NCBI GenBank assembly: GCA_041288095.1
Contig: JBGGMJ010000182.1
Coordinates: forward strand, 861 to 64,860
Reading direction: 5' to 3'
DNA: 64,000 bases
From: Myxococcota bacterium
GTDB taxonomy: Bacteria > Myxococcota > XYA12-FULL-58-9 > JALHOP01
In this document: positions 1 to 64,000 of the stretch, piece by piece
How positions within the stretch are numbered: the stretch's first letter is position 1
How the letters are laid out: every line of letters starts with the position of its first letter
Made by a program: the position numbers and the translations under genes
The notes under the pieces: model-generated
Seen by the model: only the letters and a program-made list of their open reading frames with translations
Told to the model about the DNA's origin: nothing
The model's database searches: none

Positions 1-789
1 CGCATCACCAGCACGGCGCTCATCTTCCGTGTTCGCATCGTCGCCTCGGGCTCGTACGTGCACGTCGTCGGCACCACCAATCCCACGACCAACGCGGCCC
101 TCGTCTACTTGCGCTCGATCGACGGTGGCGACAATTGGGAGGAGACGACGCTGGCGACGGATCTCGGTCAGTACGGTGGCGGTCAAACCGTCGCGGTCGA
201 CGGCGCTGTCGTGCACGTCGCTTACACCCAGGCCGAGGATGGTCCCGGCGGTGGGCCTACCTTCTACCGGCGCTCGACCGACAACGGTGAAAACTGGAGC
301 GCGCCGGTGCCCATCGGCGAGACCTCGCTAGAAAGCGACCGTCAGGCGCGGGTGCAGCTCAGCGCCGCGGACGGGCACGTCTTCGCCATCTGGCAACGCG
401 AGGCCCTCTACACCGGAGGGGCCGTGCCGGCCGACCGCATCGGCTATGCGACCTCCGCGAACGGCGGCGCCGCTTGGGGCTCGGCCCAGATTCTCCCCTT
501 CGACACCGGCATCGACCGCAACCACCACCACGTCTGGCTGGCCCCGGGCGGCGGCGTGCACGTCATCTGGCGCCACGGCGACAGCGGCGACACGACCGAT
601 GACCCGGCCGGCTCGCTCTCCTCAACGGACTACGGCGCTACCTGGGGGAGTCACGACTTCGCGGTCGATACGCGCGGCGTCATCGCCGGCGCCAATCACC
701 CATGGTCGGTCGTCGCCGACGATGCCGCGGTGCACGCCCTCACAGGGCCGAGCGGCGCCATGCAGTATGCGCGGCGGCCGCTCAAATAG
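1..789 (+). CDS. BNR/Asp-box repeat protein (sialidase-like beta-propeller), 5'-truncated by the window edge
   Basis: Frame 1 is open from nt 1 into the listed 58..789 ORF. It has four Asp-box-like motifs S-x-D-x-G-x-x-W (SIDGGDNWE, STDNGENWS, SANGGAAWG, STDYGATWG) spaced about 55-60 aa apart. Confidence 0.7.
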   Translation, partial: RITSTALIFRVRIVASGSYVHVVGTTNPTTNAALVYLRSIDGGDNWEETTLATDLGQYGGGQTVAVDGAVVHVAYTQAEDGPGGGPTFYRRSTDNGENWSAPVPIGETSLESDRQARVQLSAADGHVFAIWQREALYTGGAVPADRIGYATSANGGAAWGSAQILPFDTGIDRNHHHVWLAPGGGVHVIWRHGDSGDTTDDPAGSLSSTDYGATWGSHDFAVDTRGVIAGANHPWSVVADDAAVHALTGPSGAMQYARRPLK

Positions 790-1528
790 CGGCAACTGGT
801 GTCAGCTGGACGAGCCAACCAGCCTCGATACCGGCGAGCAGCCGTGCCTGGGCGGCGTCGACCTCGGCTTCCACGCGCCCGTCGAAGGTGACCTTCACGA
901 GGTAGGGCGCATCGTCGAAGCGCGGATACGAGCCGATGGCGACGGCTGGGTACGCCTTCTGCGTCGCGGTCATCAGCTCCGCTATCTTGGACTCGGGGAC
1001 ATTGAAGTAGAGCACGCGGGCGAAGAAGGTATCGCGAGCGAGCTCTGCCTCGAGGCTCGCCCAGCAGCGCTTCACCAACGCCGGCACGCCCGGGAGCACG
1101 TAGGTGTTGCGCATGCGAATGACGGGGACGAAGCCGAGGCCACCGGGCACGCTCACGGTGGCGCCGCGCGGCACCTCCGCCATCTTCAGATGCGGTGGTA
1201 GCAGCTTGTCCTTGTAGTACTGCTCGAGCAGGCCAATGAGCGTCGGGTCACGCACGACGTCGACATCGAAGGCCGCGGCGATGCCGGCGACAGTGACATC
1301 GTCATGGGTCGGGCCGACTCCGCCGGTGGTGAAAACGTAGGTGTGGGTCGAAGCGAGCTCGCGCACCGTACGGCCGATGACACCGACATCGTCACCGATG
1401 GTGCGCGTCTCGCGCGTCTCGATGCCCCGGTCGCGCAAAGCGGCGAGCAAGAAAGGGCCGTTCTCGTCGACCACTTTAGCGGACAAGACCTCCGCGCCGA
1501 TGACGACGATGGCGGCGGTCGCGCTCAT
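782..1528 (-). CDS. CinA-family / MoCF_biosynth (molybdopterin-binding fold) domain protein
   Basis: 248-aa ORF. IVVIGAEVLSAKVVDENGPFL...VFTTGGVGPTHDDVT matches the CinA N-terminal/MogA-like signature (TGGxGPTxDD). It overlaps the upstream tmk-like gene by 4 nt. Confidence 0.65.
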   Translation of the reverse strand: MSATAAIVVIGAEVLSAKVVDENGPFLLAALRDRGIETRETRTIGDDVGVIGRTVRELASTHTYVFTTGGVGPTHDDVTVAGIAAAFDVDVVRDPTLIGLLEQYYKDKLLPPHLKMAEVPRGATVSVPGGLGFVPVIRMRNTYVLPGVPALVKRCWASLEAELARDTFFARVLYFNVPESKIAELMTATQKAYPAVAIGSYPRFDDAPYLVKVTFDGRVEAEVDAAQARLLAGIEAGWLVQLTPVAAI

Positions 1529-2127
1529 CCCCGAATCAGCTCCAGGACGTGCACCAGGATCTCCTCGTGCACGGCCTCGATGCCAGCGTCGCCGTCGATG
1601 GTGACATTGGGCGCGGCGAGATGCAGCGCGTGATCGTAGCGCTGGGCGATCTGCTCCTGATGGCTCTTGGCGTCGAAGCGCTCGGCGACGCCGCCACGCG
1701 CCTTGCGCCGCTTCTCGGCGACCGGCGGACTCACCTTCACGTAAACCGTGAGATCCGCATGGCGGGCGTGCTCGTTCACCGCGCGCACGTAGTCGAGCGG
1801 GGCGATGAGCGACTGATAGGCGAGCGAGGACAATACATAGCGGTCGGTGATGACGTGCACGCCCTCGGCGAGCTTGGGAGCGATCTCGCGCGTCACGTGG
1901 TCCAGGCGGTCGGCCGCGAAGAGCGGGACCAGTGCCATGTCATCGAGCGGCTCCTCGCGGCGCAGGGCCCGGCGCAGGAGCTGGCCAATCGGTCCCTTCG
2001 AGGGCTCGGCGGTGGTGTAAACGGCCATGCCTTTGGCGGTGAGCGCCTTCGCGAGCAGCTCGCATTGCGTCGTGGTTCCAGCCCCGTCGATGCCTTCGAG
2101 CGCGATGAGCTTACCCGTCTCGGCCAT
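1525..2127 (-). CDS. tmk: thymidylate (dTMP) kinase family protein with an atypical P-loop
   Basis: 200 aa. It has LIALEGIDGAGTTTQ (P-loop region), a DRY motif (ITDRYVLSSLAYQ), and a basic LID-like patch (AEKRRKARGGVAERFD). The P-loop Lys is absent (see finding). Confidence 0.75.
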   Translation of the reverse strand: MAETGKLIALEGIDGAGTTTQCELLAKALTAKGMAVYTTAEPSKGPIGQLLRRALRREEPLDDMALVPLFAADRLDHVTREIAPKLAEGVHVITDRYVLSSLAYQSLIAPLDYVRAVNEHARHADLTVYVKVSPPVAEKRRKARGGVAERFDAKSHQEQIAQRYDHALHLAAPNVTIDGDAGIEAVHEEILVHVLELIRG

Positions 2128-2137
2128 GCATCATGCC

Positions 2138-2980
2138 TTAAGGCAGCCGAATGGTGCGCGCAAGGTCGGCCAGCGCTTGGGGGAGGCGAGGGGTGAGCCG
2201 AAGGAGGCGTGGGTCCTTCAAGCGCACGAGGCGAGCCTGTCCGACCGCCGGTACTCCCGTCTCCGTGAGGTCCAGGAGGAGCTCGGGGTTCTTCTTGAGC
2301 ATCTCTTCGCGACCGACCTCGGGGAAAGGTCCCTGAGTGATGACGTTCGCGAGCCCGATGGTAGCGACCGCGCCGTCGATGAAGCTTCCTTTGCCCGCGG
2401 CAACCAGGGGGCGATCAGCCACCAGGATCAGGGTGCGCAGGGGCTTCTCCTTGGCGGCGCGCTGCTTCACCTCGGCGAGCGCCTTGTCGAAGCCTTCGAT
2501 GACGTCGCGGCCGCGCTGGGTATCGCCAGTGGCTTCCGCTATGGCGGACACGGCGGGCGCTAGATCCACGAGGGTGTCGCTCGGCACCACCAAGACCGAG
2601 AGGCCGAGTTGACCCAGCCGCTCGAATGCCTGCTCGACGCTGTTCGACCTGATGGCGACCACGAGGTCGGGCTTCGCGGCCAAGACCGCCTCGACGTTCA
2701 GGTCGAGGACGCCCCCTAGCTTTCCCAGCTTTGCGACCTCGGGCGGGTAGTCGCAGTAGCGGGTCACGGCCACGACCCGCGAGCCTGCCCCGATGGCGAA
2801 GAGGATCTCGGTCGTCGAAGGCGTTAGCGAGACGATACGGACCGGTTTGTCCTTGGCAGGGGGGCCGTACCAGCGGGGGCCCTCGGTATGCGCGCGTGTG
2901 GGCACGGCGAAACCGAGCAGGGCGATCAAAATCACCCAGCGACTCGCCTTGCTCACCCTAGTCACGGCCGTTAGACTCAC
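2138..2980 (-). CDS. ABC-transporter periplasmic substrate-binding protein (BtuF/siderophore-cobalamin type)
   Basis: 280 aa with an N-terminal signal-like hydrophobic segment. RIVSLTPSTTEILFAIGAGSRVVAVTRYCDYPPEV is typical of the PBP type-8 (Peripla_BP_2) family. Confidence 0.7.
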   Translation of the reverse strand: MSLTAVTRVSKASRWVILIALLGFAVPTRAHTEGPRWYGPPAKDKPVRIVSLTPSTTEILFAIGAGSRVVAVTRYCDYPPEVAKLGKLGGVLDLNVEAVLAAKPDLVVAIRSNSVEQAFERLGQLGLSVLVVPSDTLVDLAPAVSAIAEATGDTQRGRDVIEGFDKALAEVKQRAAKEKPLRTLILVADRPLVAAGKGSFIDGAVATIGLANVITQGPFPEVGREEMLKKNPELLLDLTETGVPAVGQARLVRLKDPRLLRLTPRLPQALADLARTIRLP

Positions 2981-2997
2981 CTGGCTTCGTCTTTCTC

Positions 2998-3579
2998 ATG
3001 CGTGACCTCGGCATCAAACACCTCGTGACCTTCTACGGCGCGACCCTGGCAGTGGCCATGGCGTTCTTGATCGCGCGTGGTCATCTCGAGACCCTCATTC
3101 CCGAGCCGCGTTTCATGAGCTGGTTTGGGAGCATCGCCGGCGGCCTCGCCGTGGGCGGCGTCATGGTCGTCCTGTCGCGCCTGTCGACCGCCAAGTTCGC
3201 CTGGGCCGCGAACCTCGCCGACGAGTTTCGTAGCGTTCTCGCCGGTGTCGAGCGTCGGGGCGTGCTTCCCGTCGCCTTGTTCAGTGCCCTGGCCGAAGAG
3301 GCCCTGTTTCGTGGCTTGCTGCAGCCGAGCCTCGGACTCTGGCTCACCGCGGCAATTTTCGGCGTTTTGCACATCGGCCCGACCCCGCGCTTCGCTCCGT
3401 GGACCGTCATGGCCTTCGGGGCTGGGCTGCTCTTCGGCGGCCTGTTCGCCTGGAGCGGCAACATCGTCGCGCCTTTTCTCGCTCACTTCTTCGTCAACTA
3501 CCTGAACCTCCGCTACCTCGTGCCCCACACCCGCCGCGCCTTGCAGATGGCGCAGCTTCGCGGATTTGCGGGGCTCTAA
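2998..3579 (+). CDS. CPBP-family intramembrane glutamic endopeptidase (CAAX protease/Abi)
   Basis: 193-aa polytopic membrane protein with EEALFRGLLQ (motif 1) and GVLH / HFFVNY (His motifs), characteristic of the CPBP family. Confidence 0.75.
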   Translation: MRDLGIKHLVTFYGATLAVAMAFLIARGHLETLIPEPRFMSWFGSIAGGLAVGGVMVVLSRLSTAKFAWAANLADEFRSVLAGVERRGVLPVALFSALAEEALFRGLLQPSLGLWLTAAIFGVLHIGPTPRFAPWTVMAFGAGLLFGGLFAWSGNIVAPFLAHFFVNYLNLRYLVPHTRRALQMAQLRGFAGL

Positions 3580-3615
3580 CTGGTACGCACGGGGGCGGTT
3601 CTACTGCTGGTCTCG

Positions 3616-4632
3616 ATGGCGGCTCCCGCGCAGGCGGCCGACTGGTGGTTCTTCAAGTCGCACGCTCAGCGGCTCGTCGAAGATGCCCAGGAAGCCCGAC
3701 GCGACGGTAACTACGAGCGCGCCGAGGAATTGCTGGGTGCCGCCGAGCGCGAGCTCGACAAGCCGTTGCCCGCTATAGCGTACGAACGCGGTCTCATCGC
3801 GCGCGACCACGGCAAACAGGACCAGGCGCTCGAGCTCCTCACCCGTGCCGCGGACGGTGACCCCGAGTCCGACGCGCGCATCGACGCCGCCAGCGTCTTG
3901 GTGGAGCTTGGCCGCTGGCCCGACGCCGTCGCCGCCTTGCGCCAGGCCGCCGACGAGCGTGGCAGCAGCTTTCCGGTCGAAGCCCTGAGCAACGACGCTC
4001 GCTTCGCCAAGCTCCGCAGCTTTCAGCCGTATCAGGAGCTCATCGACCAGGCTCGCATCGAGCAGGCCGGGCCGATTGGCAGGATGCTCCTGCGTCTCGA
4101 GCGGCTCGAGGAATCCGCGCGCAGCATCCGGGAGACCTTCGATGAGCTGGCCCTCGCCATTCGCTTCGTCTCGCGCATCTTCGACGCGGTTTCGGCCTCC
4201 CTCGTCGCCTTCGTGCTCCTCGGGCTGCTCATCACCTCCGGCGTGAAGCAGCTCGGGCTCTTGCAGGCGCCATGGACCTTGGTGCTCGGCATGCTCGTCA
4301 CCAGCCTCTTGTGGTCGTGGGGCGCGCGCGTGGCTACCTTGGGCGAGTCGCGCGGGGGTGGCACCATCATCGCCGGGATTGGCGTCGTCTTCATCCCCTG
4401 GCTCGCGGTGGCTGTCGGGCGTTTACTCGTGCAGCGGTTCGTCGAGCGGCGCACGGGTCCATTCGCGGCGCGCGAGTTGCCGACGACCCTTGCCCTCATC
4501 GACGAAGTGGCGCGGACCGGGCGCCGGCTCTTGACCGCTTCAGCGGAGGAGAAGACCCGAGCCGAAGACGAGCTGGTCGCCGCGAAGCGGGCTCTTTACG
4601 CTCGCCTCGGCGTGGGATCGTGGCCAAGATAG
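3616..4632 (+). CDS. TPR-like N-terminal domain membrane protein (hypothetical)
   Basis: 338 aa. The N-terminal helical/TPR-like region (NYERAEELLGAAE...QALELLTRAADGDP) is followed by 3-4 hydrophobic helices. The start is uncertain: the upstream in-frame stop is at 3577-3579. Confidence 0.5.
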   Translation: MAAPAQAADWWFFKSHAQRLVEDAQEARRDGNYERAEELLGAAERELDKPLPAIAYERGLIARDHGKQDQALELLTRAADGDPESDARIDAASVLVELGRWPDAVAALRQAADERGSSFPVEALSNDARFAKLRSFQPYQELIDQARIEQAGPIGRMLLRLERLEESARSIRETFDELALAIRFVSRIFDAVSASLVAFVLLGLLITSGVKQLGLLQAPWTLVLGMLVTSLLWSWGARVATLGESRGGGTIIAGIGVVFIPWLAVAVGRLLVQRFVERRTGPFAARELPTTLALIDEVARTGRRLLTASAEEKTRAEDELVAAKRALYARLGVGSWPR

Positions 4633-4669
4633 CGCTTGTGCCGGTGCTAATAGACTGCATAAGACGCGC

Positions 4670-6160
4670 GTGTTGCTGAGCCTGACCTCATGCGCGCTAG
4701 CCATGCTGCTGGCGCAGGTCGCCGAAGAGCCGGCGCCCGCCGAACCCGAGCTGGGACCCCGGGAAGAGCGTCGCCTCGATCTCACGCAAGTGACCGACGA
4801 GCCCAGCGCCGCCGACGTCCAAGGCGAGCCCACGGCCGACCAAGCCGACGGGCAGAGCGTGCGCGAGGACGAGACCAACGAGCTCCTGTGGGTGCCCCGC
4901 GTCATCCTTTTTCCGGTGCGAATGGTCTACGAAGTACCCGGTCAAGCGCTCAAAGGGACATTCTGGTTGGTCGAGCGCTATCGCGTTCAAGACGTCTACC
5001 AGCAGATCTTTTTCAACGAAGACGGCACCTTCGGCATCTTCCCGACGGCCTTGTTCGAGACCGGGTTCGGCCTCAACGTCGGCGCGCGGTTGATCTACCG
5101 CAACATCTTCGGCCACGGTGAGAGCCTGAGCGTCCGTGCCGGTTATGGCGGACAGTTCCGACAAACATTGCTCGGCCAGTTCCAGAGCGGGGCGCTCTTC
5201 GGGAGCCGCTTCCGCCTCGAGCTGCTCGGCGGCAACGACGCGCGGCCACGCGCCCGCTTCTTCGGTATCGGCAACGCCGGCGACATCGACGTGCCACCGC
5301 CGACCTTGCCTATCGACCCCATCGACCAGGACTTCGCGCTGAACTCGCGCTACTCGGAGCAACGCACCCGCGCGCAGGCCGACCTGCGCTTCTTCTTCAC
5401 CAAGCGGCTGTCCGCGACCGCGGGCATGGGTTGGTTGGTTCAATCGTTCGGGAGCTGCGCCGGCTGTCAGGACGCCGATGAGCTCGCCGACGTGTCCGAG
5501 CGCCAGAGTGTCAACATCAAGGACGTCTACGACACGGCGGCGCTCGTCGGCTTCAACCAGGGCTTGTCGAGTCTCACCGGCAGCGTCGCGCTCTCCTACG
5601 ACTCGCGCGAGCCGGCGAACGACTTCATCCCGAAACCCACGCCATCGCGTGGCTGGCGCGCCAACGTGTTCGGTGGTCGCACCTTCGGCTTCTACGACGA
5701 CCCGTCGCGCTTCACGCGAATCGGCGGTGACCTGACGCGCGTCTTCAACATCTTTCGCGGCGATCGCACTCTCACTTTGCGCGCGTACTACGAGACCGTG
5801 ATCGGCCGCATTCGCGACATCCCGTTCGTTGCCTATCCGCAGCTCGGCGGCAACTTCGTGCTGCGTGCCGAGCAGATCGGCCGCTACCGCGACCGCAATG
5901 TGGCGTCCGTGTCGGCGGAGTACATGTGGTCACTCAACAAGAACCTCTCGTCATTCGTGTTCATCGATGGCGGCCGTGTCTGGCGTGACATCCACGAGAT
6001 CCAGTTCAAGGACACCCACTTGGGTGGCGGCTTCGGCATCCAGGCGCACACGATGAAGACGTTTTTGCTGCGCATGATGGTCGGCTACAACGGCAACCAG
6101 GCGCGGCTCGCGGTCAGCGTCGATCCTCTCTACGACATCGCGCCTCGGGCGGAGTGGTGA
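4670..6160 (+). CDS. outer-membrane beta-barrel protein, Omp85/surface-antigen-like (hypothetical)
   Basis: 496 aa with a signal-like N-terminus and an acidic/Pro-rich linker. This is followed by alternating beta-strand-type sequence rich in G/Y/F/R (GFGLNVGARLIYRNIFG..., GGGFGIQAH...). No POTRA domain is recognised by eye. Confidence 0.5.
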   Translation: MLLSLTSCALAMLLAQVAEEPAPAEPELGPREERRLDLTQVTDEPSAADVQGEPTADQADGQSVREDETNELLWVPRVILFPVRMVYEVPGQALKGTFWLVERYRVQDVYQQIFFNEDGTFGIFPTALFETGFGLNVGARLIYRNIFGHGESLSVRAGYGGQFRQTLLGQFQSGALFGSRFRLELLGGNDARPRARFFGIGNAGDIDVPPPTLPIDPIDQDFALNSRYSEQRTRAQADLRFFFTKRLSATAGMGWLVQSFGSCAGCQDADELADVSERQSVNIKDVYDTAALVGFNQGLSSLTGSVALSYDSREPANDFIPKPTPSRGWRANVFGGRTFGFYDDPSRFTRIGGDLTRVFNIFRGDRTLTLRAYYETVIGRIRDIPFVAYPQLGGNFVLRAEQIGRYRDRNVASVSAEYMWSLNKNLSSFVFIDGGRVWRDIHEIQFKDTHLGGGFGIQAHTMKTFLLRMMVGYNGNQARLAVSVDPLYDIAPRAEW

Positions 6161-8070
6161 TGCGGCAATTCTTTCGCCTCGCCAAGGGCGAGGCTAGCGG
6201 TCGTGTTCCGGAGAACAAGCCGGAACACGACGCCTGCTTTGCAGTGCACCAATCACGCCTGTTGCGGCAACGAAACGGCTCCGAGCGGGGGGTGGAAGAC
6301 ATCGTTGCGCAAACCCGAAGTGTCGGCTCTGCCGATGGGTTCTCCCGTCTTGTCCCAAAAGCGTCGCCCCGCTCTACGCTAGTTTCCATCCGGCTGGTCC
6401 TCTGCGGCGAGGTACTGCTCATCGCTCTCGCCGCCGCCTGCGCCCATGACCACGTCGGCCCGGTCCGCTTTCACGACCGTGAGGTCGTAACGCGCGTCGA
6501 TGACCGCAAGGACACGCCCGAGCCCGAAGCACATGACGAGACGCTCATGCCGTACTACCTCGACGCGTTCCTGGTGCGGCGCTTCACCCGCTGGACCGAG
6601 CTGCGTGACACCAAGCGGGCGCTGAACGTCAACGCGATGGACGAGGTGCCGGACTCGACGTGGTACGTGAACCGCGTTGCCGCTCGCGACGTCACGCCCG
6701 AGGAGATCCGCCGTGGTCCCGGTGACGGCCACACGCCCGAGATCTACAAGCCGTGGGCGGTGAAGCGGCTCAAGGTAGGAGGCACCGCGGTCGGCTTCGT
6801 GGTGGAGGACCGCAGCGGCTTCCAGTTCCTGCTCAAGTTCGACACCAAGGGCTATCCGGAGATGGAGACCAGCGCCGACGTCATCGTGCAGCGCTTGTTC
6901 TGGACCCTCGGTTTCAACGTTCCGGACGACGAGGTCGTGACCTTCTCCCGGCAAGAGCTGGTGCTTCACCCGGATGCGAAGAAGCGCGACCCCTTCGGGA
7001 AGGATCAAGCGCTCACAGACGCCGACATCGACGACGAGCTGGCGCGCGTGGACCTCGGTCCCGATGGACGCTATCGCGCACAGGTCAGCGGCTTCTTGCC
7101 TGGAAAGATCCTCGGCGGCTGGCCTGTCGAGGGCGTCCGTGACGACGACCTCAACGACCGAGTGCCGCACCAGCATCGCCGTGAAGTGCGGGCTAGCCAG
7201 CTCTTCTACGCGTGGGTGTCCGGGGTCGACGTCAAGAAGATGAACACGCTCGATGCGTGGGTGGAGGATCCGCAAGACCCTTCGATTCACTACGTGAAGC
7301 ACTACTTCGTCGACTTCGGAAAGTCGCTCGGCGTCTGGCGCGACGAGCTGCGTATGCCCTACGAAGGGTGGGCAACCGTCGCGGATTTCTCCCAGATGGG
7401 CCACTCGCTCGTCACCTTGGGCTTCGGCGACCGTCCGTGGGAGCGGATGAGCTACCCGAATATCCGCGGCGTCGGCTGGTTCGAGTCCGAGGTCTTCGAC
7501 CCCGACGAGTTCGTGCCCGCCTATCCTTACTATCCGCACACGCAAATGGACCGCACCGATGGCTTCTGGGCGGCGAAGATCATCATGCGCTTCTCGGCCG
7601 ATCAGATCCGGGCGGCCGTCGAGTCTGGCCACTATAGCGATCAGAGAGCGACGGACTACGTCACCAAGACCCTCATCGAGCGCCAGCGCAAGATTGGCTC
7701 GACCTGGTTCCGTAGAGTGACGCCGCTCGACGGCATTCGCGTCTCGGCCGACGGCCAGCAGCTCTGCTTCGATGACTTGTTGGTGCGCTACGAGCTGGCG
7801 CACGGCGACACCACCTACCGCGCCCAGGCATTCGACGCCCACGGCAAGCCCACCGGATGGCGGTCCGAAGCCAAGCGCGGTGCGAAGAGCGAGGTCGTCT
7901 GCATGCGCGACCTCACGCTCTCGTCGGACGGCTACACCATCGTCGAGCTCATCGTCAGCCGAAGTGACCGCCGCGACGGCGAAGACTTGAAGCCAATCCT
8001 CGTGCACCTCGGCGGCAGCAAGGCCGACGACGTTCATGTCATCGGCCTACGACGCGAGTACGACGACTAG
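6154..8070 (+). CDS. hypothetical protein, probable lipoprotein (start uncertain)
   Basis: Long ORF with ordinary amino-acid diversity. An internal lipobox-like segment (LLIALAAAC) suggests the true start is downstream, for example the in-frame GTG at 6292. It overlaps the preceding gene by 7 nt. The antisense 552-aa ORF was rejected. Confidence 0.5.
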   Translation: MVMRQFFRLAKGEASGRVPENKPEHDACFAVHQSRLLRQRNGSERGVEDIVAQTRSVGSADGFSRLVPKASPRSTLVSIRLVLCGEVLLIALAAACAHDHVGPVRFHDREVVTRVDDRKDTPEPEAHDETLMPYYLDAFLVRRFTRWTELRDTKRALNVNAMDEVPDSTWYVNRVAARDVTPEEIRRGPGDGHTPEIYKPWAVKRLKVGGTAVGFVVEDRSGFQFLLKFDTKGYPEMETSADVIVQRLFWTLGFNVPDDEVVTFSRQELVLHPDAKKRDPFGKDQALTDADIDDELARVDLGPDGRYRAQVSGFLPGKILGGWPVEGVRDDDLNDRVPHQHRREVRASQLFYAWVSGVDVKKMNTLDAWVEDPQDPSIHYVKHYFVDFGKSLGVWRDELRMPYEGWATVADFSQMGHSLVTLGFGDRPWERMSYPNIRGVGWFESEVFDPDEFVPAYPYYPHTQMDRTDGFWAAKIIMRFSADQIRAAVESGHYSDQRATDYVTKTLIERQRKIGSTWFRRVTPLDGIRVSADGQQLCFDDLLVRYELAHGDTTYRAQAFDAHGKPTGWRSEAKRGAKSEVVCMRDLTLSSDGYTIVELIVSRSDRRDGEDLKPILVHLGGSKADDVHVIGLRREYDD

Positions 8071-8077
8071 CGACTAG

Positions 8078-9280
8078 CTACTTCTTCACCGGCGTCGCGT
8101 CGGCGCTGTGCAGGGCGACCGTCACGGTGGTGCCGCGGCCTGGCTCGCTCTCGAGCTTGAATATGCCCTGCGCGCCTTCGATCAAGCGCCGGCATTGCAT
8201 GACGCCTAGGCCGGTGCCTTCCGCGCGCGTGGAGTAGAAGGGCGTGCCGACCTTGCGAAGCTGTTCCGGAGTCATGCCCGGACCGTCATCGATGACGGCA
8301 AACCGGATCATGTCGTCCATTTCGTAGGCGCGCACGATGACGCGGCCGCCGACTTCCTTGCGCTGGCTCAGGGCGTGAGCCGCGTTGGCGATCACGTTGA
8401 TGAGCACCTGCGTGAGCTCGACCGACCCGATGCGCACGTTCGGCAAGCTCATCGGTCCGTCATAACTGACGACACCGCGAGCCTGGACGGCGATGTCGCG
8501 GCAAACCGCCATGGCGTAGCGGATGACCGCCAGCGGCTCGGTGCTCTTTTGCTCGTTGCTCGACGGTTTGAGCAAGCGTCGCACACTGCTGGTGAGACCG
8601 AGGATGACGTTGCAACCCTCGAGTATGTCGTTGGCGATTTCGGGGAGCTCTTTGGCCAGATCCGCCGATTGTGAGCGCTGCGTGTCGGTGGCGCTGTGGC
8701 CGGGCCCCTGGACGAAGTCGCGCAACGAGGTGGCGGACTCGGAGAGCTGCTTGAGCCGCTGCGCGTTGGTCATCAAGTAGGAGAGGGGTTGATTGATGTC
8801 GTGGATGACCGCGGCGTGAATGCTGCCCAAGGTGACCAGACGCTCGGTCTGCACCAGGCGGAGCTGCAGCGCATGGTTGTTGCGGCCCATCATGAAGGCC
8901 TGCATCGACCACGTGAGGAGCTGCTCGAGCTCGATGCGATCCCAGGGCTTGACGATGTAACGCGAGACCAAGCCCTCGTTCACCGCTCGCAATAGCACAT
9001 CGAGATCGCTGTAGGCCGTGATGACGATGCGGACGATCTCGGGGTAGAGCTCTTTGACGCGAATGAGCAGATCGTTGCCGCTCATGCCCGGCATCCGCTG
9101 GTCTGTCACCAGGACGCCGACCGTCTCGGTCTTGAGCAGCTCGAGCGCTTCTTGCGCCGAGGTGCAGACCTTGATGCGGAACGCCTTCGTGAACGACTGC
9201 TCGAAGACGACACGGTTTGCCCGCTCGTCGTCGACATAGAGGATGCAGGGCGGTGCGGCGTTCGATGCAACTGAGCTCAT
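8078..9280 (-). CDS. hybrid response regulator-histidine kinase (REC-HisKA-HATPase)
   Basis: N-terminal receiver (ILYVDDERANR...VTDQRMPGMSG...YIVKPWD), H-box (AAVIHDINQPLSYL), and ATPase N/G boxes (NVIANAAHAL, DDGPGM, GTGLGV). Confidence 0.85.
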   Translation of the reverse strand: MSSVASNAAPPCILYVDDERANRVVFEQSFTKAFRIKVCTSAQEALELLKTETVGVLVTDQRMPGMSGNDLLIRVKELYPEIVRIVITAYSDLDVLLRAVNEGLVSRYIVKPWDRIELEQLLTWSMQAFMMGRNNHALQLRLVQTERLVTLGSIHAAVIHDINQPLSYLMTNAQRLKQLSESATSLRDFVQGPGHSATDTQRSQSADLAKELPEIANDILEGCNVILGLTSSVRRLLKPSSNEQKSTEPLAVIRYAMAVCRDIAVQARGVVSYDGPMSLPNVRIGSVELTQVLINVIANAAHALSQRKEVGGRVIVRAYEMDDMIRFAVIDDGPGMTPEQLRKVGTPFYSTRAEGTGLGVMQCRRLIEGAQGIFKLESEPGRGTTVTVALHSADATPVKK

Positions 9281-12200
9281 ATTGCGGCCTGCGAGCGCGG
9301 TTGCGGCGCTCCGTTCATAGGTACGGATCCTAGAGCCGGCCCATTGAGGGGCAGCGCGACACTGAAGGTGCTGGTCACCCCTTCGACCACACGCACCGTC
9401 CCCTGATGCTGCTCGACGATGTGACGTGAAGTCGAAAGGCCCAAGCCCGTGCCTTGACCGGCCGACTTGGTGGTGAAGAACGGCTCGAAGACCCGTTCAC
9501 GGAGCTCCGCCGGCACACCCGAACCGCTATCGCTGACGTCGAAGACGACTTTGTCGCCGTCCAGACGCGTCGCAACCTCGATCCAACCACCCGAGCCCGC
9601 GGCCTGGATGGCGTTGTCCAGCAGATTGACGAGCACTTGCAGCATGAGAGGAGCCGCGCATTTCACGCGGTCGCCGTAGGCATGGCGAACGCGCACCTCT
9701 ACATTACCTCGTTTCGCATCGGTCATCGACAAAGCTCGCTTGACCAAATGCTGGACGTTTTCGTCGGTGCAAACCAAAGCGCCATCGTTCTTGAAGCCGA
9801 GGAGCTGCCGGCTCAAACGACCGATTTGATTGGCGCAATCGCGGACCACCTCGAGGAGCTGACCGGTGCCCGTGTCGGCGCCGAGCACCTCGGGAGGCAA
9901 CATGCTGACGAGCGGGTCGAGCGCGTTGAGCAGGCCGTTCGCGGGATTGCGAATTTCGTGAGCGAGGCCCGCGGACATGGTGCCCAGCGACGCGAGCTTT
10001 TCGGAGCGGGACAGACGCAGCGCCAGGTCGCGCAGCTTGAGCTGTGACTCGACGCGCGCGATGAGCTCCTTGGGCTCGAACGGCTTGACCATGTAATCGA
10101 TGGCGCCGGCTTGGAAGCCCGAGAGCTTGTCGGTCGTCGTGCCGAATGCGGTGAGCAAGAGCACCGGCGCCAAGCGGTTGCCCGGCAGCTCGCGAAACTT
10201 TCGCGAGAGCTCGAGGCCGTCCATGCCCGGCATGCCGACGTCGCTGCACAACATGTCCGGGTAATACTCGCCGGCGAGCTTGAGCGCGGCGAAGCCATCC
10301 GGCGCCAGCAACACCTTGAAGCCCGCGTTGAGTAGGAGGTCGCCAATCGAGGTACGCAGGCCGCTGTCGTCCTCGGCCACGAGGATCGTCGCCAGGGCCT
10401 GGCCGTCATGCGTGAGCACCTGGGGCGTCTCCTCGTTGACGACGCGCAGCCCGAAGCCCGCGGGCAAGCTGTGGCCGCTGAATTGCGTGCCCTCGGCTAC
10501 GACGTCGGTTTGCTGTTCCGCGGCCACGACCGGCAAGACGATGTTGAAGACCGTGCCACCGCCGCGGTTGGCGTCGACGGTCACGGCGCCGCCGTGCGCT
10601 TCGATCAGCTCCTTGACGATCGATAGACCGATGCCGGTGCTGCGCGCGCCTTGGCGGACGGCCGCGCGGCCCTGCTCGAAGCGGCCGAAGATGCGCTTCT
10701 TGAACTCCTCGTCGATGCCGATTCCGGTATCGCGGATCGAGATGAGCAGCTTGTTGCTGTCTTGCTTGAGCGTGACGCCGATCGAGCCGGTATCGGGCGT
10801 GTACTTGATGGCGTTCGAGAGCAGGTTCGCCATGATGCGCTCGAGCGCGGCGGTGTCGACGTAGGCATCGAGCCGTTCTGGACCGTCGTAGGTGAGGTTG
10901 AGCTTGTGCTCGCGCGCGAGGGGCGTCCAGATCGACACTAGGCGGCGGAGCTCGACGGCGATGTCGCATCCGCGGCGGTGAATCTTGAGCTTGCCTTCCT
11001 GGCCGGCGGCGAGGAGCAGCATGCTGTCGACCATGGACAAGAGCCGCTCGCAGGCGGCGTCGATGCTGGCGACGCTCGCGAGGGTCTTGGTGTCGTTCTT
11101 GTTGAGGTGGCGGACGCGAATCTCTCCGGAGGCGAGCAACACCAGCGAAAGCGGCGTGCGAATCTCGTGATTGATGTTGGCGAAGATGCGGCTGCGGACG
11201 GCCTGGGCTTCTTCGAGGTCGGTGACCGTCTGCGTCAGGCTGTCTCGAGCGCGTTGTAGCTCGTGGGTGCGGTCGTTGACCTTTTGTTCGAGCGTGTTGC
11301 GGTACTCGTTGACGAGCGTGAAGGCGACCGCTTCGTCGATGGCCATGCAGATGCTGGGCACGACGTTCTCGAGCAACGTTCTGTCGAACACCTCGGTCTC
11401 GTTGCCGCTGCGCCAGACCTCGAGCGTACCAAGCGACACGCCGCGTGCGCTCAGGGGGACGCCGAGCATCGTCGACGGGCCCACTTCGGTGCCGCCGAAG
11501 GAGTAGTCGCGCTCGATCTTCGACTCGGTCGAAACGTACGACAGGGCGATGCGCGCCCGCTTGAAGCCCGCGACCTCGACCAGCGCCTCGATGACGCGTC
11601 GGAGAGTCTTGTCGAGCTCGAGCTCCGCGTGGATGAGGCCGGTGATGGTATTCGCGATGCGGAGTTGCTTCGCCTGGCCGTCGAGCAGCTTCTGGGCTTG
11701 CTGCAGCTCCTCGAACCGATGTTGCAACGACGCGTTGGCGTCCTTGAGCTCGGCGGCGACATGCCGCGCCGCGAAGGGCCAGCGCAGGGCGCCACGCAAG
11801 CCCTTGAGCAGCTTGTTGGTCGGTGGAATCGCGATGGTGAACGTACCGACCCCGTCGACGACGGTCATGTCCACATGAGCTTGGGCGGCGCCGAAGAGCA
11901 GAGGTAAATCGCGGAAGGAGCCGTGCGAGATGATGAAGAACTCGCGGCAGGGCTCGAAGCCGGGCTTGGTCGCGCAGACCAGCTCGATCTTCCCCTGTCC
12001 GAGATCGCGGAACGTGGGCGCGATGGCCGTGAACCACTGCTGGGTGGCGCCACCCTCGGCCGTGCCGATCCATTTGTAGAAGTCGCGAACCTCGAAGAGC
12101 AGCAGGCCGACGAGCGCCACCGGGCGAATGAGCTTGTTGCGGTAGAAGGCGCCGCCGAGCGCCATCATCTCTTCGTCGGTCCAGATCTTCCCGACGTTGC

Positions 12201-12372
12201 GCATGATGCGGACGTATTCGGCCCAGCCAATGCGGGCCTTCGGATTGGCGAGGGTGTGCACCGAAGTAGATGTGCCTTCGACCAAGAGCTCGGGTGAGAG
12301 CTTGCGGCGCTTCAGATCACGCAGCTTGATGTCGAAGACGCGGCAGGAGACTTCGGTCACGACGCCCTCCAT
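9277..12372 (-). CDS. multidomain hybrid sensor kinase (sensor-GAF-HisKA-HATPase-REC-HisKA-HATPase)
   Basis: 1031 aa. First kinase core: NINHEIRTPLS, LLSNAIKYTP, RDTGIGI, GTGIGLSIVKE. Receiver: ILVAEDDSGLR...DVGMPGMDGLE...YMVKPFEP. Second kinase core: GLAHEIRNPANGL, LLDNAIQAAG, DSGSGVP, GTGLGLSTSRH. Confidence 0.85.
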   Translation of the reverse strand: MEGVVTEVSCRVFDIKLRDLKRRKLSPELLVEGTSTSVHTLANPKARIGWAEYVRIMRNVGKIWTDEEMMALGGAFYRNKLIRPVALVGLLLFEVRDFYKWIGTAEGGATQQWFTAIAPTFRDLGQGKIELVCATKPGFEPCREFFIISHGSFRDLPLLFGAAQAHVDMTVVDGVGTFTIAIPPTNKLLKGLRGALRWPFAARHVAAELKDANASLQHRFEELQQAQKLLDGQAKQLRIANTITGLIHAELELDKTLRRVIEALVEVAGFKRARIALSYVSTESKIERDYSFGGTEVGPSTMLGVPLSARGVSLGTLEVWRSGNETEVFDRTLLENVVPSICMAIDEAVAFTLVNEYRNTLEQKVNDRTHELQRARDSLTQTVTDLEEAQAVRSRIFANINHEIRTPLSLVLLASGEIRVRHLNKNDTKTLASVASIDAACERLLSMVDSMLLLAAGQEGKLKIHRRGCDIAVELRRLVSIWTPLAREHKLNLTYDGPERLDAYVDTAALERIMANLLSNAIKYTPDTGSIGVTLKQDSNKLLISIRDTGIGIDEEFKKRIFGRFEQGRAAVRQGARSTGIGLSIVKELIEAHGGAVTVDANRGGGTVFNIVLPVVAAEQQTDVVAEGTQFSGHSLPAGFGLRVVNEETPQVLTHDGQALATILVAEDDSGLRTSIGDLLLNAGFKVLLAPDGFAALKLAGEYYPDMLCSDVGMPGMDGLELSRKFRELPGNRLAPVLLLTAFGTTTDKLSGFQAGAIDYMVKPFEPKELIARVESQLKLRDLALRLSRSEKLASLGTMSAGLAHEIRNPANGLLNALDPLVSMLPPEVLGADTGTGQLLEVVRDCANQIGRLSRQLLGFKNDGALVCTDENVQHLVKRALSMTDAKRGNVEVRVRHAYGDRVKCAAPLMLQVLVNLLDNAIQAAGSGGWIEVATRLDGDKVVFDVSDSGSGVPAELRERVFEPFFTTKSAGQGTGLGLSTSRHIVEQHQGTVRVVEGVTSTFSVALPLNGPALGSVPMNGAPQPRSQAAI

Positions 12373-13439
12373 CGCACGGCAACCGCGGCGCGGGTGATAC
12401 CGCTACCGCCGCCCCATATGACGACCTTATCACCCGGACGCAGCACGCCCTCACGCTCCGCTAAGGCGAGCTGGATCGGCACCGAGCAAGCGGCGTTGTT
12501 TCCGGTCCAAGAGAACGTGTCGAAGCTTCGAGCGCGATTCATGCCAAGCACATCCTGCGTCACTTGGCGCATCCACGTGAAGCCCTGATGGCAAGCATAG
12601 AAGTCGATATCGTCGGGCTTCCAGCTGACGTCGGCGAAGAGGTTACCACCCACCTCCACCGCCCCACCTACGAGGTCTTCGAACATGCGGCCACGGACGG
12701 CGTATGACGTGTACAGGACCGACGGGCCGCCTTCGTGCCATTGCTTGCCCGGCGTACCTGCGAGCAGGGTGCCCTGCATCGAGCCGTCGGTGATGTGCGT
12801 TATAGCGTAAACGCCGCTACCGTCCTCGACGGCGCTGACGACGAACGCGGTTGCCATGTCGCCGAACCAACCGGAATAGTCGAAGCTTTGGGGCAAGAGC
12901 CGGCTCACCGCCGTCGACTGAACGATGAGCGCATGCCGCGCGCGCCCACTGACGATGTAGGCCTCGGCGATCGCGAGCTGGTGGAAGAACGAGTTCGACG
13001 CGCCTTCCATGCCGAAGGAAAAGCACGTCCGCGGTAGCTGCAGGCGCTCATGGAGCGAGCACGCGAGGTTGGTGGCCAAGAGATCGGGATAGAAGCTCTC
13101 GCTCACCAAGAGGCCGATGTCCTCGCGACGAACGCCACTCCGTGTGAGCGCGTCGTTGGCCGCGAGGAGCTCGAGGTCGATCGCAGGCAGCGTGGGATCG
13201 TGGATGGGACGCGTCTTGATGCCGATGAACGGGTCGTCGGCTCCCGCGAGCATCAGCTCCATGACCCGACGCCTTTGCGGATCTTGCGTTTGCGGGAGCG
13301 CCGCTTCGAGCCCCGCCTTGCGCTTGGCGAGCGCGGGCTTCCAGCTCTCGAGGATTTCCTCGGGCCACCATGAGTTCGGACGCTCGATAGCGCCCAGCGC
13401 ATAACCAGTCGACGTGATGCCTAGACGTCTGTCACCCAT
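12357..13439 (-). CDS. beta-ketoacyl-ACP synthase III (FabH)-like enzyme with Ser in place of the nucleophilic Cys
   Basis: 360 aa with a thiolase-fold KAS III layout. His motif FYACHQGF and Asn motif WTGNNAACSVPIQLA are present. The nucleophile position reads GMEGASNSFFHQLAIAEAYIVSG (A-S-N where FabH has A-C-S/A-G). Confidence 0.75.
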   Translation of the reverse strand: MGDRRLGITSTGYALGAIERPNSWWPEEILESWKPALAKRKAGLEAALPQTQDPQRRRVMELMLAGADDPFIGIKTRPIHDPTLPAIDLELLAANDALTRSGVRREDIGLLVSESFYPDLLATNLACSLHERLQLPRTCFSFGMEGASNSFFHQLAIAEAYIVSGRARHALIVQSTAVSRLLPQSFDYSGWFGDMATAFVVSAVEDGSGVYAITHITDGSMQGTLLAGTPGKQWHEGGPSVLYTSYAVRGRMFEDLVGGAVEVGGNLFADVSWKPDDIDFYACHQGFTWMRQVTQDVLGMNRARSFDTFSWTGNNAACSVPIQLALAEREGVLRPGDKVVIWGGGSGITRAAVAVRWRAS

Positions 13440-13449
13440 GTTCGAAGAC

Positions 13450-15165
13450 TCACGAGGTCTTGGTTGTCTTCAGCAAGCTATCGAACCGCGCGCTGCGCGC
13501 CATGCGCGAGCTACGGTCGATCCGGATATCGAGAACCAGAGGTTTGCGCGCGTCGGTGTGGGCGGCGAGCACGGACTGTAGCTCGTCGGGTTTGGTGACC
13601 ACGTGGGCCGCGGCGCCGAGGCCACGCGCGGTGGTGACGATGTCGACGGGCCCGATCGGATACTCGCGCGTTCGGCCGTAGAGCGCTTGGGTGCCGAGCT
13701 CGACCATGCCGTAGCGCTCGTCGTTGAGCACCGCGACGATGATCGGCAAGCCTTCCTGAGCCGCCGAGGCGATGTCGCCGACCGCCATCAAGAAGCAACC
13801 GTCGCCACAGAGCGCGACGACCTTGCGGTCCGGGTGCGCGAGCTGAGCGCCCATCGCCGCGCCGATGCTCGTACCCATGGATGCGAGGCCCGTCATCGCG
13901 AGAAAGCCGTCAGGGCGCGTGGTGCGCAGATAGTGCGTGCCGAAGATCAGGTGCTCGCCGATGTCGATGCTGAATACGGCGTCTTCCGGCAGCGCCTTCG
14001 ACAGCTCGTGGATGGCGCGCTCGGGTGTGATGAGTCCGCTATCGCCGACCGCGTGGACTTGCGGCGAGCGCTGTAGAGCCACGCCGAACTTGCGCTCCTG
14101 CGTGCTCTTGGGCGTCGCCGCGAGCAGCGCCGGCAGAATGTCTTCGCACTCTCCGAGCAGCACGTGCGTCGGCACGTAGTTGCGTCCGATAAGGGAAGGG
14201 CTGACGTCGACCTGGATGAACGTGTCGGCCTGCCGCAAGAGGTCGCTCCAACCGTTGGTCGCCGGATCGCTCAAGCTCGACCCGACCACCAGCACCGCAT
14301 CGATGCCCGCCTCGAGATACTTCTGCGACGAGACGTGACCGCCATGGCCGAACACGCCCAGGCTCAATGGATGCGCTTCCGAGAACACACCCTTGCCCTT
14401 CGGCGTCGTCATCACCGGAACCTGGAGGTGCTCCGCGAGGTCCGCGAGCCTCTTGGCGCCGGTGCCGCGGCGCACGCCCGAGCCGGCGAAAATGACCGGA
14501 CGCTTGGCGCCGGCGAGCGCCCGGGCAGCATCGCGAATAGCATCGGCGGGCAGCGTCTTGGCCGTGGTCGCGGGGCTCGCCCAGACCGACTCCGCGTGCA
14601 CGGCGGAGGCGACATCGAGCGGCACGTTGAGCACGACCGGGCCGCGGCGGCCACTGGTGGCGATGGCGATGGCTTGATGCAACATCGGCATGGCGGCGCC
14701 GGCGTTGGGGACGTCGAAGGCCGCGAGGCACAGGCTCGCGGTCGTCGCGCGCACGTTGATGCCGTGGGCGCTGCCGTCCTGGAGGGCATGGCGACCCGCG
14801 AGGTTCGTCGCGACGTCGCCAGCGATGAGCAGCAGCGGCGCGCCGTCGAGATGCGCGGTCGCGAGACCATTCAACGTATTGAGCAGACCCGGGCCGGAGG
14901 TCACGAACACCGCGGTCAGCCGTCCACTCGAGCGGGCATAGCCGGCGGCCGCGAACATGGCGCCCGCTTCGTGCTTGGGGCAGACGAGGCGGATTTCCGG
15001 GCGGTCGTACAGCGCGTCGAAGAAGGGGACGACGGCGCCGCCGGGCACACCGAAGACGGTGGTTACGCCGGCGCGGGCAAGGGCGTCCAACACCTGATCC
15101 GCGATGCGGCGGCTGGGGAGGACGGACGTCGAGGGCACAACGCTACTGCGTTCTGAAAGGGCCAT
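13450..15165 (-). CDS. thiamine-diphosphate-dependent enzyme, acetolactate-synthase large-subunit-like
   Basis: 571 aa. The N-terminal PYR domain (VFGVPGGAVVPFFDAL...HEAGAMFAAAGYAR), a central domain, and the C-terminal ThDP motif (GDGCFLM...NDERYGMV) are all present. Confidence 0.8.
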   Translation of the reverse strand: MALSERSSVVPSTSVLPSRRIADQVLDALARAGVTTVFGVPGGAVVPFFDALYDRPEIRLVCPKHEAGAMFAAAGYARSSGRLTAVFVTSGPGLLNTLNGLATAHLDGAPLLLIAGDVATNLAGRHALQDGSAHGINVRATTASLCLAAFDVPNAGAAMPMLHQAIAIATSGRRGPVVLNVPLDVASAVHAESVWASPATTAKTLPADAIRDAARALAGAKRPVIFAGSGVRRGTGAKRLADLAEHLQVPVMTTPKGKGVFSEAHPLSLGVFGHGGHVSSQKYLEAGIDAVLVVGSSLSDPATNGWSDLLRQADTFIQVDVSPSLIGRNYVPTHVLLGECEDILPALLAATPKSTQERKFGVALQRSPQVHAVGDSGLITPERAIHELSKALPEDAVFSIDIGEHLIFGTHYLRTTRPDGFLAMTGLASMGTSIGAAMGAQLAHPDRKVVALCGDGCFLMAVGDIASAAQEGLPIIVAVLNDERYGMVELGTQALYGRTREYPIGPVDIVTTARGLGAAAHVVTKPDELQSVLAAHTDARKPLVLDIRIDRSSRMARSARFDSLLKTTKTS

Positions 15166-15208
15166 GGAAAACCATCGAGCCCCCGACGACCCAATCTGCT
15201 AAAGCAGA

Positions 15209-15811
15209 CTAGCTCGCGGCGCTCACGGGTGTTTGAATGCCGAGGTCACTCAAGATGACATCGACGTGGACTGGTTTGCTCATGACCCGGCGTGCGCCGG
15301 CTTCGAGAGCCTTCTTCTCTAGCTCGCTCGTGAGTTGCGCGGTCGCCATGACGACGTCGATGGCCTGAGTCTCGGCGTTGGCGCGGAGCTTGCGGCAAAC
15401 CTCGAGACCATCGAGGTGCGGCATGTAGACGTCGAGGACGATCATGTGCGGCCGGAAGGAGCCGACCTTCACCAGGGCTTCGATGCCGTTGGTGCACAGC
15501 GCGACGTCGATGCGGCTAGCGTACGGCTTGAGCACGCGCTCGAGCGATGCGAGCTGCTTGGCGTCGTCGTCGACGATCAGCAAGCGCTGGCGCGAGGCCG
15601 GCGACAAGGTGCGCGGCACGGGCATGTTGTGCGTGTTCAGGAAGGCCACAAGATCTCCGGCACGGATGCGACGGTGGCCGCCCGGCGTGCGGAACGCTGG
15701 GATGCGACCTTCCTTGACCCACTTGTTGATCGAGCTTGGGTTCACCTGGATGAGCGAACCGGCCTGATGTGAGGTGAGAAGGCTGTCTGCGCTGATCTCT
15801 GATGGATTCAT
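15209..15811 (-). CDS. DNA-binding response regulator (excisionase/MerR-type HTH + REC)
   Basis: 200 aa. The N-terminal HTH (LLTSHQAGSLIQVNPSSINKWVKEGRIPAFRTPGGHRRI) is followed by a receiver (LLIVDDDAKQL...IVLDVYMPHLDGLEVCRKLR...KP). Confidence 0.75.
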   Translation of the reverse strand: MNPSEISADSLLTSHQAGSLIQVNPSSINKWVKEGRIPAFRTPGGHRRIRAGDLVAFLNTHNMPVPRTLSPASRQRLLIVDDDAKQLASLERVLKPYASRIDVALCTNGIEALVKVGSFRPHMIVLDVYMPHLDGLEVCRKLRANAETQAIDVVMATAQLTSELEKKALEAGARRVMSKPVHVDVILSDLGIQTPVSAAS

Positions 15812-16227
15812 TGGTCTTCCGTTTACTGCCGCTCTTCCAAGATAGCGACGTCAAATGCTGCCGTCGCCACCCGGTGGGCGTGAGCTATTAACTCGATCGC
15901 GGTTCGGAGGGGGGAGACCCGAGCCGCGCGCAACGCTCCTTCACGGTAATACCGGGGGGCCGGTGTGTGTGAAGTTTACGTCACGTACTTCTTATCTATC
16001 CAGCTAACTCGACAAAAATTGTAGCGTTTCAATACGATGTGGGTGTCTGTACACCCTGTTTCCTCAAGTGCCGCAGTCACTTAAAGCAAGACGCAAACCA
16101 ATCTTCGGTATTCCAGAAACGCTCGTAATTACAGCCCAGATGCTGATCACGAGTTGCCAGCAATGCCCAGAATGGTCCGTTCTCCTGTTCCTAAACGGCA
16201 CAACTTGTTCCGAAGTTGAATCCAAAG

Positions 16228-17556
<1,329 letters not shown>

Positions 17557-17607
17557 GGCGCCGCGTCAGATGCCATGCGGCGGGCCCCGTGTCCACGGCC
17601 AGGTTGC

Positions 17608-18813
17608 TTACTCTTCGTCGAGGTCGACGCGGGCGAAACGCGGGTTGACGATGGTGTTGTGAGTGCTGCCGAACGTGTACGAAATGCCGAGCTTGATCTC
17701 GAACGTGTAGTCGGTCGGCTGCTGGGCGGTCCAAAGCAAGAGCTCGGTGTCGGTGATCGAGCGCCCACGCAAGTTGACCTGGTCGCGCACGAGCGCGGCT
17801 TCGCCCTCGAGGTTCACCGCGAGGCCGGCGGTGATGCGCAGGCTCACGATGGCGCCGGTGCTGACGCGGTAGAGGTCCGGGTCGTCCAGGAAGTGATTCA
17901 CCTGACCAATCCATTGCATGCTGCCCCACGGCTGGTTCACGTCCGCGATCAGCGACAGGGCTTGGTAGGGCTTCAGCTCGCGGGTTTCAGCGAAGGCGGT
18001 GCGCTCGATGTACCAGTTGGCCCAGCCGCCGATCTGATAGGCGAGCCGCAGCTGTTTGCTCGCGTTTTCGGCGTAGGGAAAGAAGTTGAGCTCGCCGAGG
18101 GCGCCCACGTGCAAGTGGCCGTCGAGGTTCGCGTACTCGTCGGCGCGGCCGGTGATCACGGCGCCCGCGGCCCAGTGCTCGCGAATCGTATGGGCGTAGA
18201 TGCCGCGCGTCTCCCAGCGATCGACGTCGCCGCTCACGCGTGAGCCGTTCTCGAGGAGAAATCCGCTCCAGCGGCGGGTGTAGGAGCCACGGATACGCAG
18301 CTTGTGCGCCTCGGTTACCCGGCGCGCGGTGACCGCCGCGGTGCCTTCCATGAAGTAGTAGCCGCTGCCGCCGTCGCCCTCGATCGAGAGCTCGGGAGCA
18401 ATGGCCCAGTAGTCCCACGGGTCGTCCAGCTCGGAGAGCTGCACGCCGCTGCGGCCGGGTACCGAGAGCTTGAAGGCGGCGGAGTGCGGCGTGTCGTCGA
18501 GCAGGTCATAGAGGATGCGAAGGATGGCCTGCATCAGCTGCTCGCGGGCGACGACATCGGCGGTCCCGGCCGGCACGTTGAAGGCCTCCGAGTGCGCCCC
18601 GTCGATCGACACCGTGAAGCGCTCGCCGTTGCTGCCGGAGGGCTGGCGCACGACCACGATCGTGAAGTCGGCGAGATACGGATCGCGCGAGAAGTCGAAG
18701 TAGCTGAGCTCCTGCCGTAGGTAGGTGTCGAAGCACTCCTGCGGGCAACTCAGAAACAGACTCGGCGATTTCTCGGGCGCGGCGACGGTCAGAGCGGCAA
18801 GGAGATAGAGCAA
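17608..18813 (-). CDS. hypothetical secreted protein, probable outer-membrane beta-barrel
   Basis: 401 aa with a signal-like N-terminus (MLYLLAALTVAAPE). The C-terminal two-thirds is rich in alternating aromatic/Gly strands (YTFEIKLGISYTFG). Confidence 0.5.
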   Translation of the reverse strand: MLYLLAALTVAAPEKSPSLFLSCPQECFDTYLRQELSYFDFSRDPYLADFTIVVVRQPSGSNGERFTVSIDGAHSEAFNVPAGTADVVAREQLMQAILRILYDLLDDTPHSAAFKLSVPGRSGVQLSELDDPWDYWAIAPELSIEGDGGSGYYFMEGTAAVTARRVTEAHKLRIRGSYTRRWSGFLLENGSRVSGDVDRWETRGIYAHTIREHWAAGAVITGRADEYANLDGHLHVGALGELNFFPYAENASKQLRLAYQIGGWANWYIERTAFAETRELKPYQALSLIADVNQPWGSMQWIGQVNHFLDDPDLYRVSTGAIVSLRITAGLAVNLEGEAALVRDQVNLRGRSITDTELLLWTAQQPTDYTFEIKLGISYTFGSTHNTIVNPRFARVDLDEE

Positions 18814-18815
18814 CG

Positions 18816-19733
18816 TCAGGGGACCCAGAACGTAAACGCGGTGCCGGCGCCAGCGACCGCGCCCGACCCGAGGCTCAGATTGCTGCTGATGTCGGTCGCC
18901 ACCGCTACCGGACTGACCACCGTGATGTAGAGCCCGGCTTGTCCGAAGACCTCGCGCGGGATGGTGAACGCGGTCGCCGGGTTGTCGTTGAAGATCAGAT
19001 TCACGTAGTCGCCCACGGTGCGTGGTCCGTTTTCGAAGACAGGGTTCGGCTCGGACGGCAAGCGCCAGCTCGAGGCATCGAGCGCGTCGTCAACGCCGTC
19101 GCCGACGTATTCGATGCGAAAGACCGTAATGAACGCGGGCTCGGAGACTCCGGCGCCGCTCCAATCGACCTTCAGGGGGGTGGTGCGGTCGTGGCGGCGG
19201 AGCTGGGCGCCGTTCACGTTGGTGAGACCGCCGAGCGGCGGGTCGAAGGCGACGTCGTCGGGCGCGAGCACCGCGGGAGCGATGACCCGCACCGTGTACT
19301 GATCGGCGCCGGTCTCGACATCGAACGTATAGAGTGAGCTCTCCTCGTAGGAGAGGCGCGCGTCGCCGCAGCTGGCCGCGCTGACGCTGGTCGCCGCATA
19401 GGTGCCGAGGACGCTGCGCTGCGCGCACAACCCGACCGTGACTCCCGACCACGAGGCGGTGACGTTGGCGTTGCCGATGGGTGTGATGGTGGTGGAGGCG
19501 AGCGAATCGCGCTCACCCAAGGCGAAAGCGACGCCGGTGGCGCCGTTGCGATCGATGCCCGCCAGGGGCAAGGCCGCCGCGAGCTGCGGCGTCATGTCGG
19601 TTGCGTCGGCGAAGCTCGGGGTTCGCGTCAGCACGGCGACGCCTTGCGTCTTCGACGTGAGCTGATCGCAGCTGGCAAGAGCAACGAAGAGAATCGGCGT
19701 GAGCTGCTTCAACATGGGCGACCTCCCGAACAC
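18816..19733 (-). CDS. hypothetical lipoprotein
   Basis: 305 aa with a signal peptide and lipobox-like LFVALASC. It lies 2 nt upstream of the next gene in the same operon. Confidence 0.5.
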   Translation of the reverse strand: MFGRSPMLKQLTPILFVALASCDQLTSKTQGVAVLTRTPSFADATDMTPQLAAALPLAGIDRNGATGVAFALGERDSLASTTITPIGNANVTASWSGVTVGLCAQRSVLGTYAATSVSAASCGDARLSYEESSLYTFDVETGADQYTVRVIAPAVLAPDDVAFDPPLGGLTNVNGAQLRRHDRTTPLKVDWSGAGVSEPAFITVFRIEYVGDGVDDALDASSWRLPSEPNPVFENGPRTVGDYVNLIFNDNPATAFTIPREVFGQAGLYITVVSPVAVATDISSNLSLGSGAVAGAGTAFTFWVP

Positions 19734-19748
19734 CGAATGATAAGTCGG

Positions 19749-20564
19749 CTAGCTCTGCGGGGGAGGGGTCGTTGGTGTGCCCTCGGAGGACACGTTCTCG
19801 CGGGGAGCTTGTTGCACCGCCCGGCCGTCTTTCACTTCCGCCACGGTATCGTTGACGAGCCAGACTTCTTTCGACGTGTACCAGGCGACACGCGCCTCAC
19901 CCTTGGGGCTCTGCTCGATGAACCACATCGTGGGGGTGCCCCAAGCCGCCGTGAGCTCTTCACGCGACATACCTTCGACGACGTTCTTGTGCTCGATGGC
20001 GGCGCGGACCGTCGGCCGCCGGCTGCCGAGCCACCGTTGCACGTCACCTTCGGGCGCGAACATCGCGGCGATGGCGTCTTCCACTTGTTGCTCGGTCTCG
20101 AGCTCGAGCGGCAAGAGCGCCACGAAGCCGCGACGATTCTCGAGCGGGGCGTGGGTCTCGTCGGGAGCGGGCTTCAAGTAGACCCACGGGTTGTAACGCG
20201 GGGTCGTGAGCATGCGGTGGGTGAGGGCGCTGCGATCCGGAAACTCGATGCGTTCGATGACGAAGCGACTGCCGGCGGGCACGATCCCTTTTTGCCCCTT
20301 CGGATGGATGGGCGCGCCGTTCAGGTCGACGATGTGCGAGGTGTCCGCGAAGGGGTGGGGTGAGAGCAGCCAGAGCTCGTTCTCGTCGTAAAGCTGGCCG
20401 TAATAGTTCGATTGGCGCAGCTCGACGACGTTGCCGGCGTGGCGTTTCTCGATTTGCGCGCGGACTTCCGGAGCGATGCGGGTCTGCGAAGCGCAGCGCC
20501 ACAGGGCTACGAAGGAGAGGGCGACGATCGAAGCGCCACAAACGGCGCGCAGCGTGGGTCGCAT
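19749..20564 (-). CDS. hypothetical exported protein with a C-terminal BamE/SmpA-OmlA-like motif
   Basis: 271 aa with a hydrophobic N-terminus. GMSREELTAAWGTP resembles the SmpA/OmlA (BamE) signature. Ordinary residue diversity supports this strand over the + strand ORFs. Confidence 0.5.
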   Translation of the reverse strand: MRPTLRAVCGASIVALSFVALWRCASQTRIAPEVRAQIEKRHAGNVVELRQSNYYGQLYDENELWLLSPHPFADTSHIVDLNGAPIHPKGQKGIVPAGSRFVIERIEFPDRSALTHRMLTTPRYNPWVYLKPAPDETHAPLENRRGFVALLPLELETEQQVEDAIAAMFAPEGDVQRWLGSRRPTVRAAIEHKNVVEGMSREELTAAWGTPTMWFIEQSPKGEARVAWYTSKEVWLVNDTVAEVKDGRAVQQAPRENVSSEGTPTTPPPQS

Positions 20565-20615
20565 GGGTGAAAGCTATCACGGCACATTCGCGCCGGGAAA
20601 AAAGATGTCTGCCAA

Positions 20616-21122
20616 GTGTCAGGGCGAATAATCGCTCCGCGCGCGCCGCGAACGGCTACGATGGCGCCGAACCCGCACCCACACGGAGCCCCACACATGA
20701 CGAGCGTCCCCACGCCTGCGCCCAAGAAGAAGGTCAACTGGTTCTGGCCGACCATCACCGATCTCGACACGGCTCTGGAGGCGGCCAAGGGGACGATGAT
20801 TGCGGGCTTCCTCGTGGCCGGTATCACCCTCGCGTTCGTCATCATCGCGATGGTTCAGCAAGGCGCGGCGACGATGGTGACGCCGTGGGCAATCATCGAC
20901 GTGGTGCTGTTCGCGGCCATCGCCATCGGCGGCAAGATGCATTTGCGCGCCGCGGGCATCGCGGGGCCCGTCCTGTTCGCTCTCGAGAAGATCTACAGCT
21001 TCACCCAAGGAGCCGTCCCCGGCGGCGGCGGCATCGTCTTCGCCGCGCTCATCTTCGTCGTCTTCATCACGGGCTGCCGCGGCATCTTCGCGGTGCATCG
21101 CTTTCGCGGCGCCAAGGCCTGA
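20616..21122 (+). CDS. hypothetical integral membrane protein (4 predicted TM helices)
   Basis: Hydrophobic helices are GTMIAGFLVAGITLAFVIIAMV, WAIIDVVLFAAIAIGG, IAGPVLFALEKIY and GIVFAALIFVVFITG. The start may be the internal ATG at 20661 or 20697. The antisense 169-aa ORF is low-complexity Asp/Glu/Arg. Confidence 0.45.
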   Translation: MSGRIIAPRAPRTATMAPNPHPHGAPHMTSVPTPAPKKKVNWFWPTITDLDTALEAAKGTMIAGFLVAGITLAFVIIAMVQQGAATMVTPWAIIDVVLFAAIAIGGKMHLRAAGIAGPVLFALEKIYSFTQGAVPGGGGIVFAALIFVVFITGCRGIFAVHRFRGAKA

Positions 21123-21156
21123 CGACAAAGCCCCTGGCGCGTGTTAGGACTGCCGC

Positions 21157-21990
21157 GTGATGCGGTTCAGCAAATACCAGGGGACAGGTAACGACTTCAT
21201 CGTCCTCGACAAGCGCGCGGGAGGTGCGCCGCTGTCCGCCGAGGTGGTCATGCGGCTCTGTGACCGCCACCGGGGCATCGGCGCGGACGGTGTCCTCACA
21301 TTGTGGAAAGAGCCCGAGCACGACTTCCGGATGCAAGTGCAGAACGCCGACGGCTCCGAGTCGGAGATGTGCGGCAACGGCCTGCGCTGCGTTGCTCGCT
21401 TCGTTCATGACCGCGACACCCAAGGCGGTGATCGACTCACTGTCCGTTCCGGCGACGGCACCTACGTCATCGAGCGGGTCGCGGCCGGCGTCTACCGCGT
21501 CGACATGGGGCGACCGACCTTGGACAGCCCGCAGCTACCGCCCGAATCACGCGGACGCGCACCTTTTACCCTGATGGCCGGCGAGGCCCGCTTCGACGCC
21601 CTTGCGCTCTCCTTCGGTAACCCGCACGCCGTCATCTTCACGCCCGAGGATCCGATGCAGCTCGCCGTGGCGTACGGGGCGCAGCTCGAGCGGCACCCGT
21701 CGTTTCCCGAGCGCGTCAACGTGTCGTTCGCGCGGTCGGCCGCCCCAGGGCGCTTCGAGGCCGTGGTCTTCGAGCGCGGGTCCGGCATCACGCAAGCTTG
21801 CGGCAGCGGCGCCTGTGCGGTCGCTATAGCGGCCGTTTGGAGCGGCCGCACGCAGCGTGACCAAGCGATTGAGATCGCTTTGCCGGGCGGCGTGTTGACC
21901 ATCAGCGTCGACGCGGGTGATCGGGTGCTGTTGCAAGGCCCGGCGGAGCTGGTTTTCACCGGCGAGGTCGATGAGACGCGGCTGCGCTGA
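21157..21990 (+). CDS. dapF: diaminopimelate epimerase
   Basis: 277 aa with MRFSKYQGTGNDFIVLD at the N-terminus and both catalytic Cys motifs (SEMCGNGLRC and ITQACGSGACA). Confidence 0.9.
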   Translation: MMRFSKYQGTGNDFIVLDKRAGGAPLSAEVVMRLCDRHRGIGADGVLTLWKEPEHDFRMQVQNADGSESEMCGNGLRCVARFVHDRDTQGGDRLTVRSGDGTYVIERVAAGVYRVDMGRPTLDSPQLPPESRGRAPFTLMAGEARFDALALSFGNPHAVIFTPEDPMQLAVAYGAQLERHPSFPERVNVSFARSAAPGRFEAVVFERGSGITQACGSGACAVAIAAVWSGRTQRDQAIEIALPGGVLTISVDAGDRVLLQGPAELVFTGEVDETRLR

Positions 21991-23310
21991 GGTCGTACTC
22001 TGCGCGCTCTTGGCTGCTTGTTCGCAGAAGCGGACGGGCGGCGCCGCACCGTCGTTCGACGATTGTTTCGTCGGTAGTGCCGCCGGCAGCGTGCGCGTCC
22101 AGGCACGTTGCACCGACCTCGACGGCTTGAAGGTCGCGGTGCTGCGCGCCGAGGGTGGGCGGCGCGCCGCCGACCCGGTGTTCTTCATTCCCGGTGGCCC
22201 CGGCCAGAGCGGCTTCGCGGCGTTCGCCCAGGTCGCGGGCGCATTCGCGCCAGTGCGGCGTCATCGCGACATCGTCATCATCGAGCCTCGCGGCGTCGGC
22301 GAATCGCAGCCCCTTACCTGCTCGACGCCGCTACCCGACGACTTGCGAGCGCCTGATGCGCTATCGCGGCTGAGGACGTGCGCGGTGGAGCTCCGTGATC
22401 GCCCGAGCTTCATCAACACGACGGCCGCGGTTCGCGACATCGAGATGGTGCGCGGCGCTCTCGGCTACCAGACGATCAACCTCTACGGCGCCTCGTACGG
22501 GACGCGCGTCGCCTTACAGGTCGCGAAGGCGCGGCCGGACTTCGTGCGCGCCCTCGTGCTTGACGGCGTCATCGCGCCGGAGACGAGCCTCGGCGTGGAG
22601 CAGGCGAGAGCGACCCAGCGGGCATTCGACGCGGTGGCCAAGCGCGCCGGCGGTTTCCGCCCGAAGCTCGCCCTCGACGGCACGCGCGTCGCCGTGCGGC
22701 ACCCGGTCACCGGCGAGCCCACACACGTCGAGCTCGACGACCGGCTCCTCCAAGACACCCTCAGGATGATGCTCTACCAGAGCGAGCTGACCGCGCTCAT
22801 TCCCCGAGTGCTCGCGGAGGCCGGTCGCGGCAACCTGGTGCCGCTCGCGACACAGGCCGCCCTGGCGCGGGCGAGCGTCGAAGGAGCCGTGAACCCCCTC
22901 GTTTATCTATCGGTGGTGTGCGCGGAAGACATTCCGTACTTGCCGCCCGAGCATCGCGACGAAGGGCTGTTCGTGTCGCGGGTCGCGGAGCTCATCGAGG
23001 CGTGCAAGGTTTGGCCGGTCACCAAGGCCGATGCCGCGTTGAAGCAGCCGGTCGTCACCGATACGCCCATGTTCCTCTTGTCCGGTTCAGCGGACCCGGT
23101 GACGCCACCGAGCGAGGCCGAGAAGGTGGCGGCGCACGCGACTCACGCCCACCACTTGGTCCTCGCGGATCAAGGACACATCGGTGTCGTTCGCGGTTGC
23201 GTGCCGCGCTTGGTCGCCGACTTCATCGACGATCCAGCGGCTACGGACTTCGACACGAGCTGTGCCGCGCGAACCTCGGCGTTGCCGCTCTTCGATGGAC
23301 CGAACGGCCC

Positions 23311-23314
<4 letters not shown>
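21971..23314 (+). CDS. alpha/beta-hydrolase lipoprotein (TAP-like/prolyl-tripeptidyl aminopeptidase family)
   Basis: The ATG at 21971 gives MRRGCAEVVLCALLAAC (lipobox). It has the nucleophile elbow GASYGT and a C-terminal TAP-like segment (LLSGSADPVTPP...DQGH). It overlaps the dapF end by 20 nt. Confidence 0.7.
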
Positions 23315-24029
<715 letters not shown>

Positions 24030-24033
<4 letters not shown>

Positions 24034-25172
24034 GAGCGCTGTTCGTCGTGCTCGCCAAGGAGCTGCGTGACAACCTGCGCGACCGTCGCACGCTGTTCGT
24101 CGCCATGTTGCTGCCGTTGTTCACGCCGATGACTCTTGGTCTCGTGCTCGTGTGGAACTTGCACAACCAGATCGAGCGTTACGACGCGCCGTTGACCGTG
24201 CCCGTGGAAGGCAAGGCGAAGCTCGTCGAGGATGCGCTCATCGAAGCCGGTTGCGTGCTGGTGCCACTCGAAGGCCATTCCGACTTCGACGTCGCCTTGC
24301 GTATCGACCCCGACTTCGAAGCCAAGGTACGCCAAGGCAAGCCCGCCGAGCTCGAGCTCGCCTACGACTCCGGCCGTCAGGACTCGGCGCGCGCCGCCAG
24401 TCGCGTCCGTAGCGCTCTCGACGGCTTGGCGCGCACCCTCGGCGTCGTGCGCCTCGTCGAGCGCGGCGTGAGCCCGCAGATCTTGGCGCCGTTTGCTATC
24501 GCGGAGCGTGACCTCGCGACTCCCGAATCACGCATGGCTTTCTTGTTCGCCGGTGTTCCCTTCACGCTGATCATGCTCGCCTTCATGGGTGGCTTGTATG
24601 TCGCCATCGACACCACGGCCGGCGAGCGCGAGCGCAATTCCTTCGAGGCGCTGATGACGAGCCCGGTATCACGGGCCGCGGTGGCGTTCGGCAAGCTCGC
24701 GGCGGTGACCGTCTTCGCCTGGCTCGCCTTGGTGGTCAGCGCCTTGGGCCTCGTGGCATTGCCACACGTGTTGCCGGAGCGCGCCTTGGACGTGCCGCTC
24801 AAGCTCGACCCCGCCACCGTGCTCGCCTCGGTGATCTTGCTGGTGCCGCTCACCTTCCTAGCTTCGGCCTTGCAGACCCTGGTCGCCGCCAGCGCCAAGG
24901 GGTTCAAGGAAGCCCAAGCGACGCTCACCTATGTCGTCCTGGTCCCCATGCTGCCGGCGATGGTGCAGATGCTGGTGCAACCCGAGCCACGCGCGTCGAT
25001 CATGTGGATCCCGGCGTTCGCCGAGCAGATCATCATCGACCAGTGGCTGCGCAACCAGGCGGTGGCGCCGGGCTTGTTGGCGCTCACGCTCGCCTCGACC
25101 AGCCTCGTCGCATTGTTGCTCGCGTGGGGCGTTTCTCGGCGGTACGGTGATGAACGCACCTTCTTGCCTTGA
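24030..25172 (+). CDS. ABC-2 type transporter permease (NatB-like)
   Basis: 380 aa, overlapping the ATPase gene by 4 nt. One N-terminal TM is followed by a large loop and then about 5 C-terminal TM helices, as in ABC-2 permeases. Confidence 0.7.
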
Positions 25173-25202
25173 GCCTCAAGCCCTCTTAGCGTCAGAGAAG
25201 CC

Positions 25203-27128
25203 GTGAGCCCCTACCGCATCCTGTTGGTCGACGACGACGCGTTCTTCCTGCAGGTCTACGGCGACTTCCTGCGGGCGCGCGGCTTCGAGGTCGACTGTGT
25301 GTCCTCGGGCAAGGCGGCGCTCGAGCACTTCGCCAAGGGCAAATACCGCCTGATCGTCGCCGACCTCATCATGCCGCAGATGACCGGCCTCGAGCTCATC
25401 GAGCGCATCCGCGGCCTCGACGCCCTGCAAGACGTGGTCGTCGTCACTGGTGACGACGATGTACGCACGGCGGTCCGCGCCATGCGCCTCGGTGTTTACG
25501 ACTACCTGGTGAAGCCGGTCGAGCCCGAGGAGCTAGTCCATGTGATCGATCGCCTGCACGAACGGTCGACGCTCTATGACGAGCACGCGCGGCTGCTCAA
25601 CGAGAACATCGAGTACGCCGAGATCCAGCGCATCTTCCTGCGGGCGCTGCGCATCATGCAGAGCCTCGAGCTCGAAACGGTCTGCGAGCGCCTGCTCGAG
25701 ACCATGAGTGATGTCTCGGGCGCCCAGGGCGCGGCGCTGTGGCTGGCGCGTGACGACAGCAACGAGCTGTCCATGCACGGCTACCGCGGGCTGGTGGAGC
25801 CGGGAAATCTCGCCATGGCCTGGGATCCCGAGACCACGCCGGTGGCGCGCGAGCTGCTCGCTGGGCTGCCGGTGCCGACGACCCGCGACCTTTCGAAGAT
25901 GATGGTGACGCATCTCCCGGCGCCGGCGCTGCTCGTGCCGCTCGCCAAGGAAGGGCGGCTCATCGGCCTGGTGCAGCTCGTCGACAAGCTCGGCGGCGGC
26001 TTCGACAGCCGCGACATCGGCCACGGCAAGATCCTCGCCGACGCGGCGGCGACCGCGATAGCGCACGCACGGCGCTTTCGGCACCTCGAGCGCGTCGGCC
26101 TGCGCGATCCATCGACGTCCGCCTACAACATGACCTATTTCGTCGACTACCTCGGGCGCGAGCTGCACAAGGCGCGGCGCTATCAGCGAAGCTTCTCGCT
26201 GGTACAAGTCTCGGTCGACAATCTCGAGCAGCTCAAAGCGAGCCTCAAGATCGACGTCATCCGCGAAGCGCAACGCCGCCTCATCATGTCGATCGCCCAG
26301 ACGCTCTCCGACATCGACGTTCTCGCGCGGGTCGACGACGACGAGATGTTCTTGCTCTTGCCCGAGGCCGACTTCCTGCGCGGTCTGGTCTTCGTCCGCC
26401 AGGTGCGCGACGCCATCACCAAGAATCCTTTTCTCGCCGAAATCGATCGCTTGCACCCCATCCGCGTGAGCTTCGGTCCAGCCGCCTTTCCCCGTGACGG
26501 TGACGACGCCGATCAGATCTTCGCCGCCACGGCGCGCCGACTCGACGAGTCGCGGCGCAGCTCGTTTCGCAAGCTGCACCTCGAGGATCTCGACTTCTGG
26601 AGCGCCGTCGACGTGCTCGTCGGGCCGGACGGTCCGTACAGCGGCACCGGCCTGCGCAGCACGCGCCTCATGGCGATGACCGAAGACGAGCGCGGTCTGT
26701 CGCGCCACGCGCTCTTTCCCGAGGGCGCCGTCGAGGACCTGCGCCGCAGCATCTTCGCGGAGGCACACCGCCAAGGCAGGCAACACGGCTGGCTGTACGT
26801 GGGCGGCAACTTCACCGGCGCGCCCGCGGACCGAAAGTCGCTGCAACAGCTCGGCCGCGCCAGTGGCTCGGCTCTCAAGACGTACGTGCTCGGGCACAAG
26901 CGCGTCGTCGACATCGAGGACAGCTCGACGCTCACGCACGTGCAGGCGCCCGGTGACATTTTCGACCGGCACGAGATCATGCTGCTGCTGCTCGAGCACG
27001 CCGCCTACGGACTCGTCGCGCGCCGCCGCAATGACGGACGACTCTACGGCTTCCACACCGCGGATTGGACGCTCGTCGAAGCACTCATCGACAAGCTCCA
27101 GGACGCATACCACCTGCAGAAAGGGTAG
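25203..27128 (+). CDS. response regulator with GAF and degenerate GGDEF domains plus an unassigned C-terminal domain
   Basis: REC: ILLVDDDAFFL...VADLIMPQMTGLE...YLVKP. A GAF-like segment follows. The GGDEF-fold segment (SAYNMTYFVDYLGRELHKARRY...) has DDDEM at the GGDEF position. About 190 aa at the C-terminus are unassigned (possibly DICT-like, unverified). Confidence 0.75.
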   Translation: MSPYRILLVDDDAFFLQVYGDFLRARGFEVDCVSSGKAALEHFAKGKYRLIVADLIMPQMTGLELIERIRGLDALQDVVVVTGDDDVRTAVRAMRLGVYDYLVKPVEPEELVHVIDRLHERSTLYDEHARLLNENIEYAEIQRIFLRALRIMQSLELETVCERLLETMSDVSGAQGAALWLARDDSNELSMHGYRGLVEPGNLAMAWDPETTPVARELLAGLPVPTTRDLSKMMVTHLPAPALLVPLAKEGRLIGLVQLVDKLGGGFDSRDIGHGKILADAAATAIAHARRFRHLERVGLRDPSTSAYNMTYFVDYLGRELHKARRYQRSFSLVQVSVDNLEQLKASLKIDVIREAQRRLIMSIAQTLSDIDVLARVDDDEMFLLLPEADFLRGLVFVRQVRDAITKNPFLAEIDRLHPIRVSFGPAAFPRDGDDADQIFAATARRLDESRRSSFRKLHLEDLDFWSAVDVLVGPDGPYSGTGLRSTRLMAMTEDERGLSRHALFPEGAVEDLRRSIFAEAHRQGRQHGWLYVGGNFTGAPADRKSLQQLGRASGSALKTYVLGHKRVVDIEDSSTLTHVQAPGDIFDRHEIMLLLLEHAAYGLVARRRNDGRLYGFHTADWTLVEALIDKLQDAYHLQKG

Positions 27129-27133
27129 GGACG

Positions 27134-28636
27134 ATGACCGCCGCGAAGAAGCGCACCATCCTCATCGCCGACCCCGACGTCGAGGTGGCGCGCTCGCTCA
27201 AGAGCGCCTTGCAAGAGCAGTACGAGATTCTCGTGGCGCGCGACGGCTCCAAGGCTCTCGAGACCTCGGTGCTCCGCTATCCCGATCTCATCCTCTTCTA
27301 CCGCAACTGTCCGCTCATCGGAGCGACCCAGTTCCTGCGTATCTTGCGCACCAATCCGCGCACCGAGGACATTCCCCTGATCGTCCTCTCCGACGAGGCG
27401 GTGTCGGCCGGCAGCATGCCGGGCTTCCTCGAGGGCATCCTCGTCAAGCCGCTGAACCTCGACGAAGTGCGCTCGCACATCGCGCAGGTCTTCCGCCGTT
27501 CCGACGCCGTCCGCGAAGTCGGACACGAAGCCGGGAGCGTGAGCGGCAACCTCGAGCAGATCTCGATGGCCGATCTCCTGCAAGTCTTCTCGATGAACCG
27601 GCGGACGGGTGTCTTGCAGCTGCAGGGCGGGGGCACCTCGGCCGAGGTCTTCGTCAACGAGGGTCGCATCGAAGAAGCGATCTGCGGGCTGACGCGCGGT
27701 GAGAAAGCGCTCTACCGCATCATCGGCATGGGTGAAGGGCGCTTCTCGTTCGTGCCGGGGCGCCAGTCTCCGGTGCGCTCGCTCGACGCCACGACCGACG
27801 CGCTGCTCATCGAGGGCATGCGCCAGAGCGACGAGCTCGAGCGCATGCGCGACGAGCTGCCGCCGCCGGCCGCCCGCATCGAACAGGCGATCGCGCCCGA
27901 CGAGATCCCTCCCGGCTTGCACCCGGTCAACGCCGAGATCATGAGCCTGCTCGGGAGCGCGAACACGAACGCGATCCGAGTGACCGACGTCGTCGACCGC
28001 ACCAAGGCGACCGACCTCGACGTCTACCTCGCCCTGCGCTCGCTACTCACCGCGGGCTTCGTACGCATCGTCGATTCGGACGGCGGCGTCGACGGCAAGA
28101 GCCTGCTCACCCAGGACGAGTCCTTCGAGCTGCGCTCGCGCCTACGCCGCATCGGCCTGCCGCCGAGCTTCATGGGCGCGCCGAAGTTGGTGCTGGTGAT
28201 GACCGATCCCGCGGACGTGCGCGCGACCGCCGCGATGATGCAGCGCTGGAGCGAGTTCGAGCCCGCGTTGGGTGGCGAGCTCAAGAGCTTCGGCAGCCTC
28301 GGGATCCTCACGCTCGATCATGGCCTGGTCGTGGATGTCGTGGCTCTGTCGGCCGATCCCGCGCTGGCCCCCTTGGGTTACGCTTTGTCCGCGGGTGCCA
28401 TCGCCGCCATAGTCATGGGACCGGCCGACGAGCTCAACGGAGCGCTCCGCTTGGTCGAAGTGGAGCGTCGCGCCTCGGTTGTTTTCCTGCGCTTCCCGGG
28501 ACAGCCCGCTATCGCGGATGCACCGCGGCGGACCATTTTACCCGTGGCGAGCCTCGCCGAGGCCGAGCTCAGGCAAGCGGTGCAGACGGCCCTCCGGCAC
28601 GGTGCGACCGCCGACCTGCGCGGAATGACGATCTAG
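27134..28636 (+). CDS. response regulator with a DUF4388/PATAN-like domain
   Basis: The ATG at 27134 gives MTAAKKRTILIADPDVEV. REC: DLILFYRNCPLIGATQ...ILVKP. GNLEQISMADLLQVFSMNRRTGVLQL is the typical DUF4388 opening. The C-terminal half is unassigned. Confidence 0.65.
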   Translation: MTAAKKRTILIADPDVEVARSLKSALQEQYEILVARDGSKALETSVLRYPDLILFYRNCPLIGATQFLRILRTNPRTEDIPLIVLSDEAVSAGSMPGFLEGILVKPLNLDEVRSHIAQVFRRSDAVREVGHEAGSVSGNLEQISMADLLQVFSMNRRTGVLQLQGGGTSAEVFVNEGRIEEAICGLTRGEKALYRIIGMGEGRFSFVPGRQSPVRSLDATTDALLIEGMRQSDELERMRDELPPPAARIEQAIAPDEIPPGLHPVNAEIMSLLGSANTNAIRVTDVVDRTKATDLDVYLALRSLLTAGFVRIVDSDGGVDGKSLLTQDESFELRSRLRRIGLPPSFMGAPKLVLVMTDPADVRATAAMMQRWSEFEPALGGELKSFGSLGILTLDHGLVVDVVALSADPALAPLGYALSAGAIAAIVMGPADELNGALRLVEVERRASVVFLRFPGQPAIADAPRRTILPVASLAEAELRQAVQTALRHGATADLRGMTI

Positions 28637-29034
28637 CCGCGGGGGATGGGCGGCCGCGGTGAGGCCTGCAGACGGACGCCGCGCGCCACCGGTGCCTGGA
28701 GCGCGTTTTGGTGATGCCGGTTGAACGTGGCGAAATCGTCGCCGCGGGCGATCGCGTTCAAGAGGTTGATGACTTGCTCGCCCGCATTCGGGCCACCCGC
28801 GGTGGTGAAGATGTGCGAGTCGGGACCGTTGAGCTCTTTGAGCGCTTCCGCGAAGGCCTCCGGGTTCCGTGCGCGCTCGTCGCGGAAGGCGCGAGCGACC
28901 TCCGCGAACTCCCCCGCGTCGACGAGGCCGCGCTGCGGATCGCGCTGATGGTGCTCGGCCATCTCGTTGACGGCGTCGTAGGCTTTTTGAACGGTGTCGT
29001 GGATGGCTGCCGGAGCGAGGCCTTGAGCGCCCAT
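28633..29034 (-). CDS. hypothetical protein (133 aa)
   Basis: ORF with ordinary residue diversity, downstream of and co-oriented with the FHA gene. No motif recognised. Confidence 0.4.
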   Translation of the reverse strand: MGAQGLAPAAIHDTVQKAYDAVNEMAEHHQRDPQRGLVDAGEFAEVARAFRDERARNPEAFAEALKELNGPDSHIFTTAGGPNAGEQVINLLNAIARGDDFATFNRHHQNALQAPVARGVRLQASPRPPIPRG

Positions 29035-29124
29035 GGGTTCCCCTTGGTTGGAGTCCCGGGCAGGCTACGGGTGCTCGGACCGCCGCGTCCGCGTGACCGC
29101 GCCATGGTGGCGCACAAATCTGCC

Positions 29125-29577
29125 TTAGCGGATTTTTACCGCTAGCTCGCTGTTGCCGATGGCGATGACGTCGCCGTCCGCGATCAGCGCCGACCCGACA
29201 CGCTCGGCATTGATGAAGGTGCCGTTGGTGCTCGCGAGGTCGATGATGCCGACGCCGCCGCTGTCGTAGAACAGCATGGCGTGGGCACGTGAGATCGAAT
29301 CGTCGGCGAAGATGATGTCGGGGCCGCGCTCGAAGGCGGAGGCGTTGAAGGTGGCCATGTTGCCCACGGTCGCCGCCGGGGCGCGCTCTTTGAGATGCTT
29401 CGACAGAATGTCGGCGGCGGCGCTGTCGAGCACGCGATTGCCGTCGCGATCGATGAAGGCCGTCTCGGTCTCGGAGAGGTGGCGGCCGATGAGGCGGCAG
29501 GAGCCGAGATCGATGCTGACCGTGTCACCGTCGTTGGGACCGGTTGTGACCGAGAAGACCGCGCGGTGCGACGTCAT
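29125..29577 (-). CDS. FHA-domain protein
   Basis: 150 aa. CRLIGRH...ISRAHAMLFYD...IIDLASTNGTFINAERV carries the conserved FHA G-R...S-x-x-H...N-G pattern. Confidence 0.75.
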   Translation of the reverse strand: MTSHRAVFSVTTGPNDGDTVSIDLGSCRLIGRHLSETETAFIDRDGNRVLDSAAADILSKHLKERAPAATVGNMATFNASAFERGPDIIFADDSISRAHAMLFYDSGGVGIIDLASTNGTFINAERVGSALIADGDVIAIGNSELAVKIR

Positions 29578-29705
29578 GAGGTCGAGTTCTGACAGACCCG
29601 TGGGAGGCGGTGCAAGACCCAGCCGCGTACAGTCTCGCCGGCCGCCGATCGACCTTGGCGCGGTGCGGCAAGCGACGCTATGTTAGCGACTGGAGGATCT
29701 TTACA

Positions 29706-31511
29706 ATGGCTAGTAGTGCACCGACGAGCTCGCCCAACCCCTATGTCTCGACCGGCGGTTCGTTCGTCCACGTCCCGGTCCTGAGCGCCGAGATCTTCAC
29801 GCCCGAGCGTTTCAGCGAGGAGCAGCGCCAATATCGCAAGACCGCGCTCGAGTTTTCGCAAAAAGAGGTCGAGTCGCGCGTCGCGGAGATCGACGCCAAG
29901 AAGCCCGGTGTCATGCCCGAGATCATGAAGAAGGCCGCCGAGCTCGGTCTCTTCATGGTCGAGATCCCCGAGGCCTACGGCGGCCTCGGTCTCGACAAGG
30001 TGACCGGCATGCTGGTCGCCGAGGCGATGGCGCGCGTCGGCTCGTTCGCCGTCACTTACGGCGCGCACACCAACATCGGCACCATGCCGATCGTCTTTTA
30101 CGGGACGCACGAACAGAAGCAGCGCTACTTGCCGAAGCTCGCCAGCGGCGAGTGGATCGGCGCCTATTGCCTCTCCGAGCCCGACAGCGGCAGCGACGCC
30201 TTGGCCGCTAAAACGGTCGCGAAGCTCACGCCCGACGGCAAGCACTACATTCTCAACGGCACCAAGCAGTGGATTACCAACGGTGCCTTCGCGGACGTCT
30301 TCACCATCTTCGGGCAGGTCGACGGCGACAAGTTCACCGCGTTCATCGTCGAGAAGACGTGGAAAGGGGTGTCGCACGGCGCCGAGGAGCACAAGCTCGG
30401 CATTCGTGGCAGCTCCACCACGCAGATCATCCTCGAGGACGTGAAGGTGCCGGTCGAGAACGTGCTCGGCGAAGTCGGCCGCGGCCACAAGATCGCCTTC
30501 AACATCTTGAACATCGGGCGCTGGAAGCTCGGCTCGGGCTCGATCGGCGGCGCCAAATACGCGCTCGGGATCGGCGTGCGCTACGCCAAGGAGCGCAAGC
30601 AGTTCAAGAAGCCCATCGCGTCGTTCGGTCTCATCCGCCAGAAAATCGCCGAGGCCGCGACCCACATCTACGCCGGCGAGGCCATGGCGTACCGCTTGGG
30701 CGGCGTCATCGACGAAAAGATCGGCGAGCTCGACGCGACCGCGGCCGACTACTCCAAGAAGGCCATCAAGATCATCGAGGATTTCACCATCGAGGCGTCG
30801 GTCTTGAAGATCTTCGGCAGCGAAGCCCTCTACAAGATCGCCGACGACATGCTGCAGGTGCATGGCGGCAACGGCTACGCCGAGGACTACCCGGTCGAGC
30901 GCATCCTCCGCGACGCGCGCATCAACCGCATCTTCGAGGGTACCAACGAGATCAACCGTCTCATCATCCCGGCGACGCTCTTCAAACGCGCCCTCGACGG
31001 TCAGATGCCGCTCATGGAGTACACCGCGAGCATCATCGACGAGCTCGGCCGTCCCGACACGTTGCCCAAGCGTCAGCCCGGCCCGCTCGGCGCCGAAGCC
31101 TGGGCCACCGAGCTGGCCAAGCGCGCCGTCGTCTACGCCGCGAGCTACGCGGCGCAGAAGTACATGCAGGACTTGCGCGAGAAGCAGCTGCTCTTGGGTG
31201 CTTTAGCGGACTGCTTGGTCGACATTTACGGCATGGACTCGGTCGTCGGCCGAGCCAACCAGGCGATCCGCGCCGAAGGCGACGCCAAGGGTGAAGCGCA
31301 CCGGCAGCTCGCTTCTCTCTATTGTTTCGAGGCCCGCGCCAACGTCTTCCAGCGGCTGCGCCGCGTTGCCATGATGATGGCCGAGGGTGACGAGCTCGAG
31401 ATGCTCTACGCCAACCTCGAGAAGCTCGATCAGCGTTACCGCGTCGATTACATGCGCCTGCAAGACGGTGTCGCCGAGCGCATGATCGAGGACGACGGCT
31501 ACGCCATCTAG
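29706..31511 (+). CDS. long-type acyl-CoA dehydrogenase (FadE-like, about 600 aa)
   Basis: The ATG at 29706 gives MASSAPTS. ACAD motifs are GAYCLSEPDSGSDA, ITNGAFADVF, and the catalytic-base region YAEDYPVERILRDARINRIFEGTNEI. A C-terminal helical extension is present. Confidence 0.85.
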   Translation: MASSAPTSSPNPYVSTGGSFVHVPVLSAEIFTPERFSEEQRQYRKTALEFSQKEVESRVAEIDAKKPGVMPEIMKKAAELGLFMVEIPEAYGGLGLDKVTGMLVAEAMARVGSFAVTYGAHTNIGTMPIVFYGTHEQKQRYLPKLASGEWIGAYCLSEPDSGSDALAAKTVAKLTPDGKHYILNGTKQWITNGAFADVFTIFGQVDGDKFTAFIVEKTWKGVSHGAEEHKLGIRGSSTTQIILEDVKVPVENVLGEVGRGHKIAFNILNIGRWKLGSGSIGGAKYALGIGVRYAKERKQFKKPIASFGLIRQKIAEAATHIYAGEAMAYRLGGVIDEKIGELDATAADYSKKAIKIIEDFTIEASVLKIFGSEALYKIADDMLQVHGGNGYAEDYPVERILRDARINRIFEGTNEINRLIIPATLFKRALDGQMPLMEYTASIIDELGRPDTLPKRQPGPLGAEAWATELAKRAVVYAASYAAQKYMQDLREKQLLLGALADCLVDIYGMDSVVGRANQAIRAEGDAKGEAHRQLASLYCFEARANVFQRLRRVAMMMAEGDELEMLYANLEKLDQRYRVDYMRLQDGVAERMIEDDGYAI

Positions 31512-31521
31512 CGCTCCACGC

Positions 31522-32151
31522 CTACGGCGTACCGGCAACGACGTCGGCGAACTCCATGCGGCTGCGGAACAGGTGCTGAATGCCGGCTTCGGTCGGCTCA
31601 GGTGATGGATTCAGATGCGGGCTCGTCGCACGGGCGCGCTCGTTGTCTTGCCAAGCGACGTGATGCTCGGGGAGCCTTCGCAAGCTCTCGGCACGTTCGA
31701 GCGCCGCCGACATGCGAAACGCCTGGGCCAGCTCGGCACGAAGTTGTGGCGTCACCGCGAGGTCGCGCATCTCGCCGCGGTTGTCACCATAGCGGATGCG
31801 AACGTCCCCGTTCGCGGCATGCTCGAACTGAATCTGATGTAAGCCGTCGCCGATCGCGCGCATTTCGACGCGGCCTCGGTCCGCGGAATTCGCGACATAG
31901 CCGCCAAAGTCTCGGACGTTGCTGAAGTCGAAGTCGGGTGCGGCCGCGCGCAGGGTCGCAAGGCTCGGCTTGCCTTGCTCCGGCAAGACACCGGGGCGGC
32001 CCCGGACAGGCTGGCTCCGAAAAATGGCCGGCTCATGGGCAGGGTCGCGGACGCCGGGCCGCGCGATCGGGCCATTGTCGGTGCCCACGCCGTTACCGAG
32101 CAGGGGGTCCACGCGAACGCCAGGACGCACGCCGTCAACGGGGCTAGTCAT
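31522..32151 (-). CDS. hypothetical protein (209 aa, Pro/Gly-rich N-terminus)
   Basis: ORF with ordinary residue diversity in its C-terminal two-thirds, convergent with the ACAD gene. No motif recognised. Confidence 0.4.
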   Translation of the reverse strand: MTSPVDGVRPGVRVDPLLGNGVGTDNGPIARPGVRDPAHEPAIFRSQPVRGRPGVLPEQGKPSLATLRAAAPDFDFSNVRDFGGYVANSADRGRVEMRAIGDGLHQIQFEHAANGDVRIRYGDNRGEMRDLAVTPQLRAELAQAFRMSAALERAESLRRLPEHHVAWQDNERARATSPHLNPSPEPTEAGIQHLFRSRMEFADVVAGTP

Positions 32152-32290
32152 ACACGCTCTCCAGTTTCACGCTTCGAGTTGAGTATCGGCGGCCCGGAGT
32201 CTCGAGTTGCCTGAATGTCGTGCCACCCGCGTACATGCCGATGACGGCTGGGAGTTTGCGCTCGTCTCGGAATCCGCCGATGATGCGCCC

Positions 32291-33052
32291 GTGACCCAGG
32301 CCCGCCTGCGTTTTTCCCACGCGATGCTGACTGACGTTGGCCGTGTGCGCCAACGCAACGAGGATATGGCGGACGCCAACCCGAAGAAGGGTATTTACGT
32401 CTTGGCGGACGGTATGGGCGGCCATCCCGCGGGGAACGTGGCGTCCAAGACCGCCGTCGATGCGCTCATCGCTCATCTGGTCGGCAAGGGAACGCGCGAC
32501 CGACCGTCGAAGCTCCGCGAATCCGTCCTCGTGGCGAACCGCGCCGTCTTGCAGCTCGCGGAGACCGATCCGTCGATGCACGGCATGGGCACGACGGTGT
32601 GCGTGCTGTGGGTCTCGCAAGCACGGGCCTATCTCGCGCACATCGGCGACTCACGCATCTACGTGATGCGCGACGGCGAGCTGCACCAGATTACGCGCGA
32701 CCACACCGTCGTGCGTGAGCTCATCGATCGCGGCGAGCTCGCCGAAGGCTCGATGGAGGCGCAGCGCATCGGCCACATCCTCACCCAAGCGGTGGGGCTC
32801 GAGCCACACGTCGAGCCCGACCTCGGCATGATGCCGCCCAAAGCCGGTGACATCTACATGATGTGCAGCGACGGGCTCTCCGATACCGTGCCCGACTCCG
32901 CCATGGCGGACATCATGCGCGAGCACAACGACGTGAAGGCTTGCGCGCACGCCTTGGTTGCCGCGGCGCTCGAGGCCGGCGGCCATGACAACATCACGGT
33001 GCTCATCGTGCGTTGTGAAGCGGCGAAGCCACGCAAGAAGAAGGGCGCGTAG
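32291..33052 (+). CDS. PP2C-family Ser/Thr protein phosphatase
   Basis: LTDVGRVRQRNED, LADGMGGH, HGMGTT, GDSRIY and CSDGLSD...GGHDNITV are the canonical PPM motifs. The likely start is GTG 32291; alternatives are 32207 (track ORF) and ATG 32324. Confidence 0.8.
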   Translation: MTQARLRFSHAMLTDVGRVRQRNEDMADANPKKGIYVLADGMGGHPAGNVASKTAVDALIAHLVGKGTRDRPSKLRESVLVANRAVLQLAETDPSMHGMGTTVCVLWVSQARAYLAHIGDSRIYVMRDGELHQITRDHTVVRELIDRGELAEGSMEAQRIGHILTQAVGLEPHVEPDLGMMPPKAGDIYMMCSDGLSDTVPDSAMADIMREHNDVKACAHALVAAALEAGGHDNITVLIVRCEAAKPRKKKGA

Positions 33053-33053
33053 T

Positions 33054-33869
33054 CTAGCGCGCGATCATCTTGCGCAGCGCCTCGTGAATGCGCTCGCGCA
33101 CGCCCAGGTCGAGCGGCGTGTTGTGCAAAGCCTCGGGGCGGGTGACCAGCGATTTCTTGCCGGCGTAGGCTTCGAACACGAGCTGCTGGTACTTCGGTCG
33201 CACGACCTCGTCTTTGCTCGCGCTCACGAAGAGAGCGGGGCACTTCGTGGCACGCGCGTTGCTGACACTGTCCAGCGTGTCGGGAATCTGACCGGCAACC
33301 TGCTTGGCCATGATCCAGAGGTTCCACCAACCGAACTCGCCCACGATGAGCTCGCGGAGCGCCGGTGGATTGACCAGAATGACGCCGGCGGCGGCGCGGG
33401 TCGCCGAGACGTGCAACGCCGCAGTGGTCCCGAGGCTTGTGCCAATCAGCACGATGGGTTTGCCTCCCGCGACCGACTCTAGATGGTCGAAGGCAATGCC
33501 GGCGGCGCGCGCAACTCCCACGAGTGATGCGGGCCCCGAGCTCATGCCGAAGCCGGGATAGTTCACTGCCCAGAGCTCGATACCGAGATCCGCGTAGGTC
33601 TTACCCTCGCTCGTCACCCAGCGGTCGGCGAGATCGGCGTTTCCATAAAAGCGGAGGGCATATGCTCGCGCGTCCGGGTGCGGCACTTGCCAGAGCTCGA
33701 CGGACGCGTCGGGTTCGCCGACGAGGTGACGCTTCGCGGGGGGCGCGGCGCCCTCACTCGGCTGCGGAAAGATGACGAGCTTGTCGGCGAGGGACACGCA
33801 GGACGGGATGATAGCGCAGAGGGCGACGTAGCCCAGCACTATCGGGCCGCAGCGAAAGATCCAGCGCAT
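33054..33869 (-). CDS. alpha/beta-hydrolase fold protein, membrane-anchored or secreted
   Basis: 271 aa with a hydrophobic N-terminus, the nucleophile elbow GTSLGT, and a late His (PEALHNTP). It is the last gene of a three-gene minus-strand unit. Confidence 0.65.
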   Translation of the reverse strand: MRWIFRCGPIVLGYVALCAIIPSCVSLADKLVIFPQPSEGAAPPAKRHLVGEPDASVELWQVPHPDARAYALRFYGNADLADRWVTSEGKTYADLGIELWAVNYPGFGMSSGPASLVGVARAAGIAFDHLESVAGGKPIVLIGTSLGTTAALHVSATRAAAGVILVNPPALRELIVGEFGWWNLWIMAKQVAGQIPDTLDSVSNARATKCPALFVSASKDEVVRPKYQQLVFEAYAGKKSLVTRPEALHNTPLDLGVRERIHEALRKMIAR

Positions 33870-33910
33870 GGTGCCTTATGCGTCGAGGCAGCGCGGCGGT
33901 GCAACTCGAG

Positions 33911-34852
33911 TCAGGCTTCCGAGAGCTTGTGACGCAGCCATTGCGCTTCGGTGTAGGCCAGCGCCTTGTTGCGCGGCACCGTCCCGTTGAACAAACGCCG
34001 CACCGCGTCGGCGCGGATGGCGTCGCGCTGCGCCGGCTCGAGAGCGTCGATGGCGTTGACCAGCTCGCGGGTGAGCGGCGAGAAGCCGTCTTTCCCGGTC
34101 TCGACGGCGTTGATGGCGTCGATGACGCGGGCATGACGCTGGGCCAGCTCACGGGCGGGCGCGTCGCCGAGTCCCTCGTCCGCCATCGCGGTTTCTAGGA
34201 TGGCCTTCACACCGTCGGTGAAATAGACCTCGCGTCCACGCAGGTTGACGAGTCGCTCCCTGGCGAGCTTGCCGATGACCGACCGCTCGAGTGGACGCTC
34301 GATCGCCGCGTGTCGGAGCTCCACGAAGCCTTGGATGTGATCCTCACCAAGCTCGGCGAGGCGCACGTTCTCCTTGTGACGCAAGAGGAAGCTCTTGAAT
34401 GCGTACCACGCCGAGGTCGCGGAGGCGGCGCCGACCGCGACGGCCATGCCGACCGCATGAGCGACGTCGCTCCCCCAGGAGCTGCTGTGGACGTGATGGA
34501 AGCGCCCGCGGCCAAAGGCTCCCGGGACATAGTCCCCCGGATTCGGAGCGCCGACCGCGTAGTAGGTGCCTGCGGCGAGTAAGCCGATCGTCGCGTAGGC
34601 GGCCGCGCGCTGGATCGGGGAGATATTGATCCAAAACGTCGACGCGTTTTTGCCGAAGGGCCCCGTGGCGCGGTCGAGGATGTCTTTCGCGCGCGTCTCG
34701 ACGGTCTTGATGGCGTCGACGCCGACTTGCATTTGCGCGAGCGTCAGTGGCGGCTTGGTGACGGCCGGCGGCTGCCCGTCCGCGATGGCGAGCGGCATCA
34801 TGGCGTGCTGTTCGCTTACGGCAGTCGCGGTCATGCGTTCGCGAGACATCAT
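33911..34852 (-). CDS. orphan protein, tandem paralogue 1 (central Gly/Ala-rich hydrophobic region)
   Basis: 313 aa, collinear by eye with the upstream 312-aa ORF (LTLAQMQVGVDAIKTVETRAKDILDRATGPFGK vs LTLASMQKAVDNLQSAESRARSILTQATRPFGK). The C-termini ...LFNGTVPRNKALAYT and ...LFDGVRPRNKNIPYT also align. Confidence 0.55.
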   Translation of the reverse strand: MMSRERMTATAVSEQHAMMPLAIADGQPPAVTKPPLTLAQMQVGVDAIKTVETRAKDILDRATGPFGKNASTFWINISPIQRAAAYATIGLLAAGTYYAVGAPNPGDYVPGAFGRGRFHHVHSSSWGSDVAHAVGMAVAVGAASATSAWYAFKSFLLRHKENVRLAELGEDHIQGFVELRHAAIERPLERSVIGKLARERLVNLRGREVYFTDGVKAILETAMADEGLGDAPARELAQRHARVIDAINAVETGKDGFSPLTRELVNAIDALEPAQRDAIRADAVRRLFNGTVPRNKALAYTEAQWLRHKLSEA

Positions 34853-35787
34853 GCTTCGTCACCACTCCCGAGCTTCGCGGCCAGCTTGTGGGCCGTCGTG
34901 TACGGGATGTTCTTGTTGCGCGGGCGGACCCCATCGAAGAGGCGCTCGTGGATGTCCTTGGTGATGGCGCGCTCAACCGGGGGCAAGGCGTCGAGCGCGC
35001 CGAGCAATTCGTTGACGCGCGCCAAGATGTCGCCGCGATTGGTCTCGATGTCGCGTATCGCGGTGATGACCGCGCCGTGCCGGGCCGCCTCTTCACGCGC
35101 GTTCGCGTCGCCGATACCTTCGTCTTGCTTGGCTCTTTCGAGAGTGGCCTTCACCTCGGGCGCGAACCAGACCTCGCGAGTCTTGAGCGCCTCGAGCGTT
35201 TGGCGCGCGACCTTGCCGATCGCTGCCCGCTCTAGCGGACGTTCGGCCGCTTCTTGGCCGAGTTCGACGAAAGGCCGCAGGTGCTTGCCCTCGAGCAGAG
35301 CGTCGGCCATGCGCGTTTTCTCCCGGGCGACGATGCGCTCGATCGCGATTTTCACGCCGACCGTCGCGCTGGCGCCGGCGGCCAGGGCACCGCCAAGGAT
35401 CAGGCCGGCATCTTTGTAGTACCAGCTATCCGCCACCCGATGCGTCCAGCCGTAGTAGTTGCTGTAGGCGTAGGCGGAGCCGGCAGGGAAGTACTTGTAG
35501 GCGATCAAGGCAGCAGCGGTGAGGCCCACCGCGCCGGCGACCGCCAGGGGAGCGGGGCTGTCGGCCAGCCTGGTGAACCACGTCTGGCCATCCTTGCCGA
35601 AGGGGCGGGTGGCTTGCGTCAGGATGCTCCTGGCGCGGCTTTCGGCCGACTGGAGGTTGTCGACCGCCTTTTGCATGGAGGCGAGGGTCAGGGCCGGTTT
35701 GACGACCAGCGGGTTCGTCCCGAGCAAATCGAGCTTGGGAATGGCTTGGGCGTGGTCCACGGGCTGCGTAGCGATCGGCATGTCCAT
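34849..35787 (-). CDS. orphan protein, tandem paralogue 2
   Basis: 312 aa with a 4-nt overlap with paralogue 1 and the same architecture. It is divergent from the BMC-P genes across a 140-bp intergenic region. Confidence 0.55.
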   Translation of the reverse strand: MDMPIATQPVDHAQAIPKLDLLGTNPLVVKPALTLASMQKAVDNLQSAESRARSILTQATRPFGKDGQTWFTRLADSPAPLAVAGAVGLTAAALIAYKYFPAGSAYAYSNYYGWTHRVADSWYYKDAGLILGGALAAGASATVGVKIAIERIVAREKTRMADALLEGKHLRPFVELGQEAAERPLERAAIGKVARQTLEALKTREVWFAPEVKATLERAKQDEGIGDANAREEAARHGAVITAIRDIETNRGDILARVNELLGALDALPPVERAITKDIHERLFDGVRPRNKNIPYTTAHKLAAKLGSGDEA

Positions 35788-35927
35788 CCAATGTCTCGCT
35801 CTTGTTGCCCATTTTTCGTACGCTTGCGGCCGCTGTTGCCCCCATCTCGGGTGACAGGCCGGTCAAGCGAGGCAAGGCGAAACGGCTCCTTGTCGACCCG
35901 GGGCCTGCGTGCTACCTCCTGCGACCG

Positions 35928-36221
35928 ATGTACCTCGGGGTCGTCATCGGTACCGTAGTGGCCGAGCAGAAGGCCGAAGGCCTGAACGGCCGCACCTTCT
36001 TGCTGGTGCAGCCGGTCGACGAGCAACAAACGCCTCTCGGCCCCATGCAGGTTGCCGTGGACACGGTGAAAGCCGGTCCAAAGGACCTCGTCGTCCTGGT
36101 CGGCTCGCGCGAAGCGGCGCTCGCCCTCGACCCGTGGTTCGTCCCGGTCGACGCGGCCATCGTCGGTATCGTCGACGATCTCAATATCGCCGAAGCCAAG
36201 CGGAAGGCGGCCAGCCGCTGA
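35928..36221 (+). CDS. bacterial microcompartment vertex (pentamer) protein, BMC-P, EutN/CcmL family
   Basis: 97 aa from the ATG at 35928. MYLGVVIGTVVAEQK...LLVQPVDE...AVDTVKAGPKDLVVLVGSREA...PVDAAIVGIVDDL follows the EutN/CcmL pattern (N-terminal GxVV, mid AxDxVGAG-like, C-terminal IxGIVD). Confidence 0.8.
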   Translation: MYLGVVIGTVVAEQKAEGLNGRTFLLVQPVDEQQTPLGPMQVAVDTVKAGPKDLVVLVGSREAALALDPWFVPVDAAIVGIVDDLNIAEAKRKAASR

Positions 36222-36490
36222 TGCGAGTTTGTGAAGTCATCGGCAACGTCGTCGCCAGCGCCCATCACCCCGCCTACGATGGCGCCAAGCTCCTCGTCGT
36301 GCAGCCGCTCGATGACGCCGGCAACAAGGTCGGCGCGTCTCTTTTGGCGCTCGATCGCGTCCAAGCTGGTGTCGGCGATCGCGTCCTCATCATGGGCGAA
36401 GGCAACGGTGTCCGCCAACTCATGGGCAAGGACGCCGGGCCGATTCAGGTGCTCGTCGTCGGCATCGTCGATGCCGTGGAGACAGCGTGA
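36221..36490 (+). CDS. bacterial microcompartment vertex protein, BMC-P, EutN/CcmL family (second copy)
   Basis: 89 aa. [16 protein letters not shown]...LLVVQPLDD...[21 protein letters not shown]...VVGIVDAVE. Its ATG overlaps the stop of the first copy (TGATG). Confidence 0.8.
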
Positions 36491-37227
36491 CCATGCATCC
36501 CACTCAGACCCGCCGCGCGCTCGAAGATCAGATCGTCGCTTTCAGCCACCGGCTCCACACCGCCGGCTGGGTCGCGAACCACGACGGCAACATCACGGTG
36601 CGCCTCGCCAGTGATCGCTTTCTCGCGACGCCGACCGGCGTGTCGAAAGCCGCGGTGTGCCGCGATCAGCTCATCGTCGTCGACGGCGCCGGCAAGGTGG
36701 TCAGCGGCTCATCGAAGCCCTTCAGCGAGATCGAGCTCCATCTCTACGTCTACCGCCATCGGTCCGATGTGCGCTCGGTCATGCACGCGCACCCACCGAC
36801 CGCCACTGGCTTCGCGGTCGCCGGCATTCCCATCCTGACGACGATGATGGCCGAGCCGGTGGTGTCGCTCGGCGCCGAGATCCCACTCGTGGCTTACGCG
36901 CGGCCGCGCACGCCGGAGGCCACCGGTAACCTGGCGCACGCCATCGAGGACGCCGACGCCGTGATGCTCGCGAACCACGGTGCTCTCTCGTACGGCCCCG
37001 ATCTCGAGACCGCTTATCTGCGCATGGAGCTCGTCGAGCACCTCGCCAAGATTCAACTCGTCGCCCGCCAAATGGGAGGCGCCCGCGAGATCCCGAGCGG
37101 CGACGTGAACAAGCTGCTCGAGTCGCGCACCAACGCGGGGCTTGGCCGTGCCGGCCGCAATCGCGTACAGAACGACGATCGGACCGTGATCGTTCGCATG
37201 GCCGCCGGAGCGAAAGCCAATGGCTGA
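36487..37227 (+). CDS. class II aldolase/adducin-family protein (L-fuculose-phosphate-aldolase-like)
   Basis: 246 aa with [24 protein letters not shown] (metal-binding His cluster) and [11 protein letters not shown]. Its GTG start overlaps the preceding stop (GTGA); an alternative ATG is at 36493. Confidence 0.8.
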
Positions 37228-38137
37228 GATGGAGCAACTGGTCGACGAGATCGTCAAGCGCGTGCAGAGCCGTCTCGGCGGTGCGCCGGCACCCAAGCTC
37301 CAGCTCGCCGGTGATCGCTGCGAGACCGGCGTCGGCCCGAATTGCGACACCTGCCGCGGCTGCCACGTGAAGCGCCCCAACGACGTGCGCAACATCGTCG
37401 ACCTGGGCGCCGCCCGCATCGCCGCCGGCATCGGCCACGACAGTCCTCCCTCCGACATCGCGCCGCTCATCGACCACACGCTCCTCAAGGCCGACGCCAC
37501 CAAGGAAGAGCTCAAGAAGCTGTGCGAAGAGGCCAAGAAGTACGGCTTCGCGACCGTCTGCGTGAACCCGACCAACGTCCGCTATTGCGCGGGTCTGCTC
37601 GAGGGCTCCTCCACCAAGGCGATCGCCGTCGTCGGCTTCCCGCTCGGTGCTTCGGTGCCGCAGGCGAAGGCGTTCGAGGCTCGCCAGGCCGTCCGCGATG
37701 GCGCACAAGAGATCGACATGGTCATCAACATCACGGCGCTCAAGGCGAAGGACTACGCCACGGTGCTCGATGACATCTGCGCCGTCGTCGCGGCCTCCGC
37801 GCCCAAGCCGGTGAAGGTGATCCTCGAGACCGCCATGTTGAACACCGAGGAGAAGATCATTGCCTCGTCGCTCTCCAAGGTCGCCGGGGCCGCGTTCGTG
37901 AAGACGTCGACGGGCTTTGGCCCCGGTGGCGCCACCGCCGAAGACGTCGCGCTCATGCGGCGCATCGTCGGGCCGGAGATCGGTGTCAAAGCCTCGGGCG
38001 GCGTGCGTACCACCGAAGACGCGATGAACATGATCGAAGCAGGCGCGAACCGTCTCGGCGCGTCGGCGTCGGTCGGCATCGTCACCGGCACCGCGTCGAA
38101 GAGCGCCGGCAAGGCGAAGCGGGCGGGAGGCTACTGA
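37220..38137 (+). CDS. deoC: deoxyribose-phosphate aldolase with an N-terminal extension of about 75 aa
   Basis: The DERA core runs from about residue 78: [12 protein letters not shown]...GFATVCVNP...VKVILET...FVKTSTGFG (Schiff-base Lys region)...[10 protein letters not shown]. The extension is [19 protein letters not shown]...[15 protein letters not shown]. It overlaps the aldolase gene by 8 nt. Confidence 0.85.
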
Positions 38138-39015
38138 TGAGGAGCGCCCTCGCGCTCGCCATCGTAGCGCTCGGCGCAGCCTGTACGCCCACCGCTTCTG
38201 GAGGTCCGCAAATGCCGTTCAAAGCGCTGGTCGGTCCCGTCATCGTCGCGCATCGCGGCGGCTCGCTCGAGGCGCCCGAGAACACCATGGCGTCGCTCGA
38301 GCACGGAGTCGCCATCGGCGCCGACTGGCAAGAGCTCGACGTCACGCTCACCAAGGACAACAAGCTCATCGTCATCCACGACGATACGCTCGAGCGGACG
38401 ACCGAGGGCAGCGGCCAGGTCATCACCAAGAACCTCGACGAGCTGCGCAAGCTCCACGCCGGTGACCCCAAGTGGGCCGACTACGTGGTGGAGCGGCTCG
38501 CCAAGATGGGTATCGAGGCGCCGAGCTTTGCCGGGAAATATCCCAACGAGCGCTTGCCGACGCTCGAGGAAGTCCTGCGCATCCCGAACGCTCGCCTCAT
38601 GATCGAGATGAAGGCGCACCCCGATCCGAAGGCGTTGGCGTTCGCGACCGTCGACGCCGTGCACGCGGCCAACATGGGCGGCCGCGTCGTGCTCGCGAGC
38701 TTCGAGGCGCCGTTGCTCTTGCAAGCAAATCTTCGTGACTCGAGCATGCCGCTACTGGGCTTGGCCGAAGACGTGAAGGGCATCGAAGCGATGCTGCGCC
38801 TGCCCATCAGCGTGCTCGGCGTGAGCGTCGAGCTCGCTGACGAAGCACTGCGCCTGACGCCCCAGGGCATCGCCGTCTGGATCTGGACGGTCTACACTCC
38901 GCAGGAGGCCCGCCGCCTCGCCGAGCTCGGCGTCCACGGCATCATCACCGACGCGCCCACCACGGTGCTCGCGGAGATCCGCAAGGAGCCCACCGACTTG
39001 ATGGTCGAACGGTGA
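38137..39015 (+). CDS. glycerophosphodiester phosphodiesterase lipoprotein
   Basis: Its ATG overlaps the deoC stop (ATGA). It has the lipobox LGAAC. GDPD motifs are VIVAHRGGSLEAPENT, ELDVTLTKDNKLIVIHDDTLERTT and MIEMK. Confidence 0.8.
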   Translation: MRSALALAIVALGAACTPTASGGPQMPFKALVGPVIVAHRGGSLEAPENTMASLEHGVAIGADWQELDVTLTKDNKLIVIHDDTLERTTEGSGQVITKNLDELRKLHAGDPKWADYVVERLAKMGIEAPSFAGKYPNERLPTLEEVLRIPNARLMIEMKAHPDPKALAFATVDAVHAANMGGRVVLASFEAPLLLQANLRDSSMPLLGLAEDVKGIEAMLRLPISVLGVSVELADEALRLTPQGIAVWIWTVYTPQEARRLAELGVHGIITDAPTTVLAEIRKEPTDLMVER

Positions 39016-39686
39016 AGCAGAGCCCGGTCATCCTGGCGCTCGACGTCCCGGAGCGCGCTCGCACGCTCGAGCTGGCGAAGCTGCTCGGCCCCGAGGTCGG
39101 CATGGTGAAGCTCGGCCTCGAGAGCTTCGTCGCGCACGGTCCGGACCTGGTGCGCGCCGTCGTCGGCATGGGGCTGCCCGTTTTTCTCGACCTGAAGCTC
39201 CATGACATCCCGCGCACCGCGGCCGCGGCCGCGAAGATGGCGCTCGATTTGAAAGTAAAGCTCCTCACCGTGCACGCGAGCGGTGGCGCCGAGATGGTGC
39301 GTGCCTGCCGCGAAGCAGTCGGTGACGCCCTGCACCTCGTGGCGGTCACCGTGCTGACGTCGCTCGGTGACGATGATCTCGCTGGTGTCGGCTTCAGTGG
39401 ACAAGCGGCGACCGTCGCGGCGCGTCTCGGCAAGCTCGCCATCGACAGCGGCGCCCACGGCCTCGTCTGCAGCGCGCTCGACCTGCCGGCTCTCGCGGGC
39501 ATTGGCGGTACGCGCGTGGTGCCGGGAGTTCGTGCGGCCGCCGGCGCGATCCACGATCAGAAACGCGTGGCGACGCCCGCGCAAGCAATGAAAGCCGGCG
39601 CGACCTGGCTCGTCGTCGGCAGACCAATCCTCGAGGCGTCCGATCCCGTCGCAGCGGCGCGGGCCATCAACGCGGAGTTAGGGTAG
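39012..39686 (+). CDS. pyrF: orotidine-5'-phosphate decarboxylase
   Basis: 224 aa with ILALDV, MVKLGLE, FLDLKLHDIPRT and VVGRPI. Its GTG start overlaps the GDPD stop (GTGA). Confidence 0.85.
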   Translation: MKQSPVILALDVPERARTLELAKLLGPEVGMVKLGLESFVAHGPDLVRAVVGMGLPVFLDLKLHDIPRTAAAAAKMALDLKVKLLTVHASGGAEMVRACREAVGDALHLVAVTVLTSLGDDDLAGVGFSGQAATVAARLGKLAIDSGAHGLVCSALDLPALAGIGGTRVVPGVRAAAGAIHDQKRVATPAQAMKAGATWLVVGRPILEASDPVAAARAINAELG

Positions 39687-39693
39687 GGCCCCC

Positions 39694-40440
39694 ATGAAGG
39701 ACGCCGACCTCATTTACGGCCGCCATCCGGTCGGCGAAGCTCTGCGCAGCGGCAGCCGTCCCATTCAGAAGCTGCTGGTGGCCGAAGGCGCGAGCCTCGG
39801 TGACCTCCTCGAGATCGCCAAGCAGCGGAACATTCCCGTGCAGAAGGTGGGTCGCGGCAAGCTCGACTCGATGTGCGGTGGCGCACAGCACCAGGGCATC
39901 GTCGCCATGGTTCCCGCTTTTGCGTACAGCGACATCGACGATGTTATTGAAGCAGTTATGGAGCGAGGCGAGGCGCCGCTCATTCTCGCCTGCGATCAGA
40001 TCCAAGACCCGCACAACCTCGGCTCGCTGGCCCGCAGCGCTCTCGCCCTCGGCGCGCACGCGGTGGTGTTTCCCAAGGACCGAGCGGTCGAGGTCACCGG
40101 CACCGTCGTCAAGACGTCCGCCGGGGCGACTGCCCACCTGCCGATGTGCCGAGTAACCAACCTCCGCACGACCCTCGACCAGCTCAAGGAGCGTGGGCTT
40201 TGGGTCTACGGGGCGTCCTCCGACGAGGGCTCTCCAATCGCGGACACCGATTTCACGCGACCCTGCGTGATCGTCGTGGGGTCGGAGGGCGACGGTATGC
40301 GTCGGCTCACGATCCAGACCTGCGACGCGCTCGTACACATACCTATGAGCGGAAAATTGGGGTCACTGAATGCGGCGGTTGCCGGGGGCATCGTGCTATA
40401 CGAAGCTTCGCGACAACGTCGCATCCAAGGAAAGTCATGA
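39694..40440 (+). CDS. rlmB: 23S rRNA (guanosine-2'-O)-methyltransferase, SpoU/TrmH family (RlmB-like)
   Basis: 248 aa. An N-terminal SpoU_sub_bind-like segment (IYGRHPVGEAL) is followed by SpoU motifs DQIQDPHNLGSLARSA, VVGSEGDGM and IPMSGKLGSLNAAVAGGIVLYE. Confidence 0.8.
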   Translation: MKDADLIYGRHPVGEALRSGSRPIQKLLVAEGASLGDLLEIAKQRNIPVQKVGRGKLDSMCGGAQHQGIVAMVPAFAYSDIDDVIEAVMERGEAPLILACDQIQDPHNLGSLARSALALGAHAVVFPKDRAVEVTGTVVKTSAGATAHLPMCRVTNLRTTLDQLKERGLWVYGASSDEGSPIADTDFTRPCVIVVGSEGDGMRRLTIQTCDALVHIPMSGKLGSLNAAVAGGIVLYEASRQRRIQGKS

Positions 40441-41864
40441 GAGCATTGCTGCGCATCTTCCTCGTTGCCCTCGTCGCCGCGTTCAGCGCCCAGACTGCCG
40501 CTGCAGCGGACGCCGTTTTGGTGACCGCCCCGCGCGGCGTCCCGGCCAAGCTCGGGAATGCCTTCGTCGACACGGTGAAGAAGGGCGTCGCCGGCAAGGT
40601 CATCAAAGGCCCGGCGCTCAAAGTCAGCAAGATGAGTGACCGCACCCAGGCGCTCACCCAGGCGTGCACCGCCAAGCGCACCGGCTTCGCCGTCGATGCG
40701 GCGGTCGAGAAGAAGAGACTGACCGTCATCGTCATCTCCGCGAACGGCGACCTCGTGTTCGAGAAGGCCGCCGCCTACCCGAAGGCGCCCGCCAAGCAGA
40801 GGGCGGTCCTCCTCGAAGCCGCCAGAGGCGCGGCCGCGGCCATCAAGGCGTCCGCTCCAGCGCCCTCACCGACCCCAGCTCCGGCTCCCACCATGCCGGC
40901 CACGCCCACCGAGCCCGCAACCACGCCTCCCGCCGACGGTACAGCCACCGCCGATCCTTTCTCAGCCGGCGCCGCGCCGCCGTGGATGGCGACCCAACCA
41001 AGCGCCCCCAAGAGCGCCGAGCCGTTGCCGACGACACAGACGCAGACCAGCAGTGAAGCCGCGGCGAGTGAGCCGACGAAGAGCAAGTCGAAACGCGACG
41101 GCGGAGGCCGCGGTGAATTCCGCATCGCCATCGGCGCCCTCGGCGGCGGCTCCGGCTACAAGGAGCACATCGACACCTCGCGTGATCAAGGTGACCGCGA
41201 CGTGAAGATCTCGCTCGCACCGCACTTCGGTGGTCAGCTGGAGCTCGAGCACGCCGTGGGCTTCCGCCTGACGGCGGTGGTCGCCAAGCAGAAGGCGACG
41301 CTGCAGCCCGACATCACCGACCCGCAGGACATCGACATCGATCAGCTCATGGCCTCCGGCCGCATGTCGCTCGCTTTGACGGACGGCGACTTGCCCATCG
41401 CCATCGCCATCGGCGGCGGTTACGAGAAGCTCGACGCCACCGGTCAACCCGACATTCTCTGGGTTCCCTCGAGCAAGCTCATCGGCACCTTCGTTGGCGT
41501 CACGTTGTCGTCCGGCGACCTCACGACCGTCGGCTTCACCTTCGAGGGCGGCGCCGGCATCGTCCCCTGGGGTAAGCACACGCGCACCGCCGACACGGTC
41601 GAGCTGAGCTCACGCGCGCTCGGTGGCCAAGGTTGGCTACGCGGCCGCTATCAATTCCCCAAGGCGCTCGGCTCGAGCGCGGGCGTGTTCTTCGAGGCCG
41701 GCGCCAACCTCCGCTATCTGACGCTATCGCCCGGCAGCGTCGAGCTCCCCGCCGACGACGGCACGGTACGCACCAGCTCGCTGCCCGTGGGCGACGAGAA
41801 GAGCAACCGCTTCGACTACGGCCTTGGAGCGAGCATCGGCATCATGTGGCGCCCCGGCGACTAA
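40437..41864 (+). CDS. hypothetical secreted/outer-membrane protein with a Pro/Thr/Ala-rich linker
   Basis: The ATG at 40437 (ATGA overlap with rlmB) gives the signal peptide MRALLRIFLVALVAAFSAQTAAA. There is a central APAPSPTPAPAPTMPATPTEP linker. The C-terminal half is beta-strand-like and ends GASIGIMWRPGD. Confidence 0.5.
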   Translation: MRALLRIFLVALVAAFSAQTAAAADAVLVTAPRGVPAKLGNAFVDTVKKGVAGKVIKGPALKVSKMSDRTQALTQACTAKRTGFAVDAAVEKKRLTVIVISANGDLVFEKAAAYPKAPAKQRAVLLEAARGAAAAIKASAPAPSPTPAPAPTMPATPTEPATTPPADGTATADPFSAGAAPPWMATQPSAPKSAEPLPTTQTQTSSEAAASEPTKSKSKRDGGGRGEFRIAIGALGGGSGYKEHIDTSRDQGDRDVKISLAPHFGGQLELEHAVGFRLTAVVAKQKATLQPDITDPQDIDIDQLMASGRMSLALTDGDLPIAIAIGGGYEKLDATGQPDILWVPSSKLIGTFVGVTLSSGDLTTVGFTFEGGAGIVPWGKHTRTADTVELSSRALGGQGWLRGRYQFPKALGSSAGVFFEAGANLRYLTLSPGSVELPADDGTVRTSSLPVGDEKSNRFDYGLGASIGIMWRPGD

Positions 41865-43858
41865 AGCACGCGCGCTCGGCCCGCCTTCTTCGCCGCGTAC
41901 AAGCGTTCGTCGGCAACCCGTAGGAGCGCATCCGCCGTCTCCCCATCCTCCGGAAACGCCGCGACTCCGCCGCTGAACGTCACCTGAAACGTCCGCCCGT
42001 CGTCCGTATGAAACGGCATCCCGCCGAGCTCGTCCAACAAGCGCGTCACCACCTGCCGGGCCATGACCACCGGCGCGTTCGGCAACGCCACGACGAGCTC
42101 TTCGCCGCCCCAGCGCCCACGCACATCCTCGGTCCGCAACCGCGTCGCCAAAAGCTGCCCGGTCGTCGACAACACGCGGTCGCCCACGAGGTGCCCGTAG
42201 CCGTCATTGATCTTCTTGAAGTGATCGAGATCGAGCAAACAGATCGACAGCGGTCTGCTATAGCGACGGGAGTCGGCGAGCCTGCCTTCGAGCTGTTCCA
42301 GGAACGCTCGCCGCAGGGTGAGCCCGGTCAAGGTATCGCGGTCGGCTCGATCCCGTAGGAGCTTGGCCCGCTCGACCCGGACCTCCACGCGCGCCAACAG
42401 CTCCTCGTTGACCACGGGCTTCACCAGATAGTCGTCGGCGCCGGCCCGGAACGCGGCGATACGCTGCTCGACCGCGCTCTGGGCCGTCAGAAAGAGCACC
42501 GAAATATGCCGCCACTTGGCGCTGGCTCGGATCTGTTTGCAAAGCTCGAGCCCCGTCACCCCGGGCAGCAGCATATCGAGCAGCACCAGATCTGGGTTCA
42601 GCTCCTCGAGCATTGGAAACAATTGGGTCGGATCGGTGATGTGCCGCGCGGCGATACCGCGCGGACCCAAGACAGCGAGCACCAGCTTGCCGAACGTGGT
42701 GTCGTCGTCGACCACCAGCACGCGCGTCTGCTGCGGCCGTTGCTGTAACAAGCGTCCGAGTGCCGCCGCGATGATGTCGGCGCTCGTGTCCGACGGCATG
42801 CGCAACGAAGCACCGGCATGCACCGCTTGCGCCTCGGGAACCGCCCCCATGCGAGGCTCGAGCAGGGCAATGACCACGTTCTCCGCGCCGGGTACCGTGC
42901 GAAGCCCGCCGGCGATGCGGCTCAGCATCTCGTGCGGTCGATTGGTCATGTCGACGAGCACCGCCGCCGGTATCCGCGCGCGCGCTCGCTCAATGAGGTC
43001 CTTGGGCTCGATGACGTGCACCACGGCGTACCCATGGGCGCGGCCATGGTTGACCAAGTCGCGTGCCTGTTCCGGTGCGCCCCCGACCATGATGACGAGC
43101 TCGTTCGGCATGGTGCGGCTCGTCGGTAGAGCAGGGGGCTTCTGCGCCGGCGGCGCGGCGGTGCTGGATGAAGGCAAGCGCTTCAACGCCTGTTCGATGG
43201 TGGACCAGGCTGCTTTCGCGGCCTCCACCGGCAGCCCCTTCGCGGCAATCAACGCGTCTTCGATGAGCGCGGCGGCTTCGCTCACGGGGTGCAAACCGTG
43301 GGTCCCAGCCGAGCCGCGCATCTTGTGCGCACGCTCGCGCGCGTCGGCCCAAGCGGACTGATCGGCCGGGGCGCCGCGCGTCTTACCTACGGCAGCCGCG
43401 AGCTCGGCCACGTGCTGTGGGAGTCCCGCGGCATATTCGTCGCGGATCGCTTCGAGCTCGGCGGCGAGGTCGGCGTCGGCCGCGGGCGCCGCCTTGGCGC
43501 CGAGCAGCGCATCGATTTGCGCCACGAAGGCCCCGGCTTCGAGCGGCTTGTGAGCAATGAGCGCGACCCGCAGCTCGTCATTGAGTCGCTTGAACGAGCT
43601 CATGTCGCGATAGAACGAGGACACGAAGATCACCGGCACGTCCGGTTGGACCTGGCGCAGGCGTGGGATCCACAGGAGACCGTCCCCGTCGGGTAGGAGG
43701 CCGTCGATGATCACGGCCTGCGGTTTGTGCTGGCCGAGCGCCGCGATGCCTTCGCGACCGCTCGCTGCCTCGACGACAGTGTGGCCGCGCTTGGCGAGGG
43801 CCGCGACGATGATGCGCCTGAACTGAGCGTCGTCATCGACGAGCAGTACGAGGCTCAT
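41861..43858 (-). CDS. multi-receiver response regulator with an HPt-like segment and a GGDEF diguanylate cyclase domain
   Basis: 665 aa. REC1: VLLVDDDAQFR...IIDGLLPDGDG. HPt-like helix with His: RERAHKMRGSAGTHGL. REC: VLVVDDDTTFG...LLDMLLPGVTGLE...YLVKP. GGDEF domain with I-site-like RTED and GGEEL. Confidence 0.8.
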   Translation of the reverse strand: MSLVLLVDDDAQFRRIIVAALAKRGHTVVEAASGREGIAALGQHKPQAVIIDGLLPDGDGLLWIPRLRQVQPDVPVIFVSSFYRDMSSFKRLNDELRVALIAHKPLEAGAFVAQIDALLGAKAAPAADADLAAELEAIRDEYAAGLPQHVAELAAAVGKTRGAPADQSAWADARERAHKMRGSAGTHGLHPVSEAAALIEDALIAAKGLPVEAAKAAWSTIEQALKRLPSSSTAAPPAQKPPALPTSRTMPNELVIMVGGAPEQARDLVNHGRAHGYAVVHVIEPKDLIERARARIPAAVLVDMTNRPHEMLSRIAGGLRTVPGAENVVIALLEPRMGAVPEAQAVHAGASLRMPSDTSADIIAAALGRLLQQRPQQTRVLVVDDDTTFGKLVLAVLGPRGIAARHITDPTQLFPMLEELNPDLVLLDMLLPGVTGLELCKQIRASAKWRHISVLFLTAQSAVEQRIAAFRAGADDYLVKPVVNEELLARVEVRVERAKLLRDRADRDTLTGLTLRRAFLEQLEGRLADSRRYSRPLSICLLDLDHFKKINDGYGHLVGDRVLSTTGQLLATRLRTEDVRGRWGGEELVVALPNAPVVMARQVVTRLLDELGGMPFHTDDGRTFQVTFSGGVAAFPEDGETADALLRVADERLYAAKKAGRARVL

Positions 43859-44223
43859 GCGCGTGCCAACGCGGCTTTGATGTCGCGGTCCAAGGTCATG
43901 GGATCGAAGGGCTTGGTGAGCGCCGTCACCGCGCCGAGGCGCGTGAAGCGCTCGACTTCGGAGGCGATCGCTTTAGCGGTCAGGAAGATGACGGGGATGG
44001 CCGACGTCGCCGCGTTCCGTTTCAAGGCAGCAAGGGTCGTCGGACCGTCCATCAACGGCATCATGACGTCGAGCAGGATGACGTCGGGTCGATGCTTGGC
44101 GGCGAGCTCTAGCGCTTCCATGCCGTTTTCCGCCTCGAAGAGCTCATGTCCGCCGAGCTTGCGCAGGGCGAGGCCGGCGATGCGGCGGATGTCGGGCTCG
44201 TCGTCCACGATGAGGATTCGCAC
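43855..44223 (-). CDS. single-domain response regulator (CheY-like)
   Basis: 122 aa: MRILIVDDEPDIR...ILLDVMMPLMDG...LTKPF. It overlaps the downstream gene by 4 nt. Confidence 0.85.
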   Translation of the reverse strand: MRILIVDDEPDIRRIAGLALRKLGGHELFEAENGMEALELAAKHRPDVILLDVMMPLMDGPTTLAALKRNAATSAIPVIFLTAKAIASEVERFTRLGAVTALTKPFDPMTLDRDIKAALARA

Positions 44224-44231
44224 GCTGTCTC

Positions 44232-46775
44232 CTATGCCTTGAACATGTTCGGTGGCGCCGCGTTCGCAGGTATTTTCGTGGCTGCCTTACCGAGGAGCTC
44301 CTCGACGGCTTCCGTGAACTCGTCCTCGGAGACGCGTGACTTCGTGAGGAACCGCGTTGGTCCGAGGGTGAGCCGGTCACGCTCGTCGGCGTCGATGTCG
44401 CGTCCGCTATAGACGAGGAGCGGCAAGCGCTTCGCTCTGTCGTCGCGACGGAGTCGCGTGACCAGCTCGAAGCCATCGGCGTCGGGCAGGCCGATGTCGA
44501 GCACGAGGAGCGCCGGTAGCCGGTCGCGCATCATCGTCGCGGCGACACCCGCGGAGTTGGCGATGCGTGTGAAGATGCCTTGCTGCGCGAGCCTCAGCGC
44601 GGTGACCTGAGCGAAGGTGACGTCGTCCTCGACGAGGAGCACGTCCAATAGTCCGTGCTCGCGGACGGCGGTGACGATGCGTTGTCCGGCTCCAGGACCG
44701 CTGATGAGTCCCGCGAGGTCCCGTGAGCTGGCGTCGGGCGCGAGCAAGATGTGCTCGCCAACGAAAAACAAGGGCGTGCCGTGGATCGACTGCACGAAGT
44801 GAGCGGCTTCGAGCAACGAGGCGGCGGCGCCGGGATCAGCGGCCAGATCGAGCACCGCGACATCCGGCGGAGTCTTGCGCAGGTGGTGAACCGCTTCCTC
44901 GGGGTTAGCCGCGACGGCGATGTCGTAGCCTTTTTGCTCGAGGCTGGTCTCGAATCGCTGGCGCAGCGCCTCGTCGCCCTCGAACAACAAACCCAGCGGC
45001 TTCACCGCGCGCGGCATGCGGATGGCGAAGGTGCTGCCGAGGCCGACCTCGCTCATGACGCGAATGCTGCCGCCATGCTGGGTCATGATCGCCTTGGAGA
45101 TCGCGAGCCCCAAGCCGGTGCCACCCTTGCGCCGCGCGTCCGACGAATCGACCTGACGGAAGCGTTCGAAGATGAGCTCGAGAGACTCCTTGGGAATGCC
45201 GCGGCCCTTGTCGATGACGCGGATCTCGACTTCGTCTTCCACGATCGAGGCCTCGACGGCGACGGTGCTGCCGCCCGGCGAGAACTTGATGGCGTTCGAG
45301 AGCAGGTTCACGAGCACCTGGACGATGCGGTCGTCGTCGGCGTTGGCGACGGCATCGGTCGGGGCGACGGCAATCGAGAGGCCTTCTTGGTGCGCGAAGC
45401 CACGGAGCGCTTCGCTCGCGCGTTCCATGAGCGCTTGCACGCCGACCGGCGCGAACTGCATGTCGAGCTTGCCGGAGTCGAGCTTCTCGAGATCGAGAAT
45501 GTCGTTGATGAGGGTGATGAGGCGCACCACGTTGCGCTCCGCGATGTCGACGACCTCCTTGGCGTCACCGGGCAGGTCACCGAGCACGCCGGCCGCCAGC
45601 AGCGACAACGAGCCGCGAATCGAGGTTAGTGGGGTGCGCAGCTCGTGGCTCACGGTCGAGACAAACTCTTTCTTGAGACGCTCGACCTCCCGTCGCTCGG
45701 TGCTGTCGCGCATGTCGGCGACGTAGCTCGTCCCACCCGGCAGCTGTGCTTCGTAAATCCAGACGTCGCAGGGAAAGACCGTGCCATCGGCGCGGTGGCC
45801 GGTGCGTTCGCTGACCCGGCTCAGCATCGTCGGCACGACGTCCTTGAAGGACTTCGGATCACCCATGCTGCGCGCGTCGGTGAAGAGGTCCGCGGGCGTC
45901 TTCCCGAGAATGTTGCCGCCCTCGAGACCGAACATGCGCTCACAGGCGGTGTTGGCCGCGGTGATGTAGCCGTTCTTGTCGAAGACCGCGATACCGGACT
46001 GGAGCTGGCCGATGAGCGAGGTCGACCACTCTTCACTCTTGCGCAGCGCCCCCTCCATCTCGACGCGGTGGGCGAGCTCGCTCTTCAAGGCAGTGAACTG
46101 ATCGCGGATGACGCGGAAGGCGGGCCTGAAGACCAGAGTGCCCTGGTAGATGAGCATCAGCAGGATGGCGATGCAGAGGACGACGGAGAGGGTACGCACG
46201 CCCTGCACGTGCTCGCTCGCCGCTCGCTCGAAGTCGCGAACGACGATCTCCATGTTGGCGAGGAAGGTCGGCTCGTTGAGGAGGATCTGCCGCACCGGGC
46301 CTTCGAGCACCGTGGCGTCGGCGTCGGGATCGGAGAGGAGCTTCAGTAGCTCTTCGGTGCCGCCCACCATCGCGGACTGCGCGAACTCGAGCGACTTGAG
46401 GTCGGCGGCGAGGGTGCGCGCGACCGAGGTGTTGCGCGCCAAGCCTTCGGCGCTCTCGTTCAAGATCTGCGCGGCGCGTGTCCAGTCCGCCAACGCGATC
46501 GCGAGCTCGCCGCGCAAACGGCTGCGCGTGAACGAGTCCGGGCCCTGGCGCGACATCACCGCGACCTTGGCGATGCGCTGGCTGAGCATGCGTTGCCGGC
46601 CGGCGAGGTTGATGAACGGGCCGTCGTCGACTTCGCGTGCAAGGCCGGCCTGCAAGAGAATCTGGCTGGTGACCACCAAGACGGCAAGCACGGCGATGCC
46701 GATGCTGTGCATGCGATCGAGGCGCGGTAGGCGGCGCACCCCCGCGTCCACGGCGTCTGGTTTGGGCATCTCCAT
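44232..46775 (-). CDS. hybrid sensor histidine kinase (PilJ/NarX-type N-terminal sensor, PAS, HisKA, HATPase, two receivers)
   Basis: 847 aa. Sensor P-box-like INLAGRQRMLSQRIAK, a TM helix, and a PAS-like segment. H-box VSHELRTPLTS. N/G boxes LLSNAIKFSP, DKGRGIP, GTGLGLAISK. Two C-terminal REC-like domains (the last has LVLDIGLPDADG). Confidence 0.85.
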   Translation of the reverse strand: MEMPKPDAVDAGVRRLPRLDRMHSIGIAVLAVLVVTSQILLQAGLAREVDDGPFINLAGRQRMLSQRIAKVAVMSRQGPDSFTRSRLRGELAIALADWTRAAQILNESAEGLARNTSVARTLAADLKSLEFAQSAMVGGTEELLKLLSDPDADATVLEGPVRQILLNEPTFLANMEIVVRDFERAASEHVQGVRTLSVVLCIAILLMLIYQGTLVFRPAFRVIRDQFTALKSELAHRVEMEGALRKSEEWSTSLIGQLQSGIAVFDKNGYITAANTACERMFGLEGGNILGKTPADLFTDARSMGDPKSFKDVVPTMLSRVSERTGHRADGTVFPCDVWIYEAQLPGGTSYVADMRDSTERREVERLKKEFVSTVSHELRTPLTSIRGSLSLLAAGVLGDLPGDAKEVVDIAERNVVRLITLINDILDLEKLDSGKLDMQFAPVGVQALMERASEALRGFAHQEGLSIAVAPTDAVANADDDRIVQVLVNLLSNAIKFSPGGSTVAVEASIVEDEVEIRVIDKGRGIPKESLELIFERFRQVDSSDARRKGGTGLGLAISKAIMTQHGGSIRVMSEVGLGSTFAIRMPRAVKPLGLLFEGDEALRQRFETSLEQKGYDIAVAANPEEAVHHLRKTPPDVAVLDLAADPGAAASLLEAAHFVQSIHGTPLFFVGEHILLAPDASSRDLAGLISGPGAGQRIVTAVREHGLLDVLLVEDDVTFAQVTALRLAQQGIFTRIANSAGVAATMMRDRLPALLVLDIGLPDADGFELVTRLRRDDRAKRLPLLVYSGRDIDADERDRLTLGPTRFLTKSRVSEDEFTEAVEELLGKAATKIPANAAPPNMFKA

Positions 46776-47052
46776 TGGCGGGTCGCCCGGAGCTTAAACC
46801 CGAAGGGCGGGTGTTAGGAATGGCCGATTTGCTGGTTTTTGAGGGTTGGTTGCGAAAGAGCCCGTGTCCGCGATAACGTGCCGGTCGATCTCGAGCCGTT
46901 CGCGCGCGCCCGCTTTAGTAGACCGGCGACCGGGAATCCAAAAGGACCCCGTGGGGTTTCACTTGGAGTCTGAACAGGCGTCCGACGGTGTCCGACGATC
47001 GTGATTCCATGGGGTTGGAAGCCCTCGAACAGCGTGTCGGTAGGGGTTCGGC

Positions 47053-47081
47053 TTGACTTCAAAAATAGCGATCCCTATAAG
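47053..47081 (+). promoter_or_regulatory. sigma70-like promoter for the tRNA-tuf transcription unit
   Basis: TTGACT (47053-47058), a 17-nt AT-rich spacer, then TATAAG (47076-47081), about 65 nt upstream of the first tRNA. This is an unusually good consensus match in GC-rich context. Confidence 0.5.
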
Positions 47082-47145
47082 GCCGCGTTTCCAAAAGCGG
47101 GGCGAGTCCTTCATTGGACGAGTTTCCGCCGGACGAAAGCCCTAA

Positions 47146-47221
47146 GCTGGCGTAGCTCAATTGGTAGAGCACCTGATTTGTAATCAGAAGGTTGCGGGTT
47201 CAAGTCCCTTCGCCAGCTCCA
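47146..47221 (+). tRNA. tRNA-Thr (anticodon TGT)
   Basis: Acceptor GCTGGCG/CGCCAGC, D-arm GCTC-AATTGGTA-GAGC, anticodon loop TT-TGT-AA, T-loop GGTTCAAGTCC, encoded CCA. One 50:64 mismatch was seen by eye. Confidence 0.85.
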
Positions 47222-47272
47222 GGGCTGCCGTTGTTTGGAACGAGGTTAGAGAAGAAGTCGGATCCGCGAAGC

Positions 47273-47355
<83 letters not shown>

Positions 47356-47386
47356 TTCAGTTCGATGTTGCAGTTGGTGTCTTCGG

Positions 47387-47462
47387 GCGGGTGTAGCTCA
47401 GTTGGTAGAGCATCAGCCTTCCAAGCTGAGGGTCGCGAGTTCGAGTCTCGTCGCCCGCTCCA
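47387..47462 (+). tRNA. tRNA-Gly (anticodon TCC)
   Basis: Acceptor GCGGGTG/CGCCCGC (one G-U pair), anticodon loop CT-TCC-AA, T-loop AGTTCGAGTCT, encoded CCA. Confidence 0.9.
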
Positions 47463-47491
47463 TGCAGTTGGTGTCCAGTTGTTGGTGTTTG

Positions 47492-47567
47492 GCTCACGTA
47501 GCTCAGTCGGCAGAGCACTTCCTTGGTAAGGAAGAGGTCACCGGTTCAATTCCGGTCGTGAGCTCCA
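47492..47567 (+). tRNA. tRNA-Thr (anticodon GGT)
   Basis: Acceptor GCTCACG/CGTGAGC, anticodon stem-loop CTTCC-TT-GGT-AA-GGAAG, T-loop GGTTCAATTCC, encoded CCA. Confidence 0.9.
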
Positions 47568-47675
47568 TTCGAAGGCTTGCATGTGGTGCGCCGGATCGCG
47601 TAAAGGCGGGCGCCCGCTACGTGCGAGCGGATCGTTTCAAAAAGTATTTACTATCGGGCTGGAGGCCCTACAGCG

Positions 47676-48878
47676 ATGTCTAAGGAAAAGTTCAACCGCG
47701 CGAAGCCGCACGTTAACGTCGGCACGATCGGACACGTTGACCACGGTAAGACCACGACCACTGCGGCGCTGACGAAGATCTCGGCTGACCGCGGCATGGG
47801 CAAGTACATCGCCTATGACGAAGTGGCCAAGGCTTCGGCTGCTCAGGGCCGCCGTGACGAAACCAAGATCCTCACCATCGCGACCAGCCACGTCGAGTAC
47901 GAGACCGACAAGCGCCACTACGCGCACGTCGACTGCCCCGGCCACGCTGACTACGTGAAGAACATGATCACGGGTGCGGCGCAGATGGACGGCGCCATCC
48001 TCGTGGTCTCGGCCGCCGACGGTCCGATGCCCCAGACCCGTGAGCACGTGTTGCTCGCGCGTCAGGTCAACGTTCCGTACATCGTCGTCTTCCTGAACAA
48101 GGTCGACGTCGTTGACGACGCCGAGCTCCTCGACCTCGTCGAGATGGAAGTTCGCGACCTGCTCAAGGCGTACAACTTCCCGGGCGACACGACTCCGGTC
48201 ATCCGTGGCAGCGCGCTCAAGGCGATCAAGGGTGAGAAGGACGGCGTCGACTCCATCATGAAGCTGATGGACGCGCTGGACTCGTTCATCCCCGAGCCGC
48301 AGCGTCTGATCGACAAGCCCTTCCTGATGCCGGTCGAGGACGTCTTCTCGATCTCGGGTCGTGGTACGGTCGTCACCGGTCGTATCGAGCGCGGCATCAT
48401 CAAGGTCGGCGAAGAAGTCGAGATCATCGGTCTGACCGAGAAGAGCTCGAAGACGATCGTCACGGGCGTCGAGATGTTCCGCAAGCTGCTCGACGAAGGT
48501 CGGGCCGGCGACAACGTCGGTTGCCTCCTCCGCGGCACCAAGCGCGAAGAGATCGAGCGTGGCCAGGTTCTGGCCAAGCCCGGCAGCATCACGCCGCACA
48601 AGAAGTTCAAGTGCGAGGTTTACGTGCTGACGAAGGACGAGGGCGGCCGTCACACGCCGTTCTTCTCGAACTATCGTCCGCAGTTCTACTTCCGCACCAC
48701 GGACGTCACCGGTTCCATCAAGCTCCCCGAGGGGATGGAGATGGTCATGCCGGGCGACAACGTGAGCATGACGGTCGAGCTCATCACGCCCATCGCCATG
48801 GAGAAGGAAGTTCGCTTCGCCATCCGCGAAGGCGGACGCACCGTCGGCTCGGGCGTCGTTGCTGAAATCATCGAGTAG
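47676..48878 (+). CDS. tuf: translation elongation factor Tu
   Basis: 400 aa: [39 protein letters not shown], and the full EF-Tu domains II/III. Confidence 0.95.
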
Positions 48879-48886
48879 TATTAATT

Positions 48887-48930
48887 GGGGACATCAACCA
48901 TTTACGAAAAATGGTTGGTGTCCCCATTTT
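48887..48930 (+). terminator. rho-independent terminator after tuf
   Basis: GGGGACATCAACCATTT / AAATGGTTGGTGTCCCC forms a 17-bp stem with one G-U pair, followed by ATTTT. It starts 9 nt after the tuf stop and is AT-rich against the GC-rich background. Confidence 0.65.
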
Positions 48931-48944
48931 AGGGTTCGTGGTCT

Positions 48945-49020
48945 AGGCGAGTAGCTCCAACGGTAGAGCGGCGGTCTCCAAAACCGCATGTTGTGGGTTC
49001 AAATCCCTCCTCGCCTGCCA
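48945..49020 (+). tRNA. tRNA-Trp (anticodon CCA)
   Basis: Acceptor AGGCGAG/CTCGCCT, anticodon stem-loop GCGGT-CT-CCA-AA-ACCGC, T-loop GGTTCAAATCC, encoded CCA. It sits in the conserved position between tuf and secE. Confidence 0.9.
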
Positions 49021-49044
49021 CGGAACGCTACGGTTGTTCGCGAG

Positions 49045-49072
49045 AGCAGGCTTCGATGCCTGCTTTCTTTTT
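49045..49072 (+). terminator. hairpin plus T-tract after tRNA-Trp (terminator or processing/attenuation site)
   Basis: AGCAGGC-TTCGAT-GCCTGCT stem-loop followed by TTCTTTTT. It ends only 11 nt before the secE ATG, so its role relative to secE expression is unclear. Confidence 0.45.
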
Positions 49073-49083
49073 GAGGGTGCGCA

Positions 49084-49470
49084 ATGCAGCGAGATCGTTA
49101 CGTCTTCATCGGGGTCATCGCGTTAGCCGCTATCGCGGCGATGCCGTTGGCGCACGCTCTGACGTGGCTCTTCGCCTACGTCGGCGTGGCTAACCCACGC
49201 ATCTTCGGCGACTTGAGCTTGACAAATTTGGTCGCGTACTGCATTGCGCTCGCCGCAGCTTTGTTCTGCCTCCTGCATCGCCCTACGCGACAGGTTGCGG
49301 GCGAAGTGGTCGAAGAGCTCTCGAAGGTCAGTTGGCCGTCGCGAGCCGAGACCGGAAGCGCGACGGTGGTGGTCATCGTTACGGTGGTCATCTGTTCGCT
49401 CTTCCTCGGTTTCTTCGATGTGATGTGGCGCGCCATTACCGACTGGATCTTGGGCTCGGCGACGAGCTGA
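49084..49470 (+). CDS. secE: preprotein translocase subunit SecE (three-TM form)
   Basis: 128 aa. The C-terminal conserved segment is EVVEELSKVSWPSRAETGSATVVVIVTVVICSLFLGFFD. It lies in the conserved position upstream of nusG. Confidence 0.8.
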   Translation: MQRDRYVFIGVIALAAIAAMPLAHALTWLFAYVGVANPRIFGDLSLTNLVAYCIALAAALFCLLHRPTRQVAGEVVEELSKVSWPSRAETGSATVVVIVTVVICSLFLGFFDVMWRAITDWILGSATS

Positions 49471-49489
49471 CGGAATACGAAACGACATC

Positions 49490-50095
49490 ATGATGACCAG
49501 CACGGACAACGAGCAGACAGGCGCACAGGCGATGGCCCCGGAAGGCACGCCCGCGGTGAACCCCAACCTCAAGTGGTACGTCGTTCACACGTACTCGGTG
49601 TACGAGAACCGCGCGAAGAAGTCCCTCGAAGAGCGCATCAAGCAGGGCCACATGGAGGCCCGCTTCGGCGAGGTTCTCATCCCCACCGAAAACGTGATGG
49701 AGCTGGGCAAGGGCGGTCAGAAGAAGACCACCAAGCGCAAGTTCTTCCCGGGGTACATGCTGGTGCAAATGGAGCTGACCGACGAGAGCTGGCATCTCGT
49801 GAAGTCGACTCCGAAGATCACCGGCTTCGTCGGCGACGCCACCAAGCCCCCGGCGATTCCCGAGAGCGAAGTTCGCAAGCTCACCCAGCAGATCGACGAA
49901 GGCACGCTCAAGCCCAAGCCGCGTGTGCAGTTCGAGGACGGCGAGAACGTGCGCGTCGTCGATGGCCCGTTCGCCAACTTCAACGGCGTCGTGGACGGCG
50001 TGAACAGCGACAAGGGCAAGGTTCGAGTTTTGGTGTCGATCTTCGGGCGCGCGACGCCCGTCGAGCTCGATTTCATTCAGGTCGAGAAGGCTTAA
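49490..50095 (+). CDS. nusG: transcription termination/antitermination factor NusG
   Basis: 201 aa with KWYVVHTYSVYENRAKKSLEERI (NGN domain) and a C-terminal KOW (ENVRVVDGPFANFNGVV). Confidence 0.9.
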   Translation: MMTSTDNEQTGAQAMAPEGTPAVNPNLKWYVVHTYSVYENRAKKSLEERIKQGHMEARFGEVLIPTENVMELGKGGQKKTTKRKFFPGYMLVQMELTDESWHLVKSTPKITGFVGDATKPPAIPESEVRKLTQQIDEGTLKPKPRVQFEDGENVRVVDGPFANFNGVVDGVNSDKGKVRVLVSIFGRATPVELDFIQVEKA

Positions 50096-50126
50096 AGAAA
50101 GTCTTCAGTAAGCAAGGCGTAGGATC

Positions 50127-50570
50127 ATGGCTAAGAAGGTCTCCGGTTTCATCAAGTTGCAAATCCCCGCTGGTAAGGCGAACCCCTCGCCGCCGGTCGG
50201 TCCTGCGCTCGGTCAGCACGGCGTGAACATCATGCAGTTCTGCAAAGAGTTCAACGCGCGCACCCAGAAGGAAGGCGACATGATCATCCCCGTGGTGATC
50301 ACCGTCTTCAGCGACCGCTCGTTCACCTTCATCACCAAGACCCCGCCGGCGTCGATCCTTCTCAAGAAGGTCACCGGCATGAAGACCACCAAGAAGCCGG
50401 GTGCGGGCTCGAAGGAGCCCAACAAGACCAAGGTGGGCAAGGTCACGATGAAGCAGATCGAAGAAGTGGCCAAGCAGAAGATGCCCGACATGAACGCCAA
50501 GGACCTCAAGGGCGCCATGAACAGCATCATGGGTACGGCCAAGTCCATGGGCCTCGACATCGTTCAGTAA
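50127..50570 (+). CDS. rplK: 50S ribosomal protein L11
   Basis: 147 aa: [44 protein letters not shown]. Confidence 0.95.
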
Positions 50571-50593
50571 GAACGAAAAGGCTCGGAATCGAA

Positions 50594-50634
50594 GGCCCGC
50601 TGACGGTACGCCGTTGGCGGGCTTTTTTCGTTTT
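50594..50634 (+). terminator. rho-independent terminator immediately after rplK
   Basis: GGCCCGCTGACGG-TAC-GCCGTTGGCGGGC hairpin (with G-U pairs) followed by TTTTTTCGTTTT. It starts 24 nt after the rplK stop. Confidence 0.65.
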
Positions 50635-50668
50635 GCCCTGGCTGGACGAGCCGGCGGATAAGGCGCCT

Positions 50669-51559
50669 ATGCGAAGCGCTCGCTCATTGCTCACGACCGC
50701 GATCCTGGCCGCTCTGACGTGGGTCGGTGTTGCTTGCGCGACGCGCGATGACGAGCCCGTCGAAGCGCACCCCGAGGCCGCGGCACCGGCGCCTTCGCCG
50801 ATCGTACCGCCCGCGGGCGCGATCGATCCAGCGCCCGAGCCGGCGACTCCACCTCCGGAGGACGACGACTCGCCGACCCTCGTCGCGTACCCACCCCCGC
50901 GAATCGAGAACGTCGTTGTACGCCGAAGCGGTCAGGAGGTGCGTCTCGTCGCGCGCGTGAGCCGCGTCCGTGGCGCCAGCAGGTACGATCTGCAGGTGGC
51001 GAAGACCCTCATGTTCGAGCCACTTCTCGCGGAGGGCTCCACGTCGGGGCGCTCTGTGAACGTCGGACCGCTCCCGCCGGGGATGTTCTTCGTCCACGCG
51101 CGGGCCGTCGGGGCTGCTGGTGAAGGACCCTTCGGCGATGTGCGCGTCGTTCACGCTCACAAGGGCGGTCTCGCGAAGCTACGGCCGGTGACCGAGGAAG
51201 ACGCGGCAGAGCCGATGCTCGCTGGGCTCCCCCCGGAGAAGACCGCCGGGGCGACGCCCGCCGCGAGTGCCGTGCTCATCGCGACGCCCGAGGCCAAGCC
51301 GAACCTCGCCCGCTTGGGTCCGCTACGCCAGCGCTACGAGCAGCTGCAGCGCGAGCTCGCCGAGGTCGAAGGGCTACGACGCGAAGTCGAGGCCAAGGTC
51401 GCGGAGCTGCGAGGACGCCTGGCGGGTGCCAAGGCGAAGAGCGCGGCGACGCTCCAGGGTGACCTCGAGGTCCTCGAGGCGACCCGCACGCAGCTCGATC
51501 GCGAGATTACCGCTGGCCTCGCCGAGCTCGACCGCATGCTGGCTGCTTCGACGCCCTGA
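50669..51559 (+). CDS. hypothetical lipoprotein with a Pro-rich linker, an Ig/FN3-like middle and a C-terminal coiled coil
   Basis: The ATG at 50669 gives MRSARSLLTTAILAALTWVGVAC (lipobox). There is a Pro/Ala-rich stretch. The C-terminus has heptad-like LRQRYEQLQRELAEVEGLRREVEAKVAELRGRL. The track ORF starts at TTG 50633. Confidence 0.5.
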   Translation: MRSARSLLTTAILAALTWVGVACATRDDEPVEAHPEAAAPAPSPIVPPAGAIDPAPEPATPPPEDDDSPTLVAYPPPRIENVVVRRSGQEVRLVARVSRVRGASRYDLQVAKTLMFEPLLAEGSTSGRSVNVGPLPPGMFFVHARAVGAAGEGPFGDVRVVHAHKGGLAKLRPVTEEDAAEPMLAGLPPEKTAGATPAASAVLIATPEAKPNLARLGPLRQRYEQLQRELAEVEGLRREVEAKVAELRGRLAGAKAKSAATLQGDLEVLEATRTQLDREITAGLAELDRMLAASTP

Positions 51560-51621
51560 TCCGACGCGGTGTCAGGTCCAGACCGGACAACGGGCTCGAT
51601 GGTCAGGCCGATACTCGCATC

Positions 51622-53346
51622 ATGAATCTCGATAAAGCGTCGGGTGTTGTTCTTCGCGGAACAACGCGGGTGGGTGGCGAGGCGCGGACGGACGCGGGGA
51701 CTAGCGACAAGCCCGGTGGTCCGGCGCTCCATACGGGGCGCAATCCGGCCGCGGACGGTATCGTCCGTGTTGGCGGACAGGCGCCGGCGACCCAGCTCAG
51801 CATGCTGACTCGGACGACCTTCGATCGCGCGGTGACGCTCGTCGCCGTCTTCGGCAAGACCAGCGACTTCGCCGACCTCAAGTTCGACTTCACCGGCGAC
51901 GCCGGCCAGGCCCATCGCGCTCGGGCCGCGGTTAGCGATGCCTTGCAGGGGTGGTTTCCGCGCTGGGAGAACCCAGCGTTCAAGTTCCGTCAGATTGGTG
52001 AGTCCATCTGCAAGGCGATCACCGGCTCCTTGGCCTGGAACGTCGCCGCGTGGCCGTGCAGCTTGTTCGAGGTCCGCTCGTACCCCTTGCGCGGGCTCGA
52101 CACCGGACGGACGAGCGCTGAATACATCGCGGCGGGGCTCCAGCTCCTGACCGCTCTAGCGGAGCGCGACCTCGTCGACCTGAAGGCGATCGTGAAACCA
52201 GACGACGTCAAGGCGCTGGTTGCCCTGGTCGGCGCCGGGCGAGCCATGCGCGACCAGAGTCCGACACCGGCGCTCGCGAGGTCATTGCCATTCTTGCGGG
52301 TGAGCGCCGCCAAGCCGTCGGCTGGCGCGTCCGCGACCGCCTTCGAGGATCACTTCCGTTCACGCGGCATCCAGGCACGCGCCGCGGCGGCGGACGTGGT
52401 CACCTCGGCCGTCGCGGTCTTGCAAGTTGTGGCGCCCGAGGCTCTCGCCGCGATCGAGACGACGGTTCGTCCGGCAACCCCGGCCGAGCGCTTGGCCGTC
52501 GACACCACGCTCTCCGCCGGTGGCATCGAGGCGCTGGCTCACGTGATCGAAGCCAACAAGCGCGGCGGCGGTTACTTCGACACCACCGGCCTACGCATGG
52601 CCATCGAGCGTTTGGTGATCGAGGGCTTCGTCGACACTCCCAGGTCGCGTGAGCGCAATGCCGAGGCGGGGCGCGAGCTCATCGGCGCTTACATCGGCGC
52701 GCTCAAGACCGTTAGAGGTTCTCTCGCGTACACCAGGCGCGAGGACGCAACGCGCGCCCAGACCCTGTGCGACGAGCTTGCGACCTTGTGCTCGGCGCTA
52801 CGCGACGGCCAGCTCGGCGCCGCGGTCACCGCCAGGATGCACGCCTTCGAGTATCCGCAGAAGGTCGCGCAGATCGCAGGCTCGATGCGCGAGCGCTTGC
52901 AGCCCCTCGCAGCTGGCGGCGATGCAGACGCGACGGCGACGCTCGCGGCGGTCGAACGCTTGAGCGCCACATTCTCCGCGATCGAGCCCCTGGTACACGA
53001 TTTCACCGGCTTGTCGTCCGAGGCACGGCTCAAAGCCGTTACCAAGCTGCTGGGCGGCTACGTGGACAAGCTCGGTCCGCTAGAGCGACAGCTGCGTTAC
53101 GAGCCCGCGGCGGGCGAGGGGGAAGCGCGCAAGCTCTGCGAGGACCTCGGCAAGCTCCTCCAGTCGCTCGCGGGCGACCCCTACGTCGGCGACCTGCGCA
53201 AGCATGTCGACACGTCGGGGATAGGGCGTCAAATGCGCCGGCACATCGATCGGATCATGGACCAGGTGCAGGACACCCCAGAGGCCGTCGAGAACGGCAC
53301 GCTGGCCGCGCTCACCCGCCTGCGGGCCACCCTCATGGACTGGTGA
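51622..53346 (+). CDS. orphan all-helical protein, tandem paralogue B (574 aa)
   Basis: Collinear with the next ORF (N-termini MNLDKASGVVLRG...HTGRNPAADGIVRVGG...TRTTFDRAVTLVAVFG vs MTIHKASVVVRGR...HTGCNPATDGTVRKSG...TRTTFERAVTLAMVFG). It has an extra C-terminal repeat unit. Confidence 0.55.
   Translation: MNLDKASGVVLRGTTRVGGEARTDAGTSDKPGGPALHTGRNPAADGIVRVGGQAPATQLSMLTRTTFDRAVTLVAVFGKTSDFADLKFDFTGDAGQAHRARAAVSDALQGWFPRWENPAFKFRQIGESICKAITGSLAWNVAAWPCSLFEVRSYPLRGLDTGRTSAEYIAAGLQLLTALAERDLVDLKAIVKPDDVKALVALVGAGRAMRDQSPTPALARSLPFLRVSAAKPSAGASATAFEDHFRSRGIQARAAAADVVTSAVAVLQVVAPEALAAIETTVRPATPAERLAVDTTLSAGGIEALAHVIEANKRGGGYFDTTGLRMAIERLVIEGFVDTPRSRERNAEAGRELIGAYIGALKTVRGSLAYTRREDATRAQTLCDELATLCSALRDGQLGAAVTARMHAFEYPQKVAQIAGSMRERLQPLAAGGDADATATLAAVERLSATFSAIEPLVHDFTGLSSEARLKAVTKLLGGYVDKLGPLERQLRYEPAAGEGEARKLCEDLGKLLQSLAGDPYVGDLRKHVDTSGIGRQMRRHIDRIMDQVQDTPEAVENGTLAALTRLRATLMDW
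52339..52512 (+). repeat. 174-nt highly conserved segment shared with 53931..54104 (intragenic, between the tandem paralogues)
   Basis: Hand alignment: gccttcgaggatcacttccgttcacgcggcatccaggcacgcgcc... vs gccttcgaggatcatttccgttcacgtggcatgcaagcgcgcgcc.... The encoded 58 aa are about 84% identical (AFEDHFRSRG[I/M]QARAAAADVVTSAVAVL...). Confidence 0.7.
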
Positions 53347-53357
53347 AGGCGCCAACC

Positions 53358-54671
53358 ATGACCATCCACAAGGCATCGGTTGTTGTTCGCGGCCGCTTAG
53401 CGCAGGCGGGCAGCCAGCCGCGGCTAGACACAGAGGCCAGTCGTGAGGCGGGTGGGGCAAGGCTTCACACTGGGTGTAACCCAGCCACCGACGGGACCGT
53501 CCGCAAGAGCGGTCGGAAGCGCCAGTCTGCCACGGACGTGCTTACCCGGACCACCTTCGAGCGCGCTGTGACTCTGGCCATGGTCTTCGGCGACGCCAAA
53601 CATGTCGCCGAGTCGTCGCAGAACCCTGCCGTCAATCGTGAGATCGGCAGATCGATTTGCAAAGGAATCAGTGTTCTCGCCTGGAGAGTCGATGAATCGC
53701 CGTGCCGCCTCCTCGATAGGCAATCGTATCCCCAGCGTGGCCTCACCGACGGACGCATGGGCGTCGAATACATCGCGGCAGGGCTACGGCTGCTGACCGC
53801 TTTGGCCGACCGCGACCTCAAGGAGATCGTGAACGCCACGGATGTCGAGGCGCTTGTCGCCGTGATCCGGGCTGGTAGAGCCATGCGCGACCAGATCCCT
53901 ACGTCGGCGCTCGCTGGGCCTGTGGCGACGGCCTTCGAGGATCATTTCCGTTCACGTGGCATGCAAGCGCGCGCCGCCGCGGCCGACGTCGTGACGTCCG
54001 CGGTCGCGGTCCTTCGGCGTGTCGCGCCCGAAGCTCTCGCCCAGGTGGACACGACCGTTCGCCCTGCAAACACCACCGAGCGCCTGGCTGTCGATACGAC
54101 GCTCCACGGCTGTGCGCAGACCCTGACAGCCGAGGTGCTCGATCACGTGAGCGAGGCCAACAAGCTCCGCGGCAGGTCCTTCGACACCCCAAGGTTGCGC
54201 ATCGCGGTCGAACGTCTCGCCCTCGAGGGGTTCGTCGATACACCGAGGTCGCGCCAGCGCAACGTCGAGGCGGCGCGGGAATGCGTCGCCGCCTATGTCG
54301 GCGCGCTTCGCGGCATCGCGGGCCACCTCGTGTACATGACGCCCGACGACGCCAAGCGTGCCCAGAATCTTTGCGACGAGCTTTCGACGTTATGCACCGC
54401 GCTGCGTGATGGGCCGCTCGGTGCCGACATCGCTGCCAGGATGCGCGTGTTCGAGTACCCGCGCATGCTCTTCAGGATTATCGCGTCGATGCGCGAGCGC
54501 CTTCGACCACTCACGGCGGGCGGGGACGTACACGCGAAAGCGACTCTTGAGGCGGTGGGCCGCTTGCGCGACGCCTTCGCGCGGATTGATCCCCCATTGC
54601 ACGATTTCATGGTCGTGTGTGCCGACGTGGTTTACGACAACGCCGCGCCAAAACCCTCGACGAGTCGTTAG
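53358..54671 (+). CDS. orphan all-helical protein, tandem paralogue C (437 aa)
   Basis: The ATG at 53358 is 11 nt after the stop of paralogue B. The longer track ORF (52767..) is an alternate-frame run-in across the preceding gene. Confidence 0.55.
   Translation: MTIHKASVVVRGRLAQAGSQPRLDTEASREAGGARLHTGCNPATDGTVRKSGRKRQSATDVLTRTTFERAVTLAMVFGDAKHVAESSQNPAVNREIGRSICKGISVLAWRVDESPCRLLDRQSYPQRGLTDGRMGVEYIAAGLRLLTALADRDLKEIVNATDVEALVAVIRAGRAMRDQIPTSALAGPVATAFEDHFRSRGMQARAAAADVVTSAVAVLRRVAPEALAQVDTTVRPANTTERLAVDTTLHGCAQTLTAEVLDHVSEANKLRGRSFDTPRLRIAVERLALEGFVDTPRSRQRNVEAARECVAAYVGALRGIAGHLVYMTPDDAKRAQNLCDELSTLCTALRDGPLGADIAARMRVFEYPRMLFRIIASMRERLRPLTAGGDVHAKATLEAVGRLRDAFARIDPPLHDFMVVCADVVYDNAAPKPSTSR
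53931..54104 (+). repeat. second copy of the 174-nt conserved segment (see 52339..52512)
   Basis: Same hand alignment as above. Confidence 0.7.
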
Positions 54672-54808
54672 CCCGCCGACATCGCGGCGCGCTCGAATAG
54701 CGGTGATACGCCGCTGTCACGATGACAGGGTCATCCAACGCGCGGTTGAGCCGTTCCACGAGGCTCGAGCGACTCACCGCATAACGACGAACGCTACGGA
54801 GCTCAACG

Positions 54809-56188
54809 ATGAAACCAATCATTGTGTGGTGTTGCTTTGCCATCGGCCTGACGGTGCTCGCACCCCGGCTGGTGGACGCCGGTGAGTGCATATCGGGTTA
54901 TTGCGGAACGCCGACCCAGTCGGGCGGTGGTGGCGGCTGTGGCTGCGGGTGCGGCTGTGGTTGCAGCATCCTTGTCGCTATGACGGACAGAGGCGTGACA
55001 TACCAGTTCGCCGACGATCAGGACGGCGATGGGGTCGAGGACGACTTCGACAACTGCGCCTTCAACTCGAACTACGACCAAGCGGACGCCGACGGCGATC
55101 AAATCGGCGACGCTTGTGACAACTGCGCGAGCGCCGCGAACACGGTGCAGCGGGACGTCAACCTGAACGGTGTCGGCGATGCCTGTGATGCCGACGCCGA
55201 CGGCGACCATATCGCGAACGAGCGCGACAACTGCGCCTTCATCCCTAATCCGTCGCAGGCCAACAACGACGGGGATACCGAGGGCGACATTTGCGATCTC
55301 GACGACGACAACGATGGTCTCGCCGACACGCAGGATCCCTGCCGCTTGGTGGCCGGCGGCTCGAGCGGTGGCGGTGCTTGCGACGATGACCCCGACCAGG
55401 ACGGCCTCGTGAACGAGGCGGACAACTGTCCTGAGGTGTCGAACGCCGGAGCGCGTGACATCGACGTCGATGGCGTCGGCGACGCCTGTGACCAGGACGC
55501 CGACGGCGACGGCCGCGAGAACTTCCGGGACAACTGCGCCTATGTCGCTAACCCCGGCCAGGTCGACGCCGACAACGATGGCCTCGGCGATGCCGGAAAC
55601 TTCGGCTCGGGCACCGGCCTCGAGTCTTGTGACACCAAGGAGTGTTACGTCGTCGACCGCGGGGCCTACTCCGCGATGTCGGACGGTGAGAAGACCGCGT
55701 CGTGCTTGGACCCCACACAGGCGTTCTCGACGCGCCTCGCGCTCGCTGGAGCGAACACACTCACCGGGCTGCGTACCGGCGACGTCATCGAGGTGCGCCT
55801 GTTCACCAATCGGTTGAACGCCGTGCACACCTGGTCGGCGGCTTTCGATACCGCGCCCGACGACTCGATGAGCACGCTGGACAACGCCATCGGCTCCGCC
55901 GCGACCTATCCGGGTTCGTTCCAGGTCGGTGCCGACCCGACCTACAGCACCATCCGCTTCAAGGCCGACCGAGCCGGAGCGTATCGCGTTCGCGTGAGCA
56001 CCGAGCTCCAGGGTGGCGACCTGCTGGGTCTGCCGGTCAGCACTAGCACGCAAGAGATCGTGGCTGAGGTTGGTGAAGGCGCGGGGGACGAGTCAGGTGG
56101 CTGTGCGTCGACTCGCGCTCAGGCAAGTCTGCTCGCACTTGTGGTGGCGTTGGGGCTCGCCGCGGGCCTGCGCACGCGCCGAGGCTGA
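54809..56188 (+). CDS. secreted thrombospondin type-3 repeat protein with a MYXO-CTERM-like sorting tail
   Basis: The signal peptide is MKPIIVWCCFAIGLTVLAPRLVDA. There are at least 8 TSP3-type Ca-binding repeats (DQDGDGVEDDFDNC, DADGDQIGDACDNC, DADADGDHIANERDNC, NNDGDTEGDICD, DPDQDGLVNEADNC, DQDADGDGRENFRDNC, DADNDGLGD). The C-terminus GGCASTRAQASLLALVVALGLAAGLRTRRG has Cys + TM helix + Arg cluster. Confidence 0.85.
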   Translation: MKPIIVWCCFAIGLTVLAPRLVDAGECISGYCGTPTQSGGGGGCGCGCGCGCSILVAMTDRGVTYQFADDQDGDGVEDDFDNCAFNSNYDQADADGDQIGDACDNCASAANTVQRDVNLNGVGDACDADADGDHIANERDNCAFIPNPSQANNDGDTEGDICDLDDDNDGLADTQDPCRLVAGGSSGGGACDDDPDQDGLVNEADNCPEVSNAGARDIDVDGVGDACDQDADGDGRENFRDNCAYVANPGQVDADNDGLGDAGNFGSGTGLESCDTKECYVVDRGAYSAMSDGEKTASCLDPTQAFSTRLALAGANTLTGLRTGDVIEVRLFTNRLNAVHTWSAAFDTAPDDSMSTLDNAIGSAATYPGSFQVGADPTYSTIRFKADRAGAYRVRVSTELQGGDLLGLPVSTSTQEIVAEVGEGAGDESGGCASTRAQASLLALVVALGLAAGLRTRRG

Positions 56189-56233
56189 GTGGGCCGCGCG
56201 GGTAAGCAAAGGTAGGTGTTCGCGCCTTCCCGA

Positions 56234-56273
56234 AGCCCCTCCTGGCCAAAAGCGTAGGCCAGGAGGGGCTTTC
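56234..56273 (+). terminator. perfect 14-bp stem-loop downstream of the TSP3 gene (probable terminator)
   Basis: AGCCCCTCCTGGCC (56234-56247), a 9-nt loop, then GGCCAGGAGGGGCT (56257-56270), followed by TTC. The U-tract is short, so termination efficiency is uncertain. Confidence 0.5.
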
Positions 56274-56355
56274 GAGCAGGCCGCGAAAAGTTGAGCTGAA
56301 CTTGGCGGCCCGAGCGACACTCAATGTCGTGGCCGTCCTACGCGATCAGAAGAGC

Positions 56356-56958
56356 ATGAACAGGTCCGACTCTTCGACAGTGCGGCCGGTGGCGCTCATG
56401 ACGGCGGTCCGCAACGGCGAGCCCGGCGCGGCGGCGATGCTCTTCGATGGGCTCGCGCCTCGCATCCGACGGCTCCTGCGGCGCGCCTGCGGAGCCACCC
56501 ATGACCTCGACGATCTCGTCCAGGATTGCTTCCTCAAGCTGTGGAAGAGCATCGGCCGCCTAAAGGACCCCGAGCGGCTCGACGGCTTCGTGTACGCGAT
56601 CGCGGTCCACACGGCGCGCTCGGCGCTACGCAAGCGCTACGTTCGGCGTATCCTCAGGATCGACACCGCGGTAGTCGAAGAGGTCGGCGATGCGTATTCG
56701 GGCACCGTCGAGCAGCGCGAGAGAGCGCGAGTCGGGGCGGCGGTCTTGGACGGTTTGAGCCCGGAGCTCCGCCTCGCTTTCGTTTTGAGGCACGTCGAGG
56801 AGCTCGATCTCCAAGAGGGAGCCGAGGCATTGGGAGTCTCGTTGTCGACGTTCAAGCGGCGCGTCGCCGCGGCGGAGCGGCGGGTCGATGTTTTGATGCG
56901 GCGCGCGTCACCATTACCGACATCGGTGACGCAGTGGTCGGGGGGAGAAGGGGTATGA
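56356..56958 (+). CDS. ECF (group 4) RNA polymerase sigma factor
   Basis: Start ATG at 56356. Region 2: DLVQDCFLKLWKSIGRLKDPERLDGFVYAIAVHTARSALRKR. Region 4 HTH: LSPELRLAFVLRHVEELDLQEGAEALGVSLSTFKRRV. Confidence 0.8.
   Translation: MNRSDSSTVRPVALMTAVRNGEPGAAAMLFDGLAPRIRRLLRRACGATHDLDDLVQDCFLKLWKSIGRLKDPERLDGFVYAIAVHTARSALRKRYVRRILRIDTAVVEEVGDAYSGTVEQRERARVGAAVLDGLSPELRLAFVLRHVEELDLQEGAEALGVSLSTFKRRVAAAERRVDVLMRRASPLPTSVTQWSGGEGV

Positions 56959-64000: not shown

Follow-up and report, generated by a model that had tools for sequence, protein, structure and literature searches.

[quoted passage not shown] In type I organelles of the Haliangium ochraceum (HO) kind the components are divided between a main and a satellite locus, and two BMC-P vertex genes followed by an aldolase of family PF00596 (P-P-PF00596) form a module that is the hallmark of type I satellites and of type II main loci (Sutter et al. 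2021, PMC8217296). The same authors reported a PF01791 enzyme with an N-terminus resembling an encapsulation peptide (EP) elsewhere in HO genomes, and proposed an SPU-like role in nucleic-acid catabolism for the HO organelle (Sutter et al. 2021, PMC8217296). The dispersed BMC genes of H. ochraceum, to which a first-pass annotation of the DNA described here refers, are a real part of this literature.

That DNA is a stretch of 64,000 nucleotides (the window), the source of which NCBI labels 'MAG: Myxococcota bacterium'. It contains a compact locus for two BMC-P proteins, a class II aldolase and a deoxyribose-phosphate aldolase (DERA). We consider it probable that this is a satellite of a type I HO microcompartment, with DERA as the likely packaged signature enzyme and deoxyribose-phosphate catabolism as its function.

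Organization of the locus

According to Pfam and NCBIfam profiles, four tightly packed genes on the forward strand (35928-38137) have the order P-P-AldII-DERA. They and the two genes that follow are:

35928-36221, + strand: BMC-P vertex protein P1, paralogue class 'Pb', 97 aa (PF03319, E=2e-24, 86.3 bits)
36221-36490, + strand: BMC-P vertex protein P2, paralogue class 'Pc', 89 aa (PF03319, E=8e-24, 84.4 bits)
36487-37227, + strand: class II (FucA/AraD-superfamily) metal-dependent aldolase, 246 aa (PF00596, E=2e-46)
37220-38137, + strand: deoxyribose-phosphate aldolase (DERA), 305 aa (PF01791, E=4e-15; TIGR00126 deoC, 267.9 bits)
38137-39015, + strand: glycerophosphodiester phosphodiesterase (GDPD), with a signal-peptide-like N-terminus, translationally coupled to DERA (PF03009, E=2e-38)
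39012-39686, + strand: pyrF, downstream of GDPD

The stop codon of the first BMC-P gene overlaps the start of the second in TGATG (36219-36223), the second BMC-P gene and the class II aldolase meet in GTGA (36487-36490), and the class II aldolase and DERA share the 8 nt ATGGCTGA (37220-37227). The chain of overlaps described in the first-pass annotation is thus present, but its GTGA member is optional, because public gene calls begin the aldolase at the ATG at 36493 (244 aa), and it does not end with DERA. A further TGATG (38135-38139) joins the DERA stop to the GDPD start, and GDPD overlaps pyrF by 4 nt. Since the overlaps run on through an exported GDPD to pyrF, start/stop overlaps were rejected as a sign of a functional unit, and the junctions are not specific evidence for one here. 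GDPD was considered as a part of the system and likewise rejected: inserted genes intervene in the related loci L087, L088 and L091, and the gene is missing at this place in L015 and L030. Because synteny breaks in relatives and the protein has a signal-peptide-like N-terminus, GDPD is taken as a neighbor rather than a component, and it is probably outside the organelle.

Promoter-like sites were not found in a scan of 35500-42000, terminator-like sites in the same region occur only at the chance rate, and Rfam and tRNA scans show nothing near the satellite locus. The five tRNA genes of the window lie around tuf, four upstream and one just downstream. The locus seems to be co-directional with, and coupled to, the housekeeping genes GDPD and pyrF, an unusual setting for an inducible catabolic organelle.

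Shell and pathway genes sought in the window

In Pfam scans, none of the 57 likely ORFs of the window contained a PF00936 (BMC-H/BMC-T), PF00171 (AldDh), PduL or Pta domain, nor that of RpiB (PF02502). For phosphotransacylase the absence refers to the called ORFs only. Six-frame tblastn of the whole 64 kb gave no match when queried with four BMC-H sequences, three from model systems and one from H. ochraceum, nor did BMC-H, BMC-T, AldDh and the third-class BMC-P of an HO-like main locus match anywhere in the window. Nucleoside phosphorylase and phosphopentomutase genes are also absent from the window. These searches bear out the first-pass statement that BMC-H, BMC-T and AldDh are lacking in the 64 kb, and phosphotransacylase in the scanned ORFs. 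The main shell locus would then lie elsewhere in the source genome, for which the data consist of one 65.9-kb contig.

Vertex proteins

Both small ORFs had been proposed to encode BMC-P proteins, and both do: each covers the PF03319 profile completely (positions 1-83 of 83) at more than three times the gathering cut-off of 25 bits, and each matches solved BMC-P structures, including the 5V74 pentamer of H. ochraceum. P1 ends in a short basic C-terminal tail. The two proteins belong to two of three BMC-P paralogue classes, each being orthologous to one class in related loci. P1 shares 51-82% identity with its counterpart, the leading BMC-P of the pair, in L083, L085, L088, L089 and L090, but only 35% with P2 and 30% with the main-locus class. 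P2 shares 43-92% identity with the BMC-P in second position in related loci. The third class adjoins BMC-H and AldDh in related main loci.

Related loci

Within the genome collection, the closest relatives come from Kofleriaceae, Haliangiales and Myxococcota MAGs. The P-P-AldII-DERA block is found at the same chromosomal site in L083/L084, L085/L086, L087, L088 and L091, and at other sites in L015 and L030; DERA is adjacent to a class II aldolase in at least eight related loci. Only one BMC-P was called in the L087 block, and in L083, a close relative, a 563-aa gene on the opposite strand splits the two BMC-P genes, which means that the pair is not inviolable. Downstream of DERA, the loci L083, L085, L087, L088 and L091 have GDPD, pyrF and a SpoU methylase, sometimes with inserted genes. 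GDPD and pyrF are absent downstream of DERA in L015 and L030, and there the block is followed by nucleoside phosphorylases of the DeoA and PNP/Udp types. An EP-type DERA heads a DERA-DeoA(-PNP) cluster in 22 loci of the genome collection.

A complete main locus is present in L090, with the order BMC-H, BMC-P, AldDh, BMC-T, BMC-P, BMC-P, class II aldolase. Its BMC-H has H. ochraceum HO-5815 as best natural-protein match (152.6 bits), and its first BMC-P is closest to the 5V74 BMC-P (100.6 bits). The window proteins are 51% (P1), 43% (P2) and 59% (class II aldolase) identical to their L090 counterparts, and the P-P-aldolase module as a whole is orthologous to that of this HO-like locus, as would be expected of the Haliangium-type satellite that the first-pass annotation had suggested. 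L092, from another Myxococcales genome, has the layout typical of type I main loci (Tdp-H-P-AldDh-T) and contains a single BMC-P. In a search for HO-type BMC-H, L015 (6.9 Mb), L030 (1.8 Mb) and the window contigs were not among the matches listed.

DERA and its N-terminal extension

Judged from its sequence, the fourth gene encodes a true DeoC-type DERA. It scores more than twice the TIGR00126 equivalog cut-off (117.3 bits) and can be aligned over its entire domain with DERAs of known structure (best 6d33_A, E=1e-70). All 52 homologues compared share D166, K199, K228 and K257, of which K228 is the Schiff-base Lys in the motif FVKTSTG, and residues 77-290 are predicted by AlphaFold2 to form a TIM barrel with pLDDT >90. 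The 76 residues in front of the barrel form an extension in which an amphipathic helix is followed by a linker and a Cys motif; two of its parts are listed here:

37223-37279, + strand: predicted encapsulation peptide, DERA residues 2-20 (AlphaFold2 helix)
37319-37366, + strand: Cys-rich motif C34-x7-C42-x2-C45-x2-C48-H49, located after the helix and before the aldolase domain

The AlphaFold2 model has a helix at residues 2-20 and a disordered linker at 21-33. The helix has a hydrophobic moment of 1.78; that of the PduD encapsulation peptide is 1.50. DERAs encoded within BMC main loci (e.g. L010, L061 and L078) have conserved this helix, and the extension as a whole is homologous to theirs. 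We know of no role for the DERA extension outside a compartment. It corresponds to the published extensions of SPU DERAs, which were interpreted as encapsulation peptides (PMC11585597).

C34, C42 and C45 are invariant in the 52 DERA homologues of 58-96% identity. At least three Cys occur in the extension of 52 of the 73 extended DERAs in the genome-collection set, while none of its 8 short DERAs has any. AlphaFold2 gives the motif a pLDDT of about 50-56 and no secondary structure, metals being outside the model. It is possibly a metal site, and is treated here as a putative one.

All four genes, and the DERA extension by itself, are under purifying selection, with dN/dS values of 0.05-0.19 relative to the 93%-identical L083 (0.19 for P1, 0.05 for P2 and 0.10 for the extension). 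These values bear on the idea that the vertex genes are orphans of a shell that has been lost, and that both aldolases are cytosolic enzymes of deoxynucleoside or deoxy-sugar catabolism. Such a history would fit with a shell hexamer and AldDh not being found in the 64 kb, with a class II aldolase that has no EP, with the disrupted BMC-P pair of L083 and the reduced one of L087, and with a location among housekeeping genes. It is nevertheless very improbable, as both BMC-P genes are intact, of full PF03319 length and constrained, the catalogue has type I HO components split between main and satellite loci, and selection acts on the DERA extension even though this reportedly makes DERA insoluble (PMC11585597).

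The class II aldolase

For the third gene, only membership in the PF00596 superfamily is established. It falls below every NCBIfam cut-off (best model 119.6 bits vs 251) and stays far under the equivalog thresholds of FucA (PRK06833, 100.3 vs 264) and RhaD (51.3 vs 170). Among solved structures FucA 4c24 is its best match (E=3.5e-21); FucA and 6btd, deposited as a fuculose phosphate aldolase, score alike. The catalytic motifs are intact, with a Glu (E81) and three His (H100, H102 and H164) that align with those of 4c24. A helix of the ..VxEEVxRxLRK type, resembling an EP, is found at the C-terminus of 39 of 120 homologues, and the C-terminal tail of the window enzyme has no recognizable encapsulation peptide of this type. 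The first-pass assignment of the pair as a class II aldolase and a DERA stands, but its view of both as cargo finds a recognizable targeting signal on DERA and none on the class II aldolase.

PF00596 aldolases are the signature enzymes of PVM and GRM5 and the catalogue's HO satellite enzyme (PMC8217296), and an EP-like helix ends about a third of the homologues. From this it could be argued that the class II aldolase, acting on a substrate resembling fuculose- or rhamnulose-1-phosphate as in PVM and GRM5, is the signature enzyme here as well, and DERA a chance neighbor. This seems distinctly unlikely: the EP is on DERA and not on the class II aldolase, the FucA and RhaD equivalog cut-offs are not reached, Pfam scans of the window ORFs recorded no fucose or rhamnose pathway gene, and the adjacency of DERA recurs in the related loci, tied to nucleoside phosphorylases.

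Proposed function

If the locus is an HO satellite in which DERA is the signature enzyme, pentamers of P1 and P2 would cap the vertices of an icosahedral shell, as two of the three BMC-P paralogues of the organelle, and the hexamer, the trimer, the third pentamer and an EP-tagged AldDh would be expected at a separate main locus. DERA would be packaged by means of its N-terminal amphipathic helix and would split, within the shell, 2-deoxyribose-5-phosphate (from deoxynucleosides) into glyceraldehyde-3-phosphate and acetaldehyde, the latter being oxidized to acetyl-CoA by the encapsulated AldDh, as in SPU-type microcompartments. The class II aldolase may enter the shell bound to DERA; alternatively, it may be cytosolic and use a related pentulose or deoxy-sugar phosphate. 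We infer the encapsulation of DERA and the pathway from these analogies. A bolder version, which we hold to be doubtful, is that in this lineage the HO organelle is a two-aldolase (deoxy)pentose-phosphate metabolosome, in which DERA carries the untagged aldolase in as a complex (compare DERA-RpiB of SPU6) and the Cys motif, as a metal or redox site, controls packaging or activity.

An aldehyde-generating cargo, as put forward in the first-pass annotation, is not new, as it is already contained in PMC8217296. Because the layout and the DNA-sugar-degrading role are both published, the locus is a supporting example rather than a discovery. What the locus adds is modest, namely the physical linkage of DERA to the satellite. 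It strengthens the published conjecture that deoxyribose from scavenged DNA is what the organelle breaks down, since an EP-tagged DERA is physically tied to the vertex/aldolase satellite and nucleoside phosphorylases adjoin the block in two genomes. Overall, the window provides useful corroboration and a good locus for experiments, and leaves the general picture unchanged.

Comparison with known systems

The closest match is the type I HO satellite. In both, adjacent BMC-P genes of different classes directly precede a PF00596 aldolase, BMC-H is not found nearby (in the window, within 64 kb), and the host is a myxobacterium, type I HO hosts being Deltaproteobacteria/Myxococcota. The locus therefore fits the published class when set against the catalogue. 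Only some aldolases of type I HO satellites have a C-terminal EP; the difference in the window is the EP-tagged DERA directly after the class II aldolase.

DERA itself resembles that of SPU organelles, such as the Chloroflexi SPU6, in being of the DeoC type with all catalytic residues and in having an N-terminal extension of about 70 residues that comprises an amphipathic helix and a stretch for which structure prediction is poor (PMC11585597). The SPU enzyme, however, is encoded in a main locus together with AldDh and an RpiB-like protein, and is complexed with the latter (PMC11585597), whereas the window has neither beside DERA (57 ORFs scanned; AldDh also by tblastn) and a PF00596 aldolase takes the place of the RpiB-like neighbor. 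In FRAG3 of Calditrichaeota, a PF01791 DeoC-type aldolase likewise adjoins BMC-P away from the other shell genes (Sutter et al. 2021, supplement); FRAG3 differs in its phylum, in a shell set with two BMC-H, and in that no class II aldolase is described.

These likenesses would allow the locus to be assigned to an SPU-type or fragmented (FRAG-type) microcompartment instead of HO, in principle the same organelle but placed in another class of the catalogue, with DERA as its defining enzyme. A DERA with such an extension is the universal SPU signature enzyme (PMC11585597), the HO AldDh is closest to those of SPU5 and SPU7 (PMC8217296), and deep Myxococcota have SPU-type loci that combine DERA with a class II aldolase. 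We still regard this assignment as unlikely, given that neither RpiB nor AldDh is in the window and that the upstream P-P-PF00596 module is the HO hallmark, orthologous to that of L090 with its H. ochraceum-like shell proteins. The type I HO satellite is thus the preferred reading.

Beyond microcompartments, the classical deo operon of E. coli has the order deoC-deoA-deoB-deoD. A similar linkage of DERA to pyrimidine and purine nucleoside phosphorylases is seen in L015, L030, and Kofleriaceae and Haliangium loci. The window differs from the operon in having vertex genes in place of phosphorylases, and the myxobacterial DERA in carrying an extension for microcompartment targeting.

The satellite locus and its genes

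The locus at 35928–38137 is likely to be a genuine satellite, maintained by selection, of a known microcompartment type; its probable cargo is a DERA tagged by an encapsulation peptide (EP). Its four genes are co-directional on the + strand, in the ORF listing as in the raw sequence, and adjoin two further genes:

35928–36221, +, BMC-P vertex protein P1, 97 aa; PF03319 (EutN/CcmL) full-length, E=2e-24
36221–36490, +, BMC-P vertex protein P2, 89 aa; PF03319 (EutN/CcmL) full-length, E=8e-24
36487–37227, +, class II aldolase, 246 aa; PF00596, E=2e-46
37220–38137, +, DERA, 305 aa, DeoC family; NCBIfam deoC equivalog, 267.9 bits vs cut-off 117.3
38137–39015, glycerophosphodiester phosphodiesterase (GDPD) with a signal-peptide-like N-terminus; overlaps the DERA stop
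39012–39686, pyrF; overlapped by the GDPD gene

The first-pass annotation had placed two vertex genes and two aldolases here, chained by TGATG, GTGA and an 8-nt overlap. The ORF listing, raw sequence and Pfam (PF03319, PF00596, DeoC) bear out the four genes and their coordinates, and each junction is present in the raw sequence. In public gene calls the aldolase begins at ATG 36493, not GTG 36487. The chain runs beyond the reported end, from the DERA stop into the GDPD start and on to pyrF, with a SpoU-type methyltransferase next. Because the overlaps continue in this way, and the genome is GC-rich, tight junctions do not specifically indicate a functional unit and were rejected as evidence of one.

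Relative to the corresponding genes of a close relative (L083), all four have dN/dS values of 0.05–0.19. The aldolase is identical to HSI02853.1 / MEZ0314261.1 and the DERA to HSI02852.1 / MEZ0314262.1, from an NCBI MAG (Myxococcota bacterium). The window is nearly all of its 65,895-bp contig, and the same genes also occur on short ENA contigs.

Other genes in the window

Codon-position GC gave 55 likely genes, and 57 ORFs were scanned against Pfam; none of the 57 matched PF00936, PF00171, PduL or Pta. In six frames, tblastn over the entire window gave no significant match to four BMC-H queries (three model proteins and one from H. ochraceum), nor to the BMC-H, BMC-T, AldDh and main-locus BMC-P class of an HO-like (Haliangium ochraceum-type) locus. 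The earlier claim that the 64 kb hold no BMC-H/BMC-T or aldehyde dehydrogenase gene therefore stands, as does that of no visible phosphotransacylase, within the called ORFs to which the Pfam scan applies. Neither a DeoA-type nor a PNP/Udp-type phosphorylase is present in the window.

Pfam assigns the surrounding genes to housekeeping and signalling functions (thymidylate kinase, class II aminoacyl-tRNA synthetase, histidine kinases, GGDEF proteins, FHA protein, acyl-CoA dehydrogenase, PP2C phosphatase), with a tRNA-tuf-secE-nusG-rplK cluster downstream. Three − strand genes (33054–35787) lie between the PP2C gene and P1; in the related locus L088, PP2C directly precedes the BMC-P pair. Of the three, one encodes an alpha/beta hydrolase; its two companions, adjacent ORFs of 313 and 312 aa, are visibly similar, lack Pfam/NCBIfam matches and are probably paralogues. 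About 7.5 kb is inserted at 50633–57917, between rplK (50127–50570) and rplA (58047–58754). This insert carries ORFs without Pfam match, a thrombospondin-type-3-repeat protein (54809–56188) and an ECF sigma factor (56302–56958); rplK and rplA are adjacent in L085 and L091, and in L083, too, rplK is followed by a foreign gene. Two small − strand ORFs at 27712–28311 (97 and 95 aa; GC2 0.66–0.68, GC3 0.94; no Pfam match) may be spurious.

Vertex proteins

P1 and P2 share 35% identity. Across related loci, P1 falls with the leading BMC-P of the pair (51–82% identity) and P2 with the second (43–92%). A third class, adjoining BMC-H and AldDh in the complete HO-like main locus L090, shares 30% identity with P1, lacks any BLAST match to P2 and is not represented in the window. 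It scores 100.6 bits against the H. ochraceum BMC-P 5V74, vs only 40–44 bits for P1 and P2. By these classes, the window thus encodes two of the three members of the BMC-P triplet.

P1 ends in a short Lys/Arg-rich tail (AEAKRKAASR, 36192–36218), longer in L083; DNA-binding, disordered tails of this composition are described on archaeal microcompartment pentamers (2025 preprint). In L083/L084 the BMC-P pair is split by an opposite-strand gene of 563 aa (L083:7842–9533, −), in L091:2186–3127 gene calling merges the second BMC-P with the aldolase into a single fusion ORF of 313 aa (PF03319 + PF00596), and in L087:9358–9998 a single BMC-P is called.

DERA and its N-terminal extension

Over its full length the aldolase domain (~77–290) aligns with solved DERAs, best with 6d33_A (E=1e-70), and across 52 aligned homologues the catalytic D166, K199, K228 and K257 do not vary. 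A 76-residue extension precedes it. From the 52-homologue alignment, AlphaFold2 predicts a helix at residues 2–20 (pLDDT ~75), a disordered linker (21–33), a low-confidence Cys-containing stretch, a short helix (53–61) and then the TIM barrel (pLDDT >90). The N-terminal helix has a strong amphipathic character (moment 1.78; PduD encapsulation peptide, 1.50). DERAs inside main microcompartment loci (e.g. L010, L023, L061, L065, L078) have the same extension architecture, and its dN/dS of 0.10 against the relative indicates purifying selection. The study of the sugar-phosphate-utilising (SPU) DERA describes such an extension as a putative EP, the enzyme being soluble once it is removed (PMC11585597). 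NCBI annotates the window's DERA as 235 aa (HSI02852.1 / MEZ0314262.1), cutting off 70 residues (37220–37429) that include the putative EP, the same annotation problem that this study describes; ENA gene calls have the full 305 aa.

After the targeting helix and ahead of the aldolase domain comes a motif C-x7-C-x2-C-x2-C-H (residues 34–49, 37319–37366), in which C34, C42 and C45 are invariant in the 52 homologues, followed by C48/H49. Most extended DERAs of Myxococcota, Acidobacteriota and Firmicutes have at least three Cys, Melioribacter/Ignavibacteriales and Bacteroidota-type extensions two, and short housekeeping DERAs none. The motif may bind a metal or an Fe-S cluster; the SPU-paper passages (PMC11585597) and term searches of the catalogue (PMC8217296) yield no mention of it, and it is the most unusual loose end of the locus. 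Nine loci, mostly labelled Acidobacteriota (L034, L037, L047, L051, L058, L060, L064, L072, L077), have a DERA at ~10001–10900 with the same helix and a Cys-rich extension (CPGCDxxCAExC), and no BMC-H or BMC-P within 10 kb; one possibility is that these DERAs are unlinked cargo of the ACI microcompartment, which is specific to Acidobacteria.

Class II aldolase

In alignment with FucA, the aldolase's catalytic Glu and its three His ligands match. The protein falls far below all NCBIfam cut-offs (FucA, RhaD, AraD, MtnB, ribulose-1-phosphate aldolase and others), so no substrate is assigned. A clear EP-like C-terminal helix (..VxEEVxRxLRK) is present in 39 of 120 homologues, in agreement with the roughly one-third of HO aldolases with a possible C-terminal EP in the catalogue's account (PMC8217296); another 39 lack a tail and 42, like the window's aldolase, have a different one. 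Of the two aldolases in this genome, DERA alone has a visible tag.

Related loci and the link to nucleoside breakdown

Look-ups of aldolase homologues gave related loci in contexts of three kinds.

Gene order at related loci
L090: complete locus; BMC-H, BMC-P, AldDh, BMC-T, BMC-P, BMC-P, aldolase
L089: bare satellite; P-P-aldolase only
L083/L084, L085/L086, L087, L088, L091: P-P-aldolase-DERA, genes sometimes inserted; one BMC-P called in L087
L015, L030 (genome collection): P-P-aldolase-DERA
L018 (genome collection): P-P-DERA...aldolase, adjoining BMC-T
L092 (other Myxococcales MAG): typical type I main locus, Tdp-H-P-AldDh-T; one BMC-P, no aldolase

The third group occupies the window's chromosomal site, with GDPD, pyrF, SpoU and tuf-secE-nusG-rplK downstream of the block and FHA, acyl-CoA dehydrogenase or PP2C genes upstream. 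The window's GDPD (38137–39015), translationally coupled to DERA, is kept downstream in this lineage. Another GDPD (L092:8471–9253) lies ~4 kb downstream of the HO type I main locus of the unrelated Myxococcales MAG, probably by coincidence.

Downstream of the block, L015 and L030 have one opposite-strand gene and then two phosphorylases, a DeoA-type pyrimidine-nucleoside phosphorylase (PF00591, PF02885, PF07831) and a PNP/Udp-type enzyme (PF01048), an arrangement that joins a deo-like cluster to the satellite (L015:11979–14116; L030:12209–14349). At 22 genome-collection loci (L001–L004, L006, L009, L013, L021, L027, L045 and others), DeoA directly follows an EP-type DERA, usually with PNP and with no shell genes within 10 kb. 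Most are Myxococcota, some being labelled Bdellovibrionota, Eisenbacteria or other phyla; the Kofleriaceae and Haliangium DERAs nearest to the window's are among them. This recurrent DeoA/PNP neighbourhood ties the tagged DERA to the breakdown of deoxynucleosides. By analogy, DERA inside the shell would cleave dR5P to G3P and acetaldehyde, which an EP-tagged AldDh encoded elsewhere would convert to acetyl-CoA.

Comparison with known microcompartments

L090 has the make-up of HO type II in the catalogue, and the best natural-protein match of its BMC-H is HO-5815. That catalogue (Sutter et al. 2021, PMC8217296) defines 41 HO loci, notes that some HO genomes encode, at another genomic location, a PF01791 enzyme whose N-terminus is EP-like, suggests an SPU-like nucleic-acid-catabolic function for the organelle, and describes FRAG3 loci in which a PF01791 aldolase adjoins BMC-P. 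Since satellite type and proposed role are both reported there, the first-pass interpretation is right but not new. A biochemical characterisation of the SPU signature DERA is available (PMC11585597), and deep Myxococcota have SPU-type loci with DERA and class II aldolase (2025 preprint, PMC12747264). The increment over this literature is a DERA joined to the HO-type satellite across a whole lineage, and to a deo-like cluster in two genomes.

Follow-up and report, generated by a model that had tools for sequence, protein, structure and literature searches.

A microcompartment-associated DERA of a Myxococcota bacterium with an N-terminal extension that combines an encapsulation-peptide-type helix, a conserved four-cysteine motif and a duplicate of a barrel fragment

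Results

A DERA gene in an HO-type satellite operon

The window, by which we mean the whole 64-kb stretch of DNA analysed here, carries an operon of overlapping genes in the order BMC-P, BMC-P, class II aldolase, DERA (Table 1). A glycerophosphodiester phosphodiesterase gene comes next and is kept downstream in close relatives, and the identical five-gene order was found in relatives L001-L005, L009 and L014. Two upstream ORFs (33911-35787, minus strand) were considered as members of the system and rejected, being paralogues whose presence varies among close relatives.

The operon is a satellite locus of the Myxococcota HO-type (Haliangium-type) microcompartment. The HO type I satellite locus is known to hold two BMC-P genes and an aldolase, whose main counterpart elsewhere in the genome has BMC-H, BMC-T, AldDh and a third BMC-P (PMC8217296); the satellite locus described there by Sutter 2021 has the same two BMC-P and aldolase as the operon studied here, and also a Myxococcota host. 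The DERA gene lies inside the satellite operon in our case, whereas PMC8217296 puts the HO enzyme elsewhere in the genome. The main HO shell locus (BMC-H, BMC-T, AldDh) is absent from the 64-kb window, in which neither BMC-H nor AldDh was found, and that this genome encodes a complete organelle to go with the operon is therefore only presumed. Many Kofleriaceae copies of the extended DERA lack any shell gene within 10 kb, and SPU relatives adjoin BMC-H, BMC-P and AldDh.

Table 1. Coordinates of the operon genes and of the segments of the DERA protein in the window
Feature	Position	Strand	Basis and remarks
BMC-P (EutN/CcmL) vertex protein 1	35928..36221	+	Pfam PF03319, tblastn, NCBIfam; stop overlaps next start
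BMC-P vertex protein 2	36221..36490	+	tblastn, NCBIfam
Class II (fuculose-phosphate-type) aldolase	36487..37227	+	Pfam PF00596, E = 2e-46; 8-nt overlap with DERA start
DERA (deoC) ORF	37220..38137	+	305 aa + stop; candidate starts M1 (37220) or M4 (37229)
Amphipathic encapsulation-peptide-type helix, residues 2-19	37223..37276	+	AlphaFold2, hydrophobic moment, family consensus
Variable Gly/Pro/Ala-rich linker, residues 20-33	37277..37318	+	low pLDDT, non-conserved
Four-Cys motif C34-x7-C42-x2-C45-x2-C48-HVK-R52-P53	37319..37378	+	family conservation, ferredoxin-like profile matches
Duplicate of barrel beta7-loop/alpha7/beta8 segment, residues 49-79	37364..37456	+	hhalign; G63 and R66 invariant
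Canonical (beta/alpha)8 barrel with the C-terminal tail, residues 83-305	37466..38134	+	Pfam, AlphaFold2, Foldseek, TIGR00126
Original beta7-loop/alpha7/beta8 segment, residues 261-291	38000..38092	+	source of the N-terminal duplicate, hhalign
Glycerophosphodiester phosphodiesterase, lipoprotein-like signal	38137..39015	+	co-operonic, TGATG overlap

The extension is translated and conserved

Translation of 37220-38137 (plus strand) gave exactly the protein sequence of an earlier note on this DNA, with an N-terminal extension of about 80-82 aa ahead of the barrel and the class I catalytic residues intact. The extension is translated coding sequence, since its GC3 is 0.87 (37220-37450) vs 0.90 in the barrel, since synonymous changes far outnumber non-synonymous ones and since the same architecture was found again in at least 190 genomes, across phyla. 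Compared with three close relatives, the synonymous to non-synonymous codon differences were 22:2, 17:6 and 24:7 in the extension, and 51:11, 51:19 and 76:14 in the barrel. The genome scan for relatives was made with a close 10-sequence alignment of the extension, and the nearest genomes in it were Myxococcota MAGs; among 1.84 billion proteins, the extension profile matched only 155 clusters at 50% identity.

Two NCBI entries, HSI02852.1 and MEZ0314262.1, give a 235-aa product that begins at residue 71. Taken at face value, they would mean that the extension is not made and that the upstream similarity is non-coding. We reject such a downstream start, which we regard as extremely improbable: the codon of residue 71 is ATC, the stretch from M4 to the barrel has zero ATG and only GTG15, GTG50 and GTG56 as in-frame starts, the extension is under the coding constraint described above, its architecture is kept across phyla, and automated annotation systematically misses extensions of this sort (PMC11585597). 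The 235-aa gene call is truncated. The earlier note had allowed that the extension might be absent from orthologues, or that translation might start downstream of the Cys cluster; it proved to be conserved family-wide, and coding constraint and conserved architecture speak against the later start.

A normal DERA barrel

DERA homology begins at about residues 78-83, in agreement with the barrel start near residue 78 proposed before. Pfam PF01791 (DeoC) covers residues 83-290 (56.4 bits, cut-off 23.8) and the TIGR00126 deoC equivalog residues 80-287 (267.9 bits, cut-off 117.3). The barrel was modelled confidently by AlphaFold2 from a 64-sequence alignment, and Foldseek aligned it to solved DERAs at 58-59% identity and a target TM-score of 0.95 (for 5dbu and 6d33, E = 5e-29, an rmsd of 1.2 A and 58% identity); the solved DERAs (210-225 aa) match the barrel only, not the extension. 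Across the 64 sequences, D166, K199, K228 and K257 never vary, and the C-terminal Tyr, Y305, is kept in at least 90%. We take D166, K228 and K257 to be the Schiff-base/proton-relay residues of E. coli DERA (D102, K167, K201). By its profiles and residues, the barrel appears to be that of a normal, catalytically competent class I DERA (EC 4.1.2.4), which would cleave deoxyribose 5-phosphate. The mapping of the catalytic D/K/K residues in microcompartment DERA has been given in PMC11585597, which also reports activity for a Chloroflexi relative that has no extension.

A targeting-type helix and a flexible linker

Residues 2-19 are predicted by AlphaFold2 as a helix (pLDDT about 80), all hydrophobic residues of which lie on one face of about 140 degrees, and its family consensus is LDxLVDEITRRVxARL. 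Its hydrophobic moment of 0.47-0.57 is like the values that the same calculation gave for PduD (0.53) and EutC (0.47). The following residues 20-33 have a pLDDT below 50 and vary in length and sequence among homologues. The N-termini of PduD, PduP and EutC, which are validated encapsulation peptides, are likewise terminal amphipathic helices of 15-20 aa with a flexible linker, and the hydrophobic register of the helix (L7 V8.. I11 V12.. V15... L19) matches that of PduD (L L.. I I.. V L). Unlike these proteins, the DERA has an extra conserved structured module between linker and enzyme, and a targeting role of the HO and SPU DERA peptides is predicted only.

The assignment of this segment to the encapsulation-peptide type, made in the earlier note together with a call for an amphipathicity analysis, is thus well supported by the moment and the single hydrophobic face, by the modelled helix, by the BMC-P neighbours and by the peptides known from the literature; targeting to the shell would follow from this assignment. 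Such enzymes have been read in this way before (Sutter 2021; Commun Biol 2024). Encapsulation-peptide-like N-terminal extensions are known on the pfam01791 enzymes of HO and SPU microcompartments (PMC8217296, PMC11585597), and Sutter 2021 (PMC8217296) described some pfam01791 orthologues that carry one, as does the DERA studied here.

A conserved four-cysteine motif

Translation bore out the spacing C34-x7-C42-x2-C45-x2-C48 reported for nt 37319-37366, the segment reading C34ETGVGPNC42DTC45RGC48H49. Its description as a reversed ferredoxin-type spacing has to be revised, as CxxCxxC followed by x3-R-P is the normal ferredoxin order, with Arg52 at the place of the fourth ferredoxin Cys and the upstream C34 as the remote Cys.

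The conservation of the cluster is far beyond chance. Exactly four Cys are present in the extension of 106 of the 120 closest homologues, and in a 45-sequence alignment with a mean column identity of only 40%, C34 and C42 never change and C45 and C48 are each kept at 90% or more. Of 97 diverse representatives, 86 contain four or more Cys, and CxxCxxC is found in 64. The family consensus is CxxCGxC-x4-P, with a Gly after the second Cys and a conserved Pro. Some variation surrounds this core: the first spacing ranges from x2 to x13 among homologues instead of being fixed at x7, a minority clade uses CxxC-x6-CxxC, Cys is occasionally replaced by His, and a few lineages (P0097 and others) have lost some or all Cys. 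When one ligand Cys is lost, another Cys appears nearby in homologues.

The chains that a PDB search with the family-wide profile brought up were nearly all of the 4Fe-4S ferredoxin type (ferredoxin, E = 0.0021; FwdG, 0.0043; RnfB, 0.006; ABCE1, 0.02-0.04), zinc-dependent alcohol dehydrogenases coming only at E = 3; taken together with the search by the extension profile, which gave 5kia, the dehydrogenase matches have E = 1-3. The Pfam Fer4 clan was matched by 15 of 59 family members (best E = 7.6e-4). With E about 1e-3 to 1e-2 over a motif of some 15 residues, this likeness to ferredoxins is marginal, and the Cys segment and extension of the window protein itself have zero Pfam or NCBIfam match, even at E <= 10.

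A duplicate of the barrel's own alpha7-beta8 segment

When the extension profile was aligned with the barrel profile by hhalign, a score of 38.6 (P = 7e-7) was obtained, vs 10.8 +/- 2.2 (maximum 18.9) in 200 column shuffles of the same comparison. The result was reproduced with an independent set of long SPU forms (33.2 vs 10.5 +/- 2.3), and the extension profile also drew DERA C-termini from the PDB. Judged by these alignments, residues 49-79 duplicate the alpha7-beta8 segment of the barrel (residues 261-291), and the duplicated element is conserved across the whole group of microcompartment DERAs. When the C-terminal copy was removed, AlphaFold2 did not dock alpha7'-beta8' in its model of residues 1-260, in which residues 62-75 form a coil (pLDDT 51-57). 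Alternate-frame folding, in which the N-terminal copy would complement the barrel, was dropped because this model gave no support for it.

The extension in related microcompartment DERAs

The DERA is a member of a known group of enzymes packaged in bacterial microcompartments. Far from being a peculiarity of this gene, the extension is the hallmark of the whole microcompartment-associated family, and the survey of DERAs in BMC loci that had been suggested found extension and Cys motif to be shared by the HO and SPU types. SPU-microcompartment DERAs such as SPU6 of Chloroflexi (Commun Biol 2024, PMC11585597) have the same architecture as the window DERA: their extension (about 70 aa) comprises an amphipathic helix plus another structured element of low confidence, the catalytic D/K/K are conserved, and automated gene calls often truncate the extension; non-BMC DERAs have no such extension (PMC11585597). 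The SPU-type and the window DERA also have in common the Cys motif and the AGAxRI duplicate. The genetic settings differ, the SPU DERAs with the motif adjoining RpiB, BMC-H and AldDh, and the window DERA lying in an operon with two BMC-P and a class II aldolase. The fourth motif position differs as well: C42xxC45xxC48xxxR52P53 with the remote upstream C34 is not the full CxxCxxCxxxCP, which the Chloroflexi SPU relatives (SPU6) have in canonical form.

In some lineages, a PF02441 flavoprotein-like domain is inserted directly before the Cys motif, and in the bacterial long forms examined the motif and the AGAxRI element stand between this domain and the barrel. A flavoprotein-DERA fusion is also known from archaeal microcompartments of the Hodarchaeales (preprint PMC12747264), in which an encapsulation peptide precedes the DERA, as it does here; the window protein has no flavoprotein domain. 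Across HO, SPU, flavoprotein-DERA and RpiB-DERA fusion forms, the Cys motif and the duplicate look like a fixed structural element of all microcompartment DERAs, with the targeting helix upstream of it at a variable distance.

Discussion

Our results favor, with a probability that we put at about 0.6, a reading of the whole protein as an HO-type cargo DERA composed of an encapsulation-peptide helix, a linker, a ferredoxin-like metal motif, an alpha7-beta8 duplicate and a normal barrel. The DERA would be a cargo of the HO-type microcompartment that is encoded by the satellite operon. Its helix (residues 2-19) would bring the enzyme into the shell or the cargo core, residues 20-33 would act as a flexible arm, a metal centre is predicted at the CxxCxxC triad-x3-R-P with the remote C34, and the duplicate (residues 49-79) would lead directly into beta1. 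As a best guess, the metal site would serve to fold the N-terminal element and to anchor it, perhaps across the dimer of the enzyme.

The earlier note had suggested that the Cys cluster could bind Fe-S or Zn. This suggestion has gained from the strict family-wide conservation of four Cys, and its basis is still sequence only. The four Cys most likely ligate one metal centre. The opposite view, in which they hold no metal and instead form disulfides, work as a thiol redox switch or are a relic, conserved from the beta7 region that was duplicated, could draw on the barrel-derived segment that adjoins the motif and on the lineages that have lost some or all Cys; moreover, the full-length SPU6 enzyme aggregates in aerobic E. 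coli (PMC11585597), to which mis-oxidised Cys could contribute. We consider it quite improbable, given that exactly four Cys are kept in nearly all of the closest homologues while their neighbours vary, that the nearby replacement of a lost ligand is the signature of a metal site, and that CxxC with a Gly is a spacing typically seen in metal loops.

As to the metal, a [4Fe-4S]-type cluster is the probable occupant and is favored over structural zinc. Monocluster ferredoxins can have CxxCxxC-x3-(non-Cys)-P together with a remote Cys. The motif resembles that of the Fer4 clan in its CxxCGxC triad, in the Pro five residues past the third Cys and in a remote fourth Cys; unlike ferredoxins, the DERA has a single half-motif of about 20 residues that no ferredoxin beta-alpha-beta fold surrounds, and its remote Cys is upstream where that of ferredoxins is downstream. 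The AlphaFold2 model leaves fold and Cys geometry unreadable in this region (pLDDT 40-58 for residues 30-78, about 54 around the Cys, and below 50 for residues 21-31 and 62-75).

A structural Zn(Cys)4 knuckle, which would rigidify the junction of the flexible targeting arm with the duplicated alpha/beta element and have no redox function, is a less likely candidate. It would be in keeping with the plastic ligand positions (x2 to x13 upstream or x3 downstream, the CxxC-x6-CxxC clade, Cys replaced by His or lost), with a small, solvent-exposed and poorly modelled site, with aerobic Myxococcota among the hosts and with an aldolase that requires no electrons. The structural site of medium-chain dehydrogenases, CxxCxxCx7C, also comes from enzymes found among the weak PDB matches: the Zn(Cys)4 lobe of the 5kia type (alcohol and threonine dehydrogenases) has CxxCxxC and a fourth Cys seven residues off, and is likewise non-catalytic and lost in some lineages. 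It is, however, a mirror image, with the distal Cys downstream and Gly after the first Cys, where the DERA has Gly after the second. The motif thus departs from the dehydrogenase pattern (CxxCxxC-x7-C, Gly after the first Cys), and zinc binding as such stays compatible with it. What tips the balance towards the [4Fe-4S] cluster is that the family CxxCGxC-x4-P follows the ferredoxin pattern and not the dehydrogenase CGxCxxC, that the PDB and Pfam profile matches are overwhelmingly 4Fe-4S, with E-values about 1000-fold worse for the zinc dehydrogenases, and that the Chloroflexi forms have the full CxxCxxCxxxCP.

Class I aldolase chemistry needs no redox step. A redox or electron-relay role of the predicted site is possible, and the most far-reaching version of it appears unlikely to us. 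In that version, microcompartment DERAs would be Fe-S proteins in which a redox-active [4Fe-4S], perhaps paired in the dimer or with a partner, and the duplicate link the enzyme to the lumen's redox state, as an electron-relay station, as an oxygen or redox sensor, or as a gate on activity or assembly. The motif is also present in SPU loci where genes for the NADH dehydrogenase MNdh and for the Fe-S shell partner of MNdh already exist, which argues against a redox need, and because one SPU locus encodes motif and conduit together, we reject the motif as a general substitute for the MNdh/BMC-T electron conduit. The HO and SPU6 compartments have neither an alcohol dehydrogenase nor the MNdh/BMC-T system. 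If true, a redox reading would bear on NAD+ recycling in both, a problem named as unsolved for SPU6 (PMC11626177).

SPU microcompartments are known from 26 bacterial phyla as well as from Asgard archaea, and it is HO shells that serve as the main model for the structure and engineering of microcompartments. Their signature enzyme carries an N-terminal extension that has so far been treated only as a targeting peptide. Indeed, PMC11585597 considers the whole extension as encapsulation peptide and mentions neither cysteines nor metal nor internal duplication, and we found no mention of the four-Cys site or of the duplication in the papers on these microcompartments that we consulted. The full-length SPU6 enzyme was insoluble or aggregating when produced aerobically in E. 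coli (PMC11585597). If the metal centre is true, a missing cofactor could contribute to this insolubility beside the targeting peptide as a driver of aggregation, which would account for the expression problem more simply; expression for cargo-loading and in-vitro work should then be anaerobic and Fe-S-competent, and the enzyme might carry a redox-capable group that it does not need. If the site is structural zinc, what is left of the finding is an annotation of modest weight for a family already known.

As an evolutionary trace, the conserved barrel-fragment duplicate is unusual; it suggests a tandem duplication and then a partial deletion, and it calls for a structural explanation.

Identity of the enzyme and its operon

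A competent class I DERA with a conserved, translated N-terminal module is encoded in a microcompartment operon of the window. Translation gives a 305-aa protein whose start matches exactly the sequence read in the earlier note, with a first segment of 19 residues, a second of 14 and then C34-ETGVGPN-C42-DT-C45-RG-C48-H. Since Pfam DeoC covers residues 83-290 and the NCBIfam equivalog TIGR00126 (deoC) residues 80-287 (267.9 bits, cut-off 117.3), the extension measures about 78-82 aa, as had been estimated from the sequence. D166, K199, K228 and K257, the counterparts of D102, K137, K167 and K201 in E. coli, do not vary among 64 homologues, in which the C-terminal Tyr305 also reaches at least 90% conservation. 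The barrel of the AlphaFold2 model superposes on the solved DERAs 5dbu and 6d33 with a TM-score of 0.95 and an rmsd of 1.2 Å, at 58-59% identity. From these conserved residues and this fold, the enzyme looks catalytically competent and of class I.

DERA is the fourth of six genes with overlapping stops and starts, a gene order common to the nearest genomes, which are Myxococcota MAGs (loci L001-L005, L009 and L014). Two BMC-P genes with a class II aldolase behind them, in a myxococcote, correspond to the type I satellite locus that a 2021 paper described for the Haliangium-type (HO) microcompartment (PMC8217296). Neither a BMC-H nor an aldehyde dehydrogenase gene was found anywhere in the 64-kb window.

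Features of the window, with the overlapping operon numbered by gene
Feature	Positions	Strand	Remark
FHA-domain-like ORF	29125-29577	-	assigned by eye
acyl-CoA dehydrogenase-like ORF	29610-31511
PP2C phosphatase	32207-33052
paralogous ORF, 313 aa	33911-34852	-
paralogous ORF, 312 aa	34849-35787	-
BMC-P	35928-36221	+	overlapping operon, gene 1
BMC-P	36221-36490	+	overlapping operon, gene 2
class II aldolase	36487-37227	+	overlapping operon, gene 3
DERA	37220-38137	+	overlapping operon, gene 4
glycerophosphodiester phosphodiesterase	38137-39015	+	overlapping operon, gene 5
pyrF	39012-39686	+	overlapping operon, gene 6
housekeeping cluster	47146-50095
tuf	47676-48878		in housekeeping cluster

Translation and conservation of the extension

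The extension is translated, on four grounds: codon statistics and start codons, substitutions, an architecture shared across phyla, and annotation records. GC3 is 0.87 over the extension (37220-37450) versus 0.90 in the barrel, a GGAG precedes the ATG by 9 nt, and the only in-frame starts from M4 to the barrel are GTG15, GTG50 and GTG56. Synonymous to non-synonymous codon differences from three close relatives are 22:2, 17:6 and 24:7 in the extension and 51:11, 51:19 and 76:14 in the barrel. The earlier note had considered a true start downstream of the cysteines; GC3, the substitution ratios and the lack of any ATG between M4 and the barrel argue against it. The NCBI records of exactly this protein (HSI02852.1 and MEZ0314262.1) hold 235 aa and begin at residue 71, whose codon is ATC. 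This 235-aa annotation (homologues P0008 and P0280) removes the entire targeting helix and Cys motif; the full 305 aa are present in an ENA gene call. Automated annotation systematically overlooks the extensions of SPU-microcompartment DERAs (PMC11585597, 2024).

Almost all of the best 120 database homologues measure about 300 aa and share a common N-terminal plan: a helix with the consensus LDxLVDEITRRVxARL, a linker variable in length and composition, the Cys cluster, and then V-x-R-P-x-D-V-R-x-x-V-x-L-G-A-x-R-I-A-A-G, ending in D-L-A-x-x-IDHTLL. In 106 of these 120, the extension has exactly four Cys. The CX2CX2C part of the CX7CX2CX2C cluster described in the earlier note is found in most of them, whereas the first interval is not fixed at seven, most having C-x(5-13)-C-x2-C-x2-C and seven C-x2-C-x6-C-x2-C. 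In a 45-sequence alignment (40% mean column identity), C34, C42, G63, R66, D79 and A81 are invariant, and C45 and C48 reach at least 90% conservation. A genome scan yielded 190 relatives, which belong to Myxococcota (Kofleriaceae, Haliangiales, Polyangiaceae) but also to Sumerlaeota, Chloroflexi, Acidobacteriota and Cytophagia. The extension, which the earlier note had proposed to look for in other microcompartment loci, is indeed shared, SPU loci included. In an exhaustive search of 1.84 billion representative proteins only 155 clusters match the extension profile; by this measure, the extension-bearing DERAs are a small, specific family inside the very large DERA family.

Three genomic settings were found, each of which keeps helix, Cys cluster and AGAxRI element. 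One is the HO satellite operon seen in the window. Loci of the Kofleriaceae type lack shell genes within 10 kb; there DERA comes first in a classical deo-type nucleoside-catabolism operon with a deoA-like pyrimidine nucleoside phosphorylase, purine nucleoside phosphorylase, cytidine deaminase and amidohydrolase; this company supports deoxyribose 5-phosphate as the probable physiological substrate. Such shell-less loci are seen in many Kofleriaceae, an example being a Kofleriaceae-type metagenome contig (L081, 10001-14915). In SPU-type loci, RpiB lies directly upstream of DERA, with BMC-H, BMC-P and AldDh near and in some cases also PTAC and the PduS-like NADH dehydrogenase MNdh. There are also long forms, in which a PF02441 flavoprotein-like domain is inserted between helix and Cys cluster or RpiB is fused upstream. 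The former (P0159, P0168, P0183, P0199, P0213 and P0221, of 430-516 aa, and locus L085, 10001-11425) read helix, PF02441, Cys motif, AGAxRI, DERA; L085, a complete SPU locus, further encodes PTAC, AldDh, a PduS-like NADH dehydrogenase and a BMC-T. The Cys motif is retained in the RpiB-DERA fusions P0189 and P0236. Settings and long forms together indicate a fixed core of Cys cluster and AGAxRI, upstream of which the putative targeting helix stands at varying distance.

The probable encapsulation peptide

Residues 2-19 form a helix in the AlphaFold2 model (pLDDT about 80), with M1, M4, L7, V8, I11, V12, V15 and L19 on one face of about 140 degrees and a hydrophobic moment of 0.47-0.57, like PduD (0.53) and EutC (0.47) in the same calculation. 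The amphipathic helix of encapsulation-peptide type suggested in the earlier note is thus borne out, as is the flexible linker, which has pLDDT below 50 and varies among homologues. The helix is terminal, does not occur in non-BMC DERAs and is encoded beside shell genes; it would probably recruit DERA into the HO-type organelle. This part of the extension is already known from the literature: Sutter 2021 (PMC8217296) described encapsulation-peptide-like N-terminal extensions on some pfam01791 enzymes of HO genomes, and all SPU DERAs have an extension of about 70 aa with an amphipathic helix and two low-confidence beta-strands (PMC11585597, 2024). In that study the full-length SPU6 enzyme was insoluble in E. 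coli and the N-terminal deletion gave an active dimer (PMC11585597).

Nature of the four-cysteine site

For the Cys region, a profile built on 59 diverse family members gave the consensus C-x6-C-x-x-C-G-x-C-x4-P. When it was searched against all PDB sequences, nearly all of the 60 top matches were 4Fe-4S ferredoxin-type chains, with a ferredoxin at E = 0.0021, FwdG at 0.0043, PscB and RnfB at about 0.006, ABCE1 at 0.02-0.04 and PsaC and NuoI at 0.2-0.5. In Pfam, 15 of the 59 members match Fer4 (best E = 7.6e-4) and others Fer4_2, Fer4_4 or Fer4_6. The complete CxxCxxCxxxCP is present in Chloroflexi SPU proteins; in the window DERA, Arg52 replaces the fourth motif Cys, the Pro is kept, and the upstream C34 would serve as remote ligand. 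Monocluster ferredoxins have the same build of triad, Pro and remote Cys, but their remote Cys lies downstream. Because Arg52-Pro follows the triad, the motif stands in forward order and not, as the earlier note had read it, reversed. We judge, with a probability of about 0.6, that the site binds an Fe-S cluster.

That the four Cys hold a structural zinc instead seems possible but rather unlikely. The fourth ligand is not fixed in its position, a CxxC-x6-CxxC pattern is used in one clade and a few lineages have lost Cys residues, all typical of structural zinc, which medium-chain dehydrogenases bind with the mirror pattern CxxCxxCx7C (5kia); moreover, the Fe-S E-values are marginal and based on about 15 residues, and the window's own Cys segment matches nothing in Pfam or NCBIfam. 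However, the zinc-containing alcohol dehydrogenases of the PDB appear at E = 3, far behind the ferredoxins. A site with no metal at all we hold to be very improbable.

A duplicated barrel fragment and its possible role

The extension profile also retrieved the C-termini of solved DERAs from the PDB. In a profile-profile alignment of the extension with its own barrel, residues 49-79 align with 261-291 over 31 positions (P = 7e-7; score 38.6, against 10.8 ± 2.2 and a maximum of 18.9 in 200 column shuffles), and an independent set of long SPU and flavoprotein forms gives the same alignment (33.2 versus 10.5 ± 2.3). The segment after the Cys motif is therefore an old duplicate of the beta7-loop/alpha7/beta8 unit, its invariant G63 and R66 matching G275 and R278, which are likewise invariant in the barrel. 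It likely arose by tandem duplication of DERA, after which most of the upstream copy was lost. A replacement of the C-terminal unit by the copy gained no support, the copy being unstructured (pLDDT 51-57) in a model of residues 1-260. Several SPU-type members (P0183, P0196, P0182 and locus L055) have a fifth Cys just before the invariant Arg of the duplicate (G-A-C-R-I), equivalent to A65 and 16 residues after the triad. The Cys in G-A-C-R-I hints that the duplicated element may lie near the metal site.

The finding of the earlier note is real and its interpretation holds, the gene being a member of the HO/SPU microcompartment DERAs with an extension. What is added here is the family-wide ferredoxin-like four-Cys site and the duplicated barrel fragment; neither is mentioned in the literature found, no mention of the cysteines or of a metal on DERA was found in that on HO and SPU microcompartments, and both are directly testable by experiment. 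The four Cys probably hold a metal centre, which would fold a module of Cys motif and alpha7'-beta8' copy. The role that DERA may play in the organelle would agree with the deo operons of its relatives and with the nucleic-acid catabolism that Sutter et al. proposed for the HO compartment. A redox role for the Cys site is speculative. It is worth raising because the HO BMC-T has no pore cysteine, because SPU6 is listed with the types that lack both alcohol dehydrogenase and MNdh and whose NAD+ recycling is an open question (PMC11626177), and because some lineages carry a flavoprotein-like domain beside the Cys motif. The motif as a simple MNdh substitute was discarded, since it also occurs where MNdh is present.

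Neighbouring genes

The phosphodiesterase and pyrF genes (38137-39686) are translationally coupled to DERA via TGATG and GTGA overlaps; the phosphodiesterase has a lipoprotein-like signal of 16 residues and is conserved downstream in close relatives. The class II aldolase carries a C-terminal tail of about 55 aa (residues 192-246, including a 43-residue stretch) beyond its Pfam domain, and C-terminal encapsulation peptides have been predicted in the literature on BMC class II aldolases. Between an alpha/beta hydrolase gene and the BMC-P genes lie two paralogous ORFs (43% identity) with an apparent hydrophobic segment and no Pfam match; they were dismissed as part of the microcompartment operon, since L001 has one copy and L003 none, which indicates a variable insertion. 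Further upstream (29125-33052) are signalling genes, with an FHA-domain-like ORF and a PP2C phosphatase that is conserved beside the satellite locus in L001, L002, L003, L005 and L014; an acyl-CoA dehydrogenase-like ORF lies in the same stretch. The housekeeping cluster comprises tRNA-Thr(tgt), tRNA-Tyr, tRNA-Gly(tcc), tRNA-Thr(ggt), tuf, tRNA-Trp and secE-like and nusG ORFs.

Follow-up and report, generated by a model that had tools for sequence, protein, structure and literature searches.

The mts locus is a cell-cohesion locus of Myxococcus, and MtsC is MXAN_1334 (Zhang et al. 2007, as cited in PMC11980579 and PMC12475490). The gene downstream of the tandem pair described here, ORF B and ORF C, likewise encodes an MtsC-type thrombospondin-type-3-repeat (TSP3) MYXO-CTERM protein (NF047638). 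However, the canonical mts loci read tpi-pgk-aldh, a protein of ~720 aa, one of ~340 aa, MtsC and two VWA proteins, and they contain no counterpart of ORF B or ORF C. The pair can also be compared with polymorphic toxin/immunity systems and other fast-evolving conflict loci, which it resembles in its extreme divergence among close relatives, in the variation of copy number and position and in its location within a variable island. Unlike polymorphic toxins, the B/C proteins lack both a conserved delivery domain at the N-terminus and a variable toxin tip at the C-terminus, and no small cognate immunity gene accompanies them.

ORF B and ORF C sit between the ribosomal protein genes rplK and rplA in the window, i.e., the whole 64-kb stretch of myxococcotal DNA that was analysed. 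The interval is laid out as follows.

50127..50570, + strand: rplK, encoding ribosomal protein L11 (97-99% identical to L11 of loci L003, L004 and L009), which borders the variable island on the left
50591..50626, + strand: strong intrinsic-terminator-like hairpin (16 pairs and a T-run), immediately 3' of rplK
50633..51559, + strand: ORF A, coding for a protein with a coiled coil at its C-terminus, putatively exported or lipoprotein-like
51622..53346, + strand: ORF B, 574 aa, with a disordered N-terminus, an all-alpha core and an additional C-terminal unit
53358..54671, + strand: ORF C, 437 aa, paralogue of ORF B
54809..56188, + strand: MtsC-type TSP3 MYXO-CTERM surface protein (NF047638, 404.8 bits against a cut-off of 350)
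56356..57917, + strand: ECF sigma factor (end 56958) and FecR-like anti-sigma factor (56955-57917)
58047..58754, + strand: rplA, encoding ribosomal protein L1, which borders the variable island on the right

Both members of the pair are open frames, separated by 11 nt. No terminal direct or inverted repeats, as would mark transposon-like ends, flank B and C, and the indel boundary between the window and L009 is clean and featureless. An Rfam scan of 46800-60200 returned tRNAs only.

The sequence-only reading had taken B and C for collinear tandem paralogues with a set of common motifs, and this is clearly the case. The motifs are present, and BLASTP aligns the two proteins from residue 1 with 252/465 identities (54%, E 4e-152); overall the protein identity is 54-59%. 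The same reading had pointed to a near-identical core of 174 nt, encoding 58 residues, which it attributed to gene conversion or strong constraint. The two copies of the core are given below.

52339..52512, + strand: core, B copy, 58 aa (B residues 240-297)
53931..54104, + strand: core, C copy, 58 aa

At the protein level the nucleotide and protein comparison of B and C does reveal such a core, and the similarity is not uniform: 49/58 core residues are identical (84%), compared with ~55% in the remaining alignment (binomial P of 1.5e-6 at that background rate). The DNA, however, is far from near-identical, as only 138/174 nt match (79%). This distinction is central to the choice between the two explanations. 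If a recent gene conversion between B and C had homogenised the 174 nt, the excess of protein identity would follow, and tandem paralogues are the classical substrate for such an event. However, several other B-C blocks reach 76-78% DNA identity (the range outside the core being 71-78%), the longest stretch of exact identity, found outside the core, measures 18 nt, and third positions match in the core at 33/58 (57%) against 54% overall. The synonymous divergence (NG86) is likewise similar, with pS 0.48 and dS 0.77 in the core and pS 0.53 and dS 0.92 in the rest of the gene, a dS difference that lies within error for 58 codons. What differs is the non-synonymous divergence, as pN is 0.10 in the core and 0.27 elsewhere, i.e., 2.7-fold lower. 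Since the core matches the rest of the gene in pS while its pN is lower, the likeness of the two cores is due to stronger purifying selection and not to gene conversion. A recent conversion is hardly probable at all, although a conversion event nearly as old as the B/C duplication itself may, formally, be an alternative origin of the core. Of the two explanations offered earlier, constraint thus stands and conversion does not.

The duplication is old, with a dS of ~0.9, and this dating is well supported. Both copies are under purifying selection (omega ~0.34, falling to ~0.14 in the core), and therefore both are functional genes. The extra conservation of the core is, again with good support, specific to the B/C pair and not seen family-wide. 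Across lineages the identity is 0.37 in the core and 0.35 elsewhere, while it rises to 0.53 in the GFVDTPRSR block.

Database searches reveal a very small family. An exhaustive HMMER search of 1.84 billion representatives found only five members (P0002, P0005, P0006, P0010 and P0011), of which P0005 is a fragment of B; a word-based search of 5.8 billion sequences gave four matches, and a genome scan and a metagenome scan gave one locus each. All five members come from a few related soil Myxococcota. The B/C sequence occurs in soil DNA metagenomes only, and no RNA-seq run contains it. The earlier statement that the proteins belong to no characterised family is confirmed in the libraries searched. 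There was no significant match in Pfam (best Apolipoprotein, PF01442, 12.4 bits against a cut-off of 90), none in NCBIfam, none in PADLOC (best E 0.034), none in PHROGs (best E 0.0011, for a single member only) and none in sequence searches of the PDB. A remote relative beyond these libraries may exist. One profile match, to region 2 of the ECF sigma factor 6dxo_A in the PDB, was rejected as chance. It has an E-value of 0.07 over 51 columns and falls on the stretch leading into the core and on the first part of the core, but the aligned segment is mostly an insertion absent from B and C, and neither Sigma70_r2 nor Sigma70_r4 matches the family in Pfam. No homology was found to proteins encoded beside family genes elsewhere (P0007, P0015), nor to the glycine-zipper proteins P0012 and P0013.

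Structurally, a first AlphaFold2 run on full-length B with three sequences had a pLDDT of 59.7, and its Foldseek matches were meaningless (TM <= 0.2). The confident model has a pLDDT of 83.3 and a pTM of 0.82. Each protein is predicted to have a disordered N-terminus of ~60 aa (pLDDT 26-31 in the full-length run) ahead of a compact all-alpha domain of ~19 helices, an architecture that is well supported. A Foldseek match was accepted at E <= 1e-3 together with TM >= 0.5. Against the PDB the best E-value of the confident model was 0.064 with TM <= 0.22 (0.21 for the best match), and against BFVD the best E-value was 0.09 with a TM of 0.13. The nearest matches are generic alpha-solenoid, TPR or helical-bundle structures, among them the designed helical repeat proteins 7rdr and 9mg8 as well as 3ceq, a kinesin light chain TPR, which like the B/C model are all-alpha with antiparallel helices. 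However, with E >= 0.06, TM <= 0.22 and an rmsd of ~20 Å the fold is not shared with them, and B and C carry no TPR, ARM or HEAT signature in Pfam. If the AlphaFold model is right, the family contains a compact domain of ~400 residues for which the libraries searched hold no relative in sequence or in structure. The novelty is that no known family or fold can be assigned to B and C; we claim no new mechanism.

Conservation in the family is concentrated in the central and C-terminal parts, while the N-terminal part is variable. Three features of B are needed here.

52621..52650, + strand: EGFVDTPRSR, the most conserved block in the family, with G335-P340 and R343 invariant in 5/5 sequences
52642..52971, + strand: C-terminal helical unit 1 of B (residues ~341-450), common to all family members
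53011..53334, + strand: second C-terminal helical unit of B (residues ~464-571), which arose from unit 1 by an internal duplication found in B only

The sequence-only reading had noticed that the extra C-terminal unit of B repeats the preceding helical unit, and both alignments agree with this. Local alignment of residues ~341-450 to 464-571 scores 69, against 28.4 +/- 4.8 for shuffled sequences (z 8.5), and hhalign aligns the family C-terminal unit to B 461-574 with 96% probability (E 2.4e-9). With good support from the sequences, B duplicated its last helical unit (~110 aa) after the B/C duplication. No further internal repeats were found inside the family domain. C in turn lacks a segment of 28 aa (B residues ~90-117), which is complete in P0006 and P0010 and partial in P0011. 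The first 31 residues of the core form the C-terminal part of a long central helix (B residues 234-270; predicted, pLDDT 87-97).

Neither protein has a Sec, Tat or lipoprotein export signal, as both N-termini are polar and disordered, and there is no convincing transmembrane helix, the highest KD19 value (1.3-1.8) falling in a helix with Asp, Glu and Pro. This is in line with the earlier reading. With no signal peptide or transmembrane segment, the products are most likely cytoplasmic, and our best guess from sequence is that they would be partner-binding proteins. The many invariant polar residues (R69, R157, E167, Y168, H244, R248, N312, D338, T339, R343 and Y357) would also fit an enzyme. 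Further, the N-terminal motif M-[NKT]-x-[DH]-[KN], kept in 5/5 family proteins, and the disordered stretch after it could instead direct secretion by a non-Sec route.

A comparison of the loci clearly separates the family from its neighbours in the window. The number of family copies at the rplK-rplA site is 0, 1 or 2. L003 has a single copy at the site between ORF A and MtsC, whereas in L009 the rplK-rplA interval holds A-MtsC-ECF-FecR but no B/C gene. In L004 the order is L11, a gene of 913 aa, P0011 and L1, without A, MtsC or ECF. The metagenome-assembled genome of L009 also holds P0006 (locus L001), located between grpE and dnaK. The sequence-only reading had raised the question of whether the pair always accompanies the ECF/FecR pair and the TSP3 protein; L009 and L004 contradict this from both sides, and from the syntenic L009 it follows that B/C are not an obligate partner of MtsC/ECF/FecR.

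It could nevertheless be proposed that B and C belong to the surface module beside them, made up of lipoprotein A, the MtsC-type adhesin, ECF and FecR, for example as cytoplasmic regulators or targets of the ECF sigma factor. The adjacency of A, a family gene and MtsC in both the window and L003 fits this, as do an ECF/anti-sigma set directly upstream of P0006 in L001 and an element before the family genes that looks like an ECF-type promoter, described below. Besides what L009 and L004 show, however, mtsC is also absent from the family locus L001, no family gene is present at L010, L012 or L013, which are canonical mts loci, and MtsC has more than 1300 relatives against five members of the B/C family. 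The two ECF sigma factors are only 31% identical and are therefore not orthologues, and the ECF gene of the window has no convincingly matching promoter. ORF A is kept beside MtsC in L003 and L009 (52-67% aa identity). Membership of the module is thus distinctly unlikely, and the family gene is, with good support from the synteny, an autonomous accessory unit.

The evolutionary rates show the same separation. In genome pairs where MtsC is ~85% identical, the B/C family is only 31-45% identical. For the same pairs dN is 0.53-0.72 in the B family, 0.08-0.09 in MtsC, 0.18 in ECF, 0.23-0.36 in A and 0.30 in FecR, with the limits that inter-lineage dS is near saturation and that site-wise selection tests would require more than the five family sequences. 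With good support from the sequences, the family is lineage-restricted and fast-evolving, its protein diverging far faster than the neighbours.

Such divergence, together with the variable presence, absence and position of the genes, is also what would be expected if B and C acted in conflict between cells or between predator and prey, as exported effectors or polymorphic toxins, with an arms race driving the change and the conserved extreme N-terminus and disordered leader acting as a non-Sec signal. The conserved N-terminal motif, followed by ~55 disordered residues, fits this; neighbours with Gly-rich hydrophobic hairpins or tails are found in L001 (P0007) and L004 (P0015), and toxin-antitoxin genes are nearby (HepT/MNT in L001, HicB in L009). 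However, there are no secretion-system genes and no trafficking domain (PAAR, Rhs, VgrG, lipobox), there is no small downstream immunity gene, nor any conserved small co-oriented downstream gene, and no toxin is matched in PADLOC or Pfam. Conservation falls on the central and C-terminal portions and variability on the N-terminal one, i.e., the reverse of polymorphic toxins. The conservation of the N-terminal codons can also be explained at the mRNA level by the needs of leaderless initiation. We regard the effector role as unlikely. A single-gene anti-phage or other defence factor in a variable island would share the rapid turnover, variable location, narrow distribution and nearby toxin-antitoxin genes. 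However, PADLOC gave no match, no domain of a nuclease, NADase, ATPase or membrane effector could be recognised, and the all-helical protein matches no known defence fold, which makes this role highly unlikely.

The region upstream of B contains two conserved elements.

51560..51576, + strand: imperfect palindrome TCCGAC-N5-GTCAGG, a candidate operator
51589..51614, + strand: promoter-like element AAC-N17-CGATAC, ending 7 nt before the ATG of B

P0010 and P0011 are preceded, at an equal distance, by the same element in the form CCTGAC-N5-GTC[CG]GG, and CGATAY lies 7-8 nt before the ATG in 4/4 stand-alone family genes. CGATAY-N7-ATG occurs once in the 64-kb window, where 0.32 occurrences are expected. 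The N-terminal codons are conserved together with the box and the palindrome. Leaderless bacterial mRNAs are common in Actinobacteria and Deinococcus, and the B-family genes are similar to these in that they lack a Shine-Dalgarno sequence and carry a -10-like hexamer, GATAYY, at positions -12 to -7 relative to the A of the ATG. The position of the box abutting the ATG suggests a leaderless or near-leaderless mRNA. However, the element could equally be an ECF-type -10; the full [C/G]AAC-N17-CGATAY element is one that we take to resemble an ECF-type promoter with an 'AAC' -35. An ECF-autoregulated promoter common to B and the ECF gene of the window was considered and rejected as unconvincing, and it is not kept in L009. 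ORF C has no promoter box of its own and is therefore presumably co-transcribed with B.

We suggest that each stand-alone copy would carry its own short control region, consisting of the palindrome and then [C/G]AAC-N17-CGATAY 7-8 nt before the ATG. The mRNA would probably be leaderless, as the position of the box predicts, and C would be read through coupling to B. The products would most likely be cytoplasmic helical binding proteins or adaptors. Constant only between the two paralogues within a single genome, the central helix probably provides the surface for B-C binding or for binding one shared, lineage-specific partner. Co-evolution with a partner that itself changes, or some role in conflict, would account for the rapid divergence outside the helix. 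We hold this overall reading, of old, fast-evolving orphan helical duplicates with a putative cytoplasmic binding role, with moderate confidence; its evolutionary and anatomical statements are well supported, while the functional part is a weak best guess. With this the idea of gene conversion is corrected, and the pair is set apart from the MtsC/ECF module.

It can be speculated further that B and C represent a new fold encoded by a movable single-gene unit (operator, promoter and leaderless ORF), placed in terminator-bounded gaps inside essential operons (rplK|rplA and grpE|dnaK) of one Myxococcota lineage and engaged in an arms race. This would be an undescribed conflict, recognition or effector gene, with B and C forming a heteromer through the co-conserved central helix. 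Taken together, these steps make a tentative and rather unlikely proposal. The family is limited to a few uncultured soil myxobacteria. Families of this kind are candidate sources of new biology (such as recognition, conflict or regulation) in social and predatory bacteria, and B and C offer a clean test case, with two diverged copies, a paralogue-specific conserved helix and a compact conserved control region.

As a minor observation, the public gene calls place the starts of C, P0010 and P0011 too late.

The ribosomal-protein cluster in this high-GC (~66%) Myxococcota DNA is split between rplK and rplA by a 7.5-kb island that houses ORF B and ORF C, in agreement with the sequence-only reading, which had placed the pair inside the cluster. 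The gene order is as follows (window positions):

Upstream of tuf: four tRNA genes; a fifth lies between tuf and secE
Then tuf, secE, nusG and rplK (rplK at 50127-50570)
50591-50626: strong terminator hairpin after rplK
50633-51559: ORF A (hydrophobic leader; coiled coil at the C-terminus)
51622-53346: ORF B, 574 aa
53358-54671: ORF C, 437 aa
54809-56188: MtsC-type thrombospondin-repeat MYXO-CTERM protein (NF047638, 404.8 bits against a cut-off of 350)
56356-57917: ECF sigma factor and FecR-like anti-sigma factor
After the ECF/FecR pair: rplA, rplJ, rplL

Searches of B and C against Pfam, NCBIfam, PADLOC, PHROGs and PDB sequence profiles gave no significant match, consistent with the earlier remark that they carry no recognised motif; that they are defence genes seems quite improbable. 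When 1.84 billion cluster representatives were searched exhaustively with an HMMER profile, just five proteins were recovered: C, a partial B from a different assembly, P0006 (483 aa), P0010 (433 aa as called) and P0011 (385 aa as called). A word-based search of 5.8 billion sequences and scans of GTDB genomes and JGI metagenomes added no further members. Every member comes from a soil metagenome or a MAG labelled Myxococcota; loci L007 and L008 are re-assemblies of one and the same population (DNA 99.85-99.89% identical). Orphan families are common in myxobacteria. The family is formally unclassified, i.e., without known relatives in the searches run, and is categorically new in that sense only.

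B and C are collinear (252/465 identities, E 4e-152 in BLASTP) and 58.7% identical across 433 aligned codons in a codon-aware MAFFT alignment, which bears out the proposed tandem paralogy. In a 58-residue core, encoded by 52339-52512 and 53931-54104, 49 residues are identical (84%) vs ~55% in the remainder (binomial P 1.5e-6), just as had been estimated by eye. However, the description of this core as a near-identical stretch of 174 nt does not hold at the DNA level, where 138/174 nt (79%) are identical, third positions match in 33 of 58 codons (57%, vs 54% over the whole alignment) and the longest exact B-C match, 18 nt, lies outside the core. In the repeat search the core block stands at 78% DNA identity, beside other B-C blocks at 71-76%.

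Either gene conversion or strong constraint had been offered as the explanation. Conversion, which would have made the core alike in both genes, is very improbable, as the synonymous divergence of the core (Nei-Gojobori pS 0.48) is near that of the rest of B/C (0.53), and the third positions behave likewise. Constraint is what stands: pN is 0.10 in the core vs 0.27 elsewhere, so the core is kept by purifying selection on the protein. Over the whole genes dS is 0.89, dN 0.30 and omega 0.34; both B and C are under selection, and therefore both functional. The C-terminal extension of B is, as first noticed, a real duplicate of the helical unit before it, with a local alignment score of 69 (shuffles 28.4 +/- 4.8) and a match of the family C-terminal unit to B 461-574 in hhalign (96% probability, E 2.4e-9). 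No other internal repeats in the family were found by hhalign.

Full-length B, modelled from three sequences, gives a poor prediction (pLDDT 59.7), with residues 1-60 clearly disordered in the model (pLDDT 26-31). From five sequences, B 61-462 yields a confident model (pLDDT 83.3, pTM 0.82), all-helical with ~19 helices and no real sheet, in which the longest helix (B 234-270, pLDDT 87-97) ends with the first 31 residues of the core. Foldseek found no structural neighbour of this model (best PDB E 0.064, TM 0.21; best BFVD E 0.09), and it may provisionally be regarded as a new fold relative to PDB and BFVD.

Four independent loci bear family genes. In the closest relative (L003; L11 99.3% aa, nusG-rplK 95.7% nt) the order is nusG-rplK-A'-P0010-MtsC', where A' is the homologue of ORF A, with a single family copy at the same site as B/C. 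At L004, tuf-secE-nusG-rplK is followed by a 913-aa gene on the other strand, P0011 and rplA-rplJ-rplL, and A, MtsC and ECF are absent from this rplK-rplA locus. L009 (MAG bin.157), whose gene order follows that of window 42769-64000, retains A, MtsC, ECF and FecR in its rplK-rplA gap, with no B/C gene or remnant there and just 285 nt from A to MtsC. This MAG has P0006 on another contig (L001), between hrcA-grpE and dnaK, with an ECF/anti-sigma/DUF3106 set upstream and a 475-aa orphan and a HepT/MNT toxin-antitoxin pair downstream. As L009 keeps A, MtsC and ECF without B/C and L004 does the reverse, the family is no obligate partner of MtsC, A or the ECF pair, and the constant company of ECF/FecR and the thrombospondin-repeat protein, raised as a question earlier, is not observed. 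It is improbable that B/C belong to the neighbouring ECF/MtsC surface module or are among its targets. The contents of the rplK-rplA gap differ in every genome compared (window 50571-58046, L009 8539-14160, L004 6800-11252, L003 1310 to the end), and in the B/C lineage this gap is a variable island bordered by the strong terminator after rplK.

MtsC has >1300 relatives. At the canonical mts loci (L010, L012, L013) its neighbourhood differs from that in the window, where the gene may have been relocated or be a paralogue. These more distant Myxococcota share a conserved order of tpi-pgk-aldh, ~720 aa, ~340 aa, MtsC, two VWA proteins and ~900 aa. The L009 island has an extra 332-aa minus-strand orphan before rplA, while that of L004 holds the 913-aa orphan and the family gene, nothing else. 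This orphan (P0015, L004 7000-9741, minus strand, divergent from P0011) combines a coiled coil at its N-terminus with a long hydrophobic C-terminal region rich in Gly and Ala, and has no match in Pfam or PADLOC. In the 475-aa orphan directly 3' of P0006 (P0007, L001 11548-12975), residues ~75-112 are a Gly-rich hydrophobic hairpin, and the protein also contains a pair of near-repeats (SFDALSLEARAELAPLVR and SFDAISPEAKAELAPIIR). The ORF A homologue at L003 1466-2420 is broken across two frames around 1890-1900, on a contig with 3x coverage; this is probably an assembly error, not a pseudogene.

Divergence of the B family and other proteins, measured between the same genome pairs (amino-acid identity; dN)
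L11, EF-Tu, L1: 95-99%; 0.010-0.035
MtsC: 85-88%; 0.08-0.09
ECF sigma: 76%; 0.18
FecR-like: 62%; 0.30
A: 56-67%; 0.23-0.36
B family: 32-45%; 0.53-0.72

The B family is a fast-evolving accessory gene, variable in presence and position. Its most divergent copy belongs to the closest species, L003, and its lineages are about equidistant, B vs C excepted; the B-C dS is similar to the species-level dS of ordinary neighbours (0.84-1.2). Across lineages the best-conserved blocks are EGFVDTPRSR (B 334-343, identity 0.53) and EYIAAGL (B 167-173, 0.45), compared with 0.37 in the core. Since the core is not the best-conserved block, its constancy is specific to the two paralogues of one genome.

With the starts of P0010 and P0011 re-placed at L003:2507 (460 aa) and L004:9878 (426 aa, identical to ENA call P0139), all five family proteins begin M-[NKT]-[LIVA]-[DH]-[KN]. 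This N-terminal homology supports the longer forms, 437 aa for C (start at window 53358), and implies that the public starts, which give 377 or 367 aa for C, 433 aa for P0010 and 385 aa for P0011, are too late. The otherwise unalignable DNA upstream of the four stand-alone genes, B, P0006, P0010 and P0011 (window 51560-51624, L001 9968-10003, L003 ~2450-2509, L004 9820-9880), has three common elements: a CGATAY box 7-8 nt ahead of ATG in all four, [C/G]AAC 17 nt further upstream in three of them, and, for B, P0010 and P0011, an imperfect palindrome, CCTGAC-N5-GTCAGG, ~33 nt before the box. The 64-kb window has a single CGATAY-N7-ATG, the one at B (0.32 expected by chance), and no Shine-Dalgarno sequence was found before B. 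From these motifs we infer an operator and a putative promoter directly adjoining the start codon, so that the mRNA would be leaderless or nearly so; the pattern suggests that this control region and operator move along with the family gene. None of the three elements is found upstream of C, which starts 11 nt past the B stop and is presumably co-transcribed with and coupled to B.

The facts shown support the view that B/C arose by an old tandem duplication. The gene that was duplicated is autonomous, accessory and fast-evolving, and belongs to a tiny orphan family; B alone has also duplicated an internal domain, and the central helix is under a constraint peculiar to the two paralogues. The favoured reading of function, held tentatively, is a cytoplasmic helical binding protein or adaptor whose central helix would be the surface where B and C associate or where both bind one common partner specific to the lineage; this would account for a segment that is frozen between the paralogues yet free from lineage to lineage. 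A non-Sec-secreted effector or toxin for cell-cell conflict is unlikely. The family is distinctive in being extremely rare, having a confidently modelled fold without a match, diverging very fast and carrying a compact, conserved control region, a combination that makes it a tractable candidate for follow-up.

Downstream of rplL, glycine-zipper hairpin proteins (window 60636-63519, L004 13953-15611, L009 17173-20062; nt identity ~77-82%) are conserved in both relatives seen, and P0007 has no similarity to those of the window. In L009 they are present although its island has no B/C gene; linkage between the two orphan families is therefore not strict. After MtsC, a perfect 15-bp inverted repeat at window 56233-56271 (AAGCCCCTCCTGGCC ... 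GGCCAGGAGGGGCTT), kept in L009, is likely a terminator dividing MtsC from the ECF operon.
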